From positions 3,375-67,374 of the forward strand of contig CAWANO010000001.1 in the NCBI GenBank assembly GCA_963783425.1: 64,000 bases of DNA, in the 5' to 3' direction. Positions 1-64,000 of this stretch are shown here, in pieces. The notes under the pieces were generated by a model, which saw nothing but the letters and a program-made list of their open reading frames with translations, was not told where the DNA came from and did no database searches. How positions within the stretch are numbered: the first letter of the stretch is position 1; each line of letters opens with the position of its first letter. This DNA is from an uncultured delta proteobacterium. Its GTDB lineage: Bacteria > Desulfobacterota > Desulfobacteria > Desulfobacterales > QNYZ01. Position numbers and translations under genes: made by a program.

Positions 1-436
1 AATTGCAAAGGCGCCTGAAACGAATTTGCAAAGCACCGCTTTCAGATAAAACCGCTGAGAACTTCAGAGATCGGCTGTCCAATGCCAAACGCGAGTACCA
101 CAGGCTTTTTGTATTTCTTGATTATCCCGATGTAGAGCCAACCAATAATCATGCGGAAAGGGCCTTGAGAAAGCTGGTGATTTTCAGAAAGATTTGTTTT
201 GGCACTCGCTCCGGACAAGGCTCTTATTGCCATAGCGTGCTTACAAGTCTGCTCTGCACTGCCATCAGACAGGGAAAAGATCCGATCGATTTTTTCCATT
301 CGCTCTTCGTATCAAATCCCGCTATTGCGCAAGCCAAACTATATAACGATTCCTCTTAATGGCCTGATCGTCACCCACCTGAACTTGTCATGACTTCGCT
401 CCAATATCAGTCTAAAAAAATGGACTAAACTGTTAC
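1..436 (+). mobile_element. IS66-family IS, copy 1 (right-hand ~436 nt only; element runs off the window edge)
   Basis: nt 3-436 align colinearly with nt 2049-2482 of the complete copy (roughly 30 substitutions counted by eye). Both end in the same 19-nt terminus AAATGGACTAAACTGTTAC (418-436). Confidence 0.85.
3..359 (+). CDS. IS66-family transposase, C-terminal fragment (5' end outside window)
   Basis: 118-aa ORF nearly identical to the last ~118 aa of the 864..2405 transposase (VFLDYPDVEPTNNHAERALRKLV motif). Confidence 0.85.
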   Translation: MQRRLKRICKAPLSDKTAENFRDRLSNAKREYHRLFVFLDYPDVEPTNNHAERALRKLVIFRKICFGTRSGQGSYCHSVLTSLLCTAIRQGKDPIDFFHSLFVSNPAIAQAKLYNDSS

Positions 437-463
437 CCCTTCCCGTAACAGTTTAGTCCATTT
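418..463. repeat. IS-IS junction: right terminal IR of copy 1 (418-436), 8-bp spacer CCCTTCCC (437-444), left terminal IR of copy 2 (445-463)
   Basis: AAATGGACTAAACTGTTAC faces its exact reverse complement GTAACAGTTTAGTCCATTT. The same 19-mer recurs at 2464-2482. Confidence 0.85.
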
Positions 464-506
464 GGGGTAAAAAATAGCGTATTATAAATTAATATGCTAT
501 TTTTAT

Positions 507-860
507 TTGACAATTGCCAAGCGTAATGATACGCTTTTTGGTAAATTTATCCGTTATCCCACCCCTTCCATTCGAACTGCTATGAGCCCAAAAATTACAC
601 ATCTCAAACAACGGCAGGCTGAACTGAAAAAACAAATTTGCGACAATCTTGATCTATTGATGGGAACCATAAATCGTTCTCCTGCCATGATGTACTATGG
701 ACTCACCACCAAGGTGGAAGGAAAGACCGTTTCTCGCTATGTGCGAAAAGCATGGGTGCCGAAGGTTAAAAAAATGACCGATCGGCATAAACGCGTGCGT
801 GCTATGATTAAAGAACTGTCCGACATTAATTGGGAACTGCTTAGGCACCAATCAGATTAG
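507..860 (+). CDS. IS-encoded small accessory protein (possibly DUF6788-like; true start may be the ATG at 582)
   Basis: Lies inside the IS and ends 3 nt before the transposase start. The basic segment ...GLTTKVEGKTVSRYVRK... resembles small proteins preceding single-ORF IS66-type transposases. Family name is from memory only. Confidence 0.5.
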   Translation: MTIAKRNDTLFGKFIRYPTPSIRTAMSPKITHLKQRQAELKKQICDNLDLLMGTINRSPAMMYYGLTTKVEGKTVSRYVRKAWVPKVKKMTDRHKRVRAMIKELSDINWELLRHQSD

Positions 861-863
861 CCT

Positions 864-2405
864 ATGGCCAAAACCTGTCGAACCAGGGCCCCCTGGGATT
901 ATAATTGCCCCTACAAGGACGATTGTCCGCACCTTCAGTGGTCTTCGACACAGTGGATTTTTTCAGAATATCAGCGTTCGTATGATGAGCATTGTGAGCA
1001 CTGGCGCATAAGGGATATATTGCAGGACGATCTGGCCCGGGCACGATCGCGCATCGAACAACTGGAACTTGAAAACGCCCAGCTCAAAGCCAAACTAAAA
1101 GCCGTTCATCATCGTCAGTTCAAGGCCAACAAGAAGACAGCACACGCCGCCGGCGATAAAAGACCGGGCAAGAAAAAGCGCGGGGCGCCTAAAGGTCATC
1201 CAGGCTGGTTGCGACCTACGCCGGACCGAGTCGATAAAACCATCGATGTCCCGGCACCGAGTCAATGCCCGCACTGCAGTTGCGATAATTTGAGCCCCGT
1301 CAGTCAGGTTAAGCAACATCTCCAGGAAGATATTATCCTGCAGCCCAGAACCCATGTTATCAACTTCAGACACCAACAGGCCTTTTGTCCTAAGTGTAAT
1401 CGGCTGGTGATCCAGCCCGGCGAAAATGAACTGCCCAATTGTCACATCGGGCCGGTCACTAAAGCCGCGGCGGTTTATTTACGCTATGGCCTGGGCCTGC
1501 CTTACCGCAAGGTGCGAAGGCTGTTTAATGATTTTTTCAACATGACATTTGTACCGGCAACGGCGCTTGCCTTCGATCGCCAGGCGGCCCGTAAAGGATC
1601 AGGCATCTATGAGGACTTGAAAGATAAACTGCAGGCGGCCGCCATCGCTTATTGCGACGAGACCTTCTGGAGACAGGACGACATCAATCACTACGTCTGG
1701 TACGGCGGCAATAACGATTTGGATCTATACCACATAGACCGACATTGCACGCAGGCTGTGGCGCAGCATCTTCTCGGTGACGATTTTGACGGCATATTGG
1801 TTGCCGATGGTTATGCCGGCTATAATGGTGTAAATCCGATTGCACGCCAATCTTGCCTGGCGCACCTGATAAGAAAAGCAAAGGAAATTAAAAACCAACT
1901 TTTGCTATGCGAAAAAAAATATCAGGATAAAAAGGCCATTGCTTTTTGTGATGAGATAGAAGAGTTGTTCAAACAAGCGTGCCAGATAGGCCAACAGATA
2001 AAAGCCAGCAAAGCCGAACGTGCCAAGGCAGGCAAATATAAACGCAAATTGCAAAGACGCCTGAAACGAATTTGCAAAGCACCGCTTTCAGATAAAAACG
2101 CTCAGAACTTCAAAGATCGGCTGTCCAATGCCGGCCGAGAGTATAATCGACTTTTTGTATTTCTCGATTATCCCGATGTGGAGCCGACCAATAATCATGC
2201 GGAAAGGGCCTTGAGAAAGCTGGTGATTTTCAGAAAGATTTGCTTTGGCACGCGCTCCGGACAAGGCTCTTATAGCCATAGTGTGCTTACAAGTCTGCTC
2301 TGCACTGCCATCAGGCAGGGAAAAGATTCGATCGATTTTTTCCATTCGCTCTTCGTATCGAATCCAGCTACTGCGCAAGCCAAACTATATCACGATTCCT
2401 CTTAA
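864..2405 (+). CDS. IS66-family transposase (513 aa)
   Basis: Leucine-zipper-like N-terminus, CPHC...CPKC zinc-finger-like region, C-terminal PTNNHAERALR motif typical of IS66 TnpC. Confidence 0.9.
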   Translation: MAKTCRTRAPWDYNCPYKDDCPHLQWSSTQWIFSEYQRSYDEHCEHWRIRDILQDDLARARSRIEQLELENAQLKAKLKAVHHRQFKANKKTAHAAGDKRPGKKKRGAPKGHPGWLRPTPDRVDKTIDVPAPSQCPHCSCDNLSPVSQVKQHLQEDIILQPRTHVINFRHQQAFCPKCNRLVIQPGENELPNCHIGPVTKAAAVYLRYGLGLPYRKVRRLFNDFFNMTFVPATALAFDRQAARKGSGIYEDLKDKLQAAAIAYCDETFWRQDDINHYVWYGGNNDLDLYHIDRHCTQAVAQHLLGDDFDGILVADGYAGYNGVNPIARQSCLAHLIRKAKEIKNQLLLCEKKYQDKKAIAFCDEIEELFKQACQIGQQIKASKAERAKAGKYKRKLQRRLKRICKAPLSDKNAQNFKDRLSNAGREYNRLFVFLDYPDVEPTNNHAERALRKLVIFRKICFGTRSGQGSYSHSVLTSLLCTAIRQGKDSIDFFHSLFVSNPATAQAKLYHDSS

Positions 2406-2587
2406 TGGCCTGATCGTCACCCACCTGAACTTGTCATGACTTCGCTCCAATGTCGGCTTAATAAAATGGACTAAACTGTTACCCACTGTTTGTCCTTGAT
2501 GCATTTCTACCCAACGAGCGTCCTTGGCGCCAAGAGGCAGATCATAAAGGGTGGCCGATTCTTCAGGCTTCCGTATCGTATCTGGTT

Positions 2588-3019
2588 TTACCGGCGCAGG
2601 CAGTTCTTGCAGATGCCGTCGACCCGAACCTCCACCTTGTCGATCTGGCCGGCATAATTCTTCCAGAGCGGGTCGGCATCGACGTTGAGGCTCTGAGGGT
2701 CCAGGCAATCCATCTGGCCGCAGTGTTTGCAGTAAAAATGGGGGTGAGGACGGTGGTGGGCGTTGGGCGCCAGGCCGTAGTAAAAGGCCCGCCCGCCGGT
2801 GCTTAGCCGTTCGACGATGCCATGCGCCACCAGCAGGTCGAGAATGCGGTAGACGGTGACGCGATTGATGGTGGTGGTGCGGGCCAGGATCTTAACAATA
2901 TCGCCGGCTGAAAGGGGCGACGTGTTGTTGCCCACCACTTCGAGCACGCGCAGGCGGTTGACGGTGGCCGCCAGTTTGGCCGATCGCAGCAGTTGGCTAT
3001 AGTCGCATTGGTGGCACAT
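2588..3019 (-). CDS. zur: Fur-family metalloregulator, probably Zur
   Basis: Winged-helix N-terminus. HHRPHPHFYCKHCGQ...CKNC metal-site motifs. Last gene of the znu operon. Confidence 0.75.
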   Translation of the reverse strand: MCHQCDYSQLLRSAKLAATVNRLRVLEVVGNNTSPLSAGDIVKILARTTTINRVTVYRILDLLVAHGIVERLSTGGRAFYYGLAPNAHHRPHPHFYCKHCGQMDCLDPQSLNVDADPLWKNYAGQIDKVEVRVDGICKNCLRR

Positions 3020-3105
3020 GGGGGACCTTCAGTCAGTTTGCCAGTTTGCCAGTTAGTCGGTGGGGCATGAGCCGCACAGCCCGTGGGCAAACAGGCGTAT
3101 GCCGG

Positions 3106-3960
3106 TTATTGGCTGCCATTTGTGGTTCTACTTTTCCGATTTGTTATCCGGTCGATCATCAAAGATAAAAAGAACACCCCGCCGGCCACCAGGATAATGG
3201 CGGCGCCGGAGGTGAGGTTAAAGGCGTACGAGAGCCACAGCCCGCCGATGGTAAAGAGCATGCCCAGCAGGCTGGACCCCACCATCATCTGCACCAGCGT
3301 TTTGGCGTGCTTTTCCACGATAAAGGGCGGGATGGTGAGAAGCGCGATCACCAGGATCAGCCCCACGATCTGAATCACCATCACGATTGTCAAGGCCAAC
3401 AGGGCGATGAGCGCGAAATAGAGCCCATTGACGGGCACGCCCCGAATCCGGGCGAACTCCTCATCGTAGGAAAGGGCCAGTAGGTCCTGGTAGTAAAATG
3501 CCACCAGCAGGATGATCAGCATACCGATGGCCACCATCAGTATCAGGTCCGGTCCGGCCACGCTCAAGATGCTGCCGAAGAGGTAGCTCATCAGGTCCAC
3601 ATTGTAACCGGGCGTCAAATCGGTAAAGACGATACCGATGGCCATGCCAACGGCCCAAACCACCCCGATGATGGTGTCGGCCCGGTGCCGAGCGCCCAAG
3701 CTGATGGCGGCCATCACCATGGCGGCGGCCAGCGAGAAGCCCATGGTGCCGACGAAGTAGGGCCAGCCGAAAAAGAGCGACAGGCCGATGCCGCCGTAGG
3801 CCGCGTGGGCGATGCCCCCTGAAAGAAAAACGATGCGGTTGACCACCACCAGGGTACCCATGATGCCGCAGACCACACTGGCCAGCAAACCCGCCATCAG
3901 GGCGTTGCGCATGAATTCAAATTGCAGGGCTTCGATCATTTCAGTGCCTTGCCGACGCAT
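3106..3960 (-). CDS. znuB: Zinc/manganese ABC transporter permease (ABC-3 family)
   Basis: 284-aa multi-pass membrane ORF of ZnuB/MntB type between znuC and zur. Confidence 0.85.
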   Translation of the reverse strand: MRRQGTEMIEALQFEFMRNALMAGLLASVVCGIMGTLVVVNRIVFLSGGIAHAAYGGIGLSLFFGWPYFVGTMGFSLAAAMVMAAISLGARHRADTIIGVVWAVGMAIGIVFTDLTPGYNVDLMSYLFGSILSVAGPDLILMVAIGMLIILLVAFYYQDLLALSYDEEFARIRGVPVNGLYFALIALLALTIVMVIQIVGLILVIALLTIPPFIVEKHAKTLVQMMVGSSLLGMLFTIGGLWLSYAFNLTSGAAIILVAGGVFFLSLMIDRITNRKSRTTNGSQ

Positions 3961-3987
3961 TATAAGGTCGACGGTTGCGCCGTTGCG

Positions 3988-4758
3988 TCAGTGATTTTTC
4001 AAGACCCGGTGGGGCAGGCCGTGGGCCACCAGTTCGACGGGGCACACCTCATCTTCGGCGCAGGGATACATGGTTTCGAGCATGTCGCCCGTGATTTCAG
4101 CCTGGTCGTGATAGTGCAGCTGCCTGTTGACGCATGCCACCGATTTGACGTGCCGCGAGATCACCATCAGGTCGTGGCTGACCATCACGATGGTGATGTG
4201 GCGGTTGAGCTCCTTTAGCAGCTTGAAAAAGTCCGCCTGGCCTTTAGGATCGATGCTGGCGGTGGGTTCGTCGAGCAACAGCAGTTTGGGCCGCGTTACC
4301 AGCGCGCGGGCGATAAAAACGCGCTGCAGCTGTCCGCCGGAAAGGGTGCCGATTTTTTTTTCGGCATGGCCTGTCATAGCCAACCGTTCGAGGGTCTGCA
4401 GGGCCTCGTGCCGGTTGTCGGCTGATTTTGCGGCCCAGCGCCGTTTGGGTTCGCGCATGCCCATCAAGACCACGTCCAGGGCGGTGATCGGAAAACGGTG
4501 GTTAATGTGCACATCCTGGGGCACATAGCCTATGGATGCCGATGCCTCCCGGGCCGGCCGGCCATCGATACGCACGACACCGGCGTCGGGTGTCAGTAGC
4601 CCGAGCATCAATTTGAGCAAAGTGGTCTTGCCGCCGCCGTTGGGGCCGATCATGGCGGTGAAGTCACTCGGTAAAATGTCGAGATTGACCTGGTCGAGCA
4701 CCGTTTCGCCGTTGTAGGCGAAGCTCAGGTTTCGTATTTCGATGATGGGCGTTGTCAT
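3988..4758 (-). CDS. znuC: Zinc ABC transporter ATP-binding protein
   Basis: Walker A GPNGGGKTT, signature LSGGQLQR, Walker B LLLLDEP. Confidence 0.9.
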   Translation of the reverse strand: MTTPIIEIRNLSFAYNGETVLDQVNLDILPSDFTAMIGPNGGGKTTLLKLMLGLLTPDAGVVRIDGRPAREASASIGYVPQDVHINHRFPITALDVVLMGMREPKRRWAAKSADNRHEALQTLERLAMTGHAEKKIGTLSGGQLQRVFIARALVTRPKLLLLDEPTASIDPKGQADFFKLLKELNRHITIVMVSHDLMVISRHVKSVACVNRQLHYHDQAEITGDMLETMYPCAEDEVCPVELVAHGLPHRVLKNH

Positions 4759-4768
4759 GGCGTTTCCA

Positions 4769-5650
4769 CTATCGCAAGGCGCGTTGCAGTTGGTGGGCCA
4801 ACTGGCGCAGGTTGGTCATCCAATCGGCCGCCAGAGGGTCGGCCATAATCACCTCCCCACCGATCTCCTTGGCGATGAGCCGGGCGCTTTTGGCGGAAAA
4901 TTGCGGCTGTGCGAAAATCACCGTAATTCCACTGGTTCGGGCCTGTTCGATCAGTGCCTGAATCTGCGCGGGCTTTGGCTTTTTGCCCTCCACCTCGATG
5001 GCGACCTGCTCAAGACCATAGGTGTCGGCCAGATAGCCCCAGGAGGGATGAAAGACCATGAAGCGCGCGCCCTGCTTGTCGCTGAAAAGCGCTTTGAGCT
5101 CGGCGTGCAGGTGATCGAGCCTGGACGTGAAATCGGCATGCCTGGCCGCGTAACTGGCCCGGTTGACCGGGTCGCTCTGCGCCAATGCCGCCGAAATGGC
5201 CTGCGCCTGCTGTTTGACCAGTGGCGGCGAGAGCCAGATGTGGGGATCATAGCCACCCGGGTAGTGGTGCGTCTCATCATGCCCATGGTGGTGACCCGCT
5301 GTCATGGGCAATTTTTCGATACCGTGGTCGGTGTGGACGACGCGCATCCCAGGGTTGGCGGCGGCCAGTTTCTCGAGCCAGGCCTCTTCAAAGGGCACGC
5401 CAATGGTGAAGTATAAGCGGGCCCTGGAGAGGGCCGCCATCTGCTGGGGCTTGGGCTCGTAGGTGTGGGGGCTGGCACCGGGCGCCACCATCACCTGAAC
5501 ATCCACCTGATCGCCGCCGATTTGTTCGACGAAATATTTTTGGGGAACGATGCTGACAAACACCACCATCGGTGCCGCGGCCGAAACGGACACGGCCAAC
5601 ACGAGCACCGCAAGGCAGACGCCAAGCGCGATCGCTTTAGTACGAATCAT
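4769..5650 (-). CDS. znuA: Periplasmic zinc-binding protein (ZnuA/TroA family); start taken at MIRTKAIAL (ORF extends to 5698)
   Basis: Signal peptide and His-rich loop GHHHGHDETHH typical of ZnuA. First gene of the operon. Confidence 0.85.
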   Translation of the reverse strand: MIRTKAIALGVCLAVLVLAVSVSAAAPMVVFVSIVPQKYFVEQIGGDQVDVQVMVAPGASPHTYEPKPQQMAALSRARLYFTIGVPFEEAWLEKLAAANPGMRVVHTDHGIEKLPMTAGHHHGHDETHHYPGGYDPHIWLSPPLVKQQAQAISAALAQSDPVNRASYAARHADFTSRLDHLHAELKALFSDKQGARFMVFHPSWGYLADTYGLEQVAIEVEGKKPKPAQIQALIEQARTSGITVIFAQPQFSAKSARLIAKEIGGEVIMADPLAADWMTNLRQLAHQLQRALR

Positions 5651-5726
5651 ATTGTCCTGTTTTCGGTAGACGTCTGTTCGCGGGGCCACTTCGTACAACT
5701 GATTTGCATCCCTGCCAGGTGATCAA

Positions 5727-5786
5727 GTTATCCACATTATAACGATGAAGACCCTAATGGGCTCTTTATACCGTAAATATAACGGT
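5727..5786. promoter_or_regulatory. Two 5-N7-5 palindromes upstream of znuA (candidate Zur operators)
   Basis: GTTAT-CCACATT-ATAAC (5727-5743) and ACCGT-AAATATA-ACGGT (5770-5786). AT-rich palindromes in the znuA leader; no consensus scoring was possible. Confidence 0.35.
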
Positions 5787-5880
5787 TTGGCAGGTGGGGT
5801 CAAGTATAATGCAACTAAATTGCACAAAGCACTCTATTCTGAAGTGATCGGCGGATGACTCCCGACGGTTCGAGTGAGGG

Positions 5881-7362
5881 TCAGTGGAGCTCGATTATAC
5901 GCTTGGCGTCAACGCCGTAGCGTTTCATGCGGTTGTAGACGGTCACGCGGGAAACCCCCAGCATCTCGGCCGCCCGGGACTGATTGCCGCCGGTCTGCTG
6001 CAAGGCCTCGACCAGTTCCTGTTTTTCGACCTCCTTTAAATTGAAGGTGCGTCGTTTGGCCGGGGGCAGGGGGCGTTTGCCCTGGTAAATGGAGTGGGGC
6101 AGGTGGTGCACGCGGATGAGCGATTCGTGGCAGGCCACGAAAGCGTATTCGAAAGCGCTCCTTAGTTCGCGCGCGTTTCCGGGCCAGTCATACTCCGTGA
6201 GCAGCTCCATGGCGCGGTTGTCGATGCCCTCGATATCTTTGCCGCTCTTGAGGCGCACGATGCGAAAGAAGGCCTCGGCCAACAGGGGGATATCCTCGGT
6301 GCGTTGGCGAAGCGGGGGCAAGTGGATGGGGATGACGTTGATGCGGTAAAAAAAGTCCTTGCGGAAGCGGCCCTCGTGCATGAGGCGGGGCAGGTCGCGA
6401 TTGGTGGCCGAAATGATGCGCACCTCCACGGGCAGCGGTGTGCTGCTGCCGACCCGTTCGATCACCTTCTCTTCGAGCACCCGCAGCAGTTTGAGCTGGG
6501 TGGCCATGGGCATGTCGCCGATCTCATCGAGGAAGATGTCGCCGCCGGAGGCTTTTTGGAAGCGCCCGACACGATCGCGGACCGCGCCGGTGAAAGCGCC
6601 CTTTACGTGGCCGAACAGCTCCGATTCCAGCAGCGACTCGGTCAGGCTGGCGCAATTGACGCGCACAAAGGGGCCGTTGTTGCGATCGCCGATTTCGTGA
6701 ATCGCCCGGCTGACAAGCTCCTTGCCCGTGCCGCTTTCGCCGTAGATGATCACCGGAGCGTCCGAAGAGGCGGCATTTTCGATCAGTTCGAATACCTGGC
6801 GCATGGCAGCGCTGATGCCGATGATGCCGTGGAATCCGTCTTTGGCGCGCAGCTCGCGGCGAAAGGCTTCTAACTGAACCTCTTTTTCGGCCAGTTCGGT
6901 AATGTCGGTGACGGTGCCCACCGCGCCGATCACCTCGCCGGTAGTGTCGCGCAGTAGTGATCCGCTCTTGATAACGTGCACCGCCCTGCCGTCTTTGTGG
7001 CGAATGATGCACTTGCAGGTCTTCATCTGGCCGAAACGGAACAGGTCGCACCAGTAGCCGTCTTCGCGGTCCAGGGCCCGGGTGCAGGTATCGCATTCCA
7101 GCAGGTCACAGGCATGGCCGAGCATCTCCTCCAGGCTGTAACCGGTAATGTGCTCCATGGCTCGGTTGACCGAGACGATGGCGCCCTGGTTGTCGACAAT
7201 CATGATGCCGTCGTGGATGGTGTTGACCACCGTTTTCCAGTAGCGATCCAGTTCCTGGAGATGCATTTTCCTGTCCAGTGCGTGCGGGGCGGTAGGTTGC
7301 CACCCGTAGCGTTGAGTCCCATCGGTAATTATGTCCAAGGTGTCAACTGTAAAGGGGCCCAC
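5881..7362 (-). CDS. Sigma-54-dependent transcriptional activator (PAS sensor - AAA+ - Fis-type HTH)
   Basis: Walker A GESGTGKE, GAFTGA motif (HVKGAFTGAV), C-terminal HTH ...AAEMLGVSRVTVYNRMKR. The start codon may be an internal Met. Confidence 0.9.
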   Translation of the reverse strand: MGPFTVDTLDIITDGTQRYGWQPTAPHALDRKMHLQELDRYWKTVVNTIHDGIMIVDNQGAIVSVNRAMEHITGYSLEEMLGHACDLLECDTCTRALDREDGYWCDLFRFGQMKTCKCIIRHKDGRAVHVIKSGSLLRDTTGEVIGAVGTVTDITELAEKEVQLEAFRRELRAKDGFHGIIGISAAMRQVFELIENAASSDAPVIIYGESGTGKELVSRAIHEIGDRNNGPFVRVNCASLTESLLESELFGHVKGAFTGAVRDRVGRFQKASGGDIFLDEIGDMPMATQLKLLRVLEEKVIERVGSSTPLPVEVRIISATNRDLPRLMHEGRFRKDFFYRINVIPIHLPPLRQRTEDIPLLAEAFFRIVRLKSGKDIEGIDNRAMELLTEYDWPGNARELRSAFEYAFVACHESLIRVHHLPHSIYQGKRPLPPAKRRTFNLKEVEKQELVEALQQTGGNQSRAAEMLGVSRVTVYNRMKRYGVDAKRIIELH

Positions 7363-7511
7363 CGCCCACTTTTAACACCTGTAAAAGCGATATACCTTAA
7401 CAATTTAACACTTGTTCGGCAAGAAAATTTGATTCTGATCGCGGCCTTAACCCTCCTAACCATTTATAATCATATTTAAAACCACATATTCGACCATCAA
7501 GCCACGCAGAT

Positions 7512-7527
7512 TGGCCCGGGATTTGCT
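7512..7527 (+). promoter_or_regulatory. Sigma-54 (-24/-12) promoter
   Basis: TGGCCCGGGATTTGCT. GG and GC are spaced exactly as in the consensus TGGCAC-N5-TTGC. It sits 39 nt upstream of the GTG at 7566, and GAAGGAGAG lies in between as the RBS. Confidence 0.7.
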
Positions 7528-7565
7528 TATTGGTCGGTTAAGTTGAAAGAAGGAGAGCTTCCACG

Positions 7566-7826
7566 GTGAAAGACAAAGCGGATTACTCACTGGATGTGCG
7601 CGGAACCATCTCCCCGTTTTCGTTGCTGAAGGTGTCGCTGGTGTTTCAGAAGATGGCGCCCCACGAGATTGTGGAGATTCTGGGCTGCGATCGGGAGATG
7701 CAGCGCGACCTGCTGCGGGTATTGCCAAGGGATAGCTGTGAAGTGGTCCCTAACGACCGACCGGAGAAGGACCCGGAGATGGTGAGAATCTGGCTGAAAA
7801 AACGGGGTGTCGTCACCGCACCCTAG
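7566..7826 (+). CDS. TusA/SirA-like small protein lacking the canonical CPxP cysteine (GTG start)
   Basis: LDVRGTISPFSLLK aligns to the TusA motif LDxxGLxCPxPxL, with Ser in place of Cys. Other cysteines occur in LGCDRE and DSCEVV. Confidence 0.6.
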   Translation: MKDKADYSLDVRGTISPFSLLKVSLVFQKMAPHEIVEILGCDREMQRDLLRVLPRDSCEVVPNDRPEKDPEMVRIWLKKRGVVTAP

Positions 7827-7844
7827 CTTACAAAGGATGGATCA

Positions 7845-9164
7845 ATGGCTGAAGAAACGACTCGAATCAAAGGAAAAAAATCGTCATCTTTTCTCGACAA
7901 GGTCAAGACGCTGCTCCCGGACGGCGGCAATCTCAATCTCTGTCTGACCTGCGGAGCCTGCGCATCGGGCTGCCCGGCAACGGGTCTGGAGGGGATGGAC
8001 CCGCGCAAGTTTTTGCGCATGGCCGCCCTGGGCCTGGACGAAGAGGTGACCAGCACCCCCTGGGTGTGGATGTGTTCCATGTGCCAGCGCTGCATCTACG
8101 TCTGCCCGATGAAAATCGACATCCCGCGCATGGTCTACTACGCCCGGCAGACCTGGCCACGCGAAGAGCGGCCCAAGGGAATTCTCGGATCCTGCGACAT
8201 GGCGCTTAAAAACGACAGCTGCAGTGCCATGGGCGCTTCGCCGGAGGATTTCCAGTTCGTGGTCGAGGACGTGCTCGAGGAGTATCAGGAGAGCCAGCCG
8301 GAGTTTGCCGAAATGCAGGCGCCCATCGACAAGCAAGGGGCCGAGTTCTTCCTAAATCAGAACTCCCGCGAACCGGTCACGGAACCCGACGAACTTTTAC
8401 CGTTGTGGAAGATTCTGCATCTGGTGGGCGCCGACTGGACCTACGGCTCCAAGGGGTGGGCTGGAGAGAACTACTGCATGTTTCTCTCCGACGATGAAGC
8501 CTGGAAGCACATCACCCAAACGGCGGTAAAGCATGCCGAAGAGCTGGGGTGCCGCGTCTTTCTCAACACCGAGTGAGGGCACGTCACTTTCTCGGTCCTG
8601 GAAGGACTGAAAAAATTCAACATCGACCACACGGTCGACGTAAGAAGCATCTACGAGTACTACGCCCGCTGGATCAGGGAGGGGAAGCTAAAGGTCAACG
8701 CCGACTGGAACAAGGATCTGAAGATCAAGTTCACGGTTCAGGATCCCTGCCAGATCGTACGTAAGAGTTTCGGGGATCCGATCGCCGAGGACCTGAGGTT
8801 CGTGGTTAAGTCGGTGGTCGGGGAGGAGAACTTCGTCGATATGGTGCCCAACCGCTCCAACAACTATTGCTGCGGTGGTGGTGGCGGCTTTCTGCAATCC
8901 GGATATAAAGAGGCTCGGCTGGCCTACGGCCGCCTCAAGGATGAGCAGATACAGGCTACGGGGGCCGACTACTGCATCGCGGCCTGTCATAATTGCCACG
9001 CCCAGATCCACGAATTGAGTGAGCACTACGAGGGCGGCTACGGGGTGGTTCACCTGTGGACGCTCATTTGTCTCTCACTGGGCATCCTGGGGCCCAACGA
9101 ACGGGAGTACCTCTTGGATGACCTCAAGGAGATTAACGTGTTTCATCCGGAAACAGCCATGTAG
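7845..9164 (+). CDS. HdrD-like Fe-S oxidoreductase (2x[4Fe-4S] + CCG domains), selenoprotein with in-frame UGA at 8574-8576
   Basis: ORFs 7845..8576 and 8802..9164 share one frame, and no other stop lies between them. Motifs seen: CLTCGACASGCP, CSMCQRCIYVCP, QDPCQ, NNYCCGGGGG, CHNCH. The UGA falls in ...FLNTE-U-GHV.... Confidence 0.8.
8574..8609 (+). other. UGA (Sec) codon plus candidate bacterial SECIS hairpin
   Basis: TGA at 8574-8576. Hairpin CGGUCC-UGGAA-GGACUG at 8593-8609 (6 bp including one G-U, GG in the loop) starts 17 nt after the UGA. Confidence 0.55.
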
Positions 9165-9225
9165 AAGTTCTGGCCGCCAAAATACTGATCAACAGTGGCT
9201 CAACCGTTGCAGGGAAAGGAAACTC

Positions 9226-10098
9226 ATGAGTTTTGAAAAACGATTAAAATCCAAGGAATTTGTCGTGCTGGCGGAGATGAACACCCCCAAGGGGGTTGAT
9301 ATATCCCGCTTTGTAACGGACGCCCGGCGGATCAAGGGCCGCGTTGACGCTGTGGTGGTGCCCGATATGGACAACGGCGTCATGCGTATGAGCGCGCTGG
9401 CCGGCGGGGTGCTGGCCCAGCAGCAGGGCCTGGAGGCGATCATTCATGTCTATGGCCGGGATCGCAACCGCATGGCCCTTCAGGGTGATCTGCTGGCCGC
9501 CCACGTGCTGGGCCTTCGCAACCTGGTCGTGGTGGGCGGGGAAGAGATGGACAATTCGGACCACCGCGAGGCCGTGGCGGTGGACGATCTGGACGAGATG
9601 GATTTGCTGGAGGCGATCTCCGCGCTACAGGCGGGAAAGGATCTGGCCGGGTTTGATCTGGACGGCAGCCCGGAGTTCGTGACCGGCTGTGCCCTGTCAC
9701 CCTGTGAAGATGAGGCCGCACTGGCAACGGAACTTGCCGCCGCTCGGAAGAAGGTGTCGGCCGGGGCGCGTTTCGTGATTACGCCGCCAGTGTTCGACCT
9801 GGACCATTTTCTGGCCTTTGACGAACAGGCCCGGGCGCTGCAGGTGCCCATTATCCCGACCGTATTTTTAATCAAGTCGGTGGCCGTCGCCCGTTATATC
9901 GCCACCAATGAACCCTGGTCGCATCTCTCCGAGGCCTTGATCAAGCGCATCCGCAAGTCCGCCAACCGCGAAATGGAAGGCATCAAGATCGCCGGCGAGA
10001 CCGTAGCCCAACTGCGCCGCCATGCCGGAGGGGTACTGATTCAGACCATGGGCTGGGAGCATCGCCTGCCGACCATTCTCGATGAGGCCGGGATTTAA
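9226..10098 (+). CDS. Methylenetetrahydrofolate reductase-like protein, paralog 1 (no adjacent MetV)
   Basis: Start at MSFEKR with RBS AGGGAAAGGA. Colinear with the MetF at 14332 (VDAVVVPDMDNG.../...YGRDRNRMALQGDLL). Confidence 0.75.
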   Translation: MSFEKRLKSKEFVVLAEMNTPKGVDISRFVTDARRIKGRVDAVVVPDMDNGVMRMSALAGGVLAQQQGLEAIIHVYGRDRNRMALQGDLLAAHVLGLRNLVVVGGEEMDNSDHREAVAVDDLDEMDLLEAISALQAGKDLAGFDLDGSPEFVTGCALSPCEDEAALATELAAARKKVSAGARFVITPPVFDLDHFLAFDEQARALQVPIIPTVFLIKSVAVARYIATNEPWSHLSEALIKRIRKSANREMEGIKIAGETVAQLRRHAGGVLIQTMGWEHRLPTILDEAGI

Positions 10099-10129
10099 CG
10101 TCCACCTTTAGCGTTGAAAAAAGGATATC

Positions 10130-13100
10130 ATGGAAAACCCACGAAGATTCCAGTCTAAAAATAAGGTGCTGGTGGTGGGCGGCGGTGTGGCCGGGATCCG
10201 CACCTCGCTCGACCTTGCGGAAGCCGGTCGCGACGTGGTGCTGGCGGACGCTGCCAACGCCATCGGCGGCCTCATGACTCAACTGGATCGCACATTTCCT
10301 ACCAACAATTGCGATCTTTGCACCATTTCGCCCAATATGTCCGAGGGCAACCGCAACTTTCACATCGACCTGATGACCCTCACCCGCGTAGAGGCGCTGG
10401 AAGGGGAGGCCGGTAATTTTACGGTGACGCTTGCGACATCGCCGCGTTACATCGACACCGAGCGATGCACGGCCTGCGGCGACTGCCACCGCAAGTTTCC
10501 CGGGTGCGTTAACTTTAATCCCGGTCTCGACCACCGCGCGCCGACCTGCATGCGCTACCCGCAGGCCACGCCCCAGGCCTATTCCATCGACATGGCGCGC
10601 TGTGACGACAAGGAAGCCCTGGTGGCGTGCTGCCCGGCCGATGCGATCGTGCTGGACGACCGAGAGGTGCAGCAGCAGATGCATTTTGGTGCCGTTGTGC
10701 TGGCGCCGGGGGCGGCCATCTTCGATCCCGCCAAACTGGACAATTTTAGCTACGGCAGTGAGCCGGACGTGGTTACCAGTCTCGAGTATGAGCGTATCTT
10801 GTCGGCTTCGGGACCCACCGGCGGTCAACTGCTCCGTCGCTCTAACGGCCAGGCGCCGGCCAAGATTGCCTGGATCCAGTGCGTTGGCTCGCGGGGGTTG
10901 CAAAAGGGGGCGGCCAGCTACTGTTCCAGCGCCTGCTGCATGTTCGCCCTCAAGGAGGCCATCGTCACCAAGGAGCGCTTCGGCGACGAGATCGACACCA
11001 CCATCTTCTTCATGGACATGCGTACCTTCGGTAAGGATTACGAGCAATACTACCAGCGCAGCCGTGATGAATTCGGCGTTCGTTTCGTTCGGAGCCGGCC
11101 CCACAGCGTGATCCGCAAGCCAGGCGAGGCGCAAGTAACCGTTACCTACGCGCCCTTTGACGAAAGCCTTTTTACCGAAGAGAAATTCGACCTGGTGGTG
11201 CTCTCCACGGGGTTTGCCGTCAGTGACGCGGTGCGTGAAACGGCCGAAAAGCTAGGGGTGGCTCTAAACGAGCACGGGTTTGCCCAAACCGGCGCCTTTG
11301 ACCCGGTAGCCACCTCACGACCCGGCGTCTATGTCTGCGGCATGTTCGAAAGCCCCAAAGATATTCCCGAAACCATGGTTCAGGCCAGTGCCGCGGCTTG
11401 TTGCGCGGCCGAGTTGGTGACGGCTGAAAGCGCCGAGCCGGTGGCCGCCGGTTTTTTTGAAGAGGAGATGTCGGCTGAGATCAGCGCCGAGTTTCCGCCC
11501 GAGCGTGACGTGGTCGGCGAACCGCCTAAGATCGGTGTTTTTATCTGTGACTGCGGCGAAAATATCGGGGGTGTGGTGGACGTGGCCGCGCTGGCCCAAT
11601 ACGCGGCCAGGTTGCCCGCCGTTGAGGTGGCCGAGGTGCTCGGCCACGGCTGCAGCCGCGAGGCCATGGGCCGTATCCGCGATCGAATCCAGGAGCGCTT
11701 GCTCAATCGGGTGGTGATCGGCGGCTGTTCGCCGCGTACCCACGAGCTGCGGTTTCAGGATACCATCCGCCAGGCGGGCCTCAACAAATATCTGGTGGAG
11801 ATCGCCAACCTGAGGGATCAGGACACCTGGGTACACCTGGATCGCCCCGAGCAGGCCGCCGGCAAGGCACGTCAGTTGATCAAAGCGGCGGTGGAAGCGG
11901 TTAAGGCCGCCCGGCCCCTGACCGATCACTATCTGCCCATCAACCATGATGTGCTGGTGGTGGGTGGCGGCGTAGCCGGCATGACCAGTGCCCTCAGCCT
12001 CGCCGATCAGGGCTATAAGGTCTTTCTGGCCGAGCGCCGGTCAATGTTGGGCGGCGTGGCGGTTCTGGTGCGCAAGACCCTGGAAGGGGACGATGTACAG
12101 GCCTTCGTGGACGGGCTTGTTGAAAGAACCGGCGCACATCCCAACATCGAAGTGATCACCAACGCCTTTATCGTTGACCACAGCGGCATGCCGGGCATGT
12201 TCAAAACCGGTATGCAGGTTGGCCCGCGGATGTTTTACCGCCAGATCACCCATGGGGTGACAGTGATGGCTACGGGCGCCCTGCCCAATCGCCCCGAGGG
12301 TTACCTGTTGGGGGCACACGCGGCGGTGATGACCCAACTGGAAGCGGACGCGCTTTTCGATGAGGCGCCGGAACGTGTCAAGGCGTGGGAGAACGTGGTC
12401 ATGATCCAGTGCGTGGGGTCGCGCACGCCCGAAAACCCCAACTGCTCGCGCGTTTGCTGTCAGGCGGCGGTGAAAAACGCGCTGCGTATATTGGCGTTCA
12501 ACCCAGAAGCGCGCATGATTGTTTTATACCGCGACATGCGCACCTACGGATTTCAGGAGGACTACTACCGCATGGCGCGCGAAAAGGGCGTGATCTTTAT
12601 TCACTACGAACCGGAGACACCGCCGCAGGTGAGCGACCGGGAGGAGCGGGTAGAGGTAACATTCACCGATCCGATTCTGGGTCGAACGTTATCCGTGGCG
12701 GCCGATGCACTGCTGCTGAGCACCGGATTTATCAGCGACGACGAGTCCAGCGAGGACCTGGCGGCCATCTTTAAACTGACGCGCACAAGTGACGGCTTTT
12801 TTCTGGAAGACCATATCAAGTTACGGCCGGTAGACCTTTCGGTGCCCGGGTTCTTCGTGGCCGGCACGGCCCATGCCCCTAAACTGATTCGCGAAACCGT
12901 TGCCCAGGCCAAGGCGGCTGCCGGGCGGGCGTTGACGCTGCTGGCCCGCGAAAGCATCAATCTGGGGGCGGCCGTGGCGAGAGTGGATGCCGAAAAATGC
13001 GCGGCCTGCCTGGTGTGTGTACGGGCATGCCCCTTTGACGTGCCATTCATCAACGCCGACGGCTATTCCGAAATCGATCCGGCCAAATGCCACGGGTGTG

Positions 13101-13207
13101 GTGTTTGCGCCGCGGAGTGTCCGGCCAAAGCGATACAGATCATGTGCTTCGAGGATGACCAGATCCTTGCGAAGCTCGACGGACTGCTGGAAAGGATGGT
13201 GGCCTAA
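10130..13207 (+). CDS. hdrA: HdrA-like flavoprotein, 1025 aa, with two HdrA-type FAD modules and C-terminal 2x[4Fe-4S]
   Basis: VLVVGGGVAGIRTS near the N-terminus and VLVVGGGVAGMTSA near residue 610. TFPTNNCDLC motif. Terminal CAACLVCVRACP...CHGCGVCAAECP. Confidence 0.85.
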   Translation: MENPRRFQSKNKVLVVGGGVAGIRTSLDLAEAGRDVVLADAANAIGGLMTQLDRTFPTNNCDLCTISPNMSEGNRNFHIDLMTLTRVEALEGEAGNFTVTLATSPRYIDTERCTACGDCHRKFPGCVNFNPGLDHRAPTCMRYPQATPQAYSIDMARCDDKEALVACCPADAIVLDDREVQQQMHFGAVVLAPGAAIFDPAKLDNFSYGSEPDVVTSLEYERILSASGPTGGQLLRRSNGQAPAKIAWIQCVGSRGLQKGAASYCSSACCMFALKEAIVTKERFGDEIDTTIFFMDMRTFGKDYEQYYQRSRDEFGVRFVRSRPHSVIRKPGEAQVTVTYAPFDESLFTEEKFDLVVLSTGFAVSDAVRETAEKLGVALNEHGFAQTGAFDPVATSRPGVYVCGMFESPKDIPETMVQASAAACCAAELVTAESAEPVAAGFFEEEMSAEISAEFPPERDVVGEPPKIGVFICDCGENIGGVVDVAALAQYAARLPAVEVAEVLGHGCSREAMGRIRDRIQERLLNRVVIGGCSPRTHELRFQDTIRQAGLNKYLVEIANLRDQDTWVHLDRPEQAAGKARQLIKAAVEAVKAARPLTDHYLPINHDVLVVGGGVAGMTSALSLADQGYKVFLAERRSMLGGVAVLVRKTLEGDDVQAFVDGLVERTGAHPNIEVITNAFIVDHSGMPGMFKTGMQVGPRMFYRQITHGVTVMATGALPNRPEGYLLGAHAAVMTQLEADALFDEAPERVKAWENVVMIQCVGSRTPENPNCSRVCCQAAVKNALRILAFNPEARMIVLYRDMRTYGFQEDYYRMAREKGVIFIHYEPETPPQVSDREERVEVTFTDPILGRTLSVAADALLLSTGFISDDESSEDLAAIFKLTRTSDGFFLEDHIKLRPVDLSVPGFFVAGTAHAPKLIRETVAQAKAAAGRALTLLARESINLGAAVARVDAEKCAACLVCVRACPFDVPFINADGYSEIDPAKCHGCGVCAAECPAKAIQIMCFEDDQILAKLDGLLERMVA

Positions 13208-13632
13208 TGGAGAAGTTCGAACCGGTGATCGTGGCTTTTTGCTGTCACTACTGCGCCTACACGGCAGCCGACATGGCCGGCAGCCAACGGATCTGCTACC
13301 CGCCCAACGTCAAGATCGTGCGGGTGCCCTGTTCGGGCAAAGTCGATACGATTCACATCCTCAAGGCCTTTGAAAAAGGCGCTGACGGGGTATACGTGGC
13401 CGGCTGCCTGGACGGAGACTGCCATTTTAACAACGGCAATGTGCGGGCTGCACGGCGCGTGGATATGGTCAAACAGATGCTGGACGAAATCGGCATCGGC
13501 GCCGAACGGCTCGAGATGGTCAAGATGTCGGCCGGCATGGGCGACCGATTCGCCGAAGTTGCCGAGCGTATTACCGATAAAATTCGCAACCTGGGTCCCA
13601 ATCCGGTGGTTTCAGCCCGGAGCGCCGCTTAG
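13207..13632 (+). CDS. mvhD: MvhD/FlpD-type [2Fe-2S] electron-transfer protein
   Basis: VAFCCHYCAY...VPCSGKVD...GADGVYVAGCLDGDCHF, the hallmark of the methyl-viologen-reducing hydrogenase delta subunit. Confidence 0.9.
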   Translation: MEKFEPVIVAFCCHYCAYTAADMAGSQRICYPPNVKIVRVPCSGKVDTIHILKAFEKGADGVYVAGCLDGDCHFNNGNVRAARRVDMVKQMLDEIGIGAERLEMVKMSAGMGDRFAEVAERITDKIRNLGPNPVVSARSAA

Positions 13633-13666
13633 GCGCACGACCCATAAACAAGGAGAATCAGAGCCA

Positions 13667-14335
13667 ATGATCACAGCGGAACGCAAACCTTTGAATGAAA
13701 TCATCGAATATGTGCGCCCCTTCGATCGGATCCTGCTGGTCGGCTGCAACGAGTGCGTCACGGTGTGCGCGGCCGGCGGGCGCAAGGAGGTGGGCATTCT
13801 CTCATCGGCCTTGCAAATGGCCTTGTTGAAGCAGGGTAAAAACATCCAGATCAAAGAGCATACCCTGGAGCGTCAGTGCGACCCCGAGTATGTGGAGGAG
13901 CTGGTCACCATGATTGATGGGGCCGATGCGGTGCTCTCCATGGCCTGTGGCTGCGGGGTTCAGGAACTGGCGCGGCGCTACCGGGACAAACCGGTCTTTC
14001 CGGCCGTCAACACCAAATTCATGGGCGCCTCCGAGCGTCCGGGCGTTTGGGCCGAGCGTTGCCAGGGGTGCGGCGATTGTTTGCTGGGCATCACCGGCGG
14101 TATCTGTCCCATCGCCCGCTGTTCGAAACGGTTGTTGAATGGTCCCTGCGGTGGATCCACCCAGGGCAAGTGCGAGGTGGGTCCGGAGATCGACTGCGTA
14201 TGGCAGCTGATCTGGGATCGTCTTAAGGCATTGGGGCGTGAAGACCGCTATGAAGATATCATGCCGGCCAAGGATTGGAGAACCGGACGGGGCGGCGGAC
14301 CCCGCAAGATCATCAGAGAGGATTTGGCAGAATGA
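13667..14335 (+). CDS. metV: MetV (methylene-THF reductase C-terminal-like zinc/Fe-S protein)
   Basis: RBS AAGGAGA, start MITAERKP. Cys-rich motifs GCNECVTVCAAGG, CQGCGDC, CPIARCSKRLLNGPCGG. Its stop overlaps the metF start (ATGA). Confidence 0.8.
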   Translation: MITAERKPLNEIIEYVRPFDRILLVGCNECVTVCAAGGRKEVGILSSALQMALLKQGKNIQIKEHTLERQCDPEYVEELVTMIDGADAVLSMACGCGVQELARRYRDKPVFPAVNTKFMGASERPGVWAERCQGCGDCLLGITGGICPIARCSKRLLNGPCGGSTQGKCEVGPEIDCVWQLIWDRLKALGREDRYEDIMPAKDWRTGRGGGPRKIIREDLAE

Positions 14336-15258
14336 AAACCGACAGCGTTCTGGAAAAAGTGCTCAGCAGCGGCAACCTGGTAGTGACCTCGGAATGCGGC
14401 CCTCCGCGCGGCGCGGCCGTGGACAAGGTCCACAAGAAGGCGGAGATGCTCAAGGGTTATGTTGATGCCGTCAACGTGACCGACAACCAGACCGCCATGG
14501 TGCGTATGTCGAGCTTTGCCGCCAGCGTTTTTTTGCGCCAGATGGATCTGCATCCGGTGCTGCAGATGGTGACCCGGGATCGCAACCGCCTGGCCATGCA
14601 GGCCGACATCATCGGGGCTTATGCCCACGGCATCAACACCATGCTGTGTCTCTCTGGCGATCACCCCCATTTCGGCGATCACCCCATGGCCGCCAATGTA
14701 CATGATATCGATTCGATCCAGTTCATCCAGATGGTCAAGCAGATGAGAGACGAGGGTATCTTCCAGGGCGGTGCCAAGATTGACACGCCCCCCAAGATGT
14801 TCATCGGCGCGGCGGCCAATCCCTTTGCCGACCCTTTTGAGTTGCGCGTGGCGCGGTTGGCCAAGAAAGTGGCCGCTGGAGTCGACTTCATTCAGACCCA
14901 GTGCATCTACAACGTGGACAAGTTCGAGCAGTGGATGGAAGGGGTGTGTGGGCGGGGCTTGAATGAAAAGTGCGCCATTCTGGCCGGTATCACGCCCATG
15001 AAGTCGGTGGGCATGGCGCGCTACATGAAAAACAAGGTGCCGGGTATGGATGTGCCCCAGGCGCTGGTGGACCGCATGGGCGGCGTACCCAAGGAGCAGC
15101 AGGCCGAAGAGGGGCTTAAGATCTGCGTGGAGACCATCCAGCGCCTCAAGGAGGTGCCGGGGGTGGCCGGATTTCACATCATGGCCATCGAGTGGGAGCA
15201 GAAGGTGCCTGAGATCGTTGAAAAATCGGGACTCTACCCACGGCCCAAACTGAATTGA
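14332..15258 (+). CDS. metF: Methylenetetrahydrofolate reductase (acetogen/SRB type), paralog 2
   Basis: Start MKTDSVLEK overlaps the metV stop. TIM-barrel MetF motifs VDAVNVTDN, TRDRNR, FIQTQ. Confidence 0.85.
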   Translation: MKTDSVLEKVLSSGNLVVTSECGPPRGAAVDKVHKKAEMLKGYVDAVNVTDNQTAMVRMSSFAASVFLRQMDLHPVLQMVTRDRNRLAMQADIIGAYAHGINTMLCLSGDHPHFGDHPMAANVHDIDSIQFIQMVKQMRDEGIFQGGAKIDTPPKMFIGAAANPFADPFELRVARLAKKVAAGVDFIQTQCIYNVDKFEQWMEGVCGRGLNEKCAILAGITPMKSVGMARYMKNKVPGMDVPQALVDRMGGVPKEQQAEEGLKICVETIQRLKEVPGVAGFHIMAIEWEQKVPEIVEKSGLYPRPKLN

Positions 15259-15301
15259 CCCGCTAATGATCCGTGGGCGCTGGTTAAAGTCAGAAGACAA
15301 G

Positions 15302-15318
15302 GGCCTGCCGAGCAGGCC
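15302..15318 (+). terminator. GC hairpin after metF (weak or partial terminator)
   Basis: GGCCTGC-cga-GCAGGCC, a 7-bp stem with no clear T-run after it. Confidence 0.3.
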
Positions 15319-15348
15319 GATACAAATACCCTTAAGGAGGAAAACAAA

Positions 15349-15735
15349 ATGACTGAAAAACAACTAATACTGGTGGTGGACGACGATCCCGATCTGGTTG
15401 AGTCGGTGTCCATGAAGTTGGAGAGCGAAAATTACCGGGTGGCCAAGGCCTATGACGGCGTGGAAGCCATGGATCGCATCAAGCAAGAGCGGCCTGAACT
15501 CATCATTCTTGATGTGATGATGCCGCGCAAAAACGGCTACACCCTTTGTGATGAGCTGAAAACCTCGGAAGAGTACCGGGACATCAGCGTGGTGCTGCTC
15601 ACCGCCGTGGCCGAAGCGGTCACCTCCACCAGTTACACCCACATGGATGGCAAAAACACCCTGGCCGACGACTACATCCCCAAACCGATCGAGCTTGATC
15701 GGTTGATGGAGATCGTCAAGGATCTGACCGAATAA
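15349..15735 (+). CDS. Single-domain response regulator (CheY-like receiver)
   Basis: VVDDDPD...ILDVMMP...KP receiver signature; RBS AAGGAGG. Confidence 0.9.
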   Translation: MTEKQLILVVDDDPDLVESVSMKLESENYRVAKAYDGVEAMDRIKQERPELIILDVMMPRKNGYTLCDELKTSEEYRDISVVLLTAVAEAVTSTSYTHMDGKNTLADDYIPKPIELDRLMEIVKDLTE

Positions 15736-15863
15736 CCGATCTGTCACCCGAATCTCGGTGGGCGCTTCCGAGATTCGGGGCAGGACGCTTGACGACAGCC
15801 GGTTTTGGCGGTTGCCAAGGTCAACGTTCGATCAACGACCGAGGCGGTTTGTTGCGGCGATAA

Positions 15864-16397
15864 ATGCATGCACGACCGTCCGATGGAAAAGATATGGGAG
15901 CGGATGTCACTGAAAAGCTGAGGATCAACGGGATCAAACTCAGCGAGGAGCTGGTCCAGGTCAATCTGGCCCCGGGCGGCGAGATTTCCGCGGGGAGGCT
16001 GTTTCGCCAGCTGGCCGTTCGCCGCATTAACCTGTCGCTGGTGGCCTTGGCGGCTCATCCAGAGGGTGTTGCCAGCGCCTGTTGCCTGGCGGCCGATGAC
16101 CTGCCGCTGGCACAGCCCATTTTCGATACGATCCTTAAGGGGGCGCGGATCATCCCGGCGGTGGGCGCCTTGACGGTTTTTCCCCACCGCACGCGATTTG
16201 ACTTGCTGGGGTGTGTGCTGGGCGCATTTCACCGCTGCCGGCTGCCTGTTCATGCCATCGCCTCGTCGCTAGCGGCCCTGACGTTGACGACTGATTATGG
16301 GGGCTTGGAAGCGGCCCTGGCGGCCGTCCAAGAGGTTGCCACGCTTCCGGAAAACCATGCCCCCTTTCACCCGGAATTCAAGGTGTGGCAGATCTGA
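15864..16397 (+). CDS. ACT-domain-like protein (aspartokinase C-terminal-like); start uncertain (ATG at 15894 possible)
   Basis: Repeated beta-alpha-beta-like segments resembling ACT modules. The stop overlaps the next start (TGATG). Assignment by pattern only. Confidence 0.4.
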   Translation: MHARPSDGKDMGADVTEKLRINGIKLSEELVQVNLAPGGEISAGRLFRQLAVRRINLSLVALAAHPEGVASACCLAADDLPLAQPIFDTILKGARIIPAVGALTVFPHRTRFDLLGCVLGAFHRCRLPVHAIASSLAALTLTTDYGGLEAALAAVQEVATLPENHAPFHPEFKVWQI

Positions 16398-16918
16398 TGG
16401 AAACCATCGCCGTATACTGGGAGCCCAGGATCAAGACTTACGGGTTCAATCAGCGGGTCGGTTTGACGATGATCTCACTCTCGCTGCCGACCGGATCGAG
16501 CGAGCCCGATGGCGACCGGATCGGTCTGGCCTTAGCGGCCGCTGGTGATCTTGTGCTGACCTTTGCCGTTCCCACCGCTCACGGTGAGCTGCGGCTCAAC
16601 TTATTACTGGAAGAGGCCACCGCCGAACAACTGACAGCAGCTTTGACATCGATCTGCTATGGTGGCTCCTACGATCTGCGGGTTGAGACCGGGGTGGAAC
16701 TGATCTATTTTAACGGCCCTCATTTTGGAGATCGCTACGGCATTGCCGATGCGGCCTTGCAAGCCTTGAGGCGGGCTGAAGTGCGACCGCTGGGCGTCGT
16801 GTGCGCCAGCGCGTCGGTTTACATCGTATTGCCCGGGCAGACGGCTGAAACGGTCTGTAAATATTTGACGGAAACCTTCGACGGGCCCGGCGGGAAGCCA
16901 TATGGCCGAAGGCAGTAA
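16397..16918 (+). CDS. ACT-domain-like protein, second paralog
   Basis: Start METIAVYWE overlaps the upstream stop. ...YFNGPHFGDRYGIA... resembles aspartokinase-type ACT regions. Confidence 0.4.
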   Translation: METIAVYWEPRIKTYGFNQRVGLTMISLSLPTGSSEPDGDRIGLALAAAGDLVLTFAVPTAHGELRLNLLLEEATAEQLTAALTSICYGGSYDLRVETGVELIYFNGPHFGDRYGIADAALQALRRAEVRPLGVVCASASVYIVLPGQTAETVCKYLTETFDGPGGKPYGRRQ

Positions 16919-16921
16919 TTC

Positions 16922-18448
16922 ATGATGGATAAACTTCGTGATCAGATCGATTGGCGAATCCGGGTTTTCGATTCGCTCTCATTTCCGACGCTGATCCTTC
17001 GGCCGGACCGCACGATTGTATCGGTCAACAAGAAATTTCTCGAAAAAATCGGCGCCCGGGAGGCCGATGTGGTGGGCCAGACCTGCCGGAATTTCTTCAT
17101 CCGCTACGATTACGACCCGGAGCTGCCCTGCAGCAAGGAACAATGCCCGCTGGACAAAACCCTGAAAGACGGTTGCGGGCATTCGGTGCTCAGGCAGGTC
17201 AAAGGCAAGGATGGCGAAATACGCTGGGAGGACCGGCATTTGTCGCCGATCCTGGATGAGAATGGCAGTGTTATCTATGTGATTGAAAGCGTTCGTGACG
17301 TCACCCAGACCAAGACGCTGGAAAGCATGTACTATAATATTAGCGAGTACCTGGAAAAGATCATCCAAAGCTCGCCCAGCGCCATCGTAGCTGCCGACCG
17401 GCAGGGCAAAATCCTGCTGATGAACGAAGCGGCCGAAACCCTGTTCGGGTGCACCATCGCCGATACGGAATCGATCACGGCCGAGGATCTCTATCCGCCG
17501 GGGGTGGCCCGGGAGATCATGGCCAAGATGCGTGACGACGAGTTCGGTGGTCGTGGTAAATTGCAGATGACCGAGCTCAATATCGTGGACACCAAGGGTG
17601 AGGAGATCCCGGTGGAACTCACTGCGGCCGTCATATACAAGACCGACCACGAAGTGGCCAGCATGGGCATTTTCAACGATCTGCGCGAGCGGCGCGCGGT
17701 GGAAAACAGGTTGCAAGAGGCCGAGCGCAAGGTGTTGCAGTCGGAAAAAATGGCCTCCTTAGGTCGCCTGGCCGCCGGGGTGGCGCACGAGATCAACAAT
17801 CCGCTTACCGGGATTCTGATGTACGGCAACATGACCCTTGAGAGATTGACCAGCCAAGATCCGGTGCGTAAAAATCTGCAATACGTGCTCGAAGATTGCG
17901 AGCGCTGCCGCGACATCGTCAAGAATCTGCTGGCCTACAGCCGTCAGACCAACCCCTCTCAGGAGGTGTTCGCGTTGAGCGATATGGTCGAAGAGAGCCT
18001 TGGCCTAATCCGCGACCAGAAGCTCTTTATGAATATTCGCATCGACAAACAGATCAGCAACGGAGATCTTTGCATTAGTGCCGACCGTAACCAGATGCAG
18101 CAGGTGGTGATCAACCTGGTGATGAACGCGCTGGACGCCATGGATGGAGAGGGGGTGCTGACATTGCGAACCTTTCCGGATCCCAGGAAAAACAGAGCGG
18201 TATTGGAGGTGTCCGACACCGGCAAGGGTATACCGGAATCGGACCGCACGCGGGTCTTCGATCCCTTTTTTACCACCAAGGCCCTGGGCAGCGGCACCGG
18301 GCTGGGGTTGAGCACGGTGTACGGCATCGTCAAGGAGAACAATGGCAACATCCAATTGACTCAGGCCGATCCGGGTCGGACCACGTTTCGGGTGGAAATG
18401 CCGCTTTTTGACGCCCAAAACGAGAAGGCGCCGGTTACCATTGGATAA
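16922..18448 (+). CDS. PAS-domain sensor histidine kinase (cytoplasmic)
   Basis: Two PAS-like regions, H-box AAGVAHEINNPL, G-box GTGLGLSTVYGIV. Confidence 0.9.
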   Translation: MMDKLRDQIDWRIRVFDSLSFPTLILRPDRTIVSVNKKFLEKIGAREADVVGQTCRNFFIRYDYDPELPCSKEQCPLDKTLKDGCGHSVLRQVKGKDGEIRWEDRHLSPILDENGSVIYVIESVRDVTQTKTLESMYYNISEYLEKIIQSSPSAIVAADRQGKILLMNEAAETLFGCTIADTESITAEDLYPPGVAREIMAKMRDDEFGGRGKLQMTELNIVDTKGEEIPVELTAAVIYKTDHEVASMGIFNDLRERRAVENRLQEAERKVLQSEKMASLGRLAAGVAHEINNPLTGILMYGNMTLERLTSQDPVRKNLQYVLEDCERCRDIVKNLLAYSRQTNPSQEVFALSDMVEESLGLIRDQKLFMNIRIDKQISNGDLCISADRNQMQQVVINLVMNALDAMDGEGVLTLRTFPDPRKNRAVLEVSDTGKGIPESDRTRVFDPFFTTKALGSGTGLGLSTVYGIVKENNGNIQLTQADPGRTTFRVEMPLFDAQNEKAPVTIG

Positions 18449-18517
18449 TGATCCGCCACAGTACACCCTCAACCGAGCCCCCGCCGCCCCAAGCTCTTTG
18501 AAAAGAAGCGAGTTGTC

Positions 18518-19996
18518 ATGACAGCAGATGTGCAGTACCAGAGCGCGACAGCGCCGAAAATATTGGTGGTGGACGACGAGGCCCGCATCAGAGACGCCTG
18601 CCGGGAAGTTTTGGGCGAGTGTGGTTACCAGGTCACCGTGGCCGAGGATGGCGCCCGCGGACTGGCATTTATCGAGCAGTCCCACTTCGACATTGTTTTA
18701 CTGGACTTGATGATGCCGGTACTTTCCGGTGCGGACGTACTGGACCGGGTGAAGGACTTGCACCCCGAAACGGTGATCATCGTGATTACCGGCTACGCCA
18801 CGGTGGAGCACTCCATCGAGGCCATGAAAAACGGCGCCTTCGACTTCATCTCCAAACCGTTTACACCCGAGCACTTGCGGGTCACCGTCGCCAAGGCAAT
18901 CGAGTATATCCGGGCCCTGCACGACATCGCCGATACCCACTCGCGGATTCGCACCATGGTGCACCGGCTCTCCGACGGGGTGATGTGCACCAACGACCTG
19001 AACCAGATCGTGCTGGCCAATCCGGCCTTTTTGCAGATGGCCGGTTACACCGCTGGCCGCTCGGTGGTGGGCGAAGCCTACACGCAGGTGGTGCCTTTTG
19101 CTAGACTGAGAGAGATGATTTCGGAGACTTTGGCCGGCACTGAAACCGATAGGCCGGAGCGTTCCGATGAGATCGAGCTGGTAGGGGAGGGTGGCGATCA
19201 GGGTCGCATCCTCAGTGCCCGCTGCACACCGTTTCGCAACCGCACCGGAGCGACCATGGGGGTCATCACGGTACTTCACGACATCACCGCTCTGAAAACG
19301 CTCGATCGCATGAAAAGCGAATTCGTCTCCATGGTGAGTCACGAAATCCGGGGACCACTCAACTCCGTGTTGATGCAACTGCGGGTGATATTAGACGGCC
19401 TGGCGGGGGAGGTGACCGAAAAACAGCGCCAGATCCTCGACCGCGCCACCGACAAAATCAGCAACCTCTCCAGCCTGACCAGTGAATTGCTCGACCTGGC
19501 GCGCATCGAGTCGGGCCTGATCTCCCAGGAGATGGAACGGGTGGACCTGGGGCCGCTGCTGCTTGAGCAGGTGGCTTTTCACGGGCCCCGGGCTGAATCG
19601 GCCGCGATCGAGCTGAAGCTGGATGCACCCCCGAACCTGCCGCCGGTGATGGCCCACCGCCGCAACATGGAAGAGGTGGTTTCGAATCTGATCGTCAACG
19701 CCATCAAATACACGCCCGCCGGCGGCAAGATTACGGTTTCAGCCGCGGCGGGCGAAGACAACCTGGTGATCAAAGTTGCCGATACGGGTTTCGGCATTTC
19801 GCCGGATGACCAGAAACAGGTCTTTCAACGTTTTTACCGGGTCAAGAACGAACAGACCCGTTACGTTAACGGGACCGGACTGGGGCTCTCGATCGTAAAA
19901 AGTATCGTGGCGTCACACCATGGCAATGTGACCCTTGAAAGCAGCCCCGGCACCGGCAGCACCTTCTCCGTTTTTCTGCCGCTTTCAGCTGCCTGA
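18518..19996 (+). CDS. Hybrid receiver-PAS-histidine kinase
   Basis: N-terminal receiver (VVDDE...LLDLMMP...KPF), PAS, H-box MVSHEIRGPLN, G-box GTGLGLSIVKSIV. Confidence 0.9.
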   Translation: MTADVQYQSATAPKILVVDDEARIRDACREVLGECGYQVTVAEDGARGLAFIEQSHFDIVLLDLMMPVLSGADVLDRVKDLHPETVIIVITGYATVEHSIEAMKNGAFDFISKPFTPEHLRVTVAKAIEYIRALHDIADTHSRIRTMVHRLSDGVMCTNDLNQIVLANPAFLQMAGYTAGRSVVGEAYTQVVPFARLREMISETLAGTETDRPERSDEIELVGEGGDQGRILSARCTPFRNRTGATMGVITVLHDITALKTLDRMKSEFVSMVSHEIRGPLNSVLMQLRVILDGLAGEVTEKQRQILDRATDKISNLSSLTSELLDLARIESGLISQEMERVDLGPLLLEQVAFHGPRAESAAIELKLDAPPNLPPVMAHRRNMEEVVSNLIVNAIKYTPAGGKITVSAAAGEDNLVIKVADTGFGISPDDQKQVFQRFYRVKNEQTRYVNGTGLGLSIVKSIVASHHGNVTLESSPGTGSTFSVFLPLSAA

Positions 19997-19997
19997 C

Positions 19998-20021
19998 AAG
20001 GGGCGTTGCCGCGAGCCCCTT
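19998..20021. terminator. Hairpin between convergent genes (bidirectional terminator candidate)
   Basis: AAGGGGC-gttgccgcga-GCCCCTT, a 7-bp stem. Confidence 0.45.
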
Positions 20022-20076
20022 TGCCAGAACAGGCGGATTCCCTCCTATTGCAACAGCTTCTGAGCGAAGGTTGACT

Positions 20077-21216
20077 TCAAGCGCGTAGCTTTTTAACCGC
20101 CGCCACGATGACCGACAGAGCACGGTCAATCTCGGCCTCGCTGGTCATTTTGCCGGTGGTAAAGCGCACGGTGCCCTTGGCCCATGCTTCGGGAATCTGC
20201 ATGGCTTTTAACACGTGTGAAATCTCGACGGTGTCGGCGTGACAGGCCGCGCCGGCCGAGGCGGCCACTTCCAGGCCGATCTCTTCCAAAATGCGGTTGG
20301 CTTCCAGGTCGAGAAACGACACACTGCTGGTGTTGGGCAGGCGTTCGGCCCCTTGGCCGTTGATGCGGATATCATTCAGCTCGGCCAGTAGCCCGGATTC
20401 CAGTCGGTCGCGCATGGCGAGCATGTGGGTGGCGTTGGTCTCCAGGTCGCGCTGGGCGATTTCACACGCTTTTCCCAGGCCCACGATTTCCAGTACATTC
20501 TCCGTGCCGGCGCGACGGCCCGTCTCCTGCCCGGCACCGTGGCAAAATCGCTCGGCCTCAACATCTTTGCCGACGTACAAAGCGCCGACACCCTTGGGTG
20601 CGTAGATCTTGTGGCCGGCCAGCGAGAGCAGATTCACACCCAGCTCATCCAACCGTGTCGGGAGTTTTCCCACCGATTGGGCGGCGTCGGTATGCACCAG
20701 GATGCCCTTGCCCGCGGCCAGCCGGCTTATTTCGGCAATAGGCTGGACGGTGCCTACCTCGTTGTTGGCGTGCATGACCGATATCAAAATGGTTTGCGAA
20801 GTGATGGCGGCGGCCACATCGGCCGGGCTGACCCGTCCCTCGGCGTCGACCGGCAGGTAGGTTGCGGAGAAGCCGTGGCGTTCCATGAAACGGCACACCT
20901 CGAGAATGGCCGGGTGCTCGACGGTGCTGGTGATGATGTGGGTGCCTCGGGCGTAGCGGGAACCGGCAATGCTTTTAAGGGCCTGGTTGTTGGATTCGGT
21001 GCCGCCGCTGGTGAAGATCACTTCATCGGCCTCGCAAGCGAGAATAACGGCCACCTGCCGGCGCGCTTTCTCAACAGCTTTTTTGGGGGCTATGCCGTAC
21101 CAGTGGGCGCTGGAGGGGTTGCCGAATTCGGTCTCCAGAAAAGGCCGCATGGCCTCGATCACCTCGGGGGCATGGGGCGTGGTGCCGTTGTAGTCCAGGT
21201 AGATGGGTTTGATCAT
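20077..21216 (-). CDS. Cysteine desulfurase (NifS/IscS class)
   Basis: Start MIKPIYLDYNGTTP with RBS GGGAGAAG. PLP lysine in SLAGHKIYAPKG; active-site ASAGAACH. Confidence 0.9.
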   Translation of the reverse strand: MIKPIYLDYNGTTPHAPEVIEAMRPFLETEFGNPSSAHWYGIAPKKAVEKARRQVAVILACEADEVIFTSGGTESNNQALKSIAGSRYARGTHIITSTVEHPAILEVCRFMERHGFSATYLPVDAEGRVSPADVAAAITSQTILISVMHANNEVGTVQPIAEISRLAAGKGILVHTDAAQSVGKLPTRLDELGVNLLSLAGHKIYAPKGVGALYVGKDVEAERFCHGAGQETGRRAGTENVLEIVGLGKACEIAQRDLETNATHMLAMRDRLESGLLAELNDIRINGQGAERLPNTSSVSFLDLEANRILEEIGLEVAASAGAACHADTVEISHVLKAMQIPEAWAKGTVRFTTGKMTSEAEIDRALSVIVAAVKKLRA

Positions 21217-21455
21217 TGTCGCTTCTCCCTTGCTTTGTTTTCTTACCCTCATGGCCGACATCTTGGACTGCAAAAGGACGCCTTCGTAAGGATTGATGGG
21301 CGCAAACGACCGTGGACACAGTTGAAATCATAAAACCCGTAACTGATCATCACTAAAACCGGTCAACGGAGGTGGCGCCAATGTACGCCAAATTTGAGCG
21401 GACTATTTATATCTAATTTCATTAATAGATAAAATAGCCCTGCGGGGTTCGTCCT

Positions 21456-21821
21456 GTGGGCCGGTCTGAGCCGGTCAAGGCGGCAAATATGCACCACAGA
21501 CAAGCTGAAAATGGCCATATGGTGATTGAAATGAATCAACGCCGAGCCATCCATGAAAAATGTTTGAATTGTTGCGCTTGGTATTATTCAGGGGTCACAG
21601 ATTGCACATTTGAGGGTCAATGTCCATTATGGCCGTTCAGATCCGGTCAGGGCAATCAAAACCCTGCCAAACGATCGAGAGCAACCAGAGCCTATTGCCG
21701 CTGGTGCATGGCCGGTTCTGGGCGTCTGGTGGCGCAGTGTGACGATAAAGATTGCCCGCTGTTTCCGTTTCGGAAAACTAAGATAGATCATGCTGCAAAT
21801 GTTGCTTTAATGACCAATTAA
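21456..21821 (+). CDS. Small Cys-rich protein with tandem CxxC...C-x3-CPL(W/F)PFR modules (start may be the Met at 21531)
   Basis: CLNCC...CTFEGQCPLWPFRSG and CRWCM...CDDKDCPLFPFRK. This motif type recurs in phage and mobile-element small proteins (recollection). Confidence 0.5.
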   Translation: MGRSEPVKAANMHHRQAENGHMVIEMNQRRAIHEKCLNCCAWYYSGVTDCTFEGQCPLWPFRSGQGNQNPAKRSRATRAYCRWCMAGSGRLVAQCDDKDCPLFPFRKTKIDHAANVALMTN

Positions 21822-21965
21822 ACGCTGTATAGACAGCTTTAAACGAGCTTAAATCTTATATGGGTGTCTGTGTATTAGTTTGACATAAAAACACATATAT
21901 GAGATAGTTTTCTATAATCTATCCGCAACAAAGGATGGGTCAAATGCAAGCCATCTATAATCAGA

Positions 21966-22008
21966 GCCAAGTTGCCTCGTTGGAAGGGATGACTTGGCTT
22001 TTTTATTT
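21966..22008 (+). terminator. Hairpin plus T-run (rho-independent terminator-like)
   Basis: GCCAAGT...ACTTGGC followed by TTTTTTATTT. A perfect TATAAT lies at 21913-21918. Confidence 0.35.
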
Positions 22009-22045
22009 CACGCGATCTACCGGCAAAATCAAGGAGATTTAATCT

Positions 22046-22534
22046 GTGAAAAGACAAAGGAGGGCGGGTAAAGTCATAGCTGTTGTTTTGATAGTTGTTT
22101 TCTTGGCTGGATGTTCAACATCACCTAAAAAGATAAGCGCATCATACGTATCACCGACTGAGTATTCACATTTAGAATGCGATCAGATTCGTAGCGAATT
22201 ATCACAAGTCAAACGCGAACTGTCGCAAATAACTGGACAACAGGAAAGCGAAGCAACCAAAGATGCTGTGGCATTAAGTGTAGGTTTGGTTATCTTTTGG
22301 TCAGCTCTCTTTTTTATGATTGGTGACGACAAAAAGGAAGAAATCTCTTTGCTTAAAGGTAAATATGAGGCTTTAGAGACAAGCGCAATAGAGAAGAAAT
22401 GTAGCTATGCCCCTGAAATAGTGGAGGGTAGAGAAGAACGGAAAAAACTTGAGGCTGAGCTCAAGAAGAAAGAAGAAGAGGCAGCTCAGAAGATACATGG
22501 CGGAACCGATCAATACGGCAATCCATGGGATTGA
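22046..22534 (+). CDS. Lipoprotein with coiled-coil C-terminus (GTG start)
   Basis: Lipobox VFLAGC after a basic N-terminus; one internal hydrophobic segment; K/E-rich tail. Confidence 0.6.
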   Translation: MKRQRRAGKVIAVVLIVVFLAGCSTSPKKISASYVSPTEYSHLECDQIRSELSQVKRELSQITGQQESEATKDAVALSVGLVIFWSALFFMIGDDKKEEISLLKGKYEALETSAIEKKCSYAPEIVEGREERKKLEAELKKKEEEAAQKIHGGTDQYGNPWD

Positions 22535-24034
22535 GATCGAATTTACACGGGCACCGGCCAACGGTCCGAAAGATCTATGAATGTCCTCGGAGAAGACACC
22601 CCACACCATAATCCAGTAACATAGTTGGACAGCAAAAAAGGAGATACTATGAAAAAGCCCCCAATTGTCAGTTGACAGTTGAACGTCGCTGGACGTAACC
22701 GTTAGTTGGAGTACGAAAAACAACTAACCAAAGGGGGCAAGAATGATTTACGTCGGAATGGACATCAGTAGCAAGAGTTTTATGGTACACGCGATCAATT
22801 CCAAAAAGAAAGTGGTTTTTAACAGTGAAATCAAACCGACCCTCGGTGGCCTGCGACAAATGATCAAGGACCTGGGCCGACAAACCAAACTGGTGGTGTT
22901 TGAAGCTGGCAATCAGCTCAAGTGGGTGGCGTTGGAATTGAAGCGAATCAAGGGTGTACACCTTCATGTGGTCCATCCTAATGAGATCAAATGGATCAGT
23001 CAAAGCAGCGCCAAAACAGACAAGATCGATGCCCGCAAACTGGCCCAGCTGGCCAGGGGTGACATGCTGCCGCGCAAGGTGCACATCGTCGAGGGGCAGG
23101 TGCGTCAATTACGCGAATTGATCAGCGCACGGCATACGCTTCAAAGCAAGCGGGTGGCATTGATCAACAGCATCCGAGGTTGTTTAAAACAGGAAGGTTA
23201 TCGGTTGCCGGAAAAGTTTTTTAATCACGTCAATTGGCGGGTGCATCTTGAGCGCATGCGCTTGGCCGACACCCAGAAGATTATCTTGAGCAGTTACATG
23301 ACCAGCATCGAAAGCCTGCACAAAGCCGAGTCAGAGTTGACCAGCCAAATATTGGCAATTGAAAATGAGGATATCCAGCGGTTGCAGAGTATTCCCGGGA
23401 TCGGGGAGCTTTCATCCCGGGTGATCATAAGCGCCGTTGATAAGGTAGATCGTTTTGACAGTAAAAAGGCTATCGCCAAGTACGGTGCATTAACGCCACG
23501 GATTTATCAAAGCGGTGGGGTGACCCATTTAGGACGAATCAGTCGCGACGGCCGGCACGAGATCAGACGGGTGCTACTGCAATGCGCCCACACGGTGGCG
23601 CGCATGAAAAGTTATGAGGCCAGGCCGTTGAGGCTGTTTTACGAGCGAATAAAGCAGCGGCGTGGCAAGAAGATTGCAGTCGTAGCCTTAGCGCGTAAGT
23701 TGCTGACAATTGCTTATGGGGTTCTCAAAAGTAGTACTACATATGATCCGAAAGTACTAAATCCCAAAGCCGCTTAATTGGTATCTATAAGGTGAAGTTC
23801 AATAGCATTAATGGTCCACGCAATAAGGTAAGCCCGCATAGGCCTTGACCCGGCCAAGTCGCTCTGGAGATTGGGACGCCTTATTTGAACGAGAATGTTG
23901 AGCATAAAGCTCGAATGGGAGGTTAACGTGACCATTAACTGGGGATAGCTATGAGTTGAGTACGTGCAGCTCAAGAGGCGTTGTCCTTAAAAAAACCCTA
24001 ACAAGCGAAGTTAACTGTTGACTTTCGCTTTTTC
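22535..24034 (+). mobile_element. IS110-family element (maximal extent; exact ends not determined)
   Basis: Transposase gene flanked by ~207 nt and ~257 nt of structured non-coding DNA. Imperfect inverted match AGTTGACAGTTGAAC (22670-22684) / GTTAACTGTTGACT (24010-24023). Confidence 0.55.
22743..23777 (+). CDS. IS110-family (DEDD) transposase/recombinase
   Basis: MIYVGMDISSKSF N-terminus (RuvC-like DEDD). C-terminal ...LQSIPGIGELSS... helix-hairpin-helix region typical of the family. Confidence 0.9.
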   Translation: MIYVGMDISSKSFMVHAINSKKKVVFNSEIKPTLGGLRQMIKDLGRQTKLVVFEAGNQLKWVALELKRIKGVHLHVVHPNEIKWISQSSAKTDKIDARKLAQLARGDMLPRKVHIVEGQVRQLRELISARHTLQSKRVALINSIRGCLKQEGYRLPEKFFNHVNWRVHLERMRLADTQKIILSSYMTSIESLHKAESELTSQILAIENEDIQRLQSIPGIGELSSRVIISAVDKVDRFDSKKAIAKYGALTPRIYQSGGVTHLGRISRDGRHEIRRVLLQCAHTVARMKSYEARPLRLFYERIKQRRGKKIAVVALARKLLTIAYGVLKSSTTYDPKVLNPKAA

Positions 24035-24046
24035 ATGGGAGGAACT

Positions 24047-24553
24047 ATGAACAATGTCAGGGGGATTAAATCAATTGTAGCCGGTCTTTTTGTTACCTTG
24101 CTGGCAACAGTAGGTATTATTGCGATTATTGGTTCTGGCGGCGGTGGTGGCGGCGATTCCAACCCTCAAGGGGGGATAAGGTTTAAAAACGCGCTAAGAT
24201 GCGCTAATGGGGCGAGTTTTAGCGCAAGTATGACCATTCAGGGTACAACGCTCGGTTCACAGTCTGGAGTATGGAGCAGGTGCATAATTCGTGCACCAGG
24301 AACATATCAGGCTAGGATTCAATTTACAGCTTGTGGCGTTAATGCGGCGGGAACTATTCCCGTTGACGTGACCGAAGGGTGTACCTCAAGCGGCGTTCTA
24401 ACCTATCGAAATAACGTGCTTGTAATAGTCCCGCAATTAAATTGCCCGGGGGTTTGTTTGCAATCAAACACGTCAGCGATGAGCGCCGATGAAGTTCCAC
24501 TTGAAACATTACCTTACGGAATAGACAATAACACCATTATGAATGTTGAATAA
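24047..24553 (+). CDS. Secreted or membrane-anchored Cys-rich hypothetical protein
   Basis: RBS GGGAGG, start MNNVRG. N-terminal TM/signal segment, Gly6 run, multiple Cys residues; no family recognised. Confidence 0.5.
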   Translation: MNNVRGIKSIVAGLFVTLLATVGIIAIIGSGGGGGGDSNPQGGIRFKNALRCANGASFSASMTIQGTTLGSQSGVWSRCIIRAPGTYQARIQFTACGVNAAGTIPVDVTEGCTSSGVLTYRNNVLVIVPQLNCPGVCLQSNTSAMSADEVPLETLPYGIDNNTIMNVE

Positions 24554-24703
24554 AAGAAACTGTTCGTAATCAACTCAAACAATACTCCAACCTTTGTGTG
24601 CTTGAGATTGGCCGTATTTTAGGGGTGTTGTGGAAACGCGGTTGTATGAACTTAAACGAGATCGCCCGATATGCGCGAGATTAGAGCGTTGGGGAGAAGA
24701 GAG

Positions 24704-25096
24704 ATGAAAATCATCAAATCTCTAACACTATCATTATCGTTCTTGCTGATAGTTGGATGCGCTGGCCACCGTCCCATCGTTGACTTTAAAAGCAGTCAAT
24801 CTGGTAAAAATGCCGAAACTTATGAGGTGGATTTAAAGGAATGTCAAGAGTTTGCGAAGAATGTGAATGTCGGTGGAACAACAGCTGCAGGAGCCGCAAT
24901 CGGCGCAGGAGTTGGCGCTGCATTCGGAGCTGCTGTTTACGCCATATTCGGGCTTGATGCCACAGATGGCGCTGCTTTTGGTGCTGCAATGGGAGGCCTT
25001 CAAGGAGCTGGGACTGGTGGAGCAAGTGCTGCCAATAGCCAAATTACAATCATTAATAACTGTATGAAAGGGCGTGGATATAATGTTTTGAATTAG
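24704..25096 (+). CDS. Glycine-zipper lipoprotein
   Basis: Lipobox LIVGC. GxxxG/AxxxG-rich segment AAGAAIGAGVGAAFGAAVYAIFG. Confidence 0.65.
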   Translation: MKIIKSLTLSLSFLLIVGCAGHRPIVDFKSSQSGKNAETYEVDLKECQEFAKNVNVGGTTAAGAAIGAGVGAAFGAAVYAIFGLDATDGAAFGAAMGGLQGAGTGGASAANSQITIINNCMKGRGYNVLN

Positions 25097-25337
25097 CAAT
25101 TTAACTAATGTATTCATCTGAAAAACAACAACATTGTTTCTTTAAATAGGTAAAAAAGGACTTTACTTTTATATAAATATTATTTATAGTACTTTGTAGA
25201 AATAAGTATTTAAAAATTTAATCAAGTCGGTTAACCAAGCCGCATTCAAAGTCACCACGGAGGCAGGATGATTACACCAATGGCCCGTGGTGGGCATTTG
25301 AGGCGGCTTTTTTTATTTGGAGAACAAGGAGTTGAAA

Positions 25338-25709
25338 ATGGCAGTAGATTTAAGAACAGCTCGATTCCTTAACAACATCACTCAGGCCAGGCTTGGCCAC
25401 ATGACAGGCATACCGCAGAGCAGGCTAAGTCTGGCCGAAAACGGCCTCACCGCACTCAAATCGGAGGAAAAAATGAAAATTGCCACAGCACTTGGCGGCA
25501 GAATTGACTGGGCAGCCACGGAAAACTCGAAGTGCGACTTCGCCATGCCGCAAGAGGATTACACCTCGCCAAAAGTGGGCATCAAGGTGCGCATTTCCAA
25601 AGACCCGCACAACCTCCCCAACCCGCAACCAGTTCACATCGGCGCACCAGAGAACTCGAACAAATACCGCTATCTGACATGGGACGAGTTTATCAAAGGA
25701 GATTACTAA
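25338..25709 (+). CDS. XRE-family helix-turn-helix regulator
   Basis: RBS AAGGAG. ...ITQARLGHMTGIPQSRLSLAENG... HTH. Preceded by about 200 nt of very AT-rich DNA. Confidence 0.75.
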   Translation: MAVDLRTARFLNNITQARLGHMTGIPQSRLSLAENGLTALKSEEKMKIATALGGRIDWAATENSKCDFAMPQEDYTSPKVGIKVRISKDPHNLPNPQPVHIGAPENSNKYRYLTWDEFIKGDY

Positions 25710-25710
25710 A

Positions 25711-26427
25711 ATGAAGCCGCTACCAAAGGAACACTTTGTAAGGCAATTTCGTGAACGTTCCCCCTTTCTGAACCCTAAAGGCATGTTCACATCAGCTGGA
25801 GCGCCTACCTCAAGCCGATCCTTCGATTTCATGACCGCCCGGGAGCGACTGGAGGAGATCCTCGACAAGCGCAAAGACTGGCAGGGCGACCCGCTGGGCT
25901 TGCTCGAAAATGCCAAAGAGCGGTTCAGTGAAGCGAAGGCCGAGTGGAAAGGTCATGTCAAGGACCAACCGCACCTTAACGATAAAGCGAAGCCGACCGG
26001 CCATTTTGCCGAGCGCATCAACCGCTGGGCCGCCAGAAAGCAGGTGCTCGAAGAGGAGTCGCGAGCGCTGAACAAGCTGCTCAATCAGGAAGAGAAGGTC
26101 GTAGACCAAGACTTCGCCAAGCGACAGAAAAAGACCCGATGGCTGGGGGTGTGCAAATTGAATGACAACCTGATCGCCGCCTGTGATCTGCGGCCTGTTG
26201 AATACAAAGACGGCAAGCCGGTCTTTGTCGATGATGGCGGCAGCGTGGACGAGTACTTGGCCGAATGCAAGCTGCAGGGGCGAGCCAAAGCGGCTACGCA
26301 CCGTGAGCTGGAAAAGAAAAAGGCCGCAGAGCTTGAAACTCAGCAGCTTGCTACCAAGAAGGCTGAAAAAGACATCTATGACAAGCATCTCAAGAAATTA
26401 CAGCGGCGCAAGACCGACGCCGCTTAA
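25711..26427 (+). CDS. Hypothetical protein (238 aa, charged/coiled-coil)
   Basis: The ATG lies 1 nt after the XRE stop; no recognisable domain. Confidence 0.5.
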   Translation: MKPLPKEHFVRQFRERSPFLNPKGMFTSAGAPTSSRSFDFMTARERLEEILDKRKDWQGDPLGLLENAKERFSEAKAEWKGHVKDQPHLNDKAKPTGHFAERINRWAARKQVLEEESRALNKLLNQEEKVVDQDFAKRQKKTRWLGVCKLNDNLIAACDLRPVEYKDGKPVFVDDGGSVDEYLAECKLQGRAKAATHRELEKKKAAELETQQLATKKAEKDIYDKHLKKLQRRKTDAA

Positions 26428-26720
26428 TCAGTCAATTTCGTGGGCAGGGCAACACCGGCCTTCCGGGGTCGTTAGAGCGCGGCTGGCGCCCACAAACCAA
26501 TTCACCGGCCGCGCTCATCCGGTTGGGGGGGTAGCATTACGTTGATCGCAATGCGGGGCATGTGGTTGTCCCCCGTAATCTACTTTTTGACCACATGCAT
26601 ATTCTCAAAGCTGGCCAGCCGGTCCAGTTCAATTGCGATAACCGGCCAGGAGTTAGTCCATTTTCATCTCCTGTTACAGAGGGGGGTCGTGAAAAGCCCC
26701 CCTCAAACCCTAAACCAGCG

Positions 26721-26972
26721 ATGATGCGTAATATGAAGGTCATTGAGTTTCCACTGGAACGACAAAATACAAATCAACACCGCTTGGTCAACCTCAATAA
26801 AATCACCCAAATGTATGTAGGCAACGGTGTAGATGAGGCGGAGGGGTGGGTCCGGTGGCACAGAAATATTCTCGGCGAGTTCCCCGACCTTGCCCCACAT
26901 GATGCGGTGATATTGAAGCGACTGGAGAATATGTATAAGCGAACCCAGGAGATTTTGAGCCATGACGATTAA
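26721..26972 (+). CDS. Hypothetical small protein (83 aa)
   Basis: ORF with start MMRNMKV; no recognisable domain. Confidence 0.35.
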   Translation: MMRNMKVIEFPLERQNTNQHRLVNLNKITQMYVGNGVDEAEGWVRWHRNILGEFPDLAPHDAVILKRLENMYKRTQEILSHDD

Positions 26973-27221
26973 TCCGGCCCCAGAGGACACGCATACGGCA
27001 AGCCGTGGTGTCAATTTGAGGTCATGGGTGCTCCTTGCACAGGAGATTTCAGCCAGCACACATGACTGTCCACGGTAATTTTTTACATGCCTCAACTATT
27101 TGATTTATTATGAGATATAGACGAGGTGAAAAACTCCATGAAAAAAATGTTAATAACTTTAGGCCTCTTTTCTTATAATAGATATAGCAGACGACAATTT
27201 TTGGACAAAATAAATCACCTT

Positions 27222-27293
27222 AGGGGAGGGGCAACCGTTGCGCACGGTGCGGCAAACCTGCTTCTATCCCAGCCGAGCCGCTGCCCCTCCCCT
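27222..27293 (+). promoter_or_regulatory. 12-bp perfect inverted repeat (long hairpin) in the leader of the Rep-like gene
   Basis: AGGGGAGGGGCA (27222-27233) and TGCCCCTCCCCT (27282-27293) enclose 48 nt that contain a nested ACCGT-tgcgc-ACGGT hairpin. The repeat ends 34 nt before the ATG at 27328. Confidence 0.5.
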
Positions 27294-27327
27294 TTTCTAC
27301 TTTTAATGGCTGGAAGAAGGATAGAAA

Positions 27328-28602
27328 ATGTCACTCCAAGACGAAACCTCGCCTGGTATTCACGATCAGAGCTTTGATCTTACAGCACCACCTAAAATTG
27401 ATCCCGACAAACCTAAACGTAGAAAACGAAGACGCCTAAGTGTTGGGGCGGAAAAAGCCAGAGCACAGGAAAGGGCCGAGCAGAAACACGAAATGCAGCA
27501 GAAGAAAAGGCGAGAGATCACATCAAAAAGCATCACAAAAAATTGGAGTGAGATCGAACAAATCAAAGAGGATTTCCTTTTAGATGACCACGATCACCCA
27601 ATGGAAGATTTTTTAGCAAACGAAATCGTTAATTTACGAAGTTCCGTAAAAAAGGCTGCGACCAAATCCCGCAAGCAATCCCTCAAAGACCGTGACGCCA
27701 TTCATCCGACATTTTATGACGGCCATAATAGGATCATCACTGATGTGAACAGTGTGGAAAATCAAGTTTACAGCGCAACCCTACAGGTCTGTGTCTACAA
27801 CGCTATAAAAAATAGAAATAATTTTCATCGGAAATATGATTACCTCTGGGACACTAATGGGCCGATGCTGGCAGAGTTCATGGGCTGGACACGCATACAC
27901 AAGGCCAGACGAGCTATCAACTTCTTAGTCAACATCGGGGCGTGGGTAGATACAGGAAAACGCAAGGGGGAGACGGGTGAAACTATCACTTATAGAATTG
28001 GTGAACGTAAGAAGTTCGGCTTTACTACTGAAACCGGCCCAATGCATCGATGGGCAGATTACTTCTATTATCGAATCAGAAATTATGGACCGATATTTGA
28101 ATACTATCGAAGGATAGTCGGAACCGCAAAGCTGATCTATGAATATCTGTACAAGACCGACCCTGACAGAGATTATCATCATTGGGTGGAGGAATGCGCA
28201 AATATTTTTTATAGAAAATTTGACTTTGATGACAGGTTACTTGATCGAGACAGAAATTATGTAACACGGCTGATTCTTAGGTTTCTCGCAGAGCTATGCC
28301 AAGACAACTATCGCAAGAAAAACCCTGACCAGATTTTTATACTGGAACGACCTGAAGTTACTTTGGCAGATATGGAAGATATCGCTTTCACTTTAAACCG
28401 GAACTACTCGACAAATTTAAAAGTCGGCTGGGACGGCAACAGCTACAGCTCCAGAGGTTTCAAAAAGGCTGATTATCGGCGGGACTTAATTGGTGCTATT
28501 GCAGACTTAAATGAACCAATTGATAAAACACTTTTTACAAGTGGGCAGTTGTGGTGCCTGTATATGCTTGAATTTATATGTGGAAAGCGTCTACTTTCAT
28601 GA
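27328..28602 (+). CDS. Putative replication initiator (Rep-like, 424 aa)
   Basis: Basic N-terminus and a winged-helix-like segment LAEFMGWTRIHKARRAINFLV. Iterons start 38 nt after the stop. Function is inferred from context, not from a recognised motif. Confidence 0.45.
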   Translation: MSLQDETSPGIHDQSFDLTAPPKIDPDKPKRRKRRRLSVGAEKARAQERAEQKHEMQQKKRREITSKSITKNWSEIEQIKEDFLLDDHDHPMEDFLANEIVNLRSSVKKAATKSRKQSLKDRDAIHPTFYDGHNRIITDVNSVENQVYSATLQVCVYNAIKNRNNFHRKYDYLWDTNGPMLAEFMGWTRIHKARRAINFLVNIGAWVDTGKRKGETGETITYRIGERKKFGFTTETGPMHRWADYFYYRIRNYGPIFEYYRRIVGTAKLIYEYLYKTDPDRDYHHWVEECANIFYRKFDFDDRLLDRDRNYVTRLILRFLAELCQDNYRKKNPDQIFILERPEVTLADMEDIAFTLNRNYSTNLKVGWDGNSYSSRGFKKADYRRDLIGAIADLNEPIDKTLFTSGQLWCLYMLEFICGKRLLS

Positions 28603-28639
28603 AAAATAGTGCTTGGAGGATATGTGATATTTTGCCGTA

Positions 28640-28728
28640 GAAAAGTTACGTTTTTCGTAAGTCTTTAATTTTGAAAAGTTACGTTTTTCGTAAGTCTTCT
28701 CGGAAAAGTTACGTTTTTCGTAAGTCTT
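28640..28728 (+). repeat. Three 26-bp direct repeats (iterons) GAAAAGTTACGTTTTTCGTAAGTCTT
   Basis: Exact copies at 28640-28665, 28673-28698 and 28703-28728 (33- and 30-bp spacing). Each contains TTACG-N5-CGTAA. AT-rich DNA follows. Confidence 0.85.
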
Positions 28729-28989
28729 TAATTTGTCCAAAAAGGCAGTTATCTAATATTATAACAATATTTTAGCTAATTTGGATAATGTTTATGCGAC
28801 CAAAACATGTATGTAACTGCTTAATAAATAGTACCCTATACAGCGGGTACTGCGCCCTCTGGGCTCGTGAGCAGGCATGGTCCAAGTATGCTTACGCATC
28901 CTTTCCACAAGATGCCTTGCTACACTACGCCCATGGAGCGTTATGAAAAAATGGATATAGTTGTCTACCAAAAACTGGAGAAGAAGATA

Positions 28990-29058
28990 AACATGCTTCC
29001 AGATAAAAAAGTAGAACATCTTCCACTTAAAAAGGATAGAACATGCTTCCAGATAAAA
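28990..29058 (+). repeat. Second set of direct repeats AACATGCTTCCAGATAAAA (two exact copies plus a degenerate middle copy)
   Basis: Exact copies at 28990-29008 and 29040-29058. GAACATCTTCCAC at 29014-29026 gives a period of about 25 bp, upstream of the 29161 gene. Confidence 0.7.
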
Positions 29059-29160
29059 TCAGGTATCCGTCCAGTTATAGATTTAATGCATACTAAATAA
29101 GTATAGATAAAATGCATAGAGAAGATAGAAATTATCAATGCCATAAAAGAGAGGTGAACC

Positions 29161-29892
29161 ATGACAATGGTATGTAAGGTCTGCAGTCATCCAGAAAGGC
29201 TGCTTATTGACAGGGCTTTAGCGGGTGGAGGCAATGTTTCAAAGATAGCTAAGAAGTACAGCGTATCTCACGGCAGCCTTTACCATCACCGCAAAAATCA
29301 ACTGACCCGACAGATGATTAAGCATACTGAACTGCGCGAGATTGTAAGTGGAGAACACCTGATAGGAGTGGTGACAGATCTGCTTTCGGCCAGTCAGGAT
29401 ATCCTCAACAAAACGAAAGATAATCCCAAAAAATATGGTGTTGCGTTAAAGGCGATTGCCGAGTCCAGACAAACTGTTTCTCTTTTATGGGAAACGGCAT
29501 TTAGGTTGCAGGAATATCGTGCCGAAGATCACATCGAGGGCGAATATGAGAAGCAGTGGAAAAAGTTTTTGGACGATGTGGCACAACTGCCGGTCGAAGA
29601 TATCGAGACGATACGATCGCTTCATGAGAAGGCTATAATGTTGCGGAGGCAGAAATCGGATCAAGGCAGGCGCACAGATCTTGAGCGTAAAAAGTCTGGC
29701 CCCAAAAAGGGTTGGAATCATCCACAGTCGTATAGAACCACGATTGAATTGAAGCAGCGAAAGCGCCGCAGACGAAAGCCCGCCCCTGTTAAAGTCAATG
29801 AATTTGATGAAATGCGTGATCATTTAGGCATGGATAACAATCCAAAGCCAAAGCGCAAGCGGACAGGCTGGGCAGGGGCAACGCTGTTTTAA
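29161..29892 (+). CDS. Zn-ribbon/HTH DNA-binding protein with a highly basic C-terminus
   Basis: CKVCSHPER...IDRAL..GGNVSKIAKKYSVSHGSLYHH pattern (CxxC + HTH). KR-rich tail. Resembles phage/plasmid small DNA-binding proteins. Confidence 0.5.
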   Translation: MTMVCKVCSHPERLLIDRALAGGGNVSKIAKKYSVSHGSLYHHRKNQLTRQMIKHTELREIVSGEHLIGVVTDLLSASQDILNKTKDNPKKYGVALKAIAESRQTVSLLWETAFRLQEYRAEDHIEGEYEKQWKKFLDDVAQLPVEDIETIRSLHEKAIMLRRQKSDQGRRTDLERKKSGPKKGWNHPQSYRTTIELKQRKRRRRKPAPVKVNEFDEMRDHLGMDNNPKPKRKRTGWAGATLF

Positions 29893-29960
29893 AGCTTGAC
29901 ATATTATGCAAATGTTCGTAAAAATATAATAAATATTAAGCTTTATTTATAGGATCAATA

Positions 29961-30644
29961 ATGAAAACAATTGCTTATCTTAGGGTCAGCACAGACAAAC
30001 AGGATCTGGACAACCAGAAGCTTGAAATTGAAAAATATGCACGGTCCAGAAATCTTGTCATTGATCAATGGATTCAGGTCACAATATCCAGCCGCAAAAA
30101 TGGTCAAGATCGTCGCATTGATGAACTATTATCAAAGCTGAAGCGTGGTGACTGTTTGATTGTCAGCGAGATCAGCCGTCTTGCACGTTCTATCAGAGAA
30201 ATTCATCAGATCATGCACCGGCTTTCCAAGAAAAAGATTGAATGCCACTTTATCAAACAAAACCTCATCACCCATGGCGATAACGATATGGCGACCAAGA
30301 TTTATTTAAACGCCTTTGCGCTTGCCAGTGAGATCGAACGTGACCTTATCAGTCAACGTACTAAGAACGGTTTAGCGCTTGCTAAGAAGCGTGGAAAGAA
30401 GCTTGGCAACCCCAACCTGCCAAAGATCAATAAACGCACTAAAGAAGCCGCTGACAAGTATGCTGACACACTGCGAGCGATACTGACCGGCTTTGTCGAC
30501 CAGGGTCTGACCTATCAGCAGATGGCCGATGCCCTTAGAGATGCAGGCGTTAAGACGCGCAGGGGCAGTACCCAATGGTCCACGGGCAGTGTGCAGGGAT
30601 TGTTGAAGCGGCTGGACCTTAGAACCAAAAGGGCGAGGAGATAA
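29961..30644 (+). CDS. Serine recombinase (resolvase/invertase catalytic domain + C-terminal DNA-binding region)
   Basis: AYLRVSTDKQ catalytic-serine motif, SEISRLARS, ERDLISQRTK. C-terminal ...LTYQQMADALRDAGVKTRRGSTQWSTGSVQGLL. Confidence 0.9.
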   Translation: MKTIAYLRVSTDKQDLDNQKLEIEKYARSRNLVIDQWIQVTISSRKNGQDRRIDELLSKLKRGDCLIVSEISRLARSIREIHQIMHRLSKKKIECHFIKQNLITHGDNDMATKIYLNAFALASEIERDLISQRTKNGLALAKKRGKKLGNPNLPKINKRTKEAADKYADTLRAILTGFVDQGLTYQQMADALRDAGVKTRRGSTQWSTGSVQGLLKRLDLRTKRARR

Positions 30645-30662
30645 GAATTGAGGAGACGGTAA

Positions 30663-32045
30663 ATGAGAGGGTTCTTCTCCGATTTAGTTGGAGAAGAACC
30701 AAACGAAGATAAGAAGTCAGGTCGGTTTGTCCGCACAAAGAAGAAGAAACCTATCAATGAACACATCATTTTTAAGGCCCCTGCCCTGATTACAAAGACC
30801 ACTTGGGATCAAATTCAGGCTCAGACTGAGGCCAACAAGGTCAAGGGCACGCATACGACGAAGGAGACGGAGACGTTATGGCTCAGGGACATGCTGACTT
30901 GTGGTGAATGTGGCGGAAAGCTTGTGCCTAAATATGGTGCTTATCGCAAGGATGGCACACGCCCAAAGTATTATTGTTGTCATTGGCGGGGGGCATCGCA
31001 AAAGGTTTTAAGAAGTGTTGGCCGGTTAGAAAGATGCGCCCTGCCATTGATCAGGGCAAACGAGATTGAGACGCGTGTTTGGCAAGCTTTGCTTGATCCA
31101 ATTCGTCTCCTGATGAACCCTGAAAGGGTCAAGCCATTGATTGACAAAAAAGACGTCACAACAAAGCTGGCCCAATATGATGATAGCATAAAGTCGTTTC
31201 AGGCCGATTTGAGGGGCGTCAAATTGGGCGTCAAGCGGATTATGGCAATGTTGCAGAAACCAGATGCGCCTGAGCTGGCCGCTGACCTATTGCTAAAGCA
31301 GCTAAACGATCTGGAAACCAAAAGGGTCACAATTGAGGCGCGGATTGATGATGTGAAACAGCAAAAAGCTGATTTATATGATGCTGTTGAAAACAACAAG
31401 GCCTACCAACAATTTATTCAAGGCCACAAAAAACAGTTGAAGAGCTTAATCCATGAAATAATCAGACTGAAACCTGAGCATAAAAAGCGTCTAGTCGAGG
31501 GATCGTTTAACGACAAAATCAAGGTGGTGATCAATCAGGATTATATGAGGGTTGCTGATCCAAAGAACCCGAAGAGCTTTGCTGAATATGAAACGGTTGC
31601 AGAGGGCAAGTGGCTTTTAGAGTGGCCCGAAGCATCGTTTAGCGGCCATCTTAATATTGCCGTTTTAAAGCGGTTTTTGGACGAGGGCGTGATAGGTAAA
31701 CCAATGAAAATAAAGGGCGGATCAGCTATTAAATCAGATCAAAACACTACGCTCTTACAAGTCTCACATGGCCATCTTCTGGTCCAATCTCTCCAGACTC
31801 AACGGTCCGCTTATCATCTTGTATATTTCGATGTTCTTCCTGTCGGGACCCGTGTCGAGAGGCACCTATTTCACCTTTTACTCGAGCGGCTGTTTTTTCG
31901 TTGTGGCGATCTTGTCCATCGTTCCCATTCCATTCATGGGAAAGTTCTGGTTTTATTTCTTCAACCTGCTGTTCAATTGACCGTGATCTATTTTTTCGTT
32001 GCCAGCGTGGTTTACTGGATTCGCGCCGGGGCGCAATTGGGTTAA
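30663..32045 (+). pseudogene. C-terminal portion of a large serine recombinase (end of recombinase domain, zinc ribbon, coiled coil), no catalytic domain
   Basis: ...HIIFKAPALITKTTWDQIQ..., LTCGECGGKL...YYCC zinc ribbon, long coiled coil. Same reading frame as 29961..30644, separated by two TAA codons. The tail after about 31770 looks non-proteinaceous. Confidence 0.6.
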
Positions 32046-32135
32046 CCCTTGAAGATTCCGCTTTTACGATTACAATAGGGATCGATTGTTTCGTTTCTTT
32101 AAATCCCGCAACGATATTGCCAATAAAGAGTTCAC

Positions 32136-32771
32136 ATGCAAACTGAACCGAATCTGCTGGAAATTTTCTCCGACTACATCTGACCCTGGTGCTACTTCAT
32201 TGCCGGGCGCATTGACAAGATTGAAGCGAGATTTGAGAATTTGACGATCCAGTGGGTGGCGTTTCCCCTGCACCCGGAAACGCCCCGAGCGGGCCGTTCC
32301 CTGGCGGACCTTTTCGCCGGCCAGCCCGTCAATATCGACGATATGCTGGCGCAATTACGGGGTGTGGCTCTGGCCGAAGGGTTGCCCTTTGGTGACCGGA
32401 CCATGACCTACAACAGCCGTTTGGCCCAGGAGTTGGGGAAATGGGCCGAAACCCTGGGGCGGGGCCATGCCTACCACTGGGCGGCCTTTAAAGCCTATTT
32501 TGCCGACGGTAAAAATATCGCCCGAAACGACGTGCTGCTGGAGATCGCCGAAACCGTTGGGTTGGACCCTCGACAGGCCCAATCGGTCATCGAAGCGAGA
32601 ACCCAGCGCGAGGCCGTGGACCGAGATTGGCAACGCTCCATGGAGCTGGGTGTTCGCGCTGTACCCACGTTACGAATGGGGGGTGAGATGCTGGTAGGTG
32701 CGCAGCCCTATGCGGCCATCGAGCAGTTGGTTGAAAGACATCTCAAGGGTGGCTACGACGCTGCCTTTTAA
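32136..32771 (+). CDS. DsbA/FrnE-like thiol-disulfide oxidoreductase, selenoprotein (UPWC redox motif; UGA at 32181-32183)
   Basis: ATG at 32136 gives MQTEPNLLEIFSDYI-U-PWCYFIAGRI..., in frame with ORF 32241..32771. The UGA sits where the first Cys of the family's SDxxCPWC motif would be. Confidence 0.75.
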
Positions 32772-32844
32772 GGCGCAGTGATTGCCCTGAAGCCTTTCAT
32801 AAAAACGCGACCCACCTGATATACTTTCAATAAGGCCTCTTTGC

Positions 32845-33306
32845 TTGTCCACTCGCGCCATATCGCTTCTAAAGAAAAGAAAAATCGCCTTCGAGGTGGT
32901 GCGCTACGATCATCTTGAAAAAGGGGCCGTGTTTGCCGCCCAGGCAATCGGTTTCGAGCTGGATAGAACCATCAAGACCCTGGTGGTAACGACGGAATCA
33001 GGGTCGTTTGCCTTGGCGCTGGTACCGGGCAGCGGCCAGTTGTCCCTCAAGCGCATGGCGCGGGCCATGGGGGTAAAGCAGGTTGCCATGGTAGACACGC
33101 CCGAGGCCGAACGCCAAAGCGGATACAAAGTCGGCGGCATCAGCCCCTTTGCCACCCTGCGGCGGATGCCGGTGGTGATGGATACCGAATTGCTTTGTTA
33201 TGACCGGGTGGCCATCAATGCCGGGCAGCGTGGGGTGATGTTGGTTATGGCGCCGGGGGATATTCAACAGGCGCTGGGAGCTGCAAAAGCATCGCTCACG
33301 GCTTGA
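32845..33306 (+). CDS. ybaK: Cys-tRNA(Pro)/aminoacyl-tRNA deacylase YbaK/EbsC family (TTG start)
   Basis: ...SGYKVGGISPF...INAGQRG... motifs; intact 153-aa frame. Confidence 0.8.
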   Translation: MSTRAISLLKKRKIAFEVVRYDHLEKGAVFAAQAIGFELDRTIKTLVVTTESGSFALALVPGSGQLSLKRMARAMGVKQVAMVDTPEAERQSGYKVGGISPFATLRRMPVVMDTELLCYDRVAINAGQRGVMLVMAPGDIQQALGAAKASLTA

Positions 33307-33386
33307 CTCTTATCTTGGGTGTTTCCATTCATCGATTGCGACGTCTGGTCCTGGAAATCCAAAGGTGAGCGTTACTTTCACTTCTA

Positions 33387-33647
33387 TCAGGCATTGTCCA
33401 CGGAAGAGGACTTATCCACACCGCGTAGCAGTCCGCTTTCGCCGGCGATCCAGACTAGCAGGCGCCCGATGGGGCTGAGTTGTTCCCGCAATTTCATCCC
33501 CTGAGTTACCAGACCGGGTTCGTCGGTGATAATGCCATCTACGCCGAGGATCATCATAACCGACATCTGAGCTTGCACCACATCCACCACTTTCGATTCC
33601 AAGTTGCGGTCGTGCCCGTAAGAGTTGAGTTCGACAACCACCCCCAA
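33387..33647 (-). pseudogene. Glycerophosphodiester phosphodiesterase 3' remnant (internally deleted)
   Basis: Matches the C-terminal part of the 41373..42002 ORF (...GVDGIITDEPGLVTQ.MKLRE.LSPIGRLLVWIAGESGLLRG) but lacks the catalytic N-terminal region. Confidence 0.8.
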
Positions 33648-33667
33648 CTTACCCCTTACCAGTCCTA

Positions 33668-34363
33668 TTGCCTCCCAGCTGGATTCTCAAGGTGCAGATC
33701 ATGCGATTTAAAGAGGCTGAAACCTACCGCTTCAACCCCTTTGACCTCACCAAGGTGTGGCCCCACGGCGACTACCCGCTGCAGGAAGTGGGCCGCTTGA
33801 CCCTGGATCGCAACCCCACCGATTTCCACACCGAGATCGAGCAGGCGGCCTTCGAGCCCAAAAATCTCGTCCCCGGAATCGGCCCCAGCCCGGACAATAT
33901 GCTGCTGGCCCGCCTGGTTTCCTACGCCGACGCCCACCGTGCCCGTCTGGGGGTCAACTACAAGCAGATCCCCGTCAATCGACCGAAATGCCCCGTCCAC
34001 AGCTACAGCAAGGGCGGTGCCATGCGGATTGAAAATGTGCGCGATCCGGTTTACGCCCCCAATTTAAAAGGCGGCCCACGGGCTGATGCCGAACGCTACC
34101 CCGAAGTGGCGGTCTGGGGCGCCAGCGGTGAATTTATTCGCGCCGCCTACACCCTGAGCGAAAATGACGATGACCGGGGCCAACCCGGCACCCTGGTGCG
34201 CAAGGTGATGGACGATGCCCAGCGCGATCGGCTAGTCTCAAACGTGGTGGGGCATCTTAAAAAAGGCGTATCCGATCCGGTACTGGAACGCGCGTTCGAG
34301 TACTGGCGCAATATCGACGAACAGATCGGAGATCGTATCGGCAAGGGCGTCAAAGGAAAGTAA
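33668..34363 (+). pseudogene. Monofunctional catalase, C-terminal ~225 aa only
   Basis: ...SWILKVQIM...FNPFDLTKVWPHGDYPL...RNP..F..EIEQAAF.P...VPGI..SPD. The haem-binding N-terminal half is absent. Confidence 0.8.
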
Positions 34364-34402
34364 TCCAGTAGCCAAGCTGGATTTATGATACCCGCTTTAA
34401 AG

Positions 34403-35824
34403 TTACTTTTTTAAGGGGCGATAGAAGGAGGTGGCGTTGCCGTGCAGGGTTTGGGCGGCTTCCATCAGCGTTTCAGACAGGGTGGGGTGGGGATGGATTG
34501 AGAGTCCCAGATCGGTTGCGTTGGCCCCCATTTCGATCGCCAGGACACCCTCGGCGATCAATTCTCCGGCGCTCGGACCGACGATCCCCACGCCCAAAAT
34601 TCGTTCGCTCCGCTCGTCCACCAGCAGTTTGGTCAACCCGTCGCTGCGGCCCAAGGTCGCCGCCCGGCCCGAGGCGCCCCAGGGGAAACGGGTGGCGATG
34701 TAGTCGACGCCTCTTTTTTTGGCTTCCGTTTCGGTCAGCCCCGCCCAGGCGATTTCAGGGTCGGTAAAGACCACTGCCGGGATCGCGGCCGGTTCGAAGC
34801 CTACCTTACGGCCGGTAATGACCTCAGCCGCCACCCGACCTTCGTGGATGGCTTTGTGGGCCAGCATCGGCTCTCCAACCACATCACCCACGGCAAAAAT
34901 CGACTGGGCGCTGGTCTGCTGCCGGTGATCCACCTGTATGAATCCTCTTTCATCAACGTCGATCTGCGCCTTTTCAAGACCCAGGTCGGCGGTGTTGGGG
35001 GTGCGGCCCACCGCCACCAGGGCTTGATCGAAAATGCGCGTCTGCTCTTTTTCCTGAGGGTCACTGAGCACGACGCGCAGGCCGTTTTTTTGTACTTTCA
35101 TGGTTTTGACCGTGGTCTCGAGCAGCACGCCCTCAAATAGACCGTCGATCCGCTTTTTCAACACCCGCACCAGATCGCGGTCGACTCCCGGCAGCAAGCC
35201 GCCGGTCATCTCTACCAGGGTTACACGGCTGCCGAGAGCGGCGTAAATGGTACCCATCTCCAAGCCGATGTAACCGCCGCCCACCACCAGCAGCTTGGGG
35301 GGTACGCTTCGGACCTCGAGTGCATCGGAGGCCTTCATCAACCGCTCGCTTTCGAGCATCGCGCCCGGCAGGCTGGCAGCTTTGGAGCCGGTTGCGATGA
35401 TGGCTTTCTCAAAAGAGACCTTTTGCGTATCGCCTCCCTTGGGGTTGACTCGTAGCGAATGCTGGTCGGAAAAAGCGGCGGTGCCGCGAATGTATGCCAC
35501 ACGCCGCTGTTTGGCCAGTTGCCCCAGCCCTCCGGTGAGCTGGGCCACCACGTCGTTTTTCCACCGGCCTAATTTGGCGCTGTCGATTTGCGGCGATTGA
35601 AAGGTGACGCCCTGCTCACCGGCCTGCTGGGAGGCAAGGATCAGTCCGGCGATGTGCAGCAGTGCTTTAGAGGGGATGCAGCCGCGGTACAAACAGACTC
35701 CGCCGGGGTTGGGCTCGGGATCGATCAAGGTCACTTTAAGTCCCAGGTCGGCAGCCATGAATGCCGCTGCGTAGCCTCCCGGTCCGGCGCCAATTACGGC
35801 CAATTGGGTATCAAGCTCTTTCAT
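34403..35824 (-). CDS. lpdA: Dihydrolipoyl dehydrogenase (E3)
   Basis: GAGPGGY FAD motif; redox-active GGVCLYRGCIPSK; C-terminal HPHPTLSE. Confidence 0.95.
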   Translation of the reverse strand: MKELDTQLAVIGAGPGGYAAAFMAADLGLKVTLIDPEPNPGGVCLYRGCIPSKALLHIAGLILASQQAGEQGVTFQSPQIDSAKLGRWKNDVVAQLTGGLGQLAKQRRVAYIRGTAAFSDQHSLRVNPKGGDTQKVSFEKAIIATGSKAASLPGAMLESERLMKASDALEVRSVPPKLLVVGGGYIGLEMGTIYAALGSRVTLVEMTGGLLPGVDRDLVRVLKKRIDGLFEGVLLETTVKTMKVQKNGLRVVLSDPQEKEQTRIFDQALVAVGRTPNTADLGLEKAQIDVDERGFIQVDHRQQTSAQSIFAVGDVVGEPMLAHKAIHEGRVAAEVITGRKVGFEPAAIPAVVFTDPEIAWAGLTETEAKKRGVDYIATRFPWGASGRAATLGRSDGLTKLLVDERSERILGVGIVGPSAGELIAEGVLAIEMGANATDLGLSIHPHPTLSETLMEAAQTLHGNATSFYRPLKK

Positions 35825-35930
35825 TTCAACTCCTGGCGTCTTTCAGCGGCGTTCGGTTGTCACTTTGCTCGCGCGCTGTTTTGTTTTCATTGCCACTGCG
35901 CTTGTACAACGCCTGGCGCATCGCTCTCTA

Positions 35931-37337
35931 TTAGTCGAGATGCAGGGTCAAGGGGTGTTCCAAACACTCCCGCAACCAGCCAGCAAAACGCGCCGCGTCG
36001 GCGCCGTCGACGATGCGGTGGTCATAAGTAAGGGCGATGGGCAGCATCGCGCGGGGCTGGAATTCTCCGTTGATATAGCGGGGTTTTGTCACCGTCCGGC
36101 TGACGCCTAATATGGCTGTCTGGGGCCATAAAACCACCGGCGTGAATCCCTTGCCGCCGATCCCCCCCTGGTTGGAGATGGTGAAAGTACCTCCCTCCAT
36201 CTCGTCGGGCTTGATTTTTTTGTTGCGGGTGCGCTGGGCCAGGTCAACAATCTCAATGGCCAGTTCGAGGATGGATTTGCGATCGACATCACGCACCACC
36301 GGCACGAGCAGTCCCCGCTGGGTGTCCACGGCCATGCCGATGTGAACGTACTTCTTCAGGATCATCCGGTTGTCAGCCAGATCGATGCTGGCGTTAAAGT
36401 GCGGAAATCTCAGAAGCGCCAGGGCGCAGATCTTCATCAGTACGGCAGTCAGGGTCAGTTTGCCCCCCTGGTCGGCCACTTTGTCGGAATGGCGGTTGAT
36501 GAACGCCTCAACCGCCGTGATATCCGCCTCCTCGAATTGGGTCACCGGCACCACGGTTTGATGTGAGAAGCTCACGCTCTCGGCCGTCAGGCGGCGCACC
36601 GCGCTTAGCTCCTGCACTTCCACCTCTCCCCAGCGGCTGAAATCGGGCATGGCCGACCCATTGCCGGACGGTGCGGCCAGTGCCGCTTCGCCGCCCTGGT
36701 TACGGTCGTTTTGGTGCTGTTTGACATAAGTCTTGACATCGTCCGCGCTGATCCGTCGATCCGGTCCTGCCGTCGTGACCTCATGGATGTCAACGCCCAG
36801 CTCCCGGGCTAGCCGACGTACCGATGGCGAGGCTGGCACCGGGGGCGGTGTCTTCTTTTTTTCTTCGGTATGGGACCGCTCCCGGCCGGACTCTTCGGCA
36901 CCATATTGTTCGGGCGTTTTGTCGCCGTGCTGGCGGGTATCCTGCTTGCTTTCTTTTGCTGTGTCGGCCTCACTTTTCCGCGCTTCGCGGGTCTCCTCGC
37001 TCCTGGACGGCTCGCTCTCCGCGGCAAGCTCTTCTGCTTTTTCGGTCTCTTCTTGTTGCGGTTGCTCCTGCGGCGCTTCTTTTTCCGGCTGTTCCTCCGC
37101 ATCGGTCTCGAGTTTGGCGACAGCGTCGCCTACATTCAGCTCGTCGCCCGCCTTGACCAAAACTTCCGTGATTTTGCCGGCGAAGGGTGAGGGGATCTCC
37201 ACCACCGCTTTTTCGGTTTCAAACTCGATAACAGGGTCATCCACGGCCACCATTTGGCCGGGCTCGACCAGTACCTCAACCACGCTGCCGGAGGTGACGT
37301 TTTCACTGATTTCGGGAATAGTAATCTCTTTTATCAT
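35931..37337 (-). CDS. aceF: Dihydrolipoamide acetyltransferase (E2), one lipoyl domain and a long acidic linker
   Basis: Lipoyl-lysine context FETEKAVVEIPS; E3-binding PSVRRLARELGVD; catalytic YDHRIVDGA. Confidence 0.9.
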   Translation of the reverse strand: MIKEITIPEISENVTSGSVVEVLVEPGQMVAVDDPVIEFETEKAVVEIPSPFAGKITEVLVKAGDELNVGDAVAKLETDAEEQPEKEAPQEQPQQEETEKAEELAAESEPSRSEETREARKSEADTAKESKQDTRQHGDKTPEQYGAEESGRERSHTEEKKKTPPPVPASPSVRRLARELGVDIHEVTTAGPDRRISADDVKTYVKQHQNDRNQGGEAALAAPSGNGSAMPDFSRWGEVEVQELSAVRRLTAESVSFSHQTVVPVTQFEEADITAVEAFINRHSDKVADQGGKLTLTAVLMKICALALLRFPHFNASIDLADNRMILKKYVHIGMAVDTQRGLLVPVVRDVDRKSILELAIEIVDLAQRTRNKKIKPDEMEGGTFTISNQGGIGGKGFTPVVLWPQTAILGVSRTVTKPRYINGEFQPRAMLPIALTYDHRIVDGADAARFAGWLRECLEHPLTLHLD

Positions 37338-37351
37338 GGCTACTCCTCACC

Positions 37352-40030
37352 TTACTCAAACAGAGGGTTTGGCTTGTGCGGATCGATTTCAAGTTTTTGG
37401 GCCGCTGATTCAACCACTGAAAGTTTCACCCGCTTCTCACGCGCCAGGGCCACCAGGGCCGCATAGGCGATGTGCCGCGCATCCACTTCAAAAAAATCTC
37501 GCAGGGCCGTGCGGGTCTCACTGCGGCCGTATCCGTCCGTGCCGAGCAGCACCGTCCTGCCCGGTAGCCATTTGGCGATGATCGCCGGAAGCGCTTTGAG
37601 ATAGTCGCTGACGGCGACAAAGACCCCCTTTTCCTTTTCCAGTACTTGCTGCAGAAAAGGTGTGCGCGGATCCTTCTGGGGGTTGCGCAGGTTACGACGT
37701 TCGGTCTCTATCGCCTCCCAATAGAGGTTTTTATAGCTGGTGACGCTCCAGACATCGGCGGCTGTTTCGAACTGCTCTTCGAGCAGTTTTTGAGCAGCCA
37801 GGGCCTCGTTGACAATAGCGCCGCTGGCGAAAAGGTGAGCCTTGATCTTGGCACGGGAGTTGGCTGAGGCCCGGTATTTATAGAGCCCTTTTAAAATGCC
37901 CTCCTCGGCCCCTTCTGGCATGGGCGGCATGCGGTAGAATTCGTTCATTACGGTTAAGTAGTAAATTACATCCTCTTCTTCGACGAGCATGCGCCGCAAG
38001 CCTTCACGCACGATTACGGCCACTTCGTAGGCGAAGGCCGGATCGTAGCAGCGAACCGCAGGGTTGGCCAAGGCCAAAACATGGCTGTGGCCGTCCTGGT
38101 GTTGCAGGCCTTCCCCAGCCAAAGTTGTGCGGCCGGCGGTGCCGCCCAACAGAAAACCGCGTGTCCGTGAATCTCCCGCGGCCCAGATGAAGTCACCGAT
38201 GCGCTGAAAGCCGAACATCGAATAGAAGAAGAAAAAGGGGATCATCTGGATGCCGTAAGTCGAATATGCCGTACCGGCGGCGATGAAGGAAGAGATCGAA
38301 CCGGCCTCTGTAATGCCCTCTTCAAGTATTTGTCCGTCGGTGGCCTCTTTGTAGTAGAGCAGGCTGTCTTTGTCCACCGGATCGTACTTTTGTCCCTGAT
38401 GCGAGTAAATACCGAACTTGCGAAAGAGTGCCTCCATCCCAAAAGTACGCGCTTCGTCCGGTATGATGGGCACGATCTGCTTGCCCAACGCTTTATCCTT
38501 GAGCAGTTTGCCCAGTAGGTGGACCATGGCCATTGTGGTAGCCACTTCGCGATCTCCGGAGCCCTTGGTCAGTTCGGAAAAGATCTCATCCGACGGCATA
38601 TCAATCTTGGCTGCGACGGTTCGTCGTTCAGGAACGGAACCGCCCAGCTCAGTTCGGCGTTGATTGAGATAGGCGATCTCTTCACTTTCAGCCACCGGGC
38701 GGTAGAAGGGGGCCTCCTTGATATCCGCGTCGGAAATCGGAATGCCGAAGCGGCTGCGAAAATGCCGAAGTTCGCGCTCATTAAGCTTTTTCTGTTGATG
38801 CGTGACATTGCGCCCTTCACCGGCCTCACCCAGACCATATCCCTTGATGGTCTTGGCCAGAATCACGGTAGGAGAGCCCTTGTGGTTTACAGCGGCGTGG
38901 TATGCGGCGTAGACCTTTTCGGGATCATGTCCGCCTCGTCGCAGCTTCCACAGCTGTTCGTCGGTATAGTGGCGAACCATCTGTTCGAGTTCCGGGTGCT
39001 TACCAAAAAAATCGCGGCGGATGACATCTCCGCCGGAAGCCGAATAGAGCTGATACTGGCCGTCGGGCACCTCTTCCATGCGCTGCACCAGCAATCCTTT
39101 ATCATCTCGCGCCAGCAGCTGATCCCAGTCGCTGCCCCAGATCACCTTGATCACGTTCCAGCCGGCACCCCTAAAGGCCGCTTCCAGTTCCTGGATGATC
39201 TTTCCGTTGCCGCGCACGGGGCCGTCCAGGCGCTGCAGGTTACAGTTGACCACGAAGATCAGGTTGTCGAGGTTTTCGCGTGCCGCCAGGGTGATCGCGC
39301 CCAAAGATTCGGGTTCGTCCAACTCGCCGTCACCGAGGAAGGCCCATACCTTTCGGTCGTCCCCTTCCTTGAGTTTGCGATTCTCCAGGTAGCGACTGAA
39401 GCGAGCCTGGTAGATCGACATAATCGGCGACAGCCCCATAGAGACGGTGGGGAATTGCCAAAACTCGGGCATCAGATGAGGGTGAGGGTAGGAGGGCAGA
39501 CCACCGCCAGGCTGGAGCTCCTGCCGAAAGTTCTCCAACTGCTTGGCGCTGATGCGACCTTCCACAAAAGCGCGGGCATAAACACCGGGAGCGGCGTGTC
39601 CCTGGAAATAGACCAAATCGCCCGGTTGGTCGTCTGTGGCGGCCCGGAAAAAATGGTTAAAACCGACCTCGTAAAGGGTCGCGCAGCTAGCGTAGGTGGA
39701 GATATGACCGCCAATACCTTCATTTCGGCGGTTAGCGCGCAAAACCATGGCCATAGCGTTCCAGCGCACGATGCTCTTGATGCGACGCTCGATTTCGCGG
39801 CTGCCCGGAAAGACGGCCTGCCGTTCTGCGGGGATCGTATTGACATAGGGCGTGGTGAACGAGCACTCGCCACCGACACCATATTCAGCGGCCTGAAGCT
39901 GCAGCCGACGCAACAGTTCGCGCACCCGTTCGGGGCCTTGGCTTTGGTGGACATAATCCAGGGAGTCGCGCCATTCCCGATTCTCTTGTTCGATCTGCCG
40001 GTTGCCGCTTTCTCTTTTTTCAGTTGCCAT
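37352..40030 (-). CDS. aceE: Pyruvate dehydrogenase E1 component, homodimeric type (892 aa)
   Basis: Length and motifs are typical of AceE (GGHISTYAS..., GDGELDEPES...). Confidence 0.9.
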   Translation of the reverse strand: MATEKRESGNRQIEQENREWRDSLDYVHQSQGPERVRELLRRLQLQAAEYGVGGECSFTTPYVNTIPAERQAVFPGSREIERRIKSIVRWNAMAMVLRANRRNEGIGGHISTYASCATLYEVGFNHFFRAATDDQPGDLVYFQGHAAPGVYARAFVEGRISAKQLENFRQELQPGGGLPSYPHPHLMPEFWQFPTVSMGLSPIMSIYQARFSRYLENRKLKEGDDRKVWAFLGDGELDEPESLGAITLAARENLDNLIFVVNCNLQRLDGPVRGNGKIIQELEAAFRGAGWNVIKVIWGSDWDQLLARDDKGLLVQRMEEVPDGQYQLYSASGGDVIRRDFFGKHPELEQMVRHYTDEQLWKLRRGGHDPEKVYAAYHAAVNHKGSPTVILAKTIKGYGLGEAGEGRNVTHQQKKLNERELRHFRSRFGIPISDADIKEAPFYRPVAESEEIAYLNQRRTELGGSVPERRTVAAKIDMPSDEIFSELTKGSGDREVATTMAMVHLLGKLLKDKALGKQIVPIIPDEARTFGMEALFRKFGIYSHQGQKYDPVDKDSLLYYKEATDGQILEEGITEAGSISSFIAAGTAYSTYGIQMIPFFFFYSMFGFQRIGDFIWAAGDSRTRGFLLGGTAGRTTLAGEGLQHQDGHSHVLALANPAVRCYDPAFAYEVAVIVREGLRRMLVEEEDVIYYLTVMNEFYRMPPMPEGAEEGILKGLYKYRASANSRAKIKAHLFASGAIVNEALAAQKLLEEQFETAADVWSVTSYKNLYWEAIETERRNLRNPQKDPRTPFLQQVLEKEKGVFVAVSDYLKALPAIIAKWLPGRTVLLGTDGYGRSETRTALRDFFEVDARHIAYAALVALAREKRVKLSVVESAAQKLEIDPHKPNPLFE

Positions 40031-40102
40031 AGAGAGAGGTCTTTCATGAAGGGTCAGTGCGTTATGAGGATACCGGCAGGGCTCGCCGTCTTACTGAAAG
40101 CG

Positions 40103-40435
40103 TCAGATCCGACCGCCGCGGCCGTCGTCGCAAGGTTGATCGGAATCGTCAAACCGTTGGTGTTCTGCCCATTCCGGCGCCTTGGTGCAAACATCGGGTT
40201 CAGCGGGCGAGGCTGGGTTTTGCTCGGACAGGCCATCGAGTACCGCCGCATCGGTGAGAACAACGCCGGCCCCTTGCATCTGCTCGATGGCGGTAGAAAT
40301 ATTCTTGGCACTCACCGGTCGTGTGGCCTCGGTGATCAGAACCACCTTGAAGCCTGCCGCCACGGCATCCATAGCCGATTCGAGCACGCAAACATCCAGT
40401 GCCAGCCCGCCTCGAAGTGGCTTTATCTCACTCAT
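40103..40435 (-). pseudogene. Isochorismatase/nicotinamidase-family C-terminal fragment
   Basis: GLALDVCVLESAMDAVAAGFKVVLITEATRPV matches the last third of the family. The N-terminal two-thirds are missing. Confidence 0.6.
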
Positions 40436-40805
40436 TACGCATTCCTTTCGAGCAGCAGGCTCACCGCCGTTCGGGGTGAGGGTGTTTCGGCGAGTCGTGT
40501 CTGCCTAAATTGTGCCACAGCGCATCTGTCACTTATCACTATAGCAGTCTTGGCGACTTCTTTAAACCTCAATGGTTGTCGATGCCGTTTCAGGGTCGCT
40601 CATTCTCAACGTTTAAGAAGCCTGGGCATTGTTGCGCGTGGCCGAATTCCAACCCAATCATGGTGGCGGAGAGAATATCGATCAGCTGTCGGTGGGGTTA
40701 TTTCCAGCACCGAAGATCCGGCAGTTTTGGTAATCTCCCTCAACTACTGTAGGTTGGTCGTGAAGGTTCGCTTTCCAATGGTTAATTGCCGGGTTAATAT
40801 AAACC

Positions 40806-41878
40806 TTCATTAAGGCCCCTTTCCATGTCCACCCGCGCTATTTCATTCCCGAAGAAGAAAAAGATCGCCTTCGAAGTGGTGCGCTACGACCACTTTGAAA
40901 AAGGGGGCGTGTTTGCCGCCCAGGCGATCGGTTTCGAGCTGGAGAGAACCATCAAGACCCTGGTGGTAACGGCGGAATCAGGGGAGTATGCCCTGGCGCT
41001 GGTACCGGGCAGCGGCCAGTTGGCCCCAAGCATATGGTACGAGCCATGGGCGCCAATCAGATCACCATGGCGGATGCATCCTCAGCCGAACGCCAAAGCG
41101 GATACAAAGTCGGCGGCATCAGCCCTTTTGCCACCCTGCGGCGGATGCCGGTGGTGATGGATACCGAATTGCTTTGTTATGACCGGGTGGCCATCAATGC
41201 CGGGCAGCGTGGGGTGATGTTGGTTATGGCGCCGGGGGATATTCAACAGGCGCTGGGAGCTGCAAAAGCATCGCTCACGGCTTGAATCCTATCTTGGGTG
41301 TTTCCATTTATCATTTATCGATTGCGACGTCTGGTTCTGGAAATCCAAAGGTGAGCGTTACTTTCACTTCTATCAGGCATCGTCTACGGAAGAGGACTTA
41401 TCCACACCGCGTAGCAGTCCGCTTTCGCCGGCGATCCAGACTAGCAGGCGACCGATGGGGCTGAGTAGTTCCCGCAATTTCATCACCTGAGTTACCAGAC
41501 CGGGTTCGTCGCTAATAATGCCATCTACGCCGCGGCTCATCATAACCGACATCTGAATGGGGTCATTGATGGTCCAGACGTAGATTTTCATTCCCTGTTT
41601 GTGAGCGGAATGGATCATGGCCCGGGAGGCCGCCACCGCATTGAGTGCCAGAAAGTCAAGATCGAGGTGGGTCAGGTCCCCGATGCTGGCGGTGTTCAGC
41701 AAGCCGTGCGGCCAATCCGGTCTGAGCGCGGCAGATTTTTGCAGGCCGGGCAGTTTGAGAGACATGATTTTTACGTTGGCCGCCATTGCCGTCTCTTCCA
41801 CCACATCCACCACACGCGATTCCAGGTTGCGGTCATGCCCGTAATATTTAAGTTCGATGACCACCCCCAACTTGCCCT
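40806..41878. repeat. Segmental duplicate B (frameshifted ybaK + 3' part of glycerophosphodiesterase gene)
   Basis: Colinear with 32826-33655; long stretches are nearly identical (e.g. GAACGCCAAAGCGGATACAAAGTCGGCGGCATCAGCCC...). Confidence 0.85.
40825..41285 (+). pseudogene. ybaK paralog with a 1-nt frameshift (ORFs 40825..41157 and 41034..41285)
   Basis: The N-terminal 60 aa and C-terminal 70 aa match the 32845 copy. The frame changes near 41025-41035 (GGCCCCAAGC versus TCCCTCAAGC in copy A). Confidence 0.75.
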
Positions 41879-43276
41879 TGGCCAAGTTCGAGCGCCTCTC
41901 GAAGTGTGGGCACCCGCTGGTCGTAAAAGTCTTTCCCAAACCAGCTGCCGATATCGATGTTGCGCAATTTGTCGCCGGTTGCCGCCCAGACTTTCGTGCC
42001 ATTTCCGGCCACTTTCATAAAGTCGCTGTCGTGGGCAACCACCACGATGTCGTCGGCACTTTCCTGCACATCCAGCTCGATCCAGTCAGCTTTGTCTTCA
42101 ATGGCGCGGTGAAAGGCCGCCATCGTGTTCTCTGGTGCAGCCCCCGAGGCGCCGCGATGGGCGATTATTTCCACAGGCACCTCACTGCCCATGCTCCTTG
42201 ACGCCAGGTATCCACCGATCATCATCAGTAACAGGGCCGTGCCCCCCAGCCAGAGAAGCGATTTTCCCGGAATCGAATGGGAATCCTTTTCCCCCAATGA
42301 TCCACGTGGGACAAGCTCTGGATCGAATCGGCCCGGCCCGGCGATCAAGCGAAAAAGCCGGACTGTGTACAGGGCGAACATTACGTGTAATAATGTTCAA
42401 CCCGAGATACGCGCCCCCGGATAAAACCAGGGTAGCGCCGAAGCCAGCCGCCACCCATGTCAGATTTGTGCTGATGTCGGGGATCAGGACGGCACCTACC
42501 AGGTTAACCATGTAAGTGATCAAAAAGCATAGCAGTAATATTCCGGCCAACCACGAGGCGAGCAGGGAGGCGATTTTCCATCGGTAGGGTGCGGTGTCGG
42601 CTTTGCTCTGCTGCAACGCCTGCCGGCCGTGTTTTTCCTCGAACAGAACCAAGGACAGGGACAGGATCCAGCCGGCGAACAACCTCAGCATAACGATTGC
42701 CATTGTGGCAAGGATAACAGATGCCCAAGCCACTGCCCACCACCACTCCGGCGGTTTATCCGCCAGGTAGAAATTGATGTCATGCTCTGTTAGAAAAATC
42801 AGGTAAACACAACCCACACCCACCAGGAAAGGAATTACCGTCAGCAGTAATCGAAGGAGAACATGCCCGGCCAGCGTCACCATCTTGTAGGCATGTTTGC
42901 CGACATACAGCACGGCATCCAGCCAAGTCACCCGGCGTTGCTCAGCGGCACCGAACCCGATGACCATCAGAAAACCCTGTTCGATGAAGAGCATCCCTAA
43001 GGACACCGTACCGATGACCATCAGCGCTGCCATACCGGTGGGATGCAACAAAAACATACGAATATCCGCATCGGCCAGCACACCGTCTTGCGTCCGGTCA
43101 AGGAATACCTTGAGCAGAACACCCACCAGGGGGGTCAGCACCAATATGCCAATTGCCAGTGACAATAGGTGCGTGATCAGCAGTTGCGGCCAGGCTTGCC
43201 GGAAATCACGGAATGCTCCAAGCAATTGACGCCATTCCGGACTGGGACGGTTCATATTCGATTCATACCTTATCAC
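41373..43276 (-). pseudogene. Membrane-anchored glycerophosphodiester phosphodiesterase, split into three frames
   Basis: Membrane domain (42182..43276), GDPD catalytic part with IAHRGASGAAPENT (41848..42381), and C-terminal part (41373..42002). Frame changes fall near 42381-42400 and 41881-41890. Confidence 0.75.
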
Positions 43277-43488
43277 GCCTTATAGAGAGTCAAATCGACT
43301 ATTTGGGGATCTCCTGTCAGAAGATTTCCCCTGAAGTTGGGGCCTACGCCAGAAATTTCCACTCAAATCCATATATTGTGTTCAGCCGAAACGCCGCATG
43401 TATAGTCGAGCCATTTTTTGTGTCACGAGCCTGTTTCGCCATAGAATAGCTGACAAACAATAATCTGCCAACCCTTTGGGTCGTTCAT

Positions 43489-43680
43489 TCAGCGTTTCTT
43501 CCCCTCAGCTTTCATGCCGTCCAAAACCTTGCGCATGCGGTTGTATTCGGCCCGCTTCTTACGTAATGCATCCCGCACAGGCGCCTGCTTTTCAAAGGGC
43601 ATCTGAGCCAACTTATTTTCCAACCGTGCCACTTCCCGCTGCAGGGCGTAGAGTTCGGTGGCGATCATGCGGATGGCCAT
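43489..43680 (-). CDS. Small coiled-coil protein (63 aa), hypothetical
   Basis: Heptad-like, K/R-rich C-terminus; downstream of the thioesterase on the same strand. Confidence 0.4.
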   Translation of the reverse strand: MAIRMIATELYALQREVARLENKLAQMPFEKQAPVRDALRKKRAEYNRMRKVLDGMKAEGKKR

Positions 43681-43729
43681 GGGTAGCCTCCAGTGGGTCA
43701 GTCGGCCGGTGGGCCAGTGGGACAGAGGG

Positions 43730-44164
43730 TCAACCGGGGATTGCTGCGGTCAGCGTTTTGCGGATGTCCGGCGGAATCGAAATGGCCCGGAATCGTTGGG
43801 CATCGGACACATCAATACAGATGCGCTCTTCACGGCCCTCCACCATCAGGTGGCCATCGCTGCCATCCTCAATGCGGTGGCCAAGTGTCAATGTTTTGTC
43901 GGCCACCTCAGTCAGCTTGGTGATGATGCGGATCTGCTGCTGGTAGCGCCCCGGCTGGCGGTATCGGCAACCGCTATGGACCAGACCGAACTGGATGTGG
44001 CGATCATGCCACAAGGTGTTTAAGTTGAGCCCGAGCTGATCGAAAAAGGCGTGGGCGGCCGCGTCGATCCACTCATAATAGCGCGGGTAAAAGACGATGC
44101 CCAGCGCATCCAGGTCGCCCCACTGCACGATGCGCTCGACACGACCGTGAACCACCGCGCCCAT
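43730..44164 (-). CDS. Acyl-CoA thioesterase, 4HBT (hotdog) family; an alternative TTG start at 44170 overlaps the TIR stop
   Basis: ...DLDALGIVFYPRYYEWIDAAAHAFF... pattern typical of YbgC/4HBT thioesterases. Confidence 0.7.
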   Translation of the reverse strand: MGAVVHGRVERIVQWGDLDALGIVFYPRYYEWIDAAAHAFFDQLGLNLNTLWHDRHIQFGLVHSGCRYRQPGRYQQQIRIITKLTEVADKTLTLGHRIEDGSDGHLMVEGREERICIDVSDAQRFRAISIPPDIRKTLTAAIPG

Positions 44165-44166
44165 GG

Positions 44167-44586
44167 TCAACGCTCCTTGCGCAGGGCTTTGAGCAGACGG
44201 GGATAGTTCTTGTCCCAGCGATCCTTCGAGCTCAAATCGGCATAGGCGCGCGTGCCCAGCTCGGTGGGGATTTCGCCGCCGCGTTCGAGGCGCACCGGGA
44301 TGATGTACCAGGCCTGGCTTTGGCTTTCGCGCAGCATGGCCATGCGCAGCTCTTTTTTGACCCAGGAGGTGGGCGGCTTCTCTTCAAAACTGGGGCTGAG
44401 GCAAACAATGATATGGTCCGCCGCCTCGATGCCCGATTTCATCCTTTCCACCATGTCATCACCGGGCAGAATCTCATCCTCGTCGAACCACACGGTGATG
44501 TCCCTTTCCCGCTTGAGCGCCGCTACAAGCTCGGCGGCTTTGTCACGGTCCTGGCTGGAATAGGAGACGAAGACGCGAATCGTCAT
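44167..44586 (-). CDS. Standalone TIR-domain protein (139 aa)
   Basis: VFVSYSSQD N-terminal strand motif. ...IVCLSPSF...TSWVKKE(79)L... matches the S-x-W-x-x-E catalytic-glutamate context of TIR NADases. Confidence 0.75.
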   Translation of the reverse strand: MTIRVFVSYSSQDRDKAAELVAALKRERDITVWFDEDEILPGDDMVERMKSGIEAADHIIVCLSPSFEEKPPTSWVKKELRMAMLRESQSQAWYIIPVRLERGGEIPTELGTRAYADLSSKDRWDKNYPRLLKALRKER

Positions 44587-44886
44587 TTCTGACCTCGATG
44601 TGAAAAAATGACCCCGGGGTACCAGAGGTGGGCGGCTCGAGCTTGAAAACCGAACTGCATATCGTATGACCTCTGTATGTAAACCGATCGATCTTTAAAA
44701 AAAAGGAAAAAATGAAGCGGTTTGTAAAAGGGTCGGTTTGTGAACGGTGCAGCTTGACTCCCAGAGGCGATTTTTCTATATTTCATAAATTCAGCTTGGA
44801 CGGTCAAGCTGGGATCGGGATTCCGGGCCAGGTTGGGGACGGAAACCTCATCGGGATGGACAAACCTTCAGATTAGGGAGCTTATA

Positions 44887-45852
44887 ATGAAAATGCGCAC
44901 TCTTTCGATTTTATTGGCGGCGTTGCTGCTGCCGCTCACCAGCGCTTTGGCCGGTAGCGTGACCATCAGCGTCAACCAGTTCGTGGAGCATCCGGCCCTG
45001 GATGCCGTGTTGGCGGGATTTCAGGACGATCTGACGCAAAACGGCGTGGACGCCACCTTCAACATTCACAACGCCCAGGCCAACATGGCCACCGCAAATC
45101 AGATCGGCAGCCAGATCATGGGAGAAAAGCCGGATCTGATTCTGGCTATCGCCACCCCCAGCTCCCAGGCCTGCGCCCAGGCCATGAAAAAGGCGCCCCA
45201 CATGCAAAACACGCCACTGCTCTTTTCGGCGGTAACCGATCCGGTAGCAGCGGGACTGGTGGCCGATCTGAACGCCCCTGGCGCCAACATCACCGGGGTG
45301 TCGGATATGCTGCCGCTGGCTCAACACATGGCGATGATTCGGGAGTTCATGCCCGGCATGAAAACCCTGGGCGTGATGTACAATTCCGGCGAAACCAACT
45401 CGCGCAGCTCGGTGGCGCTGATCAAAGCGGTGGCCGCTGAAATGGAGTTCGAGGTGGTGGAAGCCACGGTCTCTAAAACCAGCGAGGTTTACCAGGCCGC
45501 CAAGAGCCTGGTGGGGCGGGTGGACGCTGTCTTCGTGCCCACGGACAACACCGTGGTAGAGTCGTTGGAGTCGGTGGTGAAGGTGGGCGTAGAGAACAAG
45601 CTGCCCCTGTTTTGCGCCGACGTGGATTCGGTAAAGCGCGGCGCCGCGGCCGCCATGGGGTTCGACTACTACAAACACGGCGTTCAGACCGGCGCCATGG
45701 CCCGCAGGATATTGGCCGGCGCCAAACCGGCCGAGACCCCGGTGGAGTTTCAGGAGTCCTTGAGTCTGCACATCAATATGCCCTTTGCCGCCAAGATGGG
45801 CGTCACGGTGCCGGACGCACTCAAAGCCAAGGCCGATAAAATCTACGAATAG
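44887..45852 (+). CDS. ABC transporter substrate-binding protein (ABC_sub_bind/PF04392-like)
   Basis: RBS AGGGAG, signal peptide MKMRTLSILLAALLLPLTSALA. Family assignment from overall pattern. Confidence 0.75.
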   Translation: MKMRTLSILLAALLLPLTSALAGSVTISVNQFVEHPALDAVLAGFQDDLTQNGVDATFNIHNAQANMATANQIGSQIMGEKPDLILAIATPSSQACAQAMKKAPHMQNTPLLFSAVTDPVAAGLVADLNAPGANITGVSDMLPLAQHMAMIREFMPGMKTLGVMYNSGETNSRSSVALIKAVAAEMEFEVVEATVSKTSEVYQAAKSLVGRVDAVFVPTDNTVVESLESVVKVGVENKLPLFCADVDSVKRGAAAAMGFDYYKHGVQTGAMARRILAGAKPAETPVEFQESLSLHINMPFAAKMGVTVPDALKAKADKIYE

Positions 45853-45964
45853 GGGCACTGAGATCGCACGGCAAAACATCTTCACCTACACAGCTCCTGA
45901 AAAACGGCAGCCTTTGCCGTAGGGGGCTGTGCAACCCGATTCCCAGGCCGAATCCAATCCATTT

Positions 45965-46858
45965 ATGACCTGGTACGCACTACTTGGCGCCCTGGAGCAG
46001 GGCTTCGTTTACGGTATTATGGCCCTGGGCGTCTTTCTCACTTTCCGGGTGCTCGATTTTCCGGACCTCACCGTTGACGGCAGCCTGCCTCTGGGCGCGG
46101 CCATCACCGCCGTGGCCATTACCGGGGGTATCGACCCGTTTGTAGCGTTACTTCTGGCGCTGGCGGCCGGATTTGCGGCCGGCATGGTAACGGCGGTGCT
46201 GAACACCAAGTTCAAAATCCTGCACCTGCTCGCCTCCATTTTGACCATGATCGCGCTCTACTCCATCAACATCCGCATTATGGGCGGGCCCAATGTCTCC
46301 CTGCTGGGGGAAAAGACCGTTCTGGACCCCATGATGGCGCTGGGCATCCCCGGCTACCTGGTTTCGCCGATGATGTTCAGCGTGGTGGCCATGGCGGTGA
46401 CGGGGACGATCATCTGGTTTCTCTACACCGAGCTGGGGCAAGCCGTGCTGGCCACGGGCGACAATCCCCAGATGATCACCAGCCAGGGGGTCAACACCCA
46501 CGGTATCATCATCCTGGGGGTGGGGCTTTCCAACGCCATGGTGGCGTTCAGCGGCGGCTTGATCGCCCAGAACCAGGGCGCCGCCGACGTCAATATGGGG
46601 GTAGGAACCATCATCGCTGGGCTGGCATCGGTGATTATCGGCGAGACCGTGCTGGGCCGGGAGAGTGTTCCCCGCGCCTGCGTGGCCGTGGTGCTCGGGT
46701 CGGTGATCTACCGCACGGCCATCGCCCTTGCGCTGGGCATGAAGCTGGGGCGCTTTTCGTTTACGCCCAGTGACTTGAACCTGATTACAGCCGTTCTGGT
46801 GGTGTTCGCCCTGATTGCACCCCAGGTGCGGGAAAAGTTGCGTTCGAAACCGGCATGA
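45965..46858 (+). CDS. ABC transporter permease
   Basis: Multi-TM ORF; start taken at MTWYALLG; overlaps the ATPase gene start. Confidence 0.8.
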   Translation: MTWYALLGALEQGFVYGIMALGVFLTFRVLDFPDLTVDGSLPLGAAITAVAITGGIDPFVALLLALAAGFAAGMVTAVLNTKFKILHLLASILTMIALYSINIRIMGGPNVSLLGEKTVLDPMMALGIPGYLVSPMMFSVVAMAVTGTIIWFLYTELGQAVLATGDNPQMITSQGVNTHGIIILGVGLSNAMVAFSGGLIAQNQGAADVNMGVGTIIAGLASVIIGETVLGRESVPRACVAVVLGSVIYRTAIALALGMKLGRFSFTPSDLNLITAVLVVFALIAPQVREKLRSKPA

Positions 46859-47649
46859 TTACCCTCGAGCAGGTTACCAAATATTTCCATCGAGGCAGCA
46901 TCAACCAGGTACTGGCCCTTGAGGCGGTGGATCTAGCAGTGGCGCCGGGGGATTTCATCACCATCATCGGCTCCAACGGCGCCGGAAAGTCGACCCTGCT
47001 CAACTGCGTGGCCGGCAGCTTTACGCCCGACAAGGGGCGTATCATGCTCGACGACCAGGAGATCACCGCCTGGCCGGAACACCGCCGGGCCCGCCATATC
47101 AGCCGGGTTTTCCAGGACCCGCTGCTGGGTACCTGCGCCCGGCTGACCATCGCCCAGAACCTGGCCCTGGCCCACAAGCGGGGCGCGCGGCGGGGGTTGG
47201 GAGTCGGCGTCAAAAAGCGTGACCGGGCGTTTTTCCGCGAACAACTCCAGGCGGTGGGGCTGGGCCTGGAACGGCGTTTGGGCGACAAAGTAGGGTTGCT
47301 CTCCGGCGGTCAGCGGCAGGCCCTGACCATGATTATGGCTACTATGGTGGAGCCGGCCGTGCTGCTGCTCGATGAACACACCGCCGCGCTGGACCCCAAG
47401 ACAGCCCGTCAGATTCTCGACCTGACCCGCAGCATCGTTGAGGCGCACCAATTGACCACCCTCATGGTGACCCACAACATGCGCCACGCACTGGCCTTGG
47501 GAAACCGCCTGATCATGTTGCACATGGGACGCATCATCCTGGATGTGGCCGGACCCGAAAAGGCGGCCCTCACCCAGGAGGATCTGTTGGCCCGTTTTTA
47601 CGACGCCCAGGGCGAAGCCTTCGCTTCGGACCGCATGTTGCTGGCGTAA
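46855..47649 (+). CDS. ABC transporter ATP-binding protein
   Basis: Walker A GSNGAGKST, signature LSGGQRQ, Walker B LLLDEHTAALD. Confidence 0.9.
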   Translation: MITLEQVTKYFHRGSINQVLALEAVDLAVAPGDFITIIGSNGAGKSTLLNCVAGSFTPDKGRIMLDDQEITAWPEHRRARHISRVFQDPLLGTCARLTIAQNLALAHKRGARRGLGVGVKKRDRAFFREQLQAVGLGLERRLGDKVGLLSGGQRQALTMIMATMVEPAVLLLDEHTAALDPKTARQILDLTRSIVEAHQLTTLMVTHNMRHALALGNRLIMLHMGRIILDVAGPEKAALTQEDLLARFYDAQGEAFASDRMLLA

Positions 47650-47731
47650 ATTTCCGATGCGATTTTTGGGCGATTTTTCCATCCACTTTCAACCCCACCG
47701 GGCGATTTTAGAAAATTTTAAAATATACGAA

Positions 47732-48046
47732 TTAACAATTGGTTGGAGATCCGCAATTTGGGCAATACTTGAAGTCTGCTTGAAGAGGTTTACCACAGGC
47801 TGAGCAGGTTGTCGGGCTCTCGATGCGTGTGGGTCGCGGTGGGGCGGCGTCGGCAACCGGGCTCTGGCAGTTGGGGCAGTAGAGCGTTTCCGGGCCGGTT
47901 TTGACCTTGAGCAAAGGGATGAAAAAAAGGCTCAGGTAGTGGTCGGTGCGCTGGGTGAACGCTTGATACTGCCCGCACATGGGGCATCTTTTCAGGGGTT
48001 GATCGAGGCGCTTGGTCTTGGGTTGGATGCCGGCGATGAAAAACAT
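47732..48046 (-). CDS. Zinc-ribbon protein (three CxxC pairs)
   Basis: CPMCG...CPNCQ...CSACG...CPNCG. Confidence 0.55.
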   Translation of the reverse strand: MFFIAGIQPKTKRLDQPLKRCPMCGQYQAFTQRTDHYLSLFFIPLLKVKTGPETLYCPNCQSPVADAAPPRPTRIESPTTCSACGKPLQADFKYCPNCGSPTNC

Positions 48047-48094
48047 TTTTAGGCTCTCCTGTAACGGTTTTCTTCGCTTGGCCCCTTGGGCCGA

Positions 48095-50462
48095 TTACGG
48101 GGTGAGGGGATAGAACAACGGCAGCACCACCATGAGCACCACCAGCACCACCAAAGTCAGCGGCACACCGACTTTGACGTAATCGATGAAGCGGTAGCCA
48201 CCCGGCCCCATCACCAGCACATTGGCGGGGTGGGAAATAGGCGATGTGAAACTGGAGGAGGCAGCCATGGCGATACCCATCATCAGCGCGTATGGCGATA
48301 TCCCCAATTCGGTCGAGGTGGTCAGGGCGATGGGGACCATCAGCACGACCAGGGCCGCGGTGGGAATAATACTGGTGGCCGCGAAGGTGACCACCAGCAG
48401 CCCCAATGAGCACCGCGTAGGGTCCCAGGGGACCCAATGCGCCCACCATACCCTCGGCCAGCAGGCGGGCCGCTCCTGATTTATCCAGCGCGGTTCCCAG
48501 CGGCAACATTCCGGCGATGAGAAATACGGCCTTCCACTCGATGTAGCGGTAGGCCTCATCCATGGTAAGGCATTTAGAGAGCACCATCACCGCCGCGCCA
48601 ATGACCACGGCAATGTAAATCGGCACCCAGCCCATAATCACCGGCAGCATCACGGCTGCCATGATAGCGATGGCCAGCTTGGCCTTTTCCTCCCGTGGAC
48701 GCTCCTGAGCCGTTTCAGTCAGCACCAGAAAGTCGGGTTCACGACCGAGCAGGTTCAGTTTCTGCCAGGGCCCGTAGAGCAACAGGGCATCCCCGAACTG
48801 CAAGGCCATATCCCGCAGCCCTGAGCGGTAGGCGCGCCCTTTACGCCAAATGGCCAACACAGAGAGGCCGTATTTTTCACGGAAATTCATTTGCCGCAAG
48901 GTTTGGCCGGATAGCACCGAATGGGGCGATAGCATCACTTCCACCAACCCCACCTGGTCATCCTCGAGGATCGAGGGCTCCAATGGGTGGCCGCTGGCAT
49001 CAATGACGACGCCCTCCAGTCCCTGCATCAGCAGGATGGCAATCATGTCAGCCGCTCCCGTCACCGTCAGTCGGTCTCCCGGCTCGAATCGATCATCGGA
49101 AGTCGGTACCAGTGCGCTGCCGTCACGGCGTGCAATGCTGAGAATCTGAACATCCACCGCATCTCCCAGACGGCTCTTGCTCAAGGTTTGACCCACCAGT
49201 TTGGATGTTTCCGGAACCTGCAGTTGGCGCAATTGCTGGCCGATGGTTCGGCAGCGCTCTTTCGCTTCATCCGGCTGAATTTCGCGTAACGACCGGAAAT
49301 GCCCGTCATCGCCGAGGGCCGCGATTTTAGCCCGCGGCCCGTGTACCACCAGCACATCTTCAGCGCGCAGGGTTTCAGCTTTGAGATCCTCGGTGATGAG
49401 GCTTCCCTGGCGATCGATGGCCAGCACATTGAGGCTATAGCGGTTACGGAACCCGATGCTCGAAAGGCTCTGGTTGACGAAGGCCGATGATGCATCGAGT
49501 TGGAGTTCGGCCAACTGCATGCCGTGCGCAAATAGGGCCTCCATGCCGACAGCATCGGTTTCGGTCACCAGTTGTCCCCAGTGGTTCAACTCCTGGATCC
49601 AGTCGCTACGCCCTTCGGCGATGAGCAGGTCATCGGACTGGATGACCTCCGCCGGCGCCGGTGCCAGCAAGGTTCTGGGCCCACGCGTGATACCGACCAC
49701 GTTCAGACCCAAGGCGGCGCCCAGGCGGCTTTTGGCCAGGCTTTTACCGACAATGGCTGAAGTGGGGGGTACCTTGATTTGAAAGAGGCGTTCCTGCAGC
49801 GCGTATTGAGCACGGTAATCCCGGCGCGACACGGTTTCTTGAGCCATGTTGTGTTTGGGAAGTAAACGAATGCCGATAAGGGTGACGAAGGCTACCCCGC
49901 TCAGCATCACTGCCAGGCCCACCGGCGTGAAATCGAAGAGTTTGAAAGGGGTTAATCCATTTTCACGCAGCGCCTCGCTGACCAAAATATTGGGCGGGGT
50001 GCCGATCATGGTGGTCAGACCGCCCAGCAGCGAACCGTAGGCCAGGGGCATCAGCAAGGTGGAGGGGGAGTGGTTGGTTTTGCGGGCGATGTCCATTACC
50101 ACCGGCATCATCAGCGCCGCAACGGCGACGTTGTTCATGAAGGCCGACAGGGTGCCGGAGATCACCATGATGATGACCACCAGCGTGGATGTGCCGCGAC
50201 CGGCCACCCGTAGTAACTGGCGGCCGAGGATGTTGGCGATGCCGGTGCGGGTTAGGCCGCCGCTGAGGATAAAGACCGCCCAGATAGTGACCACCGCCGG
50301 ATTGCTGAAACCGCTAAGCGCCTCGATGGGGCTGACAATGCCGGTAACGGCCAGGGTTCCCAAAACCAGCAGCGCCAGAGCCTCCAGCGGAACCCACTCC
50401 GTTATCAACAAGACAACGACGGCAATCAGAATAACTAGCACAATGATAATGTCGGCCGACAT
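48095..50462 (-). pseudogene. SLC13/DASS-type anion transporter with internal TrkA-C (RCK_C) domains; one frameshift near 48401-48404
   Basis: The 890-aa ORF becomes nonsense after ...GPYAVLIG. The genuine C-terminus (LLVVTFAATSIIPTAALV...PLFYPLTP) is in ORF 48095..48559. The shift sits in a GGGG run (plus-strand CCCC at 48401-48404). Confidence 0.75.
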
Positions 50463-50481
50463 AGGATCTCGCCTTCGGTAC

Positions 50482-51801
50482 TTAGACCTCAGAGAATTTC
50501 TTTTCGAGCATGATGTTCAAAATGGTACGGTCGGTTTCAATCATGCCCTGGGTGGTGAGCGTGCCCACGTTGCGCATGGTCTCCTCGGGTGACTGGGCGA
50601 TGATGCCGTCGGTGAAGCTCACATTGACCCCTTGCAGTGAAAAAAGCGCCGCCTGCACGGCTGTTCCGGCGGCGGTGGCCAGTTTCAGTGCGCAGCCGTT
50701 TTTAGCGCCGTCACAGATCACGCCGGCCAGGTCCTCGATAAGGTTCTTGATGGCTCCGGCGATGTGTTGCTTGGTGCCCCCCAGAAGATAAGTCACACCG
50801 GCCGTGGCGCCGGCGCCGGCGGCCACCGAACAGCCGCAGATGGCCGAAAGCCTCCCGGTGTGGGACTTCACGTAGGCCGTTACGATGTGGCTCAGGCCAA
50901 TGGCTTCCAGCACGCTGCGCTCATCCACCTCGATGTAATCCTTGATGGCCACAATGGGCAAAATGGCGGTCAAACCATGGTTGCCCGATCCAGCAGAACT
51001 CATGGCAGGCAGTTTCACGCCCGCCATACGGGCATCGGCTGCGGCCGAGGCCATGATGCGCGCTGCGGTGATCATGTCTTTTTTGATCAACCTTTGGCGT
51101 GTCAGCCGCTCCAGGGCGCGTCCCACGCCCAGCCCGCATCCATGCTTCAGCCCATATCGGGCGAGTTCGGTGTTGACCTTAACCCCATCGGCGATAAAGG
51201 CCAAATCATTGTCGTCGAGGTCGTCCACAAGGGCCAGCAGTTCGTCGAGGCTGCGCTGCCTCAGCCATTTTTCCATCTTGGCCAAACGTTTGCCGCTGTC
51301 GTCCTGATCGGTCTCGGCTTCGGGCCGAGTGTCATTGCTGGGCTGATCATCCAGGGTCAGCGACACGACGTTGTCGTGCAGCCCCTCGATGATCGACTCG
51401 GCCTTGTGACCGCCGCCGGTGACGATGGTCTTGATATAAAGCCCTATATGATCGCGCAGCAGGTTCACCTTCACGCGGCCAGCCTGGAGCAGCGCCTTGG
51501 CGGTATTAACGGCATGATCGTCGATGGGCTCCAGCACTTCCAGCTTGAGTTTGGGATCGCCGCCCACGGCACCCAGGGCGGCGGCCATTTCGAGTCCGCT
51601 GAGACCACCCGTGCCGGGAATGGAGACGGCTATACCGTTTTTATAAATGTTGGGATCCACCCAGATCTCGATGCGCTCGATTTTCTTTTCAGGCAGCAAG
51701 GCCACCGCCGCCGCTGCGCCCAGGGCGATGGCTACCGGTTCGGTGCAGCCTAGGGCTGGGGCCACCTGGATGTTTAGGATGTCTTTCACGCTGTAGGTCA
51801 T
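50482..51801 (-). CDS. UPF0597 / L-cysteine desulfidase-like (serine dehydratase alpha-like) protein
   Basis: ...VAPALGCTEPVAIALGAA... and ...SAGSGNHGLTAILP... motifs typical of the family. Confidence 0.7.
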   Translation of the reverse strand: MTYSVKDILNIQVAPALGCTEPVAIALGAAAAVALLPEKKIERIEIWVDPNIYKNGIAVSIPGTGGLSGLEMAAALGAVGGDPKLKLEVLEPIDDHAVNTAKALLQAGRVKVNLLRDHIGLYIKTIVTGGGHKAESIIEGLHDNVVSLTLDDQPSNDTRPEAETDQDDSGKRLAKMEKWLRQRSLDELLALVDDLDDNDLAFIADGVKVNTELARYGLKHGCGLGVGRALERLTRQRLIKKDMITAARIMASAAADARMAGVKLPAMSSAGSGNHGLTAILPIVAIKDYIEVDERSVLEAIGLSHIVTAYVKSHTGRLSAICGCSVAAGAGATAGVTYLLGGTKQHIAGAIKNLIEDLAGVICDGAKNGCALKLATAAGTAVQAALFSLQGVNVSFTDGIIAQSPEETMRNVGTLTTQGMIETDRTILNIMLEKKFSEV

Positions 51802-51900
51802 GGGTGTCTCCGTTGAGGAATCATCGGTGGATGAAAGTACTATAAATAAAAATATAACAATAGGTTAAATGTCTATATATGAACCATTGATTAAATATGA

Positions 51901-52647
51901 TCAGAACCTTTTCGCCGCTTCGTGCAGCCGGGCTTGCACGGCCGCGCTGAACCAGAACTCGACGGAAAGGTCGTTTTGTCGGTGGTAGTTTTGCTGGTAT
52001 TGTTCGCGGATCGTCTCGGTGCGGTTGGCCTTGAAGGCGGCAAACGCCGCCCCGCTGCAGGCGGCCAGGGTGGCGGCTTTTTCAAGGGCAGCGGTTTCCA
52101 CCTGATCCTCGGAATAGATGGCGTCGATCAGCCCTAGCTTCTCGGCCTGAGCGAAAGAGACAAATTCACCCTCGTAGAGCATGGGGGTGGCGGCGCGATC
52201 ACCGATAAGCTGGCGCAGGATCAGGTCGGCGATGTAGGGGACCGGCAGACCCAGTTTGGCCTCGTTGAGCCCGATCTGTTTGTCCGGACCGGCAGCCAGG
52301 CGAAAATCGCCGGTGAGTGCCAGCACGCCGCCGCCGGCCACGGCATGGCCGGCGAGGGCGCATACCGTGGGCATCGGTAAGGTGTAGAGTTCGAAGGCTG
52401 CCTGGTTGAAGCGGTACCAGTAAGCGCTCATATCGCTACGATTGAGTTTGAGCACATGGGGCAGATCGAGCCCGATGGAGAAAAACTTCTCGCCCCCGGC
52501 CAGCACCAGTGCTGTGGCCTCTTTCTGCGCTCTGGTAATGGCGTCGAAAAGATCTTCGATCAGGCCGGGATCGATGGGATTGGTGAAACCGTTGTTCAGG
52601 CGCACGAGGGCAACGTTGTCGCGCATCTCTATAGTAACGCTTGGCAT
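51901..52647 (-). CDS. Enoyl-CoA hydratase/isomerase family protein
   Basis: Crotonase-fold motifs AGGEKFFSIGLDL and ALAGHAVAGGGVLAL. Confidence 0.85.
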   Translation of the reverse strand: MPSVTIEMRDNVALVRLNNGFTNPIDPGLIEDLFDAITRAQKEATALVLAGGEKFFSIGLDLPHVLKLNRSDMSAYWYRFNQAAFELYTLPMPTVCALAGHAVAGGGVLALTGDFRLAAGPDKQIGLNEAKLGLPVPYIADLILRQLIGDRAATPMLYEGEFVSFAQAEKLGLIDAIYSEDQVETAALEKAATLAACSGAAFAAFKANRTETIREQYQQNYHRQNDLSVEFWFSAAVQARLHEAAKRF

Positions 52648-52867
52648 GTCGACTTCCATCTATTTGGTTCGGGATGATATTCCATGATATCATAGGTGTT
52701 GTCGACAACAAGTCAATTTCTCGTCACATTTGCGGATCACTTTTCCAGCAACCGTTCGAGGGGCATGTCTTGGCCGAGGCGACCATGATGGGGACTTACC
52801 AGCGTCAATAACAGTTGTGGCAACCGGCGTGATTGGAGTACTCGGTTTGCAGCATTGAAAGGAGACC

Positions 52868-54532
52868 ATGAGACTGCGTACATGCGTAGCCCTTTCGGGG
52901 CGGTTTGTCTGGGGGGTGCATAAACCGGCCTATACGGTCGATAATTTGCGACATCAAGACTACCCGGCTACTCTGGGCCGGCTGGAAGACGGCACCACCG
53001 TGGAAAACAGGGCTAATTTCCCGCCGGCTGAGGTTGAGGAGCGTTCGGCTGACTGGGTGTATGAAATTCCCAACGCCTTTCCTTTTCGCGGTGCCACCTA
53101 CATCGCCCGTTTCCACGCCGACCGCTGTGCCCAAAATCCACAATCTTTTCATATTTCAGCGCCTCCTGAGGTCTCACTCGAGCAACTACTCAAGGAGCGC
53201 TTGCCGTCACAGGCGCTTGACGAAAAAGGGCTGCTTGACTTTTACAAGGCTCTGCCCGAACCGGTCCAGATATGCCTGGCGTCGACCAGCACCGATCCCG
53301 GCGAACTCAAGCGGCTGGCACATTTGAGTTGCGACATGATCATGGCGGGCGATCCATCACGACCGCAGGGGCTGCGCTACACGCGCGACGCGCGCGGCAA
53401 CCCGCGTCCCAAAATCCACAACATGGCGCTTTACGAGGTGCTGGCCAATAATCCCCATCTACCCGATGACTATAAACTGACCATGGTATTGCGACCGGGT
53501 ATCCAGGGTGCCAGCGAGATCGTGGGCGAGCAGGGAGGTCCCGGAGATCCATCTCATGTGTTCGAGTATCTGCGTCGCAACAGCTACATCCCCTGGGGTC
53601 ACTATGCCGCCAACATGGCCCACGACGCGGTGCGCTATCGCATGCGCGATCTCTCCCTGGCCGATATGCGCGCCGTGCGCCGTCTCTACTACCAGCGCAC
53701 CTATGCGCGCCTGGGACGCGCTCTGGGAATTATCGGGCAGGAGTTTCAACGGCGGTCATTGAGCGACGCGGAACTTGAATCTTTTCGGCAAGATATCGTT
53801 AGCCACTTAAGTCAAGATACGAAGTCCTCAACGGCCAACTTCACCAGCACGTTGTGGGGCTGGAATTTCGGTTTCGATTACACCCCCAGCCACTACCGCT
53901 TGCACGCCTCGCACCAGCAGATCCATCAACAATATGCGCTGCTGCCGGGTCAGGTGGCCATGGATGAGGTAGCAGCGGTGGATGCGCACCAGCCGCTGCC
54001 CAGTTTCGCCTACGGCGACCTGGTGGCCGACTTCATCGGTCAATACCGCCGGGAAACCGGCGCCGACTTTTTCGATCGTTATCAGGCGGCTATCAAAGCC
54101 AATCTCCGCATCGACGGTGACGCCGCCAGACCGGCCAGCCTGATTGTTTACGAAGACCCCCGCGTGCTGCTGTTTGTGCCCAAGGCGCAGACCTCGCAGT
54201 GGGAACTGCAGCTGATGCCCAAGCGGGCGGTGGGCAACTTGCTCGAAGCTGACCAGGCTACCCGATCGTCCCTAGATCGCGCCATGTGGGTGGCGCTCTC
54301 CACACTCGAAGCCATGGGCGCGCGCCTGATCACCAACATCGAAATCTCCAAACGATTCGACGCAAAAGAAAGCGGCCAGCGCCTGCTCTACAGTTTCCTG
54401 CCCAAAATGCCCCGCGCCCCGGGCGCCTTCAGCGAGGCGCAGATGCGCTGGATCAATCGCCACTACCCGGAAGATTTCGCGGTGGCCTGTCGTGATCGGC
54501 TTGCGGATTTGACCGACGGGAGTGAGGGCTGA
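52868..54532 (+). CDS. Hypothetical 554-aa protein, C-terminal region loosely GalT/HIT-like
   Basis: Strong RBS AAAGGAGA. ...LFVPKAQTSQWELQLMPKR... resembles the GalT half-barrel pattern (VPFWA..PFE..L.PKR). No confident family call. Confidence 0.6.
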   Translation: MRLRTCVALSGRFVWGVHKPAYTVDNLRHQDYPATLGRLEDGTTVENRANFPPAEVEERSADWVYEIPNAFPFRGATYIARFHADRCAQNPQSFHISAPPEVSLEQLLKERLPSQALDEKGLLDFYKALPEPVQICLASTSTDPGELKRLAHLSCDMIMAGDPSRPQGLRYTRDARGNPRPKIHNMALYEVLANNPHLPDDYKLTMVLRPGIQGASEIVGEQGGPGDPSHVFEYLRRNSYIPWGHYAANMAHDAVRYRMRDLSLADMRAVRRLYYQRTYARLGRALGIIGQEFQRRSLSDAELESFRQDIVSHLSQDTKSSTANFTSTLWGWNFGFDYTPSHYRLHASHQQIHQQYALLPGQVAMDEVAAVDAHQPLPSFAYGDLVADFIGQYRRETGADFFDRYQAAIKANLRIDGDAARPASLIVYEDPRVLLFVPKAQTSQWELQLMPKRAVGNLLEADQATRSSLDRAMWVALSTLEAMGARLITNIEISKRFDAKESGQRLLYSFLPKMPRAPGAFSEAQMRWINRHYPEDFAVACRDRLADLTDGSEG

Positions 54533-54672
54533 TAGGCCATGGGCGAGGATTATTGTCCCACTCGGGGGATGGGAGAAAACCCCTCGCCTTCAGTTCGCAC
54601 CTGACACCTTTTTCGGGTAAAGGGGGCGGTCATCCACGGGTGGCGCAGACCGCTTTTACCAAAGGAGTGCCC

Positions 54673-55566
54673 ATGGGCAAAGTTCGAGTGGCCGCGACGC
54701 AGATGCACTGCACGGCTGATCGGGAGCAAAACATCGATAGGGCCGAGGCCCTGGTCCGGGCGGCTGCATCCCAAGGGGCCCATATTATCCTGCTGCAGGA
54801 ACTGTTCGAATCGCTCTACTTCTGTCAAGTCGAAGACCCCGCGTTTTTCGAGCTGGCTTCGCCTTTGGGGCAAAACCCGGCGGTGCGCCACTTCTCTGCT
54901 ATCGCCAAAGAGCTGGCGGTGGTACTGCCCATCAGCTTTTTCGAACGCAGGAACCAGGCTTTTTATAACTCTGTCGCCCTCATTGACGCGGATGGCAGCG
55001 TACTGGGCGTTTATCGCAAGACCCACATTCCCGATGGCCCCGGATACGAAGAGAAGTTTTACTTCAACCCCGGCGATACGGGTTTTCGCGTCTGGCCGAC
55101 GCGCTACGCCAAAATCGGTGTGGGCATCTGCTGGGATCAGTGGTTTCCGGAAACAGCGCGTTGCCTCGTTTTGGCCGGCGCCGAAATTCTATTCTACCCC
55201 ACCGCCATCGGTAGTGAGCCCCTCAATCCGGGCTACGACTCCAGGGACCACTGGCGCACGTGCATGCGGGGCCATTCCGGGGCCAACATGGTGCCGGTGG
55301 TGGCCGCCAACCGTACAGGCGATGAGACCATCGACGGGTCGACGATCTCTTTTTACGGCTCCTCTTTCATCACCGCCAACCGGGGCGCCATCACGGCCCG
55401 CATGAAACGCACCGATGAGGGTGTTATCACGGCTGATGTCGACCTGGAATCCATGGCTGCTGAGCGGCGCGCCTGGGGGATCTTTAGAGACAGGCGCCCG
55501 GAGTACTATCGGACTATTCTGGCCAGCGATGGTGGCGACGCCACTGATTGCGACATTTCATTTTAG
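54673..55566 (+). CDS. aguB: N-carbamoylputrescine amidase (carbon-nitrogen hydrolase)
   Basis: RBS AAAGGAG. LLQELF (Glu), YRKTHIP (Lys), ICWDQWFPE (Cys) catalytic triad context. Confidence 0.85.
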   Translation: MGKVRVAATQMHCTADREQNIDRAEALVRAAASQGAHIILLQELFESLYFCQVEDPAFFELASPLGQNPAVRHFSAIAKELAVVLPISFFERRNQAFYNSVALIDADGSVLGVYRKTHIPDGPGYEEKFYFNPGDTGFRVWPTRYAKIGVGICWDQWFPETARCLVLAGAEILFYPTAIGSEPLNPGYDSRDHWRTCMRGHSGANMVPVVAANRTGDETIDGSTISFYGSSFITANRGAITARMKRTDEGVITADVDLESMAAERRAWGIFRDRRPEYYRTILASDGGDATDCDISF

Positions 55567-55775
55567 CGTATAGGCGCTGGCCCTGACGCAATCGGCTATT
55601 GCCCCTGAAAAAATCTCCAACAAGTTCAATATCGTCGTGTGAAAAAGTAAGGCCTGGTTCTCGGCCCCCATTTCATCCCGCCGTCAATGTAGCAATTGTT
55701 ACCGACATCGCCATCCAGAGTGGTAAGCTGGATGGGCGAGCGGGTAAACAAGGACAAATTTCAAGGAGAATAGCC

Positions 55776-56480
55776 GTGAGCTGTGAATGCGAACGCATCG
55801 CCGGTGGTGATATTGAGTTGTCATCGATCTGTATCGGCAACCTGTGGATTTTCCAGAGCCTGGCACCGGAGGAGGTGCAGGCGCTCAGCCATGACGCCTT
55901 GCGCAGAAAGCTGGCAAAAGATGAAGCCCTGTTTTTGCAGGGAGACCCGGCCGATGAGATGTTTCTGATCAAAGGCGGGCTCGTCAAATTGAACAAGGTT
56001 CTGGAGGATGGCACCGAGATCACCCTCGATATTCGCAAAGCCGGTGATTTCGTGGGCGAGAACATGTTTTCGGAAGAGGGCCGTTACCCGGTCAGCGCCT
56101 ACTGTCTGGAAAACACACTGACCTGCGGGTTCAGCCGCCAGCAGTTTGAAAAGCTTATCCTGGAAAACCCCAACATCGGACTCCAGATCATCAAAAACCT
56201 GAGCGAGCGAATCGCCTGGCTCACAAGCCGGGTGGGTAGTTTGGCTGTCACCAACATCGAAGACCGCCTTTTTCGCGTGCTATCCAGCGTTGCCAGGGAG
56301 CATGGCGCCCCAAGCCCCCAGGGACTGGCGATCCAGTTCCCCCCCACCCACGAAGATTTGAGCTTTTTGACCGGTGCCCACCGCGTCTCGATCACGCGCG
56401 CCATGAAAGCGTTGAGAGAGGCCGGCAAGATCATCCACGAGGGCAAGATCCTGATCCTGCCGGAACTCGAAGCCGCTTAG
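55776..56480 (+). CDS. Crp/Fnr-family transcriptional regulator (GTG start, Cys-containing N-terminus)
   Basis: RBS AAGGAG 7 nt upstream. cNMP-binding-like barrel. C-terminal HTH THEDLSFLTGAHRVSITRAMKAL. N-terminus reads VSCECERI...C. Confidence 0.8.
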   Translation: MSCECERIAGGDIELSSICIGNLWIFQSLAPEEVQALSHDALRRKLAKDEALFLQGDPADEMFLIKGGLVKLNKVLEDGTEITLDIRKAGDFVGENMFSEEGRYPVSAYCLENTLTCGFSRQQFEKLILENPNIGLQIIKNLSERIAWLTSRVGSLAVTNIEDRLFRVLSSVAREHGAPSPQGLAIQFPPTHEDLSFLTGAHRVSITRAMKALREAGKIIHEGKILILPELEAA

Positions 56481-56590
56481 GCGGGTCTTTACAATATTTT
56501 CACGGCGTTTGTAACAGATGCTACCGATCCCCATCCCCGTGGCTGCTATGATCATTCAAAATCGTCAACAATCATATAGGAGAGATCATC

Positions 56591-57244
56591 ATGCAGCCAC
56601 AAATTCTGGGCATTTCCGGAAGTCCCATCAAAAACAGTAATACCGATCGCCTGATCGAGGCGGTGCTGGCATCGAGCGGTTTGAAATCCGAGTTCATCAA
56701 GCTGAGCAAGTCTCAGGTGCGACCGTGCATCGCCTGCCTGGGGTGCAAAAAAGACAACGTTTGCAAGGTGAAGGACGATTTTCCCGGGCTGGCCGAAAAG
56801 GTACGCCAGGCCGGTGCCGTTGTGGTGGGCGGTTATGCGCCCTACGGCGCCGTGGATGGTTTTACCAAAGCCTTTCTCGAACGGCTCTTCTCCCTGAGGC
56901 ACCAGAATGGCCTTAACCGCGGCAAGCTGGCCGTAGTGGTAGCCACCGGGATCGGCCGCGGCGCGCCGGGGGTGGAAGCCGCCGCCGGCCAGATTGCCCA
57001 CGCCTTGACCCTGGAGGGGATGGAGGTGCTCGACCAGTTGCAGATTACCGGAAATCCGGAATGCATGGTGTGCGGGTATGGCCAGACCTGCCCCATGAGT
57101 GCTTTGCCGTGGATATTCGGGGAAGACACCGAGGTCACCCCCGATAAGTTCAGCGCGGTGGAAGATCAGCGGGAGACTTGGCAGCGGGCCGAGGATTTAG
57201 GCAAGGAGGTTGCCAGAAGGCTGGGTGAACAACTGCGCATGTAA
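56591..57244 (+). CDS. Iron-sulfur flavoprotein / NADPH-dependent FMN reductase family
   Basis: GISGSPIKNSNT flavodoxin-like start. Compact C-x2-C-x2-C-x5-C motif (CIACLGCKKDNVC) characteristic of Isf proteins. Confidence 0.8.
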   Translation: MQPQILGISGSPIKNSNTDRLIEAVLASSGLKSEFIKLSKSQVRPCIACLGCKKDNVCKVKDDFPGLAEKVRQAGAVVVGGYAPYGAVDGFTKAFLERLFSLRHQNGLNRGKLAVVVATGIGRGAPGVEAAAGQIAHALTLEGMEVLDQLQITGNPECMVCGYGQTCPMSALPWIFGEDTEVTPDKFSAVEDQRETWQRAEDLGKEVARRLGEQLRM

Positions 57245-57333
57245 CTGTGGGTGACGGTAGCGGTCAGTGGCGATTTCAAGAGATCCAACACCTGTGCAAG
57301 GTAACCAAACAACCTGAAAGGAGATGTGCAACG

Positions 57334-57465
57334 ATGCCGAAATGCGGAATTTGCGGAGGTGGTGCCCCCAAATAGCCCTGCATCACCGAAGAGGGAAATT
57401 GTGACCTTTGCGGTCGAAAAGTACAGTTGGCCGAAGAGAAAAAGGAGAAGGAGGCCGACAAATAA
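57334..57465 (+). other. Tiny CxxC...CxxC ORF interrupted by an in-frame TAG (57373-57375)
   Basis: AGGAG lies 10 nt upstream. Reads MPKCGICGGGAPK-TAG-PCITEEGNCDLCGRKVQLAEEKKEKEADK-TAA, and a strong hairpin follows. Confidence 0.4.
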
Positions 57466-57480
57466 CCTTAATAGACTATT

Positions 57481-57512
57481 ACCGGCCCCTTGCGATGGTG
57501 TAAGGGGCCGGT
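57481..57512. terminator. Strong hairpin between convergent genes (bidirectional terminator candidate)
   Basis: ACCGGCCCCTT-gcgatggtgt-AAGGGGCCGGT, an 11-bp perfect stem. Confidence 0.65.
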
Positions 57513-57521
57513 TACTTAAAG

Positions 57522-58556
57522 CTACTGCTTGGGTTGGGGCGCAAAAGGGTTGCCGCCCAAGGCATTGGAAATGTCGGCGATGGCCTTTTGGGCGCGCACG
57601 CTGTTGCCGGCCGCATCCAGGGGAGGGGAGATGACGGCGATGCCGAACTTGCCGGGCGAAACTGCCAGGATACCGCCGCCCACGCCGCTTTTGGCCGGAA
57701 GGCCGGTGACGTAGAGCCATTTACCGGAGTCATCGTAGAGCCCGGCGGTGGCCATGACGGACAGGATTTCGGGCACGTTCTCACTGCTGACCACTTTCTT
57801 GCCGGTCACGGGGTTGGTGCCGCCATTGGCCAAGGTAGCCGCCATGGTGGCCAGATCCTTGGCATTGACGCCCACCGAGCATTGACGGGTGTAAATGTCG
57901 GTGGCCTGTAGCGGGTTTTCCTTGATCCGCCCATAAGCGTACATCAGCATGGCAAGGGCCTGGTTACGCTGATTGGTGGCCGCCTCCGACTCGTAAACAT
58001 CCTCGAGTACGGAGAGCTCGCGGGCCGCAAAGTCATTGTAGGTGCCGATGATGTTGTTCCAGACTGCCTCGGCCGTGTCGCCTCTGATCATGCTTGTGGC
58101 CGTAATAGCGCCGGGGTTGACCATGGCGTTCATCTCCTGCCCCTGATACTGCTCGATGGCCACGATCGAGTTGAACACTTGGCCTGTGGCGTCGACACCC
58201 ATCGTTTCTTCTATCACCTCAGTGCCTGACTCCTCGATGACGCGCGCCATGGTAAAGACTTTGGAGATGGACTGAATGGAGACCTCGCTGGTGACGTCGC
58301 CCTTGGTATATACCTCGCCGTCGGTGGTTATCAGGGCGATGCCGAACAGGTTGGGATCCACTTTGGCCAGAGCGGGAATGTAGTCCGCATTGGCGCCTTC
58401 CTGCAGATCCTTGTACTTGGCATACGCCTGGTCCAGGGCGGTGTTGATGACGTCGGCCGAAAGGGGCGGGGTACCTTTGCCGATGGCCGAAGCCGTGCCG
58501 AACAGCAGCAGGGCAACAGCCGCCAATAGAGCTACGGTGATTTTACGGTACTTCAT
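57522..58556 (-). CDS. glsA: Glutaminase A with signal peptide
   Basis: Start MKYRKITVALLAAVALLLFGTASA. Serine-beta-lactamase-like glutaminase motifs (SISKVF..., ...GGILAVSPGKFGIAV). Confidence 0.85.
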   Translation of the reverse strand: MKYRKITVALLAAVALLLFGTASAIGKGTPPLSADVINTALDQAYAKYKDLQEGANADYIPALAKVDPNLFGIALITTDGEVYTKGDVTSEVSIQSISKVFTMARVIEESGTEVIEETMGVDATGQVFNSIVAIEQYQGQEMNAMVNPGAITATSMIRGDTAEAVWNNIIGTYNDFAARELSVLEDVYESEAATNQRNQALAMLMYAYGRIKENPLQATDIYTRQCSVGVNAKDLATMAATLANGGTNPVTGKKVVSSENVPEILSVMATAGLYDDSGKWLYVTGLPAKSGVGGGILAVSPGKFGIAVISPPLDAAGNSVRAQKAIADISNALGGNPFAPQPKQ

Positions 58557-58573
58557 GATAATACTCCAGCCGG

Positions 58574-59820
58574 TTAATCCACACAAGCATAGACGGGGTG
58601 TTCGCTGCAGATGGCAGCGACTTTCGCAGCAGCCTCTTCCATCACTCCCATTTTGCTGCGGTTGCTGATTACTCTATCGATAAGACCGACAATCTGTTCC
58701 GCTGCGGATGCGCCTAAGCCCCGGGCGCTTATGGCTGAGGCACCGACCCGGATGCCACTGGCCTGATCTGGCGGTCGCGGGTCGTTGGGAATGACATTGC
58801 GGTTGACAATGATACCGACCGACTCCAGCGCCGCTTCGGCCTCGCGTCCGCTCACCGCCTTTGTCCGCAGATCCACCAGCACCATATGATTGTCCGTGCC
58901 GCCCGATATGAGGCGGTAGCCCCGCTGTTTAAATTCAGCGGCCATGGTGGCGGCGTTGGCAATTGTGCTTCGCTGCAACGCTGCAAATTCCGGAGTTGCG
59001 GCCAGGTGAAAGCAAGTGGCCTTGGCCGCTACCTGGTTCAGGGCCGGCGTGCCCTGAGTGCCCGGAAAGACGGCCCGGTCGATGCGACGGGCGAACTCCC
59101 GGCGGCAGGCGATCACGCCCCCGCGCCCGCCCATCAGGGTCTTGTAGGTGGTAAAGGTGACAAAGTCGCTGACCGGCACAGGGCTGGGGATCACGCCCGC
59201 GGCCACCAGACCGGCAATGTGGGCCATGTCCACCATCAGGTGGGCCGAAACTTTCGCGGGCGATACGTGGCCAGGCGCTCGTAGTCGATCAGGCGCGCGT
59301 AGGCGCTGGCCCCGGCCACGATCATGCGCGGTCTGAATGCGGCGGCCTGTGCCTCGATAGCGTTGTAATCGAGCCGTTCCGTGCGGGAATCGAGACCGTA
59401 ATGGGCGAACTGGAAACAACGGCTGGTGATGGAGGCGGCGTCCCCGTGAGAGAGGTGGCCGCCGTGGGAGAGCCGCATGGCCAGGATGCGATCGCCCGGT
59501 TTCATGACAGCGAAATAGACGGCCAGGTTGGCCGAGGAGCCGCTGTGGGGCTGCACGTTGATGTGCTCGGCCCCAAAGAGGCGCCGGCCGCGTTCCACGG
59601 CCAGCCGTTCGAGATCATCGGCGTTGCCGCAGCCGGCATGAAAGCGCCGGCCTGGATAGCCTTCGGCGGCTTTTAAGTTGAAGGCGCACCCTAAGGCCTC
59701 CAAAATTGAAAGCGGCGGGTGGCTTTCGGCGGCGATCAGGTCGAGCGTATTCTCGATACGCGCCTTTTCAGCCGCGATGAGCTGGTGAACTTCCGGATCG
59801 TCAAGATCCAGGTAGCGCAT
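58574..59820 (-). pseudogene. Serine hydroxymethyltransferase-like gene, frame disrupted near 59236-59290
   Basis: N-terminal half is in ORF 59236..59850 (LIAAESHP..., HGGHLSHG). C-terminal half is in ORF 58574..59419 (HLMVDMAHIAGLVA..., TTYKTLMGGRGG where canonical SHMT has TTHKTLRGPRGG). Confidence 0.7.
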
Positions 59821-59922
59821 AGCGGGTCTTTCGAAATCCGACACGGTCAAACAGTTTCATGGATCGCTCTTCTATTTGTCACAACCGTAAGCGGTCGTTT
59901 CCGAATGCCGGACCCAGTGCGC

Positions 59923-61227
59923 TTACTCGTCCGTGGAAATCAGGTCCCGAATCTTTTTACGCAATATCTGCTGGGTTTCCGACAGGGTCCTCATCTGATC
60001 ATCGGTGAGGATGCCTTCAAGTTTCTGGCGGGTCTCTTTTTGGAGCGCCTCGAAATCACTTCTAAACTCCTCGAAAGTAACTCTGAAGCGGTCGAGCAGG
60101 CTGCTCCAGCGCGCCACCTCTTCCAGGAAGATCGGCCGAAAGCGTTCAATCTGTTGGGGGGTGAGATCGAGAAAGGTGGTGATCTGGTCGAAGAGCACCT
60201 CGCGCACCGTTTCGACCACTTTGGTGGTCAACTCGGCCAAGTAGCGCTTGATCTCGGCCATCTGCTGGCTATCGAGAAACTCAGTGAGCCGCATTTCGGC
60301 GGTTCCGGCAATGGCGCCGAGCTGCCGCGAGAGCGATTGGTAGTCGAACAACCCCAGCCCCGCTTGGGCCACGATCGCCTTGTTGATCTCGCCCACGGCC
60401 ATCTCGATCACCACCTGCAACTGGGTGCGTTGCTCGGCGGTGAGATTGAGCTGCGGCTCAACGGCGCTCATTACCTTATCAGCGATAAAGGTCTCCAGGT
60501 CGGCGCCTGTAGCCTGTGATGGATACTCGGCCCCCTCCTCGATCAATTTTCGCGCCAGAGCCTCCTTGAGCATCTCCTTGCTCATGGCGACCACCACCAC
60601 CGTAGTGAGCCCGGCGATGGTTACACCCTCATCTCCGCCGATTTCGGTCAGTTCGATATCGGGCAAAGTGCCCGAGTGGACGCTGCCGTCCCTGCGGTGC
60701 AAGTTGAATTTGGCATCCTTGATTACCAGCCGGCTGACCGATATGCGCCGCGGCTGATCGGATTTTTTGCCGCCGGATTTCTTCTTTTTTGATTCACGCT
60801 CGCTCTTTCCTATGTTCCTCTCAACGTTGTTCCGGATCTCCTTGAGATTAAAGCCGCCGCCTTCCTTCAATTCAAGATTGAGGACGGGCGAATCGATCAC
60901 CAATTCGTCCAGCACCAGGGGATGTCTGCCGGTAATGATCGAAAGGAGGCCCAGGTTGAGTTGCAACAGGTCCATCTCGAAAGCATTTTCCGTCACATAC
61001 CCTTCGGGATTGGCCACGGTGAGGCCCGTGATCTGACCGGCGCCTTGCAGGAGCTTCAGGTTGACCCTGTCGACATTGACGGGCACTTCGGTCAGTTCGC
61101 TGCCCGATGTCTCGATTTTGGTCTGCACGCGTTTGTTGAGGCCTGCACAACCGCTAAGGAGGGTGATCACAAGCAAGGCCATCCAAGAAACCCGGGCCAA
61201 TTTTTTAATTGTGTGTATTCCTGTCAC
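59923..61227 (-). CDS. Lipoprotein with three C-terminal LTxxQ (CpxP/Spy-like) motifs
   Basis: Lipobox LLSGC. LTAEQRTQL, LTPQQIERF and LTDDQMRTL lie in a helical C-terminal half. Confidence 0.65.
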   Translation of the reverse strand: MTGIHTIKKLARVSWMALLVITLLSGCAGLNKRVQTKIETSGSELTEVPVNVDRVNLKLLQGAGQITGLTVANPEGYVTENAFEMDLLQLNLGLLSIITGRHPLVLDELVIDSPVLNLELKEGGGFNLKEIRNNVERNIGKSERESKKKKSGGKKSDQPRRISVSRLVIKDAKFNLHRRDGSVHSGTLPDIELTEIGGDEGVTIAGLTTVVVVAMSKEMLKEALARKLIEEGAEYPSQATGADLETFIADKVMSAVEPQLNLTAEQRTQLQVVIEMAVGEINKAIVAQAGLGLFDYQSLSRQLGAIAGTAEMRLTEFLDSQQMAEIKRYLAELTTKVVETVREVLFDQITTFLDLTPQQIERFRPIFLEEVARWSSLLDRFRVTFEEFRSDFEALQKETRQKLEGILTDDQMRTLSETQQILRKKIRDLISTDE

Positions 61228-61238
61228 CTAAAAACCTG

Positions 61239-61635
61239 CTACACATCGTCGTAGTCCATCTCCACCAGCGGTCGCAGCGCCTCTTTCTCCTCTTCATCGT
61301 TCCAGCGGTCATAGATCATCTTGGCGGCGCCACGCGCTAACTGGTCCCGAAGCTTGCGGGCCACGCCGGTGTAGCGGCCTTCGAGGTCTTGCAACAGTTT
61401 GGTGTTGTCAAATATTTCAGATTCGATTTTGGCCATGGCTTCTTTTAGGGTGCAATTTTCGGCGTCAATGGAAGTGAAGCGCTGACGTACGCCACTGGGT
61501 GGCCTGGGCACCCTTGTCGGCCAGTGTTTTGCTGGTTTCTACGGCCTTGTCCTTAACCGTATGCCAATTGGACTTGATTTTGTCGTAGATGGAACTGTCG
61601 GGCGGGATCTCTTGAGGCTGGTTTGGGTTTTCCAT
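61239..61635 (-). pseudogene. Small hypothetical gene apparently split by a frameshift (56-aa ORF 61465..61635 + ORF 61239..61511)
   Basis: The upstream piece has a strong RBS (AGGGAGA) and ATG at 61635. The downstream piece has no convincing start of its own. The two overlap in 61465-61511. Confidence 0.35.
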
Positions 61636-62230
61636 GAGCATTCTCCCTTCGTGATGTTCGGATGTTTGTGGGTGACTCTGGGATCGAGAACGGGGAAGGT
61701 GAAACCTTTATAAAATTAGCGCCTATATACGGTGTTTGTCAATCATCGACGTTGCATGAGCTGCCAGTTTCAGATCTTTAACTAACCTAAGATTTGTAAA
61801 CATGAGCCAGTTGCTGCAATGATCGTCGTACCCCCACGGTATTTTGGGTTTGCAGCGCGTTCTGGACCGTTGGCCCTGGTTTGAAGCGCTATTTTCAGAA
61901 GGCCGAATGCCAAGCTGTCAAAATATTGGCCAGAAGCGCTTGCATAGATGAAGTTTATGGTAACTATAATCATATAGTCTATAGTAACGCACGCGATTTG
62001 ATACTTAAAGGCGTTGCTTAAAGCGGGCAATATTCGATTTTATGCTAAAAATCCGGGAAAATTTCGTTCAGCTGATTCGACGGGTAGGTTTTATACCGCC
62101 AAGCCTTGCATATCCCCATCATCACTGAATCCACGTTTCAGCCAGGAATAACCAGTCCACGATAGTGTCTGAATCCGATCGCTGGTTCAGGCTTTCTCAT
62201 ATTCAATCTGCCCAGGTGGGTAGTAATCTC

Positions 62231-62446
62231 ATGTCCACCACCACTGTAACACGCACACCTACAATTGAATTTTTGGTTCAATTCAGCGCAGTGTACACGG
62301 GCCAACAGGCGCCTGCGGGCGCTTCGAACGTGATATTCGGCCGTCCTGACCTGGATAAATCATACATTTCGCACATTTCTGGTAATTGGCATCCAATTTT
62401 ATTTGACCCGTCAGGGCGTCTCATAACCACCTGCCCTGAACGATAG
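62231..62446 (+). CDS. Hypothetical small protein (71 aa) upstream of the nitrilase
   Basis: ORF ends 9 nt before the nitrilase ATG; no recognisable domain. Confidence 0.3.
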   Translation: MSTTTVTRTPTIEFLVQFSAVYTGQQAPAGASNVIFGRPDLDKSYISHISGNWHPILFDPSGRLITTCPER

Positions 62447-62455
62447 GGGGCACAA

Positions 62456-63487
62456 ATGACCGAAGACAAATTCAAAATTGCAGCCGTTCAGGCCACGCCG
62501 GTGTTTATGAACCGCGATGCCACGGTGGAAAAAGCTTGCCGGTTAATCGAAGAGGCTGCTGCCAATGGGGCCCGGCTGGTTTTTTTCCCGGAAGCCTTCA
62601 TTCCCACCTATCCGGACTGGATTTGGTTTGTTCCGGCCGGACAGATCGCGTTAAACCAAAAACTGTACGGAGCTTTGCTGGACCAGGCCGTCGCCGTCCC
62701 CGGCGAAACCACGGAGCGGTTGTGCCAAGCCGCCCGGGAAGCGGGCGTTTTCGTTTCCATGGGCATCAACGAACGTAATGACAATGCCAGCGGGGGCACG
62801 ATCTATAACACCAATATTCTGATCAACACTGAGGGCGACTTGATCGATCGCCATCAGAAACTCGTTCCCACCGTATCGGAGCGCACCATCTGGGCCTATG
62901 GCGACCCCGGCACCCTGGCGGTGCACCAAACAGACATCGGCAAAATCGGCGGGCTCATTTGCCATGAAAATTACATGCCGCTGGTGCGCTACAGCCTATA
63001 TGGGCGCGGTATCGAACTCTACCTGGCGCCCACCTACGACGAAAGCGAGATGTGGCAATCCACAATCCGGCATATCGCCCGGGAAGGGCGTGTCTACGCG
63101 GCGGGTTGTTGCATGGTGCTGAAAAAAGAGGCGATTCTGGAACGCTTTTCGGAACTTGCACCCTTTTACGAAGCGGCCGGCAAGTGGATCAACAGCGGCA
63201 ACAGCGTGATCGCCGACCCTGAAGGCAATATCGTCGCCGGCCCCTTAAGCCAGGCAGAGGGTATCCTCTATGCCGATGTGGACCTTGAACATGTCCGTAG
63301 CACCCGCTGGAATCTGGACGTCGCCGGCCACTACTCGCGCCCTGATGCGTTTCAACTGACGGTGCGGACCGCACCCGCACCGATCCTTCGGGTTGAAAGC
63401 GGCGCTGGTCTGCCTCATGAAGATGCTTTAAAAGAGGAGCTGTTCAACGAAGATGGTGATTCAGGTCAAAAATCGATATTCTTGTAG
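62456..63487 (+). CDS. Nitrilase (nitrilase/cyanide hydratase branch)
   Basis: FFPEAF (Glu), HQKLVPT (Lys), GGLICHENYMPL (Cys) catalytic triad context. Confidence 0.85.
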   Translation: MTEDKFKIAAVQATPVFMNRDATVEKACRLIEEAAANGARLVFFPEAFIPTYPDWIWFVPAGQIALNQKLYGALLDQAVAVPGETTERLCQAAREAGVFVSMGINERNDNASGGTIYNTNILINTEGDLIDRHQKLVPTVSERTIWAYGDPGTLAVHQTDIGKIGGLICHENYMPLVRYSLYGRGIELYLAPTYDESEMWQSTIRHIAREGRVYAAGCCMVLKKEAILERFSELAPFYEAAGKWINSGNSVIADPEGNIVAGPLSQAEGILYADVDLEHVRSTRWNLDVAGHYSRPDAFQLTVRTAPAPILRVESGAGLPHEDALKEELFNEDGDSGQKSIFL

Positions 63488-63763
63488 CAATGGGGTGAAA
63501 ATGGAAACAGAGGTTTAAAGATGTACGACCTGTAACCGATCAGGGGCTTGTCAGTTAAAACCCTGATGCGAGTCTAAGTGCACCTATTCGCAAATACGAT
63601 GACATTCGGCCGCCAATCCATCCGGGCTAACGGCGTTGCGAAAACACGCAATATTCCCGATATTGCTCATTTTCCGCGCCTTGTCAGCCCGGCGCCTTGA
63701 CGCCCTCATTACGTCACCGTTTTTACGAACAGGAGCACTAAGGCGTACAAAGGAGATCACATA

Positions 63764-64000
63764 ATGAAAGCATTGAACCCGAAAGGTACCGAAGACCTCA
63801 AGAGTAGTTTCCGGGGAGAAGTTATTCTTCCCAACGACGACGGTTACGAAAGTTCGCGCCAGATCTGGAACGGCATGTTCGACCGCAAACCGGCCTTGAT
63901 TGCACGCTGCGTGGGGACCAGCGATGTCATCCAGGCCGTCAACTTCGCGCGTGACAATCATCTGCTTACCGCCGTCAAGGGCGGCGGACATAACTCCGCC
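63764..64000 (+). CDS. FAD-binding (FAD_binding_4/PCMH-type) oxidoreductase, N-terminal part (continues past window)
   Basis: RBS AAGGAG. ...PALIARCVGTSDVIQAVNFARDNHLLTAVKGGGHN... is the canonical FAD-binding start. Confidence 0.8.
   Translation, partial: MKALNPKGTEDLKSSFRGEVILPNDDGYESSRQIWNGMFDRKPALIARCVGTSDVIQAVNFARDNHLLTAVKGGGHNSA

Follow-up and report, generated by a model that had tools for sequence, protein, structure and literature searches.

A conserved, predicted seven-gene operon

In a 64,000-nucleotide stretch of DNA from an uncultured delta proteobacterium (the window), seven co-directional genes, p1 to p7, were found where the original prediction had placed them (Table 1). They are tightly packed, with successive spacings of 18, 61, 31, -1, 34, and -4 nt. 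The widest internal gap thus lies between p2 and p3; the start of p5 overlaps the p4 stop by 1 nt, and that of p7 overlaps the p6 stop (ATGA). The underlying list of open reading frames had set the starts of p3, p6, and p7 too far upstream.

Two MetF paralogs are encoded, and MetV (p6) precedes only the second, p7, as had been noted. Also in line with that reading, a 1025-aa HdrA and MvhD are present, and the roughly 8 kb flanking the operon on each side contain no HdrE-type cytochrome or hydrogenase gene, nor an HdrB or HdrC gene. By Pfam, the operon neighbors encode ZnuABC, regulators, and an aminotransferase.

Fifteen genomes of Desulfobacterales and Desulfobulbales, Desulfoprunum benzoelyticum DSM 28570 among them, share the exact p1-p7 order (type A). 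Synteny had been proposed as one check on the prediction, and the arrangement is conserved in relatives from both orders. With 15 independent genomes sharing it at protein identities of 32-85%, this arrangement is far beyond chance. At least 17 further loci combine the selenocysteine (Sec) protein p2 with HdrA, MvhD, MetV, and MetF in three different gene orders; these loci (types B, C, and D) lack p1. We predict that p1-p7 form a conserved, uncharacterized operon of sulfate-reducer-type bacteria.

Table 1. Features of the operon and its flanks. Coordinates are positions in the window.
Feature	Position	Strand	Basis and remarks
PAS-domain sigma-54 enhancer-binding activator, divergent	5881-7362	-	Pfam PAS, Sigma54_activat (231 bits), HTH_8
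Putative sigma-54-type -24/-12 promoter, TGGCCC-N5-TTGCT	7512-7527	+	Sequence reading; 54 nt 5' of p1 start
p1, Cys-less TusA-fold protein, 86 aa	7566-7826	+	GTG start; RBS GAAGGAG 8 nt upstream
p2, soluble DsrK/TmcB/HmcF-type CCG iron-sulfur selenoprotein	7845-9164	+	439 codons/aa, translated through TGA; Pfam Fer4_8, CCG
Predicted UGA Sec codon, residue 244, NTE-U-GH	8574-8576	+	Cys alignment
Bacterial SECIS-like hairpin, 8-bp stem, GGA loop	8592-8610	+	Starts 15 nt past UGA
p3, divergent MetF paralog, 290 aa, without MetV partner	9226-10098	+	Pfam MTHFR 86.6 bits, full length
p4, fused double HdrA, 1025 aa	10130-13207	+	NCBIfam HdrA2/HdrA, three matched stretches; two HdrA-like flavin modules
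p5, MvhD, [2Fe-2S] electron-transfer subunit	13207-13632	+	Pfam FlpD 174.6 bits, profile 1-123 of 123; NCBIfam VhuD 169.6 bits
p6, MetV, iron-sulfur small subunit of MetFV	13667-14335	+	Pfam PF12225 131.7 bits
p7, acetogen-type MetF	14332-15258	+	Pfam MTHFR 133.7 bits
Downstream regulatory block, conserved	15349-19996	+	Pfam
Receiver-only response regulator	15349-15735	+	Pfam
177-aa protein, no family assignment	15864-16397	+
177-aa protein, no family assignment	16385-16918	+
PAS histidine kinase	16922-18448	+	Pfam
Receiver-PAS histidine kinase	18518-19996	+	Pfam

p2 is a predicted DsrK-type selenoprotein

p2 joins an N-terminal 2x[4Fe-4S] ferredoxin domain to a C-terminal CCG domain, and has no transmembrane domain. 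Profile comparison with the PDB relates residues 7-103 to HdrC and 280-415 to HdrB. There is a single complete CCG motif (C302, C342-C343-G, C381, and C384). A Sec-containing HdrD had been proposed to replace HdrBC. We find that an HdrC/HdrB fusion does stand in for these subunits beside MetFV-HdrA-MvhD, but not that it is HdrD: one CCG motif plus TE-U-GH rules out a classical two-CCG HdrD and points to the DsrK/TmcB/HmcF type. HmcF, TmcB, and DsrK are also the top NCBIfam models. Because p2 scores (124-174 bits) far under their cut-offs (400-750), it is an ortholog of none of the three.

In fold comparisons of the p2 model, M. smegmatis EtfD scores best (9ojn; TMq 0.63 across 463 columns, E = 1.4e-7), followed by HdrB. 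EtfD and p2 share an HdrC/HdrB-like iron-sulfur domain, although EtfD is a 742-residue membrane protein and p2, at 16% identity, is soluble and much shorter. EtfD feeds electrons to menaquinone, an observation that counts against the electron path proposed below.

The UGA of p2 is, on comparative evidence, a real Sec codon at a functionally critical residue. Its column is Cys in 14 of 14 full-length homologs, and the codon at this position in the 80 closest genome loci is TGA in 78 and TGC in two. The SECIS-like hairpin downstream has a window fold z of -2.88. Pairing holds in 95.9% of cells across 74 distinct sequences, and four of the eight pairs show compensatory changes; none of 500 shuffled controls reaches the observed values, and slid controls pair at most 44%. 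The stem is degraded in both Cys-codon loci. The original Sec call is upheld by this codon distribution, the alignment with Cys, and the covarying hairpin. In DsrK, HmcF, and TmcB, proteins with a single CCG motif and a DsrC trisulfide substrate, the T/GECGH Cys is strictly conserved and probably catalytic (PMC10861901). The Sec of p2 falls on this position.

The HdrA-MvhD-MetV-MetF core and two accessory proteins

The two halves of p4 share 31% identity. Module 1 comprises a TrxR-like FAD domain with an inserted ferredoxin domain; module 2 comprises an HdrA N-terminal domain, a TrxR-like FAD domain, and a C-terminal 2x[4Fe-4S] domain. Aligned to 8rvu_a, residues 44-362 correspond to HdrA 185-502, 459-642 to HdrA 5-188, and 843-1021 to HdrA 478-654. 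The halves are separate genes in Desulfosarcina variabilis (404 and 547 aa). MetV (p6) is 73-85% identical across type A loci, and p7 keeps the equivalents of Glu28, Asp120 ('SGDH'), and Gln183 ('QTQ').

p3 is 31% identical to p7. It keeps the Glu28 equivalent; Thr59 and Gln183 are replaced by Pro in all orthologs (the latter in 'ITPPVFD'), so that the folate/NADH-contacting Gln183 is missing. p3 falls in a clade whose representatives lack 'TQ', and a 44%-identical member of this clade again lies directly 5' of an HdrA-type gene. The second folate site once suggested for this protein is doubtful given the Gln183 replacement in every ortholog.

p1 narrowly passes the Pfam TusA cut-off (29.3 against 28.6 bits). 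Its AF2 model (pLDDT 72.6) has a beta-alpha-beta-alpha-beta-beta order, and its best PDB fold matches are TusA/YhhP and YeeD (TMq 0.65-0.74). The active-site Cys (CPxP) is replaced by Ser ('ISPF'), and the 15 orthologs have no conserved Cys in common. Because both are missing, p1 is probably not a persulfide carrier in the manner of TusA, and the earlier idea that it supplies a sulfur or acceptor site fails.

A sigma-54 promoter and conserved flanking regulators

The sigma-54 activator occupies the same divergent place in 14 type A loci (47-69% identity). Of the 15 type A loci, 10 have TGGY-N8-TGC at the site equivalent to the promoter, compared with 39 loose matches in the whole 128 kb of both window strands. 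No sigma-70-like sites were found in 7300-16000, and no internal terminators above chance within the operon. A single sigma-54 promoter without internal terminators fits the predicted co-transcription.

The downstream regulatory block lies 3' of the operon in every type A locus with sufficient flank, and adjoins two type B clusters (L019 and L045). In two related clusters, L086 and L087, the gene after the response regulator gives a faint ACT_7 match at the position corresponding to the 177-aa ORFs; the 177-aa proteins of the window have no significant match.

Relation to known systems

The best explanation of the operon is that it encodes, in Desulfobacterota, a variant of the MetFV-HdrABC-MvhD methylene-tetrahydrofolate reductase of acetogens. 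What is new here is a variant of a known enzyme complex, rather than a novel type of system. That complex is described from Moorella thermoacetica and Sporomusa ovata (Mock et al. 2014, via PMC6085437 and PMC6295475; Kremp et al. 2022, PMC9430772). Both systems co-encode acetogen-type MetF, MetV, MvhD, and HdrA, and in both an Hdr-type CCG module is an unexplained third arm. Here, however, a fused DsrK-type protein with a single CCG motif and Sec takes the place of HdrB and HdrC, and HdrA consists of two different modules joined into a pseudo-dimer. Two extra subunits are predicted (the MetF paralog without Gln183 and the Cys-less TusA-fold protein), as is control by sigma-54, and the host belongs to Desulfobacterota, not Firmicutes.

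In membrane complexes of sulfate reducers, DsrK, TmcB, and HmcF provide the catalytic subunit, which is cytoplasmic (Barbosa et al. 2024, PMC10861901). p2 resembles them in its two-cluster ferredoxin N-terminus, its one CCG motif (one noncubane [4Fe-4S]), and its T/GECGH residue. It differs in having Sec for Cys, subthreshold equivalog scores, no DsrM, TmcC, or HmcE partner in the cluster, and HdrA, MvhD, and MetFV as partners instead.

Sec-containing soluble HdrD/GlpC-like proteins beside hdrA and mvhD (frhD) are on record in Deltaproteobacteria, as the 'Fe-S oxidoreductase (GlpC)' selenoprotein family (Zhang et al. 2006, PMC1794560) and as HdrD4 of Desulfobacterium autotrophicum (PMC2702500). 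There, the partner is an MvhGA/FrhGA hydrogenase or the context is unspecified, whereas here it is MetV-MetF with a second MetF-like and a TusA-fold protein. Those descriptions do not tie the Sec position to the DsrK T/GECGH catalytic motif, as we do here.

Three HdrL-type clusters (L086-L088; the name HdrL comes from D. autotrophicum, PMC2702500) share the core order: a p3-clade MetF-like gene, an HdrA-type gene, MvhD, MetV, MetF, and a receiver protein. In contrast to the operon, they have no CCG or TusA-fold protein, and their HdrA is fused to a GltD-like (Fer4_20) module and carries Sec at the classical HdrA position. Because these clusters have the GltD-like fusion and no CCG protein, p1 and p2 may take the place of their NAD(P)H module.

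Proposed electron path and alternatives

The operon most likely links folate one-carbon redox chemistry to a Se-containing disulfide/trisulfide reductase. More specifically, we give an even chance to a soluble MetFV-HdrAA'-MvhD-DsrK(Sec) complex, encoded by one sigma-54-controlled operon, acting between methyl/methylene-THF and a protein di/trisulfide. The flavin of MetF (p7) would interconvert methyl-THF and methylene-THF, and MetV (p6) and MvhD (p5) would hand single electrons to the FAD of HdrA-HdrA' (p4). From p4, electrons would pass to the two [4Fe-4S] clusters and the single noncubane CCG cluster of p2, a DsrK-type reductase in which Sec replaces the probably catalytic T/GECGH cysteine. 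The substrate of p2 would most likely be a protein-bound trisulfide or disulfide, with oxidized DsrC as the leading candidate. Because no dsrC homolog was found in the window, the 80 related loci, or L086-L088 (with an approximate query sequence), it is solely the homology of p2 to DsrK-type proteins that points to DsrC.

In a complete-oxidizing sulfate reducer, methyl-THF oxidation (about -200 mV) would feed a sulfur acceptor. At the HdrA flavin, the two electrons may part ways, so that ferredoxin is also reduced; against the proposal, bifurcation from -200 mV would require a high-potential acceptor. Also weighing against it are the low NCBIfam scores of p2, the membrane link proposed for S. 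ovata, and the lack of Wood-Ljungdahl genes in the 64-kb window. p3, a fixed partner of HdrA-MvhD-MetV-MetF cores with an altered folate site, is probably a flavin or structural partner, and p1 may be an adaptor.

Alternatively, though this is unlikely, p2 could serve for docking and electron transfer to a membrane cytochrome b or a quinone site whose gene lies elsewhere, as in HdrD-HdrE, DsrK-DsrM, and EtfD. p2 would then perform no thiol/disulfide chemistry, and the complex would act as a methyl-THF:menaquinone oxidoreductase, or in reverse. The top rank of EtfD among modeled fold matches may suggest this, and the S. ovata HdrCBA-MvhD-MetVF complex has been proposed to have a membrane link, not a disulfide (PMC9430772). 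Cys-form p2 paralogs adjoin EtfAB, and in L088 the related cluster borders directly on a cytochrome b gene. Electron flow from -200 mV to about -74 mV, both established values, would be thermodynamically comfortable. However, cytochrome b and other membrane-protein genes are absent from the window cluster and the 15 type A loci, and p2 is itself soluble. Sec at the T/GECGH residue in nearly all related loci suggests nucleophilic redox chemistry rather than a simple relay, and the CCG cluster is the catalytic end in HdrDE and DsrMK, not the quinone end (PMC10861901).

It is unlikely that the substrate of p2 is, instead of DsrC, a small or carrier-bound sulfur compound (a heterodisulfide, persulfide, polysulfide, or thiosulfonate) that p1 presents or gates. 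TusA-fold proteins do serve sulfur trafficking next to Hdr-like (sHdr) systems, p1 is always directly 5' of p2 in type A loci, and its family is small (53 matches, several consistent with contigs shared with p3 matches). The failure to find dsrC nearby with the approximate query would also fit. Set against this are the lack of the CPxP or any conserved Cys in p1, the persistence of the Sec protein with HdrA-MvhD-MetFV in types B, C, and D without p1, and the absence of sulfur-transferase, DsrE, and rhodanese genes from the neighborhood.

We consider it quite unlikely that the operon makes methyl-THF for methionine/SAM (or consumes methyl-THF from demethylation), with Hdr as electron entry only and a metabolite-sensing relay setting expression. 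The dedicated regulators conserved beside type A and some type B clusters are consistent with this, as is the faint ACT_7 match; no CODH/ACS or other Wood-Ljungdahl genes occur in the 64-kb window, and type A occurs in Desulfobulbales genera that are not classically known as acetyl-CoA-pathway oxidizers. Nevertheless, a double HdrA, MvhD, and a selenoprotein would be heavy machinery for biosynthesis, the ACT evidence is a faint Pfam match, the window proteins have no significant match, and acetogen-type MetFV is catabolic in all studied cases (PMC8515935 and PMC9430772).

That p1-p3 and p4-p7 are merely co-located, as the p2/p3 gap and the occurrence of p2-family genes alone or in unrelated contexts might suggest, is very improbable given the order and spacing kept in 15 divergent genomes, the one conserved promoter with no terminators above chance, the re-association of p2 with HdrA-MvhD-MetFV in three other orders, and the p3-clade genes abutting HdrA in a second cluster type.

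The p2 gene family was recorded beside hdrA-mvhD-hydrogenase genes in 2006 (PMC1794560). Together with the Cys-forms near EtfAB in other genomes, this suggests that the family may be a general output module.

Gene content and conservation of the MetF-Hdr operon

The cluster at 7566-15258 comprises seven co-directional genes, p1 to p7. ORF listing, translation and profile searches reproduced the seven-gene observation of the original prediction, a few start codons excepted. Distances between the genes range from a 4-nt overlap, that of p6 and p7, to 61 nt. Within ~8 kb of the operon, the neighbors are ZnuABC, regulators and an aminotransferase, and genes for a hydrogenase, a cytochrome b, HdrB or HdrC are absent from the same interval. 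This agrees with the predicted absence of a cytochrome or hydrogenase near the cluster. It was also correctly noted that a soluble CCG protein stands where HdrB/HdrC would be expected, since the cluster itself contains no hdrB or hdrC genes. The whole window is devoid of RNA genes (Rfam at gathering thresholds; tRNA scan).

Features of the operon and of the surrounding window
Feature	Position	Strand	Description
IS66-family transposase	864-2405		In a 47% GC stretch at the window start
-24/-12 element	7512-7527		TGGCCC-N5-TTGCT, 54 nt upstream of p1
p1, TusA-fold protein	7566-7826	+	86 aa; TusA match marginal but full-length
p2, CCG selenoprotein	7845-9164	+	439 aa with in-frame TGA; N-terminal two-cluster ferredoxin domain, C-terminal CCG domain
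UGA codon of p2	8574-8576	+	Residue 244
SECIS hairpin	8592-8610	+	8-bp stem, GG-containing loop, 15 nt after UGA
p3, MetF paralog	9226-10098	+	Full-length MTHFR-family protein
p4, double HdrA	10130-13207	+	1025 aa, two HdrA-like flavin modules
p5, MvhD	13207-13632	+	Matches FlpD/VhuD
p6, MetV	13667-14335	+	PF12225, 131.7 bits
p7, MetF	14332-15258	+	MTHFR, 133.7 bits
Two overlapping ORFs	15864-16918		177 aa each
Low-GC island	22000-32100		41-49% GC, about 58% around
IS110-family transposase	22743-23777		In island
ORF	25711-26427		In island, no family match
ORF	27328-28602		In island, no family match
ORF	29161-29892		In island, no family match
Resolvase	29961-30644		In island
Zinc-ribbon recombinase	30663-32045		In island
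Catalase part	33668-34363		C-terminal part only
2-oxoacid dehydrogenase set	34403-40030	-	E3, E2 and E1
ORF	44911-45885		324 aa, no Pfam family at E <= 1e-5
ORF	52868-54532		554 aa, no Pfam family at E <= 1e-5

The exact seven-gene order is conserved in relatives. Scanning one genome per species gave 585 relatives of p2, and we compared nine window proteins by tblastn with the 80 closest of these loci. The window order, with a divergent sigma-54 activator, p1 to p7 and then a receiver protein, recurs in 15 of the 80 (type A: L006, L010, L013, L014 [partial], L022, L038, L041, L051, L055 [partial], L056, L060, L062, L064, L065 and L072). Three further orders join the same genes: HdrA-MvhD-Sec protein-MetV-MetF (type B, nine loci), MetV-MetF-HdrA'-HdrA''-MvhD-Sec protein (type C, six loci, Desulfosarcina variabilis among them) and a fourth (type D, two loci). 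The remaining loci are on short contigs or have the Sec protein in other contexts. Type A hosts belong to the Desulfobacteraceae and Desulfocapsaceae/Desulfobulbaceae and include Desulfopila, Desulfofustis sp. PB-SRB1 and Desulfoprunum benzoelyticum DSM 28570, the last being a cultured host that carries the exact operon. Identity to the window is lowest for p1 (32-59%) and highest for p6 (73-85%).

The arrangement is also widespread in Desulfobacterota metagenomes, with p3 orthologs of at least 68% identity in at least 120 clusters (formed at 90% identity). The p1 family is small, and the longest contigs of several p1 matches are equal in length to those of p3 matches, as expected if the two genes share contigs. 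That Hdr genes can adjoin metF in sulfate reducers has been described before, HdrA or HdrABC having been reported beside metF in syntrophic sulfate reducers (PMC10553843). A full-text literature search found no description of the seven-gene arrangement, which might be mentioned in Pereira et al. 2011 or Appel et al. 2021.

A -24/-12 promoter element precedes p1, with an equivalent in 10 of the 15 type A loci, and the gene divergent from the operon encodes a PAS sigma-54 activator. A promoter scan found no sigma-70-like sites at the cluster, and terminator-like sites within it are at chance level (9 versus 8.6 expected). Downstream lies a five-gene block (receiver protein, two 177-aa proteins, PAS kinase and receiver-PAS kinase) that comes after each type A cluster whose flank is long enough and adjoins two type B clusters. 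Next to the MetF-Hdr clusters of many genomes, the two overlapping 177-aa ORFs are conserved, with the receiver protein on one side and the PAS kinase on the other. Pfam at E <= 10 gave nothing usable for either protein. In two loci with HdrL-type clusters (L086 and L087), the gene after the response regulator, in the position matching these ORFs, has a faint ACT_7 match, from which the 177-aa proteins may be ligand-binding regulators.

p2 is a selenoprotein

The UGA within p2 is a selenocysteine codon. The 14 full-length homologs, which come from genera including Desulfonema, Desulfosarcina and Desulfatitalea, all have a Cys aligned exactly with the UGA (66-77% identity, context NTECGH invariant), and residues 245-439 are conserved in frame downstream of the UGA through to the C-terminus. 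Among the best 80 of the 585 relatives, this codon is TGA in 78 and TGC in two. The hairpin behind it covaries: in 74 distinct sequences, standard pairs fill 95.9% of pair cells, and compensatory double changes occur in four of the eight pairs (e.g., at the closing pair, where U-A becomes G-C). None of 500 shuffles reached the observed values, slid controls pair at 44% or less, and the stem is degraded in both Cys-codon loci. The UGA/Cys alignment, the downstream conservation and the covarying hairpin thus bear out the original Sec call. The TGA does not end an HdrC-like gene ahead of a separate HdrB-like one, as 225 nt downstream are conserved in frame and their codons match residues of the full-length Cys homologs.

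Gene callers break p2 into fragments of 243 and 120 aa. As a result, the protein database shows mostly Cys forms, and annotations of genomes and metagenomes undercount and mislabel the family. That a UGA-containing family escapes correct gene calling is a practical point for annotation.

In-frame TGA codons are also seen in other subunits of relatives. An HdrA-type gene contains one in the context FPTNDCAM-U-VISPK (L087 5337-5720; L019 and L050 HdrA and MvhD genes), and the MvhD of relatives apparently does too, the called MvhD ORF being N-terminally truncated. Window p4 and p5 carry Cys at these positions. Thus, Sec usage in the complex differs by subunit and by species.

p2 carries a DsrK-type motif

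The original prediction named p2 an HdrD(Sec). The Sec part stands, whereas the HdrD identity does not: methanogen HdrD (of HdrDE) has two CCG motifs, p2 has one, of DsrK type, and no HdrE-type cytochrome b gene is nearby. The single complete motif (C302, C342-C343-G, C381 and C384) is invariant, and the first CCG-like domain retains only C211, C236 and residue 244. Against PDB profiles, the N-terminus, which includes a Fer4_8 domain (residues 30-91), matches HdrC, and residues 280-415 match the second CCG domain of HdrB.

A two-cluster ferredoxin domain followed by one CXnCCGXnCX2C motif is the layout of DsrK, TmcB and HmcF, which have one CCG motif each (Barbosa et al. 2024, PMC10861901). 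That study also defines a T/GECGH motif with a strictly conserved Cys. p2 has this motif with Sec in place of Cys (NTE-U-GH), so that Sec244 corresponds to the conserved Cys of DsrK, HmcF and TmcB. In contrast, p2 scores far below the cut-offs of its best NCBIfam models (HmcF 174 versus 750 bits, TmcB 167 versus 735 and DsrK 124 versus 400), and no gene for a DsrM-, TmcC- or HmcE-type membrane subunit is nearby. p2 therefore has the DsrK-type motif, but neither the score nor the membrane partner of a DsrK-type protein.

As Sec/Cys pairs are typically found at redox-active catalytic residues (PMC1794560), Sec244 is independent support for the 2024 proposal of a redox-active nucleophile in DsrK-type enzymes. 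The strong preference for Sec at T/GECGH (78 of 80 loci) is natural evidence for such a role.

The Sec family itself is already known. A selenoprotein annotated as "Fe-S oxidoreductase (GlpC)" adjoins hdrA-frhD-frhG-frhA in Syntrophobacter and Desulfotalea (PMC1794560), and HdrD4 is described in Desulfobacterium autotrophicum (PMC2702500). A Cys-form paralog adjoins HGD-D/BcrAD genes in Desulfosarcina ovata. Judging from these varied gene contexts of Sec and Cys forms, the family behaves as a portable output module on differing electron-input modules. In Desulfonema magnum CP061800.1 (L090 2989-10308), another Cys-form paralog is preceded by genes for a DAO-type dehydrogenase, for EtfB and EtfA, and for an uncharacterized 162-aa protein, an arrangement suggesting that this CCG module can also be linked to Etf.

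The HdrA, MetF and TusA-fold subunits

p4 is recognized both by HdrA2/HdrA models and by HdrA chains in the PDB, although a fused double module is atypical for HdrA. Aligned to methanogen HdrA (8rvu_a), residues 44-362 correspond to a TrxR-like domain with an inserted ferredoxin domain, residues 459-642 an HdrA N-terminal domain with the start of a second FAD-binding region, and residues 843-1021 the end of a flavin domain with the C-terminal two-cluster domain. By this mapping, p4 has one copy of each accessory domain across two flavin modules and is an asymmetric pseudo-dimer. Such a pseudo-dimer agrees with an operon in which MvhD, MetV and the CCG protein each occur once. In type C loci, the two halves are encoded separately, by genes of 404 and 547 aa.

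The two MetF proteins share 31% identity and differ in their active-site residues. In E. coli MetF, Glu28 is the general acid, Gln183 contacts folate and NADH, and Asp120 lies in the GD motif. p7 keeps the equivalents of all three. p3 is a full-length MTHFR TIM barrel (Pfam positions 2-287 of 287, 86.6 bits) that keeps the Glu28 equivalent, as do all orthologs. At the Gln183 position, 15 of 15 orthologs have Pro, and Pro also takes the place of Thr59. The GD motif varies, and in most cases an acidic residue comes one position further on. The extra MetF-like subunit originally proposed as a second substrate or acceptor site thus has the barrel and Glu28, but lacks the folate- and NADH-contacting Gln183. 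In an exhaustive search, p3 falls in a clade of MTHFR-like representatives without the "TQ" motif that canonical MetF proteins, p7 included, retain. PDB sequence searches with p3 and p7 returned only distant classical MTHFRs and no solved MetFV-Hdr complex.

In three loci with HdrL-type clusters (L086-L088), a member of the p3 clade (44% identity) also immediately precedes an HdrA that is fused to a GltD-like Fer4_20 module, and MvhD, MetV, MetF and a receiver protein follow. "MetF-like, HdrA-type, MvhD, MetV, MetF" is therefore a conserved core. By gene order, p1 and p2 appear to stand where these clusters have an NAD(P)H-type module. The HdrA of L086-L088 has Sec at the classical HdrA position, where window p4 has Cys.

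With moderate confidence, p1 has the TusA alpha/beta fold. It just exceeds the Pfam cut-off for the family (29.3 versus 28.6 bits), its AF2 model has TusA topology (beta-alpha-beta-alpha-beta-beta, pLDDT 72.6), and its best PDB matches are TusA, YhhP and YeeD (1dcj, 3lvj and 8k1r). The position of the CPxP Cys is Ser ("ISPF") in p1 and S, A, W or K in orthologs, the 15 orthologs share no conserved Cys column, and the Cys at position 41 is kept only in the window's own subclade. p1 therefore cannot be a persulfide carrier in the manner of TusA, and the earlier suggestion that it supplies an extra substrate or acceptor site is not supported. We read it as an adaptor subunit.

A proposed route for methyl-THF electrons

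The operon shares with the acetogen MetFV-HdrABC-MvhD complex an acetogen-type MetF with MetV, plus HdrA and MvhD in the same cluster. It differs in that one fused single-CCG protein replaces the separate two-CCG HdrB and HdrC, and it adds a fused double HdrA, a MetF paralog without Gln183 and a Cys-less TusA-fold protein.

We propose that the operon products form one soluble complex, MetFV-HdrAA'-MvhD-DsrK(Sec). MetF and MetV would exchange electrons with the HdrA flavin via MvhD, and p2 would use Sec244 and its noncubane cluster to reduce a protein tri- or disulfide. Bifurcation at the HdrA flavin may send electrons to ferredoxin. By homology, DsrC is the leading candidate substrate of p2; its trisulfide is reduced by DsrMKJOP (Barbosa et al. 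2024, PMC10861901). The placement of a DsrK-type module next to MetFV-HdrA-MvhD thus yields a concrete hypothesis, in which a DsrC trisulfide or other protein disulfide is the acceptor.

We give this model about an even chance of being right. An approximate query, which a very divergent DsrC could escape, detected no dsrC in the window or 83 related loci; by score, p2 is not a DsrK ortholog; and the 64-kb window contains no Wood-Ljungdahl genes. Two further points favor a quinone-linked complex: the best fold match of p2 is the quinone-reducing EtfD, and a Sporomusa model ties HdrCBA-MvhD-MetVF to the membrane (PMC9430772). For these reasons we keep the quinone-linked reading of p2, which we nevertheless think improbable.

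The soluble model in its fullest form makes the operon a bifurcating methyl-THF:DsrC-trisulfide/ferredoxin oxidoreductase, with a catalytic Sec by a single noncubane cluster and with two subunits not recognized before, a pseudo-MetF and a Cys-less TusA-fold protein; we offer this version tentatively and think it unlikely. If true, the methyl branch of the acetyl-CoA pathway would feed, through a soluble enzyme, straight into the final step of sulfate respiration. That would also name the long-sought "second acceptor" type of MetFV-Hdr complexes, at least in sulfate reducers. Two questions become testable now: the partner of Hdr-linked methylene-THF reductases, a question dating from the Moorella complex, and where complete-oxidizing sulfate reducers send methyl-THF electrons (-200 mV).

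Other features of the window

The low-GC island, with its transposase, resolvase and recombinase genes, is probably an integrated mobile element. About 1.6 kb from it, an ORF matches catalase in the C-terminal part alone (profile positions 248-380 and the catalase-related domain); upstream there is no N-terminal half, and the ORF looks like a truncated catalase remnant. A second transposase gene, of the IS66 family, lies at the window start, and two ORFs in the second half of the window match no Pfam family. The window also encodes a full pyruvate/2-oxoacid dehydrogenase set (E3 dihydrolipoamide dehydrogenase, lipoyl-E2 acyltransferase and an 892-aa homodimeric-type E1), which is somewhat unexpected given that the closest relatives are strictly anaerobic Desulfobacterota.

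Follow-up and report, generated by a model that had tools for sequence, protein, structure and literature searches.

An AT-rich island beside a DsbA-like gene in an uncultured Desulfobacterales bacterium: a possible phage satellite of an undescribed family

Introduction

In the genome of an uncultured delta proteobacterium (Desulfobacterales), a stretch of AT-richer DNA lies between a cysteine desulfurase gene and a DsbA-like gene. This raises the question whether it is an integrated, possibly mobilisable, plasmid-derived element that may still excise and replicate, as proposed in a preliminary description, or an element of another kind. The island was analysed within a window of 64,000 nucleotides, which is the whole stretch of DNA studied and to which all coordinates refer, and it was compared with metagenomic relatives. 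Five loci carry a homologue of the 424-aa protein encoded on the island, namely the window and the relatives L083, L084, L088 and L089.

A foreign element and its boundaries

Windowed GC and tetranucleotide profiles showed that the abrupt drop in base composition noticed earlier is real and far beyond chance. The GC content of the island (21396-31756) is 45.8% compared to 58.5% in the host (47 one-kb host windows, standard deviation 2.2%, minimum 53.8%), and nine out of ten one-kb island windows fall below the host minimum. Moreover, the tetranucleotide distance is 0.33-0.49 within the island and 0.10-0.17 elsewhere, i.e., three to four times the background, and GC3 amounts to 0.35-0.67 for island genes versus 0.69-0.76 for host genes. 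We are highly confident that the island is a horizontally acquired foreign element integrated by a large serine recombinase (LSR). Its ends were assigned to the following sites:

21394-21423, no strand: attL, composed of the core TT (21394-21395) and the element arm P' (21396-21423), GAGCGGACTATTTATATCTAATTTCATT
31727-31756, no strand: attR, composed of the element arm P (31727-31754) and the core TT (31755-31756)

The 28-nt arms are imperfectly inverted, 21396-21423 matching the reverse complement of 31727-31754 at 20 of 28 positions, and an identical TT dinucleotide lies outside both arms, as expected of attL and attR of a serine integrase. These terminal arms and the shared TT agree with the earlier view that a serine recombinase sits at one edge of an integrated element. 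The arm pair has the top score among ~134,000 position pairs of the two edge regions and is equalled in 5 of 200 shuffles; the significance of the pairing alone is modest (p ≈ 0.025) and the assignment leans on coincidences and on the analogy to L084 described below. The right arm lies at the end of the LSR homology (~31749) and at a flip in AT-skew and strand composition. The predicted attP reads …ACACTACGCTC-TT-GAGCGGACTATT… and the predicted attB …ACGCCAAAT-TT-ACAAGTCTCAC…, both with a TT core, and the attB TT is located in the ~560-nt spacer separating the divergent cysteine desulfurase and DsbA-like genes. With attP arms and TT core placed at both junctions the element spans 21396-31754, and these boundaries are likely to be correct; it originally measured 8,960 bp and has grown to 10,361 bp through a later IS110 insertion. 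The DsbA-like gene starts with an ATG at 32136 and carries an in-frame TGA (32181-32183) at the first Cys of its CxxC motif. The recombinase pair was thought to end about 90 nt from this ATG, which is true for the stop of the open reading frame (ORF); the serine-integrase-type arms and TT at 31754/31756 instead place the end of the island ~380 nt before the DsbA-like gene.

The L084 element (8,116 bp) has the same layout and gene order, precisely splits comM and recurs in four contigs. Its attP is ATAAGAATAGTT-CC-AACTATTCTTAT with perfect 12-nt inverted arms around CC, its LSR ORF also crosses attR, and its in-silico removal results in an intact ComM ORF of 511 aa, in support of serine-recombinase integration. 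In the nearest available genome the flanking cysteine desulfurase is 78% identical and the locus is not syntenic, and neither an empty site nor a circular or excision junction was found. A truncated catalase gene is present in the neighbourhood. The element family is rare and undescribed, and it was not found in IMG/VR.

Accessory genes and regulator

The left part of the island encodes small envelope proteins and a regulator:

21456-21821, plus strand: Cys-rich small protein, 121 aa from GTG or 110 aa from the ATG at 21489
22046-22534, plus strand: lipoprotein, 162 aa, with the lipobox FLAGC in its translation
22643-24043, plus strand: insertion sequence of the IS110 family, 1401 bp, transposase at 22743-23777
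24047-24553, plus strand: small membrane/secreted protein with N-terminal hydrophobic anchor (TM) and Gly run, 168 aa in the IS-free form
24671-25096, plus strand: glycine-zipper lipoprotein, 141 aa, lipobox LIVGC, glycine-zipper matches faint only
25317-25709, plus strand: XRE-family HTH regulator
25711-26427, plus strand: 238-aa protein of unknown function
26562-26972, plus strand: 136-aa ORF of unknown function, matching nothing in any library

The translations support the three small envelope proteins claimed before, i.e., two lipobox proteins and one protein with an N-terminal TM segment, while Pfam support is faint. The 162-aa lipoprotein matches PHROG 13472 (E 5.5e-9) and PHROG 902, which both comprise phage proteins without a known function, and the small membrane/secreted protein has no family match. 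The Cys-rich protein contains two CxxC…CPL(W/F)PFR repeats and matches no family in Pfam, PHROG or NCBIfam; a 28%-identical homologue adjoins the XRE gene of the comM element L084. The XRE regulator and the two ORFs reported next to it were also recovered. The former matches Pfam HTH_3 (E 2.8e-6) and PHROG transcriptional repressor families and has a homologue in L084, being a candidate master repressor. Both ORFs are without family matches (for the 238-aa protein in Pfam, PHROG and NCBIfam), and the 238-aa protein is conserved in the element family, sharing 36% identity across 211 aa with the product of L088 48-704. The IS110 element was identified by Pfam DEDD_Tnp_IS110 and Transposase_20 and is present in one copy in the window. 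It is missing from the public Logan contig L001, which is otherwise 100% identical on both sides, and is a secondary insertion that does not belong to the original element.

A likely replication module

The region behind these genes had been described as a Rep-like gene with iterons and AT-rich DNA:

27222-27293, plus strand: GC-rich branched hairpin followed by a U-run, between promoter-like sites (27082-27111 and 27150-27179) and the putative initiator gene
27328-28602, plus strand: 424-aa orphan protein, putative replication initiator ('Rep-like')
28640-28735, no strand: iteron array A, three direct repeats of ~32 nt that each contain the inverted sub-repeats TTACG-TTTTT-CGTAA
28736-28983, no strand: AT-rich spacer, candidate DNA-unwinding region
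28984-29058, no strand: repeat array B, three ~25-nt repeats with the core (A)ACAT(G)CTTCCA

Iterons and AT-rich DNA are indeed present, with three repeats right behind the 424-aa ORF and a subsequent minimum of 26% GC (0.26 in the 100-nt window from 28713). The label 'Rep-like' found no homology support: the 424-aa protein matches no Pfam, PHROG or NCBIfam family and no plasmid or phage protein, and only about five true relatives were obtained among billions of proteins searched. Its conserved core reads …TN..L…G…A..I.FL…GAW…G..Y..GE.KK and a helix-helix-helix-hairpin arrangement is predicted, both AlphaFold models being poor (pLDDT 43 and 51). The putative role as initiator is taken from the context. 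The hairpin upstream of the gene has a folding energy of -40.8 kcal/mol (z = -3.3, 0 of 200 shuffles), and the spacer contains a single 8/9 DnaA-box-like site at 28780.

In all five loci with a 424-aa homologue, two to three tandem repeats of 24-33 nt start from or just past its stop codon, behind which lie 250-350 nt of DNA with a GC content of 14-26% and then another repeat box. The repeat units are mostly semi-palindromic, their inverted sub-repeats facing each other across an A/T tract. Arrays placed as array A also occur in L083, L084, L088 and L089, and CTTCCA(A)AAA-type boxes are found at a similar distance in these four loci. Array B may complete the origin as its second half, or it may be a packaging or regulatory site upstream of the gene that follows. 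Similarly, iterons of RepA_N in the PLE satellite were described in the same inverted-sub-repeat form (PMC7145576), and in SaPIs the origin directly follows rep, its AT-rich centre lying between iterons (PMC9371898), so that the layout of array A and spacer resembles satellite and plasmid origins (PMC9371898, PMC7145576). The conservation of gene, iterons and AT-rich DNA in five out of five loci makes the suggested capacity for self-replication plausible, and a replication module is probably present.

Alternatively, the 424-aa protein might serve as a site-specific DNA-binding regulator, in partition by binding a centromere, or at a packaging site, with the repeats acting as operator, centromere or pac and without autonomous replication. 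This would fit to a protein with no homology to any Rep family, with neither helicase nor primase motif and with no usable fold from structure prediction, as well as to the single weak DnaA-box-like site, and repeats of regulators or ParB/ParR-type proteins can look alike. We consider this explanation unlikely, since the order of gene, repeats, AT-rich DNA and second box is kept in five divergent loci as in satellite and plasmid origins, a ParA-type ATPase partner is absent and, apart from the integrase, no conserved protein of the family is larger.

A TerS-like gene and the plasmid alternative

One further gene lies between origin and integrase:

29161-29892, plus strand: 243-aa small-terminase-like (TerS-like) DNA-binding protein with an N-terminal CxxC…HTH…HH domain of ~120 aa and a basic C-terminal tail

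The CxxC/HTH domain seen before is present, and the former 'Zn-ribbon/HTH' protein is renamed here as a homologue of phage proteins encoded at the small-terminase position. An HMM trained exclusively on phage proteins encoded directly upstream of the large terminase TerL detected the 243-aa protein with 69 bits (E 2e-17, Z = 1e6), and the reverse HMM recovered nine of nine phage proteins, the shared part being the N-terminal ~120 aa only. The phage relatives are located directly upstream of TerL (Terminase_6N/6C) in all seven IMG/VR contigs tested and in the Thermus phage Riverbug. The island protein itself has no match in Pfam or PHROG; its phage relatives show weak matches to TerS PHROGs, which together with their position suggests that they act as TerS. 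The 243-aa protein is called TerS-like because its phage homologues are encoded directly upstream of the large terminase. In L084, the best-delimited relative, the TerS-like gene is missing and a Xer-like tyrosine recombinase occupies this place, which speaks against a satellite.

The combination of integrase, XRE regulator, replication module and TerS-like gene in ~9 kb without structural genes points to a satellite rather than a plasmid. We give about even chances to the island being a PICI-like phage satellite of an undescribed family, which is the better fit of the two. In accordance with the preliminary description, searches of the island ORFs against Pfam, PHROG and NCBIfam revealed no domains of relaxases, conjugation systems or virion structure.

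The derivation from a plasmid and the possible mobilisability proposed there were not supported. In that view, the island would be an integrated plasmid or an integrative mobilisable element (IME): a small theta replicon gained a serine integrase and moves by hijacking a conjugative element, as SGI1 or the streptococcal IMEs do. The iteron-plus-initiator module and the integrase at the edge are in line with it, IMEs with an iteron replicon exist, e.g., SGI1 (PMC7433901), the Xer-like recombinase of L084 lies beside the origin as for plasmid multimer resolution, and oriT and novel relaxases are hard to recognise from sequence. However, no ORF contains a relaxase, a coupling protein or a known mobilisation domain, the island proteins match none of 72,556 plasmids, the only family matches of the lipoprotein are to phage families, and the homologue of phage small-terminase-position proteins has no role in conjugation. 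A plasmid or IME is therefore an improbable source of the island.

The split recombinase and the mobility of this copy

The recombinase is encoded in two pieces:

29961-30644, plus strand: serine recombinase N-part or short serine recombinase, 227 aa, with the catalytic Resolvase domain (Ser10) and the first half of the Recombinase domain
30645-30662, plus strand: 18-nt junction with a GAGGAG Shine-Dalgarno sequence (30650-30655) and a second in-frame TAA (30660-30662)
30663-31756, plus strand: LSR C-part with the second half of the Recombinase domain, zinc ribbon (Pfam Zn_ribbon_recom) and coiled coil

The N-part matches Pfam Resolvase (E 1.8e-32) and positions 3-50 of 102 of Recombinase and ends with a first TAA (30642-30644), and its reciprocal best match is a stand-alone 228-aa recombinase of L088 with the same end point. 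The C-part, starting with an ATG at 30663, matches the PHROG 95 integrase (E 9e-22) and aligns with residues 243-548 of the intact L084 LSR (565 aa) at 32.5% identity. The junction falls within an insertion of ~17 codons relative to intact LSRs. The C-part ORF crosses attR and extends to 32045; its last ~98 codons are read-through past the element end, where homology to the intact relative ceases. The C-part would comprise 460 aa when integrated and 376 aa when circular.

That the element may still excise is doubtful for this copy, because the catalytic and the zinc-ribbon/coiled-coil domains are on separate polypeptides across two in-frame TAA codons, and IS110 has inserted into it. The copy is, on balance, presumed unable to excise and immobilised. 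The 227-aa catalytic/HTH protein and a translationally coupled zinc-ribbon/coiled-coil protein could together form an active integrase of a mobile element: in the domain alignment the C-part takes over exactly at the end of the N-part, both share one reading frame, the C-part has a strong Shine-Dalgarno sequence and an ATG that lie within an insertion rather than at a point mutation, the L088 recombinase ends at the same domain boundary, and an IS-free island copy exists in an independent read set. We regard this as quite improbable, since no second split example was found (a search with the C-part returned only itself) and no excision product was seen. Moreover, the N-part groups with the short L088 recombinase and the C-part with true LSRs, a pattern consistent with a separate LSR having lost its catalytic half by deletion. 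The domains of characterised LSRs work in cis within a single polypeptide, which likewise argues against a two-piece enzyme.

Least probable is a decayed prophage with integrase, repressor, replication genes and terS left after deletion of the structural genes, to which XRE repressor, LSR, TerS-like gene, phage-family lipoprotein, the decay by recombinase stops and IS insertion and the nearby truncated catalase gene would fit, but fragments of TerL, portal, capsid or tail genes are absent, a dedicated initiator with iterons is kept across the family, and the L084 element is equally small (8.1 kb) in four contigs with clean att sites restoring comM, which shows that the small size is native to the family.

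Comparison with known phage satellites

As a phage satellite, the element would be kept silent by the XRE repressor until a helper phage, none of which was observed, lifts the repression. The integrase would then excise a circle, and the 424-aa initiator might bind the three semi-palindromic iterons 3' of its own gene, open the AT-rich DNA and recruit the host replisome. Finally, the TerS-like protein might recognise a site on the element and direct its DNA to the large terminase and the capsids of the helper phage. The TerS-like gene thereby suggests a satellite-type transfer by phages.

PICIs were defined by a median size of 9.5 kb and a core of integrase (Ser or Tyr), regulator, replication module and terS (PMC10085698). 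The island differs from canonical PICIs in having all genes on one strand, and it lacks a capsid-morphogenesis gene and an AlpA/Stl homologue. It shares with PICIs the size, the core set, the absence of other structural or lysis genes and lipoprotein PHROG matches (PMC10085698). Furthermore, read in circular order from the integrase, the genes proceed via envelope accessory proteins, XRE regulator, genes of unknown function and initiator/origin to the TerS-like gene, an order that, like the size of the island, corresponds to that of satellites of the PICI/SaPI type.

Composition and gene content of the island

The AT-richer segment between the cysteine desulfurase gene and the DsbA-like gene differs in its base composition from the surrounding DNA. 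Its GC content is 39–54%, with 45.8% for the delimited island overall, compared to 58.5% in the host (47 one-kb host windows; sd 2.2%, minimum 53.8%). The tetranucleotide distance to the host amounts to 0.33–0.49 for the island and to 0.10–0.17 elsewhere in the window, and the GC3 values are 0.35–0.67 for island genes and 0.69–0.76 for host genes. Windowed GC and tetranucleotide profiles agree with the composition drop that the preliminary description had placed between the two genes, and its inventory of island genes was found to be correct by ORF calls and domain searches. Every island ORF is encoded on the + strand.

Genes of the island and its immediate flanks
20077-21216, −: cysteine desulfurase gene, left flank
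Island, +: Cys-rich protein, 121 aa
Island, +: lipoprotein, 162 aa
Island, +: IS110 transposase
Island, +: small membrane protein, 168 aa, gene start 3 nt past the IS110 end
Island, +: glycine-zipper lipoprotein
Island, +: XRE regulator, HTH_3 match and PHROG repressor-family matches
Island, +: two unknown ORFs, 238 aa and 136 aa
27328-28602, +: 424-aa ORF, followed by iterons
Island, +: 243-aa Zn-ribbon/HTH protein
29961-30644 and 30663-32045, +: two recombinase ORFs, right edge, Resolvase, Recombinase and Zn_ribbon_recom domains
32136-32771, +: DsbA-like gene, in-frame TGA at 32181-32183, motif U-P-W-C

The window contains neither tRNA genes nor Rfam matches. Within the island, no AlpA, MerR or Stl homologue was matched, the HTH_3 regulator of the XRE type aside, and by Pfam, PHROG and NCBIfam searches none of its ORFs has a primase or helicase domain. 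Likewise, no virion structural or lysis domain and no TerL, portal, capsid or tail gene is present among the island ORFs, and domain searches returned no relaxase or mobilization domain in any of them, an oriT being beyond what sequence alone can exclude. PADLOC defense-system models gave nothing meaningful, and comparison of the C-terminal recombinase part, the Cys-rich protein and the 238-aa protein with phage genomes yielded no useful matches. The closest relatives of the flanking cysteine desulfurase are found in Desulfosarcinaceae and Desulfobacterales MAGs (≤78% identity), suggesting a Desulfobacterales-like host.

Boundaries and attachment sites

The reconstructed junctions of a related element in the metagenomic locus L084 are decisive for the predicted integration mode of the family. 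This 8,116-bp element splits the comM (Mg-chelatase) gene and matches the island in its gene order, i.e., XRE regulator, Cys-rich protein, small ORFs, initiator, repeats and recombinase genes. Its junctions read …AAACGTTTG-CC-AACTATTCTTAT… and …ATAAGAATAGTT-CC-AACCATACTCC…, from which an attP is reconstructed that forms a perfect 12-nt inverted repeat (12/12 inner arms) around the CC, and in silico removal of the element restores an uninterrupted 511-aa ComM ORF. The large serine recombinase (LSR) of L084 is intact, comprises 565 aa and is located at the right edge, its ORF crossing attR into comM. Beside comM, at 1-3446 of the same locus, a 946-aa P4-like primase (Zn_ribbon_DnaG, DNAG_N, Toprim_3, DUF3631) and an HTH_17/AlpA-like gene are encoded, a neighborhood that looks like a second mobile element.

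For the window, the top inverted match between the edges pairs 21396-21423 with 31727-31754 (20/28, inner GAGCG perfect); the search covered about 134,000 position pairs and the segment score was reached by 5 out of 200 shuffles. Both arms are bordered by TT on the outer side, and the right arm coincides with the end of the similarity to the L084 integrase (~31749) and with a flip in strand composition. As arms, TT, the end of LSR homology and the composition flip coincide, the element is delimited to 21396-31754 plus the TT core, i.e., 10,361 bp, or 8,960 bp for the island without its insertion sequence. Judged by the att arms, the start at 21400 proposed in the preliminary description was almost exact, and the end at 32135 was placed about 380 nt too far. 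The predicted attP of the island is TATTAAATCAGATCAAAACACTACGCTC-TT-GAGCGGACTATTTATATCTAATTTCATT and the predicted attB is ACGGAGGTGGCGCCAATGTACGCCAAAT-TT-ACAAGTCTCACATGGCCATCTTCTGGTC. The attB is located within a spacer of ~560 nt, and the insertion leaves the DsbA-like gene with the region upstream of it, in which a promoter-like site is located at 32049-32076.

To find the empty site, 185,579 species genomes were scanned with the flanking cysteine desulfurase as query, and the best relative reached no more than 78% identity. None of the 80 loci contained an island gene, and the DsbA-like gene was not found in synteny; this outcome is uninformative as to the empty site and does not count as a negative. 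Furthermore, the public contigs searched contained neither a circular junction nor a related island copy.

An IS110 insertion and an independent copy of the island

The 424-aa protein is also encoded on a 5.9-kb contig (L001) assembled from run ERR11523668. This public Logan contig is 100% identical to the window at 21371-22642 and 24044-28669 and lacks the 1401 bp in between, and because this segment is absent from an otherwise identical sequence, the IS110-family element is assigned to 22643-24043. The junction of the IS-free island form is AAAAAAGGA|ACTATGAAC. The element matches Pfam PF01548 and PF02371 (DEDD transposase; both E ~1e-21), is discrete, has no long terminal inverted repeats and occurs once in the window. 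Comparison of the two forms identifies it as a recent insertion into the island, and it lies upstream of the gene for the 168-aa membrane protein, 3 nt from the ATG. Its right end provides a GGGAGGA Shine-Dalgarno-like sequence, its non-coding ends measure about 100 nt (left) and about 266 nt (right), and it contains the sub-terminal inverted repeats CATGAAAAAGC.

A second contig spans 28705-30193 with one substitution compared to the window. The contig ends at 21371 and 30193 were considered as branch points of an excised or variant form, which was dismissed as they do not fit the k-mer expectations for branching at attL/attB or attP. Exact-protein look-ups of the flanking genes for Logan contigs adjoining the island found nothing on record.

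The putative initiator and its origin-like region

The 424-aa protein is nearly without relatives. It gives no Pfam match even at E ≤ 5 and no RepA_N signal, no match in PHROGs, NCBIfam, PADLOC or PDB sequences, and none in 72,556 plasmids (tblastn) or 50,697 phage genomes, and it is an orphan in a collection of 5.8 billion proteins. HMMER, run exhaustively against 1.84 billion cluster representatives, identified four true relatives of 260–359 aa, to which a profile search added a fifth; cadherin-repeat proteins among the matches of the representative search were discarded as compositional artifacts. By these searches, billions of proteins contain about six members of the putative initiator family. 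Profile-based scans for the family in JGI metagenomes and IMG/VR returned nothing. Its members share a core of ~130 residues (…TN..L…G…A..I.FL…GAW…G..Y..GE.KK…), for which a helix-helix-helix-β-hairpin arrangement is tentatively predicted. Two AlphaFold runs on the 424-aa protein reached pLDDT values of 43 and 51, the models being too poor for fold comparison; Foldseek with such a low-pLDDT model gave no match at E ≤ 0.001 and a PDB profile search gave only noise.

What is conserved is the layout downstream of the gene. In every locus with enough sequence, two to three tandem repeats of 24–33 nt directly follow the stop codon.

Tandem repeats after the initiator gene in the window and in metagenomic loci with relatives of the 424-aa protein
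Window, 28640-28735: three ~32-nt repeats
L083, 2792-2885: tandem repeats
L084, 9000-9080: tandem repeats
L088, 2932-3001: tandem repeats
L089, 804-851: tandem repeats

The repeats are followed by 250–350 nt of very AT-rich DNA with minima of 14–26% GC across the loci (26% in the window), and thereafter by another repeat or box in which CTTCCA(A)AAA occurs. Most repeat units consist of inverted half-sites converging on an A/T run, in the window TTACG-TTTTT-CGTAA. Among the loci the repeat sequence varies and the repeat position is constant, a pattern shown by co-evolving initiator-iteron pairs. At the origin-like region of the window, one 8/9 match to a DnaA box (TTATCCAAA, minus strand, 28780) and no perfect box was found. 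In SaPI origins the iterons are located directly downstream of rep and are split by an AT-rich center (PMC9371898), and the RepA_N iterons of the PLE satellite have the same unit form of inverted half-sites converging on an A-tract (PMC7145576). As the arrangement of gene, repeats and AT-rich DNA is kept across loci and matches these descriptions, it is best read as a putative replication module, on the ground of anatomy and not of homology. Of the features of an iteron-type plasmid replicon (Rep_3, RepA or RepA_N initiators), the island shows the tandem repeats and the AT-rich DNA, and no initiator from a known Rep family. That the 424-aa protein acts as regulator or partition protein instead of initiator is unlikely given this layout and would be compatible with the other readings of the island discussed below.

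A scan with an iteron 19-mer resulted in seven metagenome matches, all single, chance-like and on unrelated high-GC contigs that lack island proteins, and in no viral matches. Moreover, a 17-nt inverted repeat (94% match; TTTTTGGACAAAATAAA / TTTAATTTGTCCAAAAA) at 27198-27214 and 28727-28743 brackets the 424-aa gene, one copy being located in its promoter region and the other just past the third iteron; this repeat may serve as an operator or in looping. Between two sigma-70-like promoter matches (27082-27111, 27150-27179) and the gene start lies a GC-rich branched hairpin (27222-27293, + strand; z = −3.3, −40.8 kcal/mol) with a U-run behind it; it could act on the putative initiator as a leader/attenuator or as a small RNA.

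A TerS-like protein

The N-terminal ~45 residues of the 243-aa protein match a single phage genome, that of Thermus phage Riverbug, in which the matched gene is located directly upstream of TerL and overlaps it. An alignment-based IMG/VR scan identified eight viral contigs with relatives, and in all seven contigs tested the next gene encodes a large terminase (Terminase_6N/6C). With an HMM built from those phage proteins alone, the 243-aa protein scores 69 bits (E 2e-17, Z = 1e6); among 530 ORFs this HMM finds only the 243-aa protein and its homologs in L088 and L089, and the reverse HMM finds 9/9 phage proteins. The phage relatives match TerS PHROGs weakly, and neither they nor the 243-aa protein are confidently assigned to a TerS family. 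By sequence comparison and synteny, the protein is a homolog of phage proteins in small-terminase position, so the earlier label of a Zn-ribbon/HTH protein is recast here as TerS-like.

A serine recombinase distributed over two ORFs

The N-terminal ORF (N-part, 29961-30644) carries a Resolvase domain (PF00239, residues 4–147, E 1.8e-32) with the motif YLRVSTDKQ and the catalytic Ser10, and also covers positions 3–50 of the Recombinase domain. The C-terminal ORF (C-part, 30663-32045) contains the remaining Recombinase domain, the zinc ribbon and the coiled coil. Both share one frame and are separated by a TAA (30642), a GAGGAG Shine-Dalgarno sequence, a second TAA (30660) and an ATG, this junction falling within a stretch of ~17 codons that intact enzymes do not have. 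The domains are thus present and colinear, yet no polypeptide joins the catalytic domain with the DNA-recognition and coiled-coil domains, for which reason excision of the window copy appears unlikely.

The pair could be a deletion derivative: L088 encodes, immediately behind its TerS-like gene, a stand-alone 228-aa recombinase whose end falls on the same domain position, a separate full-length LSR is encoded further on in that locus, the N-part and the 228-aa recombinase are reciprocal best hits, and the C-part is more similar to the L084 LSR than the N-part (32.5% vs. 25% identity). Alternatively, the pair could have originated by the split of one gene, as the C-part begins exactly at the end of the N-part and in frame. 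In L088 (4605-6959) the 228-aa serine recombinase, a secreted staphylococcal-nuclease-like SNase with signal peptide and the full-length LSR are encoded in a row, placing two serine recombinases within one small element.

The C-part ORF reads through attR into the flank and encodes 460 aa when integrated and a predicted 376 aa in the circle; for the L084 integrase the lengths are 565 aa (integrated) and 571 aa (circular). The 3′ part of the integrase ORF extends into attP, and each integration or excision would therefore rewrite the C-terminal tail of the enzyme. It is conceivable that the integrase is naturally composed of two pieces, a 227-aa catalytic/HTH protein and a translationally coupled zinc-ribbon/coiled-coil protein, and that tail rewriting would act as a built-in switch informing the integrase of its integrated or circular state. 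That a natural two-piece integrase, a recombination-rewritten tail and a 424-aa protein representing a new class of iteron-binding initiators hold jointly is, in our view, highly improbable.

The DsbA-like gene and other neighbors

The TGA of the DsbA-like gene is aligned with the redox Cys of the CxxC motif, and with C in place of U the Pfam DSBA match lengthens to positions 2–189/191, its score going up to 120.7 bits (81 bits with the U). The gene is a selenoprotein candidate or a TGC→TGA pseudogene; downstream of the TGA, simple folding gave only a weak hairpin as SECIS (z = +1.7) and no Rfam match is present in the window. The GC-poor first ~100 nt had suggested the island as source of its 5′ end and Sec codon, which was rejected because GC3 is noisy (0.5 / 0.83 / 0.5) and attR is located 380 nt upstream.

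The 379 nt between attR and the DsbA-like ATG (31757-32135) have 45% GC, are strongly T-rich on the + strand and are stop-free in one frame per strand, the minus-strand frame comprising 129+ codons with no start codon. Part of the element or a disrupted target gene were considered for this stretch and dismissed in the light of the missing start codon, Pfam match and similarity to the fetched loci; it may have been left by an older gene or element that once occupied this site. A catalase gene close to the right end of the island (33668-34363, +) retains no more than the C-terminal third of the protein (Pfam Catalase positions 248–383 plus Catalase-rel). The YbaK-like gene before it ends at 33306, so that the catalase lacks about 250 N-terminal residues and is a truncated gene remnant. 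At the window start, a low-GC stretch encodes an IS66-family transposase (864-2405, +; DDE_Tnp_IS66, E 1e-38), a second mobile element unrelated to the island.

Nature of the island

Foreign composition, LSR integration at the level of the family, a conserved origin-like architecture and TerS-position homology are established features of the island. Taken as a circle that opens with the integrase, the island carries in turn the accessory envelope proteins, the XRE regulator, the unknown genes, the putative initiator with its origin-like region and, last, the TerS-like gene. PICIs are defined by an integrase (Ser or Tyr), a regulator, a replication module, terS and the lack of other structural genes, with a median size of 9.5 kb; their regulation module is an alpA, merR or stl homolog and replication is provided by a primase-replicase module (PMC10085698). 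Moreover, PLE is a satellite combining an LSR with a non-helicase initiator and semi-palindromic iterons (PMC7145576). As size and the order of integrase, regulator, putative replication module and TerS-like gene, with no other structural genes, fit the PICI/SaPI blueprint, we give about an even chance to the reading of the island as a phage satellite that is PICI-like and belongs to a new and very rare family. In such a satellite, the XRE regulator would repress the element, a helper phage would induce it, the initiator would bind the iterons with unwinding of the adjacent DNA, and the terminase of the helper would be hijacked. The satellite reading is weakened by the lack of a TerS-like gene in L084, by the lack of a capsid-redirection gene, of a known helper phage and of junction evidence, and by the family not being found in IMG/VR scans.

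An IME or integrated plasmid, unlikely in our judgment, would be expected to bring a relaxase or plasmid homologs, and neither was found. The preliminary description of an integrated, self-replicating module with a serine integrase at its edge is retained, as LSR domains abut attR and the layout is origin-like. Its further attributes are not supported: for a plasmid-derived, possibly mobilizable element, no relaxase domain and no match among the 72,556 plasmids was found, and for one that may still excise, the integrase domains lie on two ORFs and no circular junction was found. A prophage remnant is the least probable reading of all, as the small size is native to the family and the att sites are clean. 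The window copy itself looks like a decaying one, given the IS insertion and the broken or truncated integrase.

Integrative elements with replication and packaging modules are already known as a kind; the initiator family, the long semi-palindromic iterons, the attR-crossing integrase ORF and the two-ORF recombinase are new variants. We know of no phage satellites described in sulfate-reducer-type Desulfobacterota. If the satellite reading holds true, phage satellites would extend to these bacteria, with a minimal design of serine integrase, XRE regulator, relative-less initiator and TerS-like protein. The 424-aa protein with its 3′ iterons would then be a compact candidate replicon for bacteria with few genetic tools, and the att sites (TT core in the window, CC core in comM) would be new serine-integrase landing pads. 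The family-wide read-through of attR suggests that the enzyme differs by state, which bears on directionality control. If the satellite reading fails, the island would be a well-delimited, ordinary genomic island decaying beside an uninterrupted selenoprotein gene.

Comparison with known systems

The island resembles PICIs and SaPIs in its size of about 9 kb, in the presence of integrase, HTH regulator and TerS-like gene, in an origin-like region directly downstream of the putative initiator gene with iterons around AT-rich DNA, in the lack of capsid, tail and lysis genes and in the colinear order from the integrase (PMC10085698, PMC9371898). It differs from them in several aspects: its genes all lie on one strand with the integrase, an LSR, at the far end, its regulator belongs to the XRE type and no AlpA/Stl homolog is present, the putative initiator lacks any known domain and is no primase-helicase, and the iterons are long (24–33 nt) semi-palindromes instead of hexamers. 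Moreover, a capsid-size redirection gene and a known helper phage are missing and the host is Desulfobacterales-like.

PLE of Vibrio cholerae likewise combines an LSR with a non-helicase initiator at semi-palindromic repeats in a non-coding region (PMC7145576). In contrast to the island, PLE has about 18 kb, another gene set and a recognizable RepA_N initiator, and no sequence similarity between the two was detected. PICMI of Vibrionaceae is similar as a very small satellite with few excision/replication core genes and no capsid-remodeling genes, and is set apart by integration next to fis and by AlpA plus three core proteins (PMC10803314); homology to the island was not detected.

SGI1 and other IMEs as well as the actinomycete AICEs pSAM2 and SLP1 are also integrated and use a site-specific recombinase together with Rep/iteron or Rep/ori functions after excision, at sizes of about 10–40 kb (PMC7433901, PMC2440964, PMC5704250). 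They rely on relaxases, oriT or Tra proteins and conjugation, none of which is detectable in the island, and have tyrosine integrases at tRNA or trmE sites and no terS-like gene.

Finally, LSRs of phages and ICEs (A118, phiC31, Bxb1, TnpX type) share with the island the succession of Resolvase, Recombinase, zinc-ribbon and coiled-coil domains, att sites in which inverted arms enclose a 2-nt core and long direct repeats are missing, and a gene abutting attP. The island differs from them by the distribution of these domains on two ORFs with two stop codons in between, and its family by an integrase ORF that crosses attR and whose predicted tail differs between the integrated and the circular form.

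Follow-up and report, generated by a model that had tools for sequence, protein, structure and literature searches.

We examined a window of 64,000 nucleotides from a contig of an uncultured delta proteobacterium, in which two colinear direct repeats lie with a period of 7980 nt. Copy A (32819-33674, 856 nt) and copy B (40799-41898, 1100 nt) were placed by a repeat search, a MAFFT alignment and a blastn search of the window against itself, and the repeat search and self-blastn found only these two copies in the 64 kb. An initial annotation of the sequence had recognized colinear, partly near-identical direct repeats, and this is confirmed, but the repeat extends about 20 nt further to the right than it had claimed. 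The copies are 89.7% identical over 854 aligned columns (88 positions differ) and are further distinguished by a 237-nt deletion, a 7-nt indel and three frameshifts. They enclose a 3' catalase fragment, an intact lpd-aceF-aceE (PDH) operon and a C-terminal fragment of an isochorismatase gene. A DsbA-family gene on the forward strand (32241-32771; PF01323, E=1e-22) is the conserved left neighbor of ybaK in the clade, and the DsbA-ybaK adjacency is also present in contigs L020 and L021 and in the contig of P0247. A low-GC island with a serine recombinase lies 1 kb leftward; it was inserted separately, between NifS and DsbA.

Each copy carries a ybaK gene on the forward strand. The gene in copy A (32845-33306) is intact, encodes 153 aa with a PF04073 domain and is chimeric according to three-way and seven-way alignments and a site table: its 5' two-thirds are of the type found in L016, L019 and L021 (A-type) while its 3' third is identical to copy B. 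The gene in copy B (40825-41285) is a B-type pseudogene, 97.4% identical to the intact B-type gene of L020, which stands there in the order DsbA-ybaK-GDPD. Its -1 frameshift, at about 41023-41027, reflects a run of 4 C versus 5 C in L020 and recurs in an independent short-read contig, L017. Over the 5' 290 nt, window copy A groups with L016, L019 and L021 (95 to 100% identity) and window copy B with L020 and L017 (96.6 to 97.4%); over the last 159 nt, the two window copies are identical and L016 is only 77% identical to both. A patch of about 60 nt had been singled out in the initial annotation as more diverged than its flanks, and the segment 33047-33106 is indeed only 64% identical between the copies, versus 86.5% upstream and 98 to 100% downstream. 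Identity here is 100% between copy A and each of L016, L019 and L021 and 96.6% between copy B and L020, such that the segment separates the two ybaK classes. The contigs of related strains show that the two window genes belong to two old classes of allele at one DsbA-ybaK locus, and the patch is this dimorphism. The pure A-type C-terminus is 78 to 80% identical to outgroup orthologues P0244, P0245 and P0247, one of which has the gene order NifS-DsbA-ybaK, as in the window; the A-type, carried by these outgroups and by L016, appears to be the vertically inherited gene. The L016 gene is probably orthologous to that of copy A, with about 95% identity overall and about 98% outside a B-like patch on the same strand (32916-32976; alignment columns 226-286 of the site table), where 6 sites of copy A carry the state of copy B and L020 and not that of L016 and L019.

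These allele classes bear directly on how the repeats arose. A single landing of a block cut in katA, with duplication of its target, had been proposed, but the left halves of the two ybaK genes belong to different classes, 13 to 35% diverged, each of which is found beside DsbA in other strains. The repeats are best read not as a target-site duplication but as alternative forms of a module that consists of ybaK, alone or together with an adjacent convergent GDPD gene, and that in related Desulfobacterales-like strains stands directly downstream of a DsbA gene. The two versions have since exchanged sequence. A perfectly identical core of 159 nt on the forward strand (33148-33306, corresponding to 41127-41285) is a tract of gene conversion or crossing-over; when the differences were permuted 20,000 times, the longest perfect run averaged 46 nt and never reached 159 nt (P<5e-5). 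In the seven-way alignment, the variants 33158 T and 33184 A are common to the two window copies only, and the switch from A-type to B-type falls between 33147 and 33158. The presence of two genome-private variants within the core points to later gene conversion between the copies.

The phosphodiesterase (GDPD) gene, on the reverse strand, has decayed in both copies. In copy A only a 3' stub survives (33387-33674), which in tblastn with the intact 627-aa homologue P0001 matches residues 454-487 and 568-627 in a single frame; a 237-nt in-frame deletion at 33570/33571 has removed the equivalent of 41557-41794 in copy B, and the 5' part is also absent. Copy B carries a full-length gene (41373-43255; PF10110 and PF03009, membrane and GDPD domains) that aligns to P0001 in three different frames. 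The frame changes near 42382-42386 and again near 41884-41885, the latter change being caused by an extra A that is missing from L019 and from copy A. The GDPD gene of L019 is intact and 98.9% identical to that of copy B. Hence, the initial description of copy A as an intact ybaK with a deleted stub, and of copy B as a frameshifted ybaK with a full-length, twice-frameshifted phosphodiesterase gene, was accurate. The stub is 93.8% identical to copy B in its proximal part and 81% identical in its distal 100 nt, deviates from the ELKYYGHD motif conserved in the family and has about 11 nonsynonymous to 4 synonymous copy-A-specific changes. At 3 sites of the site table the stub matches L020 while copy B matches L019, and the stub is not a fresh copy of present-day copy B. 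Copy-A-specific changes reach about 15% in the distal 100 nt, versus about 3% neutral divergence between L016 and the window. Decay in place after a recent event does not account for this excess, which implies that the event was older, that the donor was diverged or that some other factor was involved.

The stub ends directly at the catalase remnant (33675-34363, forward strand), a pseudogene that retains only PF00199 profile positions 248-383 plus PF06628 (Catalase-rel). Compared with L016, its substitutions are evenly distributed among the codon positions (5/7/8), and an independent ENA contig (P0362) has a 220-aa truncated catalase open reading frame that shares its start. The illegitimate joint between the GDPD and catalase genes was mapped by comparing copy A with L019, in which GDPD continues, and with L016, in which catalase continues; the only letters shared are TC (33673-33674), a 2-nt microhomology present in both parental sequences. 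Decay and gene conversion, as had been anticipated, are borne out by the 159-nt core with its private variants, the 6-site patch, the frameshifts and the neutral pattern of substitution in the stub and catalase.

The PDH operon, on the reverse strand, presents a different pattern. The genes lpd (E3, 34403-35824), aceF (E2, 35931-37337) and aceE (E1, 37352-40030) are intact by Pfam, and 73 of 99 substitutions relative to L016 fall at third codon positions (17/26, 19/29 and 37/44, respectively). These data indicate that the operon is functional and under purifying selection. To its right, the isochorismatase/nicotinamidase (pncA) fragment (40103-40435, reverse strand) covers only positions 120-174 of the 175 in PF00857; the open reading frames upstream of it gave no profile match, and the same 110-aa reading frame is found on at least 8 other contigs. 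Both outer genes of the block are thus truncated, as had been noted, but the pncA fragment stops short of the repeat. A spacer of 363 nt (40436-40798), 99.7% identical in L017, lies between; it has no Pfam match and is not DsbA-derived (tblastn and blastn negative). No recombinase, transposase or mobilization gene was found between 33675 and 40798.

The idea that this block is foreign was not upheld. Its GC content is host-like and equal to that of the flanks, it is 98 to 99% identical in sister strains, and its substitutions fall mostly at third codon positions. Relatives of aceE were found at 100, 99, 89, 83 and 81% identity, the nearest within the same Desulfobacterales-like group. The operon occupies different neighborhoods in the relatives at 89% and 81% identity, and this supports the other half of the proposal, that it has been relocated.

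Contigs from related strains show alternative arrangements of the locus. L016 is 98.0% identical to window positions 40231-33673, spanning the PDH operon. Beyond 33673 it has 2.5 kb that are absent from the window, followed by ybaK without a GDPD stub. The rest of the catalase (profile positions 1-43 and 75-356) lies in this extra segment together with a CCC transporter fragment and a 340-aa EEP gene, giving the order ybaK-EEP-transporter fragment-longer catalase-PDH. As A-type ybaK and the block are connected in L016 by a longer catalase that is not cut and by two further genes, the GDPD/catalase joint would reflect a later replacement of about 2.65 kb and not the edge of an inserted cassette. 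The pncA-spacer-ybaK-B junction is present in L017, where the left junction of copy B is 99 to 100% identical. Both are short-read assemblies, L016 stopping at the ybaK start codon and L017 inside ybaK-B, and among the contigs compared none carried the L016 left edge together with the ybaK-B/GDPD right edge. The initial annotation had also raised the prospect of relatives with a single ybaK-GDPD pair lacking PDH, and the uninterrupted arrangement was found in L019 and L020. L019 has the upstream flank of copy A, and its left part is 99% identical to L016. Its structure is exactly as expected for a loop-out product or for a pre-insertion state, although L019 and the other comparison contigs are short metagenomic assemblies in which a repeat-crossing contig could be chimeric. 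The suggestion that the PDH genes could be lost by recombination between the repeats is accordingly plausible, L019 having the structure of the product.

Directly observed are the anatomy of the locus, its two classes of ybaK allele, the different gene order in L016, the tract of conversion and the pattern of selection. The explanation that we favor, with somewhat better than even confidence, is that recombination between strain variants put two old versions of the ybaK module around the PDH operon and that a replacement resembling homology-facilitated illegitimate recombination (HFIR), gene conversion and decay came later. Both versions would have reached one chromosome in the lineage of the window, flanking a patchwork block that at that stage may have comprised the EEP gene, the cation-chloride-cotransporter fragment, a dead catalase, lpd-aceF-aceE, the pncA fragment and the 363 nt; L016 and L017 would represent this earlier state. 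A single window-specific event would then have combined a homologous crossover within ybaK, at one end and between 33147 and 33158, with an illegitimate joint at the other end, between about GDPD codon 454 and mid-catalase via the TC at 33673-33674. Such an event could be HFIR, defined as homologous at one end and illegitimate at the other (PMC3240628), or one-ended ectopic repair. About 2.65 kb, running from the 3' third of ybaK-A through the EEP gene and the transporter fragment to the end of the catalase 5' half, would have been replaced by a B-type ybaK 3' third and the last 174 or so GDPD codons. Afterwards, short-tract conversion between the copies may have produced the 159-nt core and the 6-site patch, the stub would have lost 237 nt and decayed, and the redundant ybaK-B and GDPD genes would have gained frameshifts, while the PDH operon remained under purifying selection. 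What we infer is the order in which these events took place, their enzymology, and whether the donor DNA came from copy B of this genome or from another strain.

It is also possible, if rather unlikely in our view, that the repeats arose by insertion of a circle, which puts the proposal of the initial annotation into explicit mechanistic terms. A single-copy DsbA-ybaK-GDPD ancestor similar to L019 would have undergone one Campbell-type crossover inside ybaK/GDPD with a circle or concatemer of about 8.2 kb bearing ybaK-B, the GDPD 3' end joined to the catalase 3' end, PDH, the pncA fragment and the spacer; such a reciprocal crossover automatically leaves a copy of the homologous 1.1 kb at each end of the insert. 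The uninterrupted ybaK-GDPD with the copy A flank in L019 and the DsbA-ybaK-GDPD order of L020 fit this. Among phase-informative sites, those at which the copies differ and each matches L019 or L020, 43 of 43 to the left of the core read A as L019 and B as L020, and all 3 to the right read A as L020 and B as L019. One event would thus yield all four haplotypes, with the core as its heteroduplex tract, and a lone reciprocal crossover that inserted a circle accounts for this reversal of phase at least as economically as the favored explanation does. However, the right-hand phase consists of 3 sites only, and L019 could equally have arisen from a two-copy genome by deletion between copies A and B, or be a chimeric contig. 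The circle must already have carried the GDPD/catalase joint, the block shows no mobilization function, and the A-type ybaK linked to an uncut catalase in L016 is not predicted.

An in situ origin, which we hold to be improbable, would start from an L016-type genome with a tandem duplication of the segment from the catalase 3' end through ybaK-B to the GDPD 3' end, by illegitimate sister-strand exchange at the TC microhomology. A RecA-dependent deletion between ybaK-A and the first ybaK-B would then remove one PDH copy together with the EEP gene and the 5' half of the catalase. Rearrangements of both kinds are standard in bacteria, and together these two steps reproduce exactly the gene order, the chimeric ybaK-A and the GDPD/catalase joint. 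The stub should however have equaled copy B at its origin, whereas it differs by 6% proximally and 19% distally against about 3% neutral divergence. Moreover, the 3 sites noted above are polymorphisms shared with other strains and not new mutations, so that a further allelic replacement would be needed.

An assembly artifact, with one locus assembled twice or with chimeric junctions, could be suspected in a metagenome-type assembly whose relatives' short-read contigs (L016 and L017) break at the repeat, but is made highly improbable by the many differences between the copies, by the copy B junction in L017 and by the truncated catalase in another ENA contig. Least credible of all is a site-specific element that targets ybaK and carries its 3' end, with the repeats as attL and attR: accessory-looking genes are flanked by direct repeats of the 3' part of a gene, near a serine-recombinase island, but the block has the GC of its flanks and no genes for movement, the repeats are about 1 kb and diverged instead of short and identical, and the island is a separate insertion.

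The locus is a tidy case of bacterial genome rearrangement and of ordinary plasticity, and not a new kind of element. In Campbell-type insertion-duplication (merodiploids), direct repeats of a homologous segment flank the insert, the copies resemble reciprocal chimeras of two haplotypes and the process can be reversed by recombination between them, all as here; however, the window has no plasmid or circle and no replication or mobilization genes, and the L016 intermediate is not predicted. Gene conversion between duplicated bacterial genes is exemplified by tufA and tufB of Salmonella. The short tract of perfect identity with genome-private variants in otherwise diverged repeats is similar, but one partner in the window is a pseudogene, and the window repeats are direct and 8 kb apart, so that crossing-over between them would remove the PDH operon. 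Microhomology-mediated tandem duplication (PMC11111574) shares the novel joint at a 2-nt microhomology; in the window, the 8-kb unit is duplicated over no more than 1.1 kb, in nonidentical copies, which also counts against the plain tandem duplication offered earlier as an alternative. At the type VI secretion effector/immunity loci of Vibrio cholerae (PMC5361080), sequential displacement leaves gene remnants in arrays. The genes and the organism differ, but repeated one-sided homologous imports there leave truncated or orphan genes of earlier residents, as in the window. HFIR is described for naturally competent bacteria (PMC3240628). In the window the process is read from the sequence, and the second copy in the same genome, acting in ectopic repair, could have served as donor in place of imported DNA, but the likeness extends to the homologous exchange, here in ybaK, the illegitimate joint with minimal microhomology, here TC, the replacement of recipient by donor DNA and the truncated genes that remain at the joint.

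The architecture proposed in the initial annotation (colinear repeats, an intact ybaK beside a phosphodiesterase stub in the first copy, a frameshifted second copy, a diverged patch within ybaK and outer genes truncated at their outer edges) stands in every item on alignment, tblastn and Pfam analysis. A NifS-like aminotransferase gene (20077-21273, minus strand) and a DsbA-family gene (32241-32771) are followed by an intact ybaK (ybaK-A, 32845-33306), a stub of the phosphodiesterase gene GDPD (33387-33674, minus strand), a catalase 3' fragment (33675-34363), the pyruvate dehydrogenase (PDH) genes lpd, aceF and aceE (34403-40030, minus strand, all intact), an isochorismatase C-terminal fragment (pncA', 40103-40435), 363 nt without a gene assignment (U365, 40436-40798), a frameshifted ybaK (ybaK-B, 40825-41285) and a full-length but frameshifted GDPD gene with a membrane domain (GDPD-B, 41373-43255). 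GC content is approximately 0.56-0.61 across the region. Searches of the window found zero tRNA genes and zero matches to Rfam families at the gathering threshold. The NifS-like gene and DsbA, only ~640 nt apart in a relative, are separated here by an inserted low-GC island (0.39-0.50, ~21300-31750) with an IS110-family transposase (22743-23777), a large serine recombinase split in two ORFs (29961-30644 and 30663-32045), an HTH_3 protein and several ORFs without a Pfam match. The right end of this island lies to the left of 31752, since a contig of a related strain, L020, matches the window from there rightwards; no convincing att repeat was found for it, the best being 11 nt.

The direct repeat occurs only twice in the window, as copy A (32819-33674, 856 nt) and copy B (40799-41898, 1100 nt), which are 89.7% identical and have a period of 7980 nt. 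Identity is unevenly distributed: 86.5% over the upstream 26 nt and the 5' part of ybaK, 64% in a 60-nt patch (33047-33106), 97.6% over the following 41 nt, 100% over a 159-nt core (33148-33306), 93.8% over the intergenic spacer and proximal stub and, beyond an in-frame 237-nt deletion found in copy A only, 81% over the last ~100 nt. The stub corresponds in a single frame to residues 454-487 and 568-627 of P0001, an intact 627-aa GDPD homologue (tblastn). A further direct repeat of 438 nt, 92.9% identical, lies near the window start (1-438 and 2047-2484).

The copy A ybaK, a member of the YbaK/EbsC aminoacyl-tRNA deacylase family, has a full-length tRNA_edit domain (PF04073, E=6e-25, residues 31-142) and is the sole intact ybaK of the region; the copy B match stops at a frameshift shared with L017, a short-read contig from an independent assembly. 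Both domains of a membrane-anchored glycerophosphodiester phosphodiesterase, GPDPase_memb (PF10110) and GDPD (PF03009), are found in GDPD-B, yet they are spread across three frames, as confirmed by tblastn with P0001, rather than lying in a single polypeptide; the rebuilt protein is 70% identical to intact 627-aa homologues at 100% coverage. The second frameshift is an extra A that neither copy A nor L019, a related contig, has. GDPD-B is a pseudogene, and GDPD function is lost at this locus. Pfam profile coordinates show that the catalase and isochorismatase pieces are true fragments. The PDH genes, intact and adjacent to one another, encode a homodimeric E1 (PDH_E1_M), an E2 with lipoyl, E3-binding and catalytic domains and an E3, as expected of an AceE-type complex. 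Annotation of the region should list a single functional ybaK, the intact PDH operon and, as pseudogenes or remnants, five further items (GDPD stub, catalase fragment, pncA fragment, ybaK-B and GDPD-B). Two identities for U365 were rejected: a DsbA remnant, with which the repeat would be longer (no match by tblastn or blastn), and the lost 5' part of pncA (U365 ORFs without Pfam match). Inside U365, the minus strand at 40538-40566 resembles a promoter (TTTAAA-17 nt-TATAGT and an upstream TG) directed towards pncA' and aceE; a promoter and terminator scan of 39900-41500 gave a count of sites not above shuffled expectation.

The initial annotation interpreted the region as a foreign or relocated block that had landed with duplication of its target, followed by decay and gene conversion. 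Only part of this interpretation is supported: exchange between the copies stands, while a foreign origin does not, since the GC content is host-like and relatives are graded. The block matches its flanks in GC, and its AceE has relatives at 100, 99, 89, 83 and 81% identity in the same kind of organisms; the names of the AceE homologues place the organism among Desulfobacterales-like MAGs. Between the window and the related contig L016, 73 of the 99 substitutions in lpd, aceF and aceE fall at third codon positions, a pattern that indicates purifying selection, whereas the catalase fragment (2.9% divergence) has 5, 7 and 8 substitutions by codon position. We interpret the PDH operon as a functional, resident gene set that was relocated and not imported from afar. 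Its neighbourhood varies among relatives. In the sample of P0247, a YbaK homologue, an 89%-identical operon sits between DUF2254 and SIMPL/GlnS/Memo, and an 81%-identical relative has the operon in yet another context. Substitutions with respect to L016 are far denser in the 39 nt that separate the catalase fragment from lpd (34364-34402; 6 substitutions, 15%) than in the flanks of this spacer (2-3%).

Contigs of close relatives came from a protein collection (samples: L016, JGI 3300040801; L017, ERZ1688200; L019, ERZ1688085; L020, SRR30301844), scans of genome and metagenome collections being uninformative. Exact-protein gene-context look-ups with the window ybaK, the window AceE and the protein P0121 gave no matches; a genome-contig scan with the rebuilt GDPD found relatives only at ≤41% identity and from other phyla, which were left out of the later comparisons; and metagenome scans gave 314 pattern matches with the ybaK protein, 0 of them confirmed, and 0 matches with a 41-nt degenerate DNA pattern. 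Read leftwards from 40231, L016 (9.5 kb) matches the window at 98.0% identity as far as 33673, beyond which it carries 2.5 kb absent from the window and then ybaK at the contig end. This additional DNA includes the remainder of the catalase gene, with profile positions 75-356 in one frame and 1-43 in another. The L016 catalase is, therefore, also a pseudogene, and it has an additional frameshift near the C-terminus, where the window fragment is in frame. In L016, the interval between ybaK and catalase (6560-9055) codes for a complete membrane-anchored Exo_endo_phos protein of 340 aa and for the C-terminal 58 aa of a prokaryotic cation-chloride cotransporter. The entire surroundings of the PDH operon are a patchwork of gene remnants. 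L017 (4.8 kb, 99% identical) runs through aceF-aceE-pncA'-U365 and ends 240 nt into ybaK-B. An uninterrupted ybaK-GDPD arrangement, anticipated in the initial annotation for related genomes, was recovered: L019 (1.6 kb) has the copy A upstream flank, ybaK and an intact GDPD of at least 331 aa, and L020 (1.8 kb) has the order DsbA-ybaK-GDPD 3'. The P0247 contig (ybaK 80% identical) has the order NifS-640 nt-DsbA-ybaK.

In L021, DsbA-ybaK is followed by an unrelated element of ~170 nt (L021 877-982), which lies 45 nt downstream of ybaK in place of GDPD. This element is also present in the window (63573-63746) and in L018 (7709-7877, on the upstream side of a GDPD with only 65% identity, at a distance of ~480 nt), and is 94-95% identical across the three genomes in three different contexts. 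It folds as a single long imperfect hairpin, which is much more stable on the minus strand (-93.9 kcal/mol, z=-9.7) than on the plus strand (-64.2 kcal/mol, z=-4.8), an asymmetry expected from G.U pairs, and its ends resemble imperfect inverted repeats (CT[A/T]AGTGC...). Its one Rfam match, to a plant miRNA, is spurious (23.6 bits, where the gathering score is 200), and viral contigs gave 0 matches. Candidate identities are a palindromic, MITE-like mobile element and an ncRNA marking breakpoints of the locus.

A seven-way alignment and its site table separate two classes of ybaK allele. Over the first ~330 nt, copy A clusters with L016, L019 and L021 (95-100%, the patch at 100%), and copy B with L020 and L017 (96.6-97.4%). 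At the protein level, an intact B-type is represented by P0243 (from L020) and the pure A-type by L016 and P0246, and both P0241 (from L019) and P0242 (from L021) combine A and B sequence with other switch points; the pure A-type C-terminus resembles outgroup orthologues at 78-80% identity. As both classes are found directly downstream of DsbA, the diverged patch, which is real, represents an old dimorphism of one locus and not local decay. The DsbA neighbours (P0363-P0375; window 32241-32771) are also mosaic among strains, P0374 having a window-like body and an L020-like C-terminus, so that recombination between strain alleles reaches beyond ybaK. From 33148 to the stop codon copies A and B are the same, with L016 only 77% identical to them, and both window copies have 33158 T and 33184 A, which are absent from L016, L019, L020 and L021. 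A run as long as the core was reached in 0/20,000 shuffles (permutation mean 46, maximum 134; P<5e-5), and permutation of the right-hand part alone gave P=1e-4. An overlong identical tract in diverged flanks and variants restricted to one genome's two copies are both features of gene conversion. On these sequence patterns, the core, its two variants and a 6-site B-like patch in copy A (32916-32976) are marks of exchange between the copies in this genome's lineage.

At the right end of copy A, GDPD-derived sequence extends to 33672-33674 (compared with L019) and catalase-derived sequence starts at 33673-33675 (compared with L016), with the parental sequences sharing only TC (33673-33674) at the joint (...CCTATTGCCTCCCAGCTGG...). 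A 12-nt "filler" at this joint was rejected, as alignment with L019 identifies these as diverged GDPD bases next to a clean joint with TC microhomology. The window joint is the derived state because L016 retains a contiguous, longer catalase; ~2.65 kb of L016 sequence is replaced in the window by ~0.5 kb (~0.77 kb prior to the 237-nt deletion). To the left of copy B, likeness to the L020 DsbA-ybaK spacer fades ~30-60 nt upstream of ybaK-B, where U365 begins. Homology-facilitated illegitimate recombination (HFIR) is defined by one homologous and one illegitimate side (PMC3240628); the illegitimate joint is expected to have 0-10 nt of microhomology and to come with loss of recipient DNA. Here, A-type switches to B-type between 33147 and 33158, in a region of high similarity, and the TC joint accompanies the absence of ~2.65 kb. 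Most likely, the window structure arose by HFIR or by one-ended ectopic repair on a ybaK-GDPD template: a homologous switch would have occurred inside ybaK on one side and an illegitimate TC joint on the other, with loss of DNA that L016 keeps. Today's copy B is unlikely to have been the template: the stub is 6% off copy B proximally, and three positions distinguish both L019 from L020 and copy A from copy B, at all of which the stub matches L020 and copy B matches L019. These three variants, common with L020 and not with copy B, are suggestive, and only suggestive, of a donor in the form of imported linear DNA.

The distal 100 nt of the stub has ~15% copy-A-specific changes, against ~3.5% proximally and a neutral divergence of ~3% between L016 and the window. 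These changes break a family-wide motif (ELKYYGHD to ELNSYGHD) at a near-neutral nonsynonymous:synonymous ratio of ~11:4. Origin from another functional GDPD lineage was rejected on the basis of this motif departure, this ratio and the lack of special likeness to L018 or to 120 homologues. Three explanations are possible: the event may have taken place earlier than the PDH block, at 98% identity, would imply, the block having since been homogenised between strains; the donor allele may already have been decayed and diverged; or repeated conversion from copy B may have refreshed the ybaK side of the 237-nt deletion and not beyond.

The most economical alternative to HFIR or one-ended repair is a single reciprocal crossover that inserted (or, backwards, excised) a circle of ~8 kb, with L019 as the empty site or deletion product. 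Such a Campbell-type insertion would make the repeat copies reciprocal chimeras of a recipient and a donor haplotype; scored against L019 and L020, the phase is 43:0 to the left and 0:3 to the right, although L019 may itself be recombinant or a chimeric contig. Each of the four possible left/right combinations is represented among the window copies, L019 and L020. Recombination has thus certainly occurred at the core, but it is not certain which of these sequences are recombinant. The circle ranks second for two reasons: L016 is not predicted by it, and the likeness of L019 (99% L016-like on the left, 98.9% copy-B-like on the right) would also result from a chimeric contig or from deletion between A and B. 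A purely in situ route, in which a deletion followed a tandem duplication, accounts for the gene order but would have started from identical copies; a whole unit repeated head to tail with one new join was not found, the duplicated part being ybaK and the GDPD 3' end only, with PDH, catalase fragment and pncA fragment single-copy in the window. A transposon target-site duplication finds no match in these long, diverged repeats, as ~2-14 bp identical repeats are expected and neither inverted repeats in 30-46 kb nor a transposase in 33675-40798 was found. A site-specific island (attL/attR with short identical cores, a recombinase and usually deviant composition) is unlikely, there being no recombinase in the block and a GC of 0.56-0.61 as in the flanks, and an assembly artefact is likewise unlikely, even though short-read assemblies of relatives (L016, L017, L019 and many 1-2 kb contigs) break exactly here.

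A perfect core of 159 nt is long enough for RecA-dependent loop-out, given minimal homology requirements, and the PDH operon, placed between such recombinogenic repeats, may be lost or amplified in the population. It is, however, improbable in our estimation that the 8-kb unit (one repeat and the PDH operon) is a reversible cassette, looping out as a circle at the ybaK/GDPD repeats and able to re-insert, so that PDH presence or absence would be a switchable population polymorphism. Were this so, a polymorphism for an aerobic-type pyruvate dehydrogenase would be standing in a sulfate-reducer-like population, with L019 as an empty and the window as an occupied site. Under the preferred route, HFIR or one-ended repair, the locus is a worked example of how repeats around an operon can mimic a cassette with target duplication and yet be two strain alleles of one locus, joined by one-sided homologous recombination and later partly homogenised by gene conversion. 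The event is of a known and ordinary kind and opens no new mechanism.
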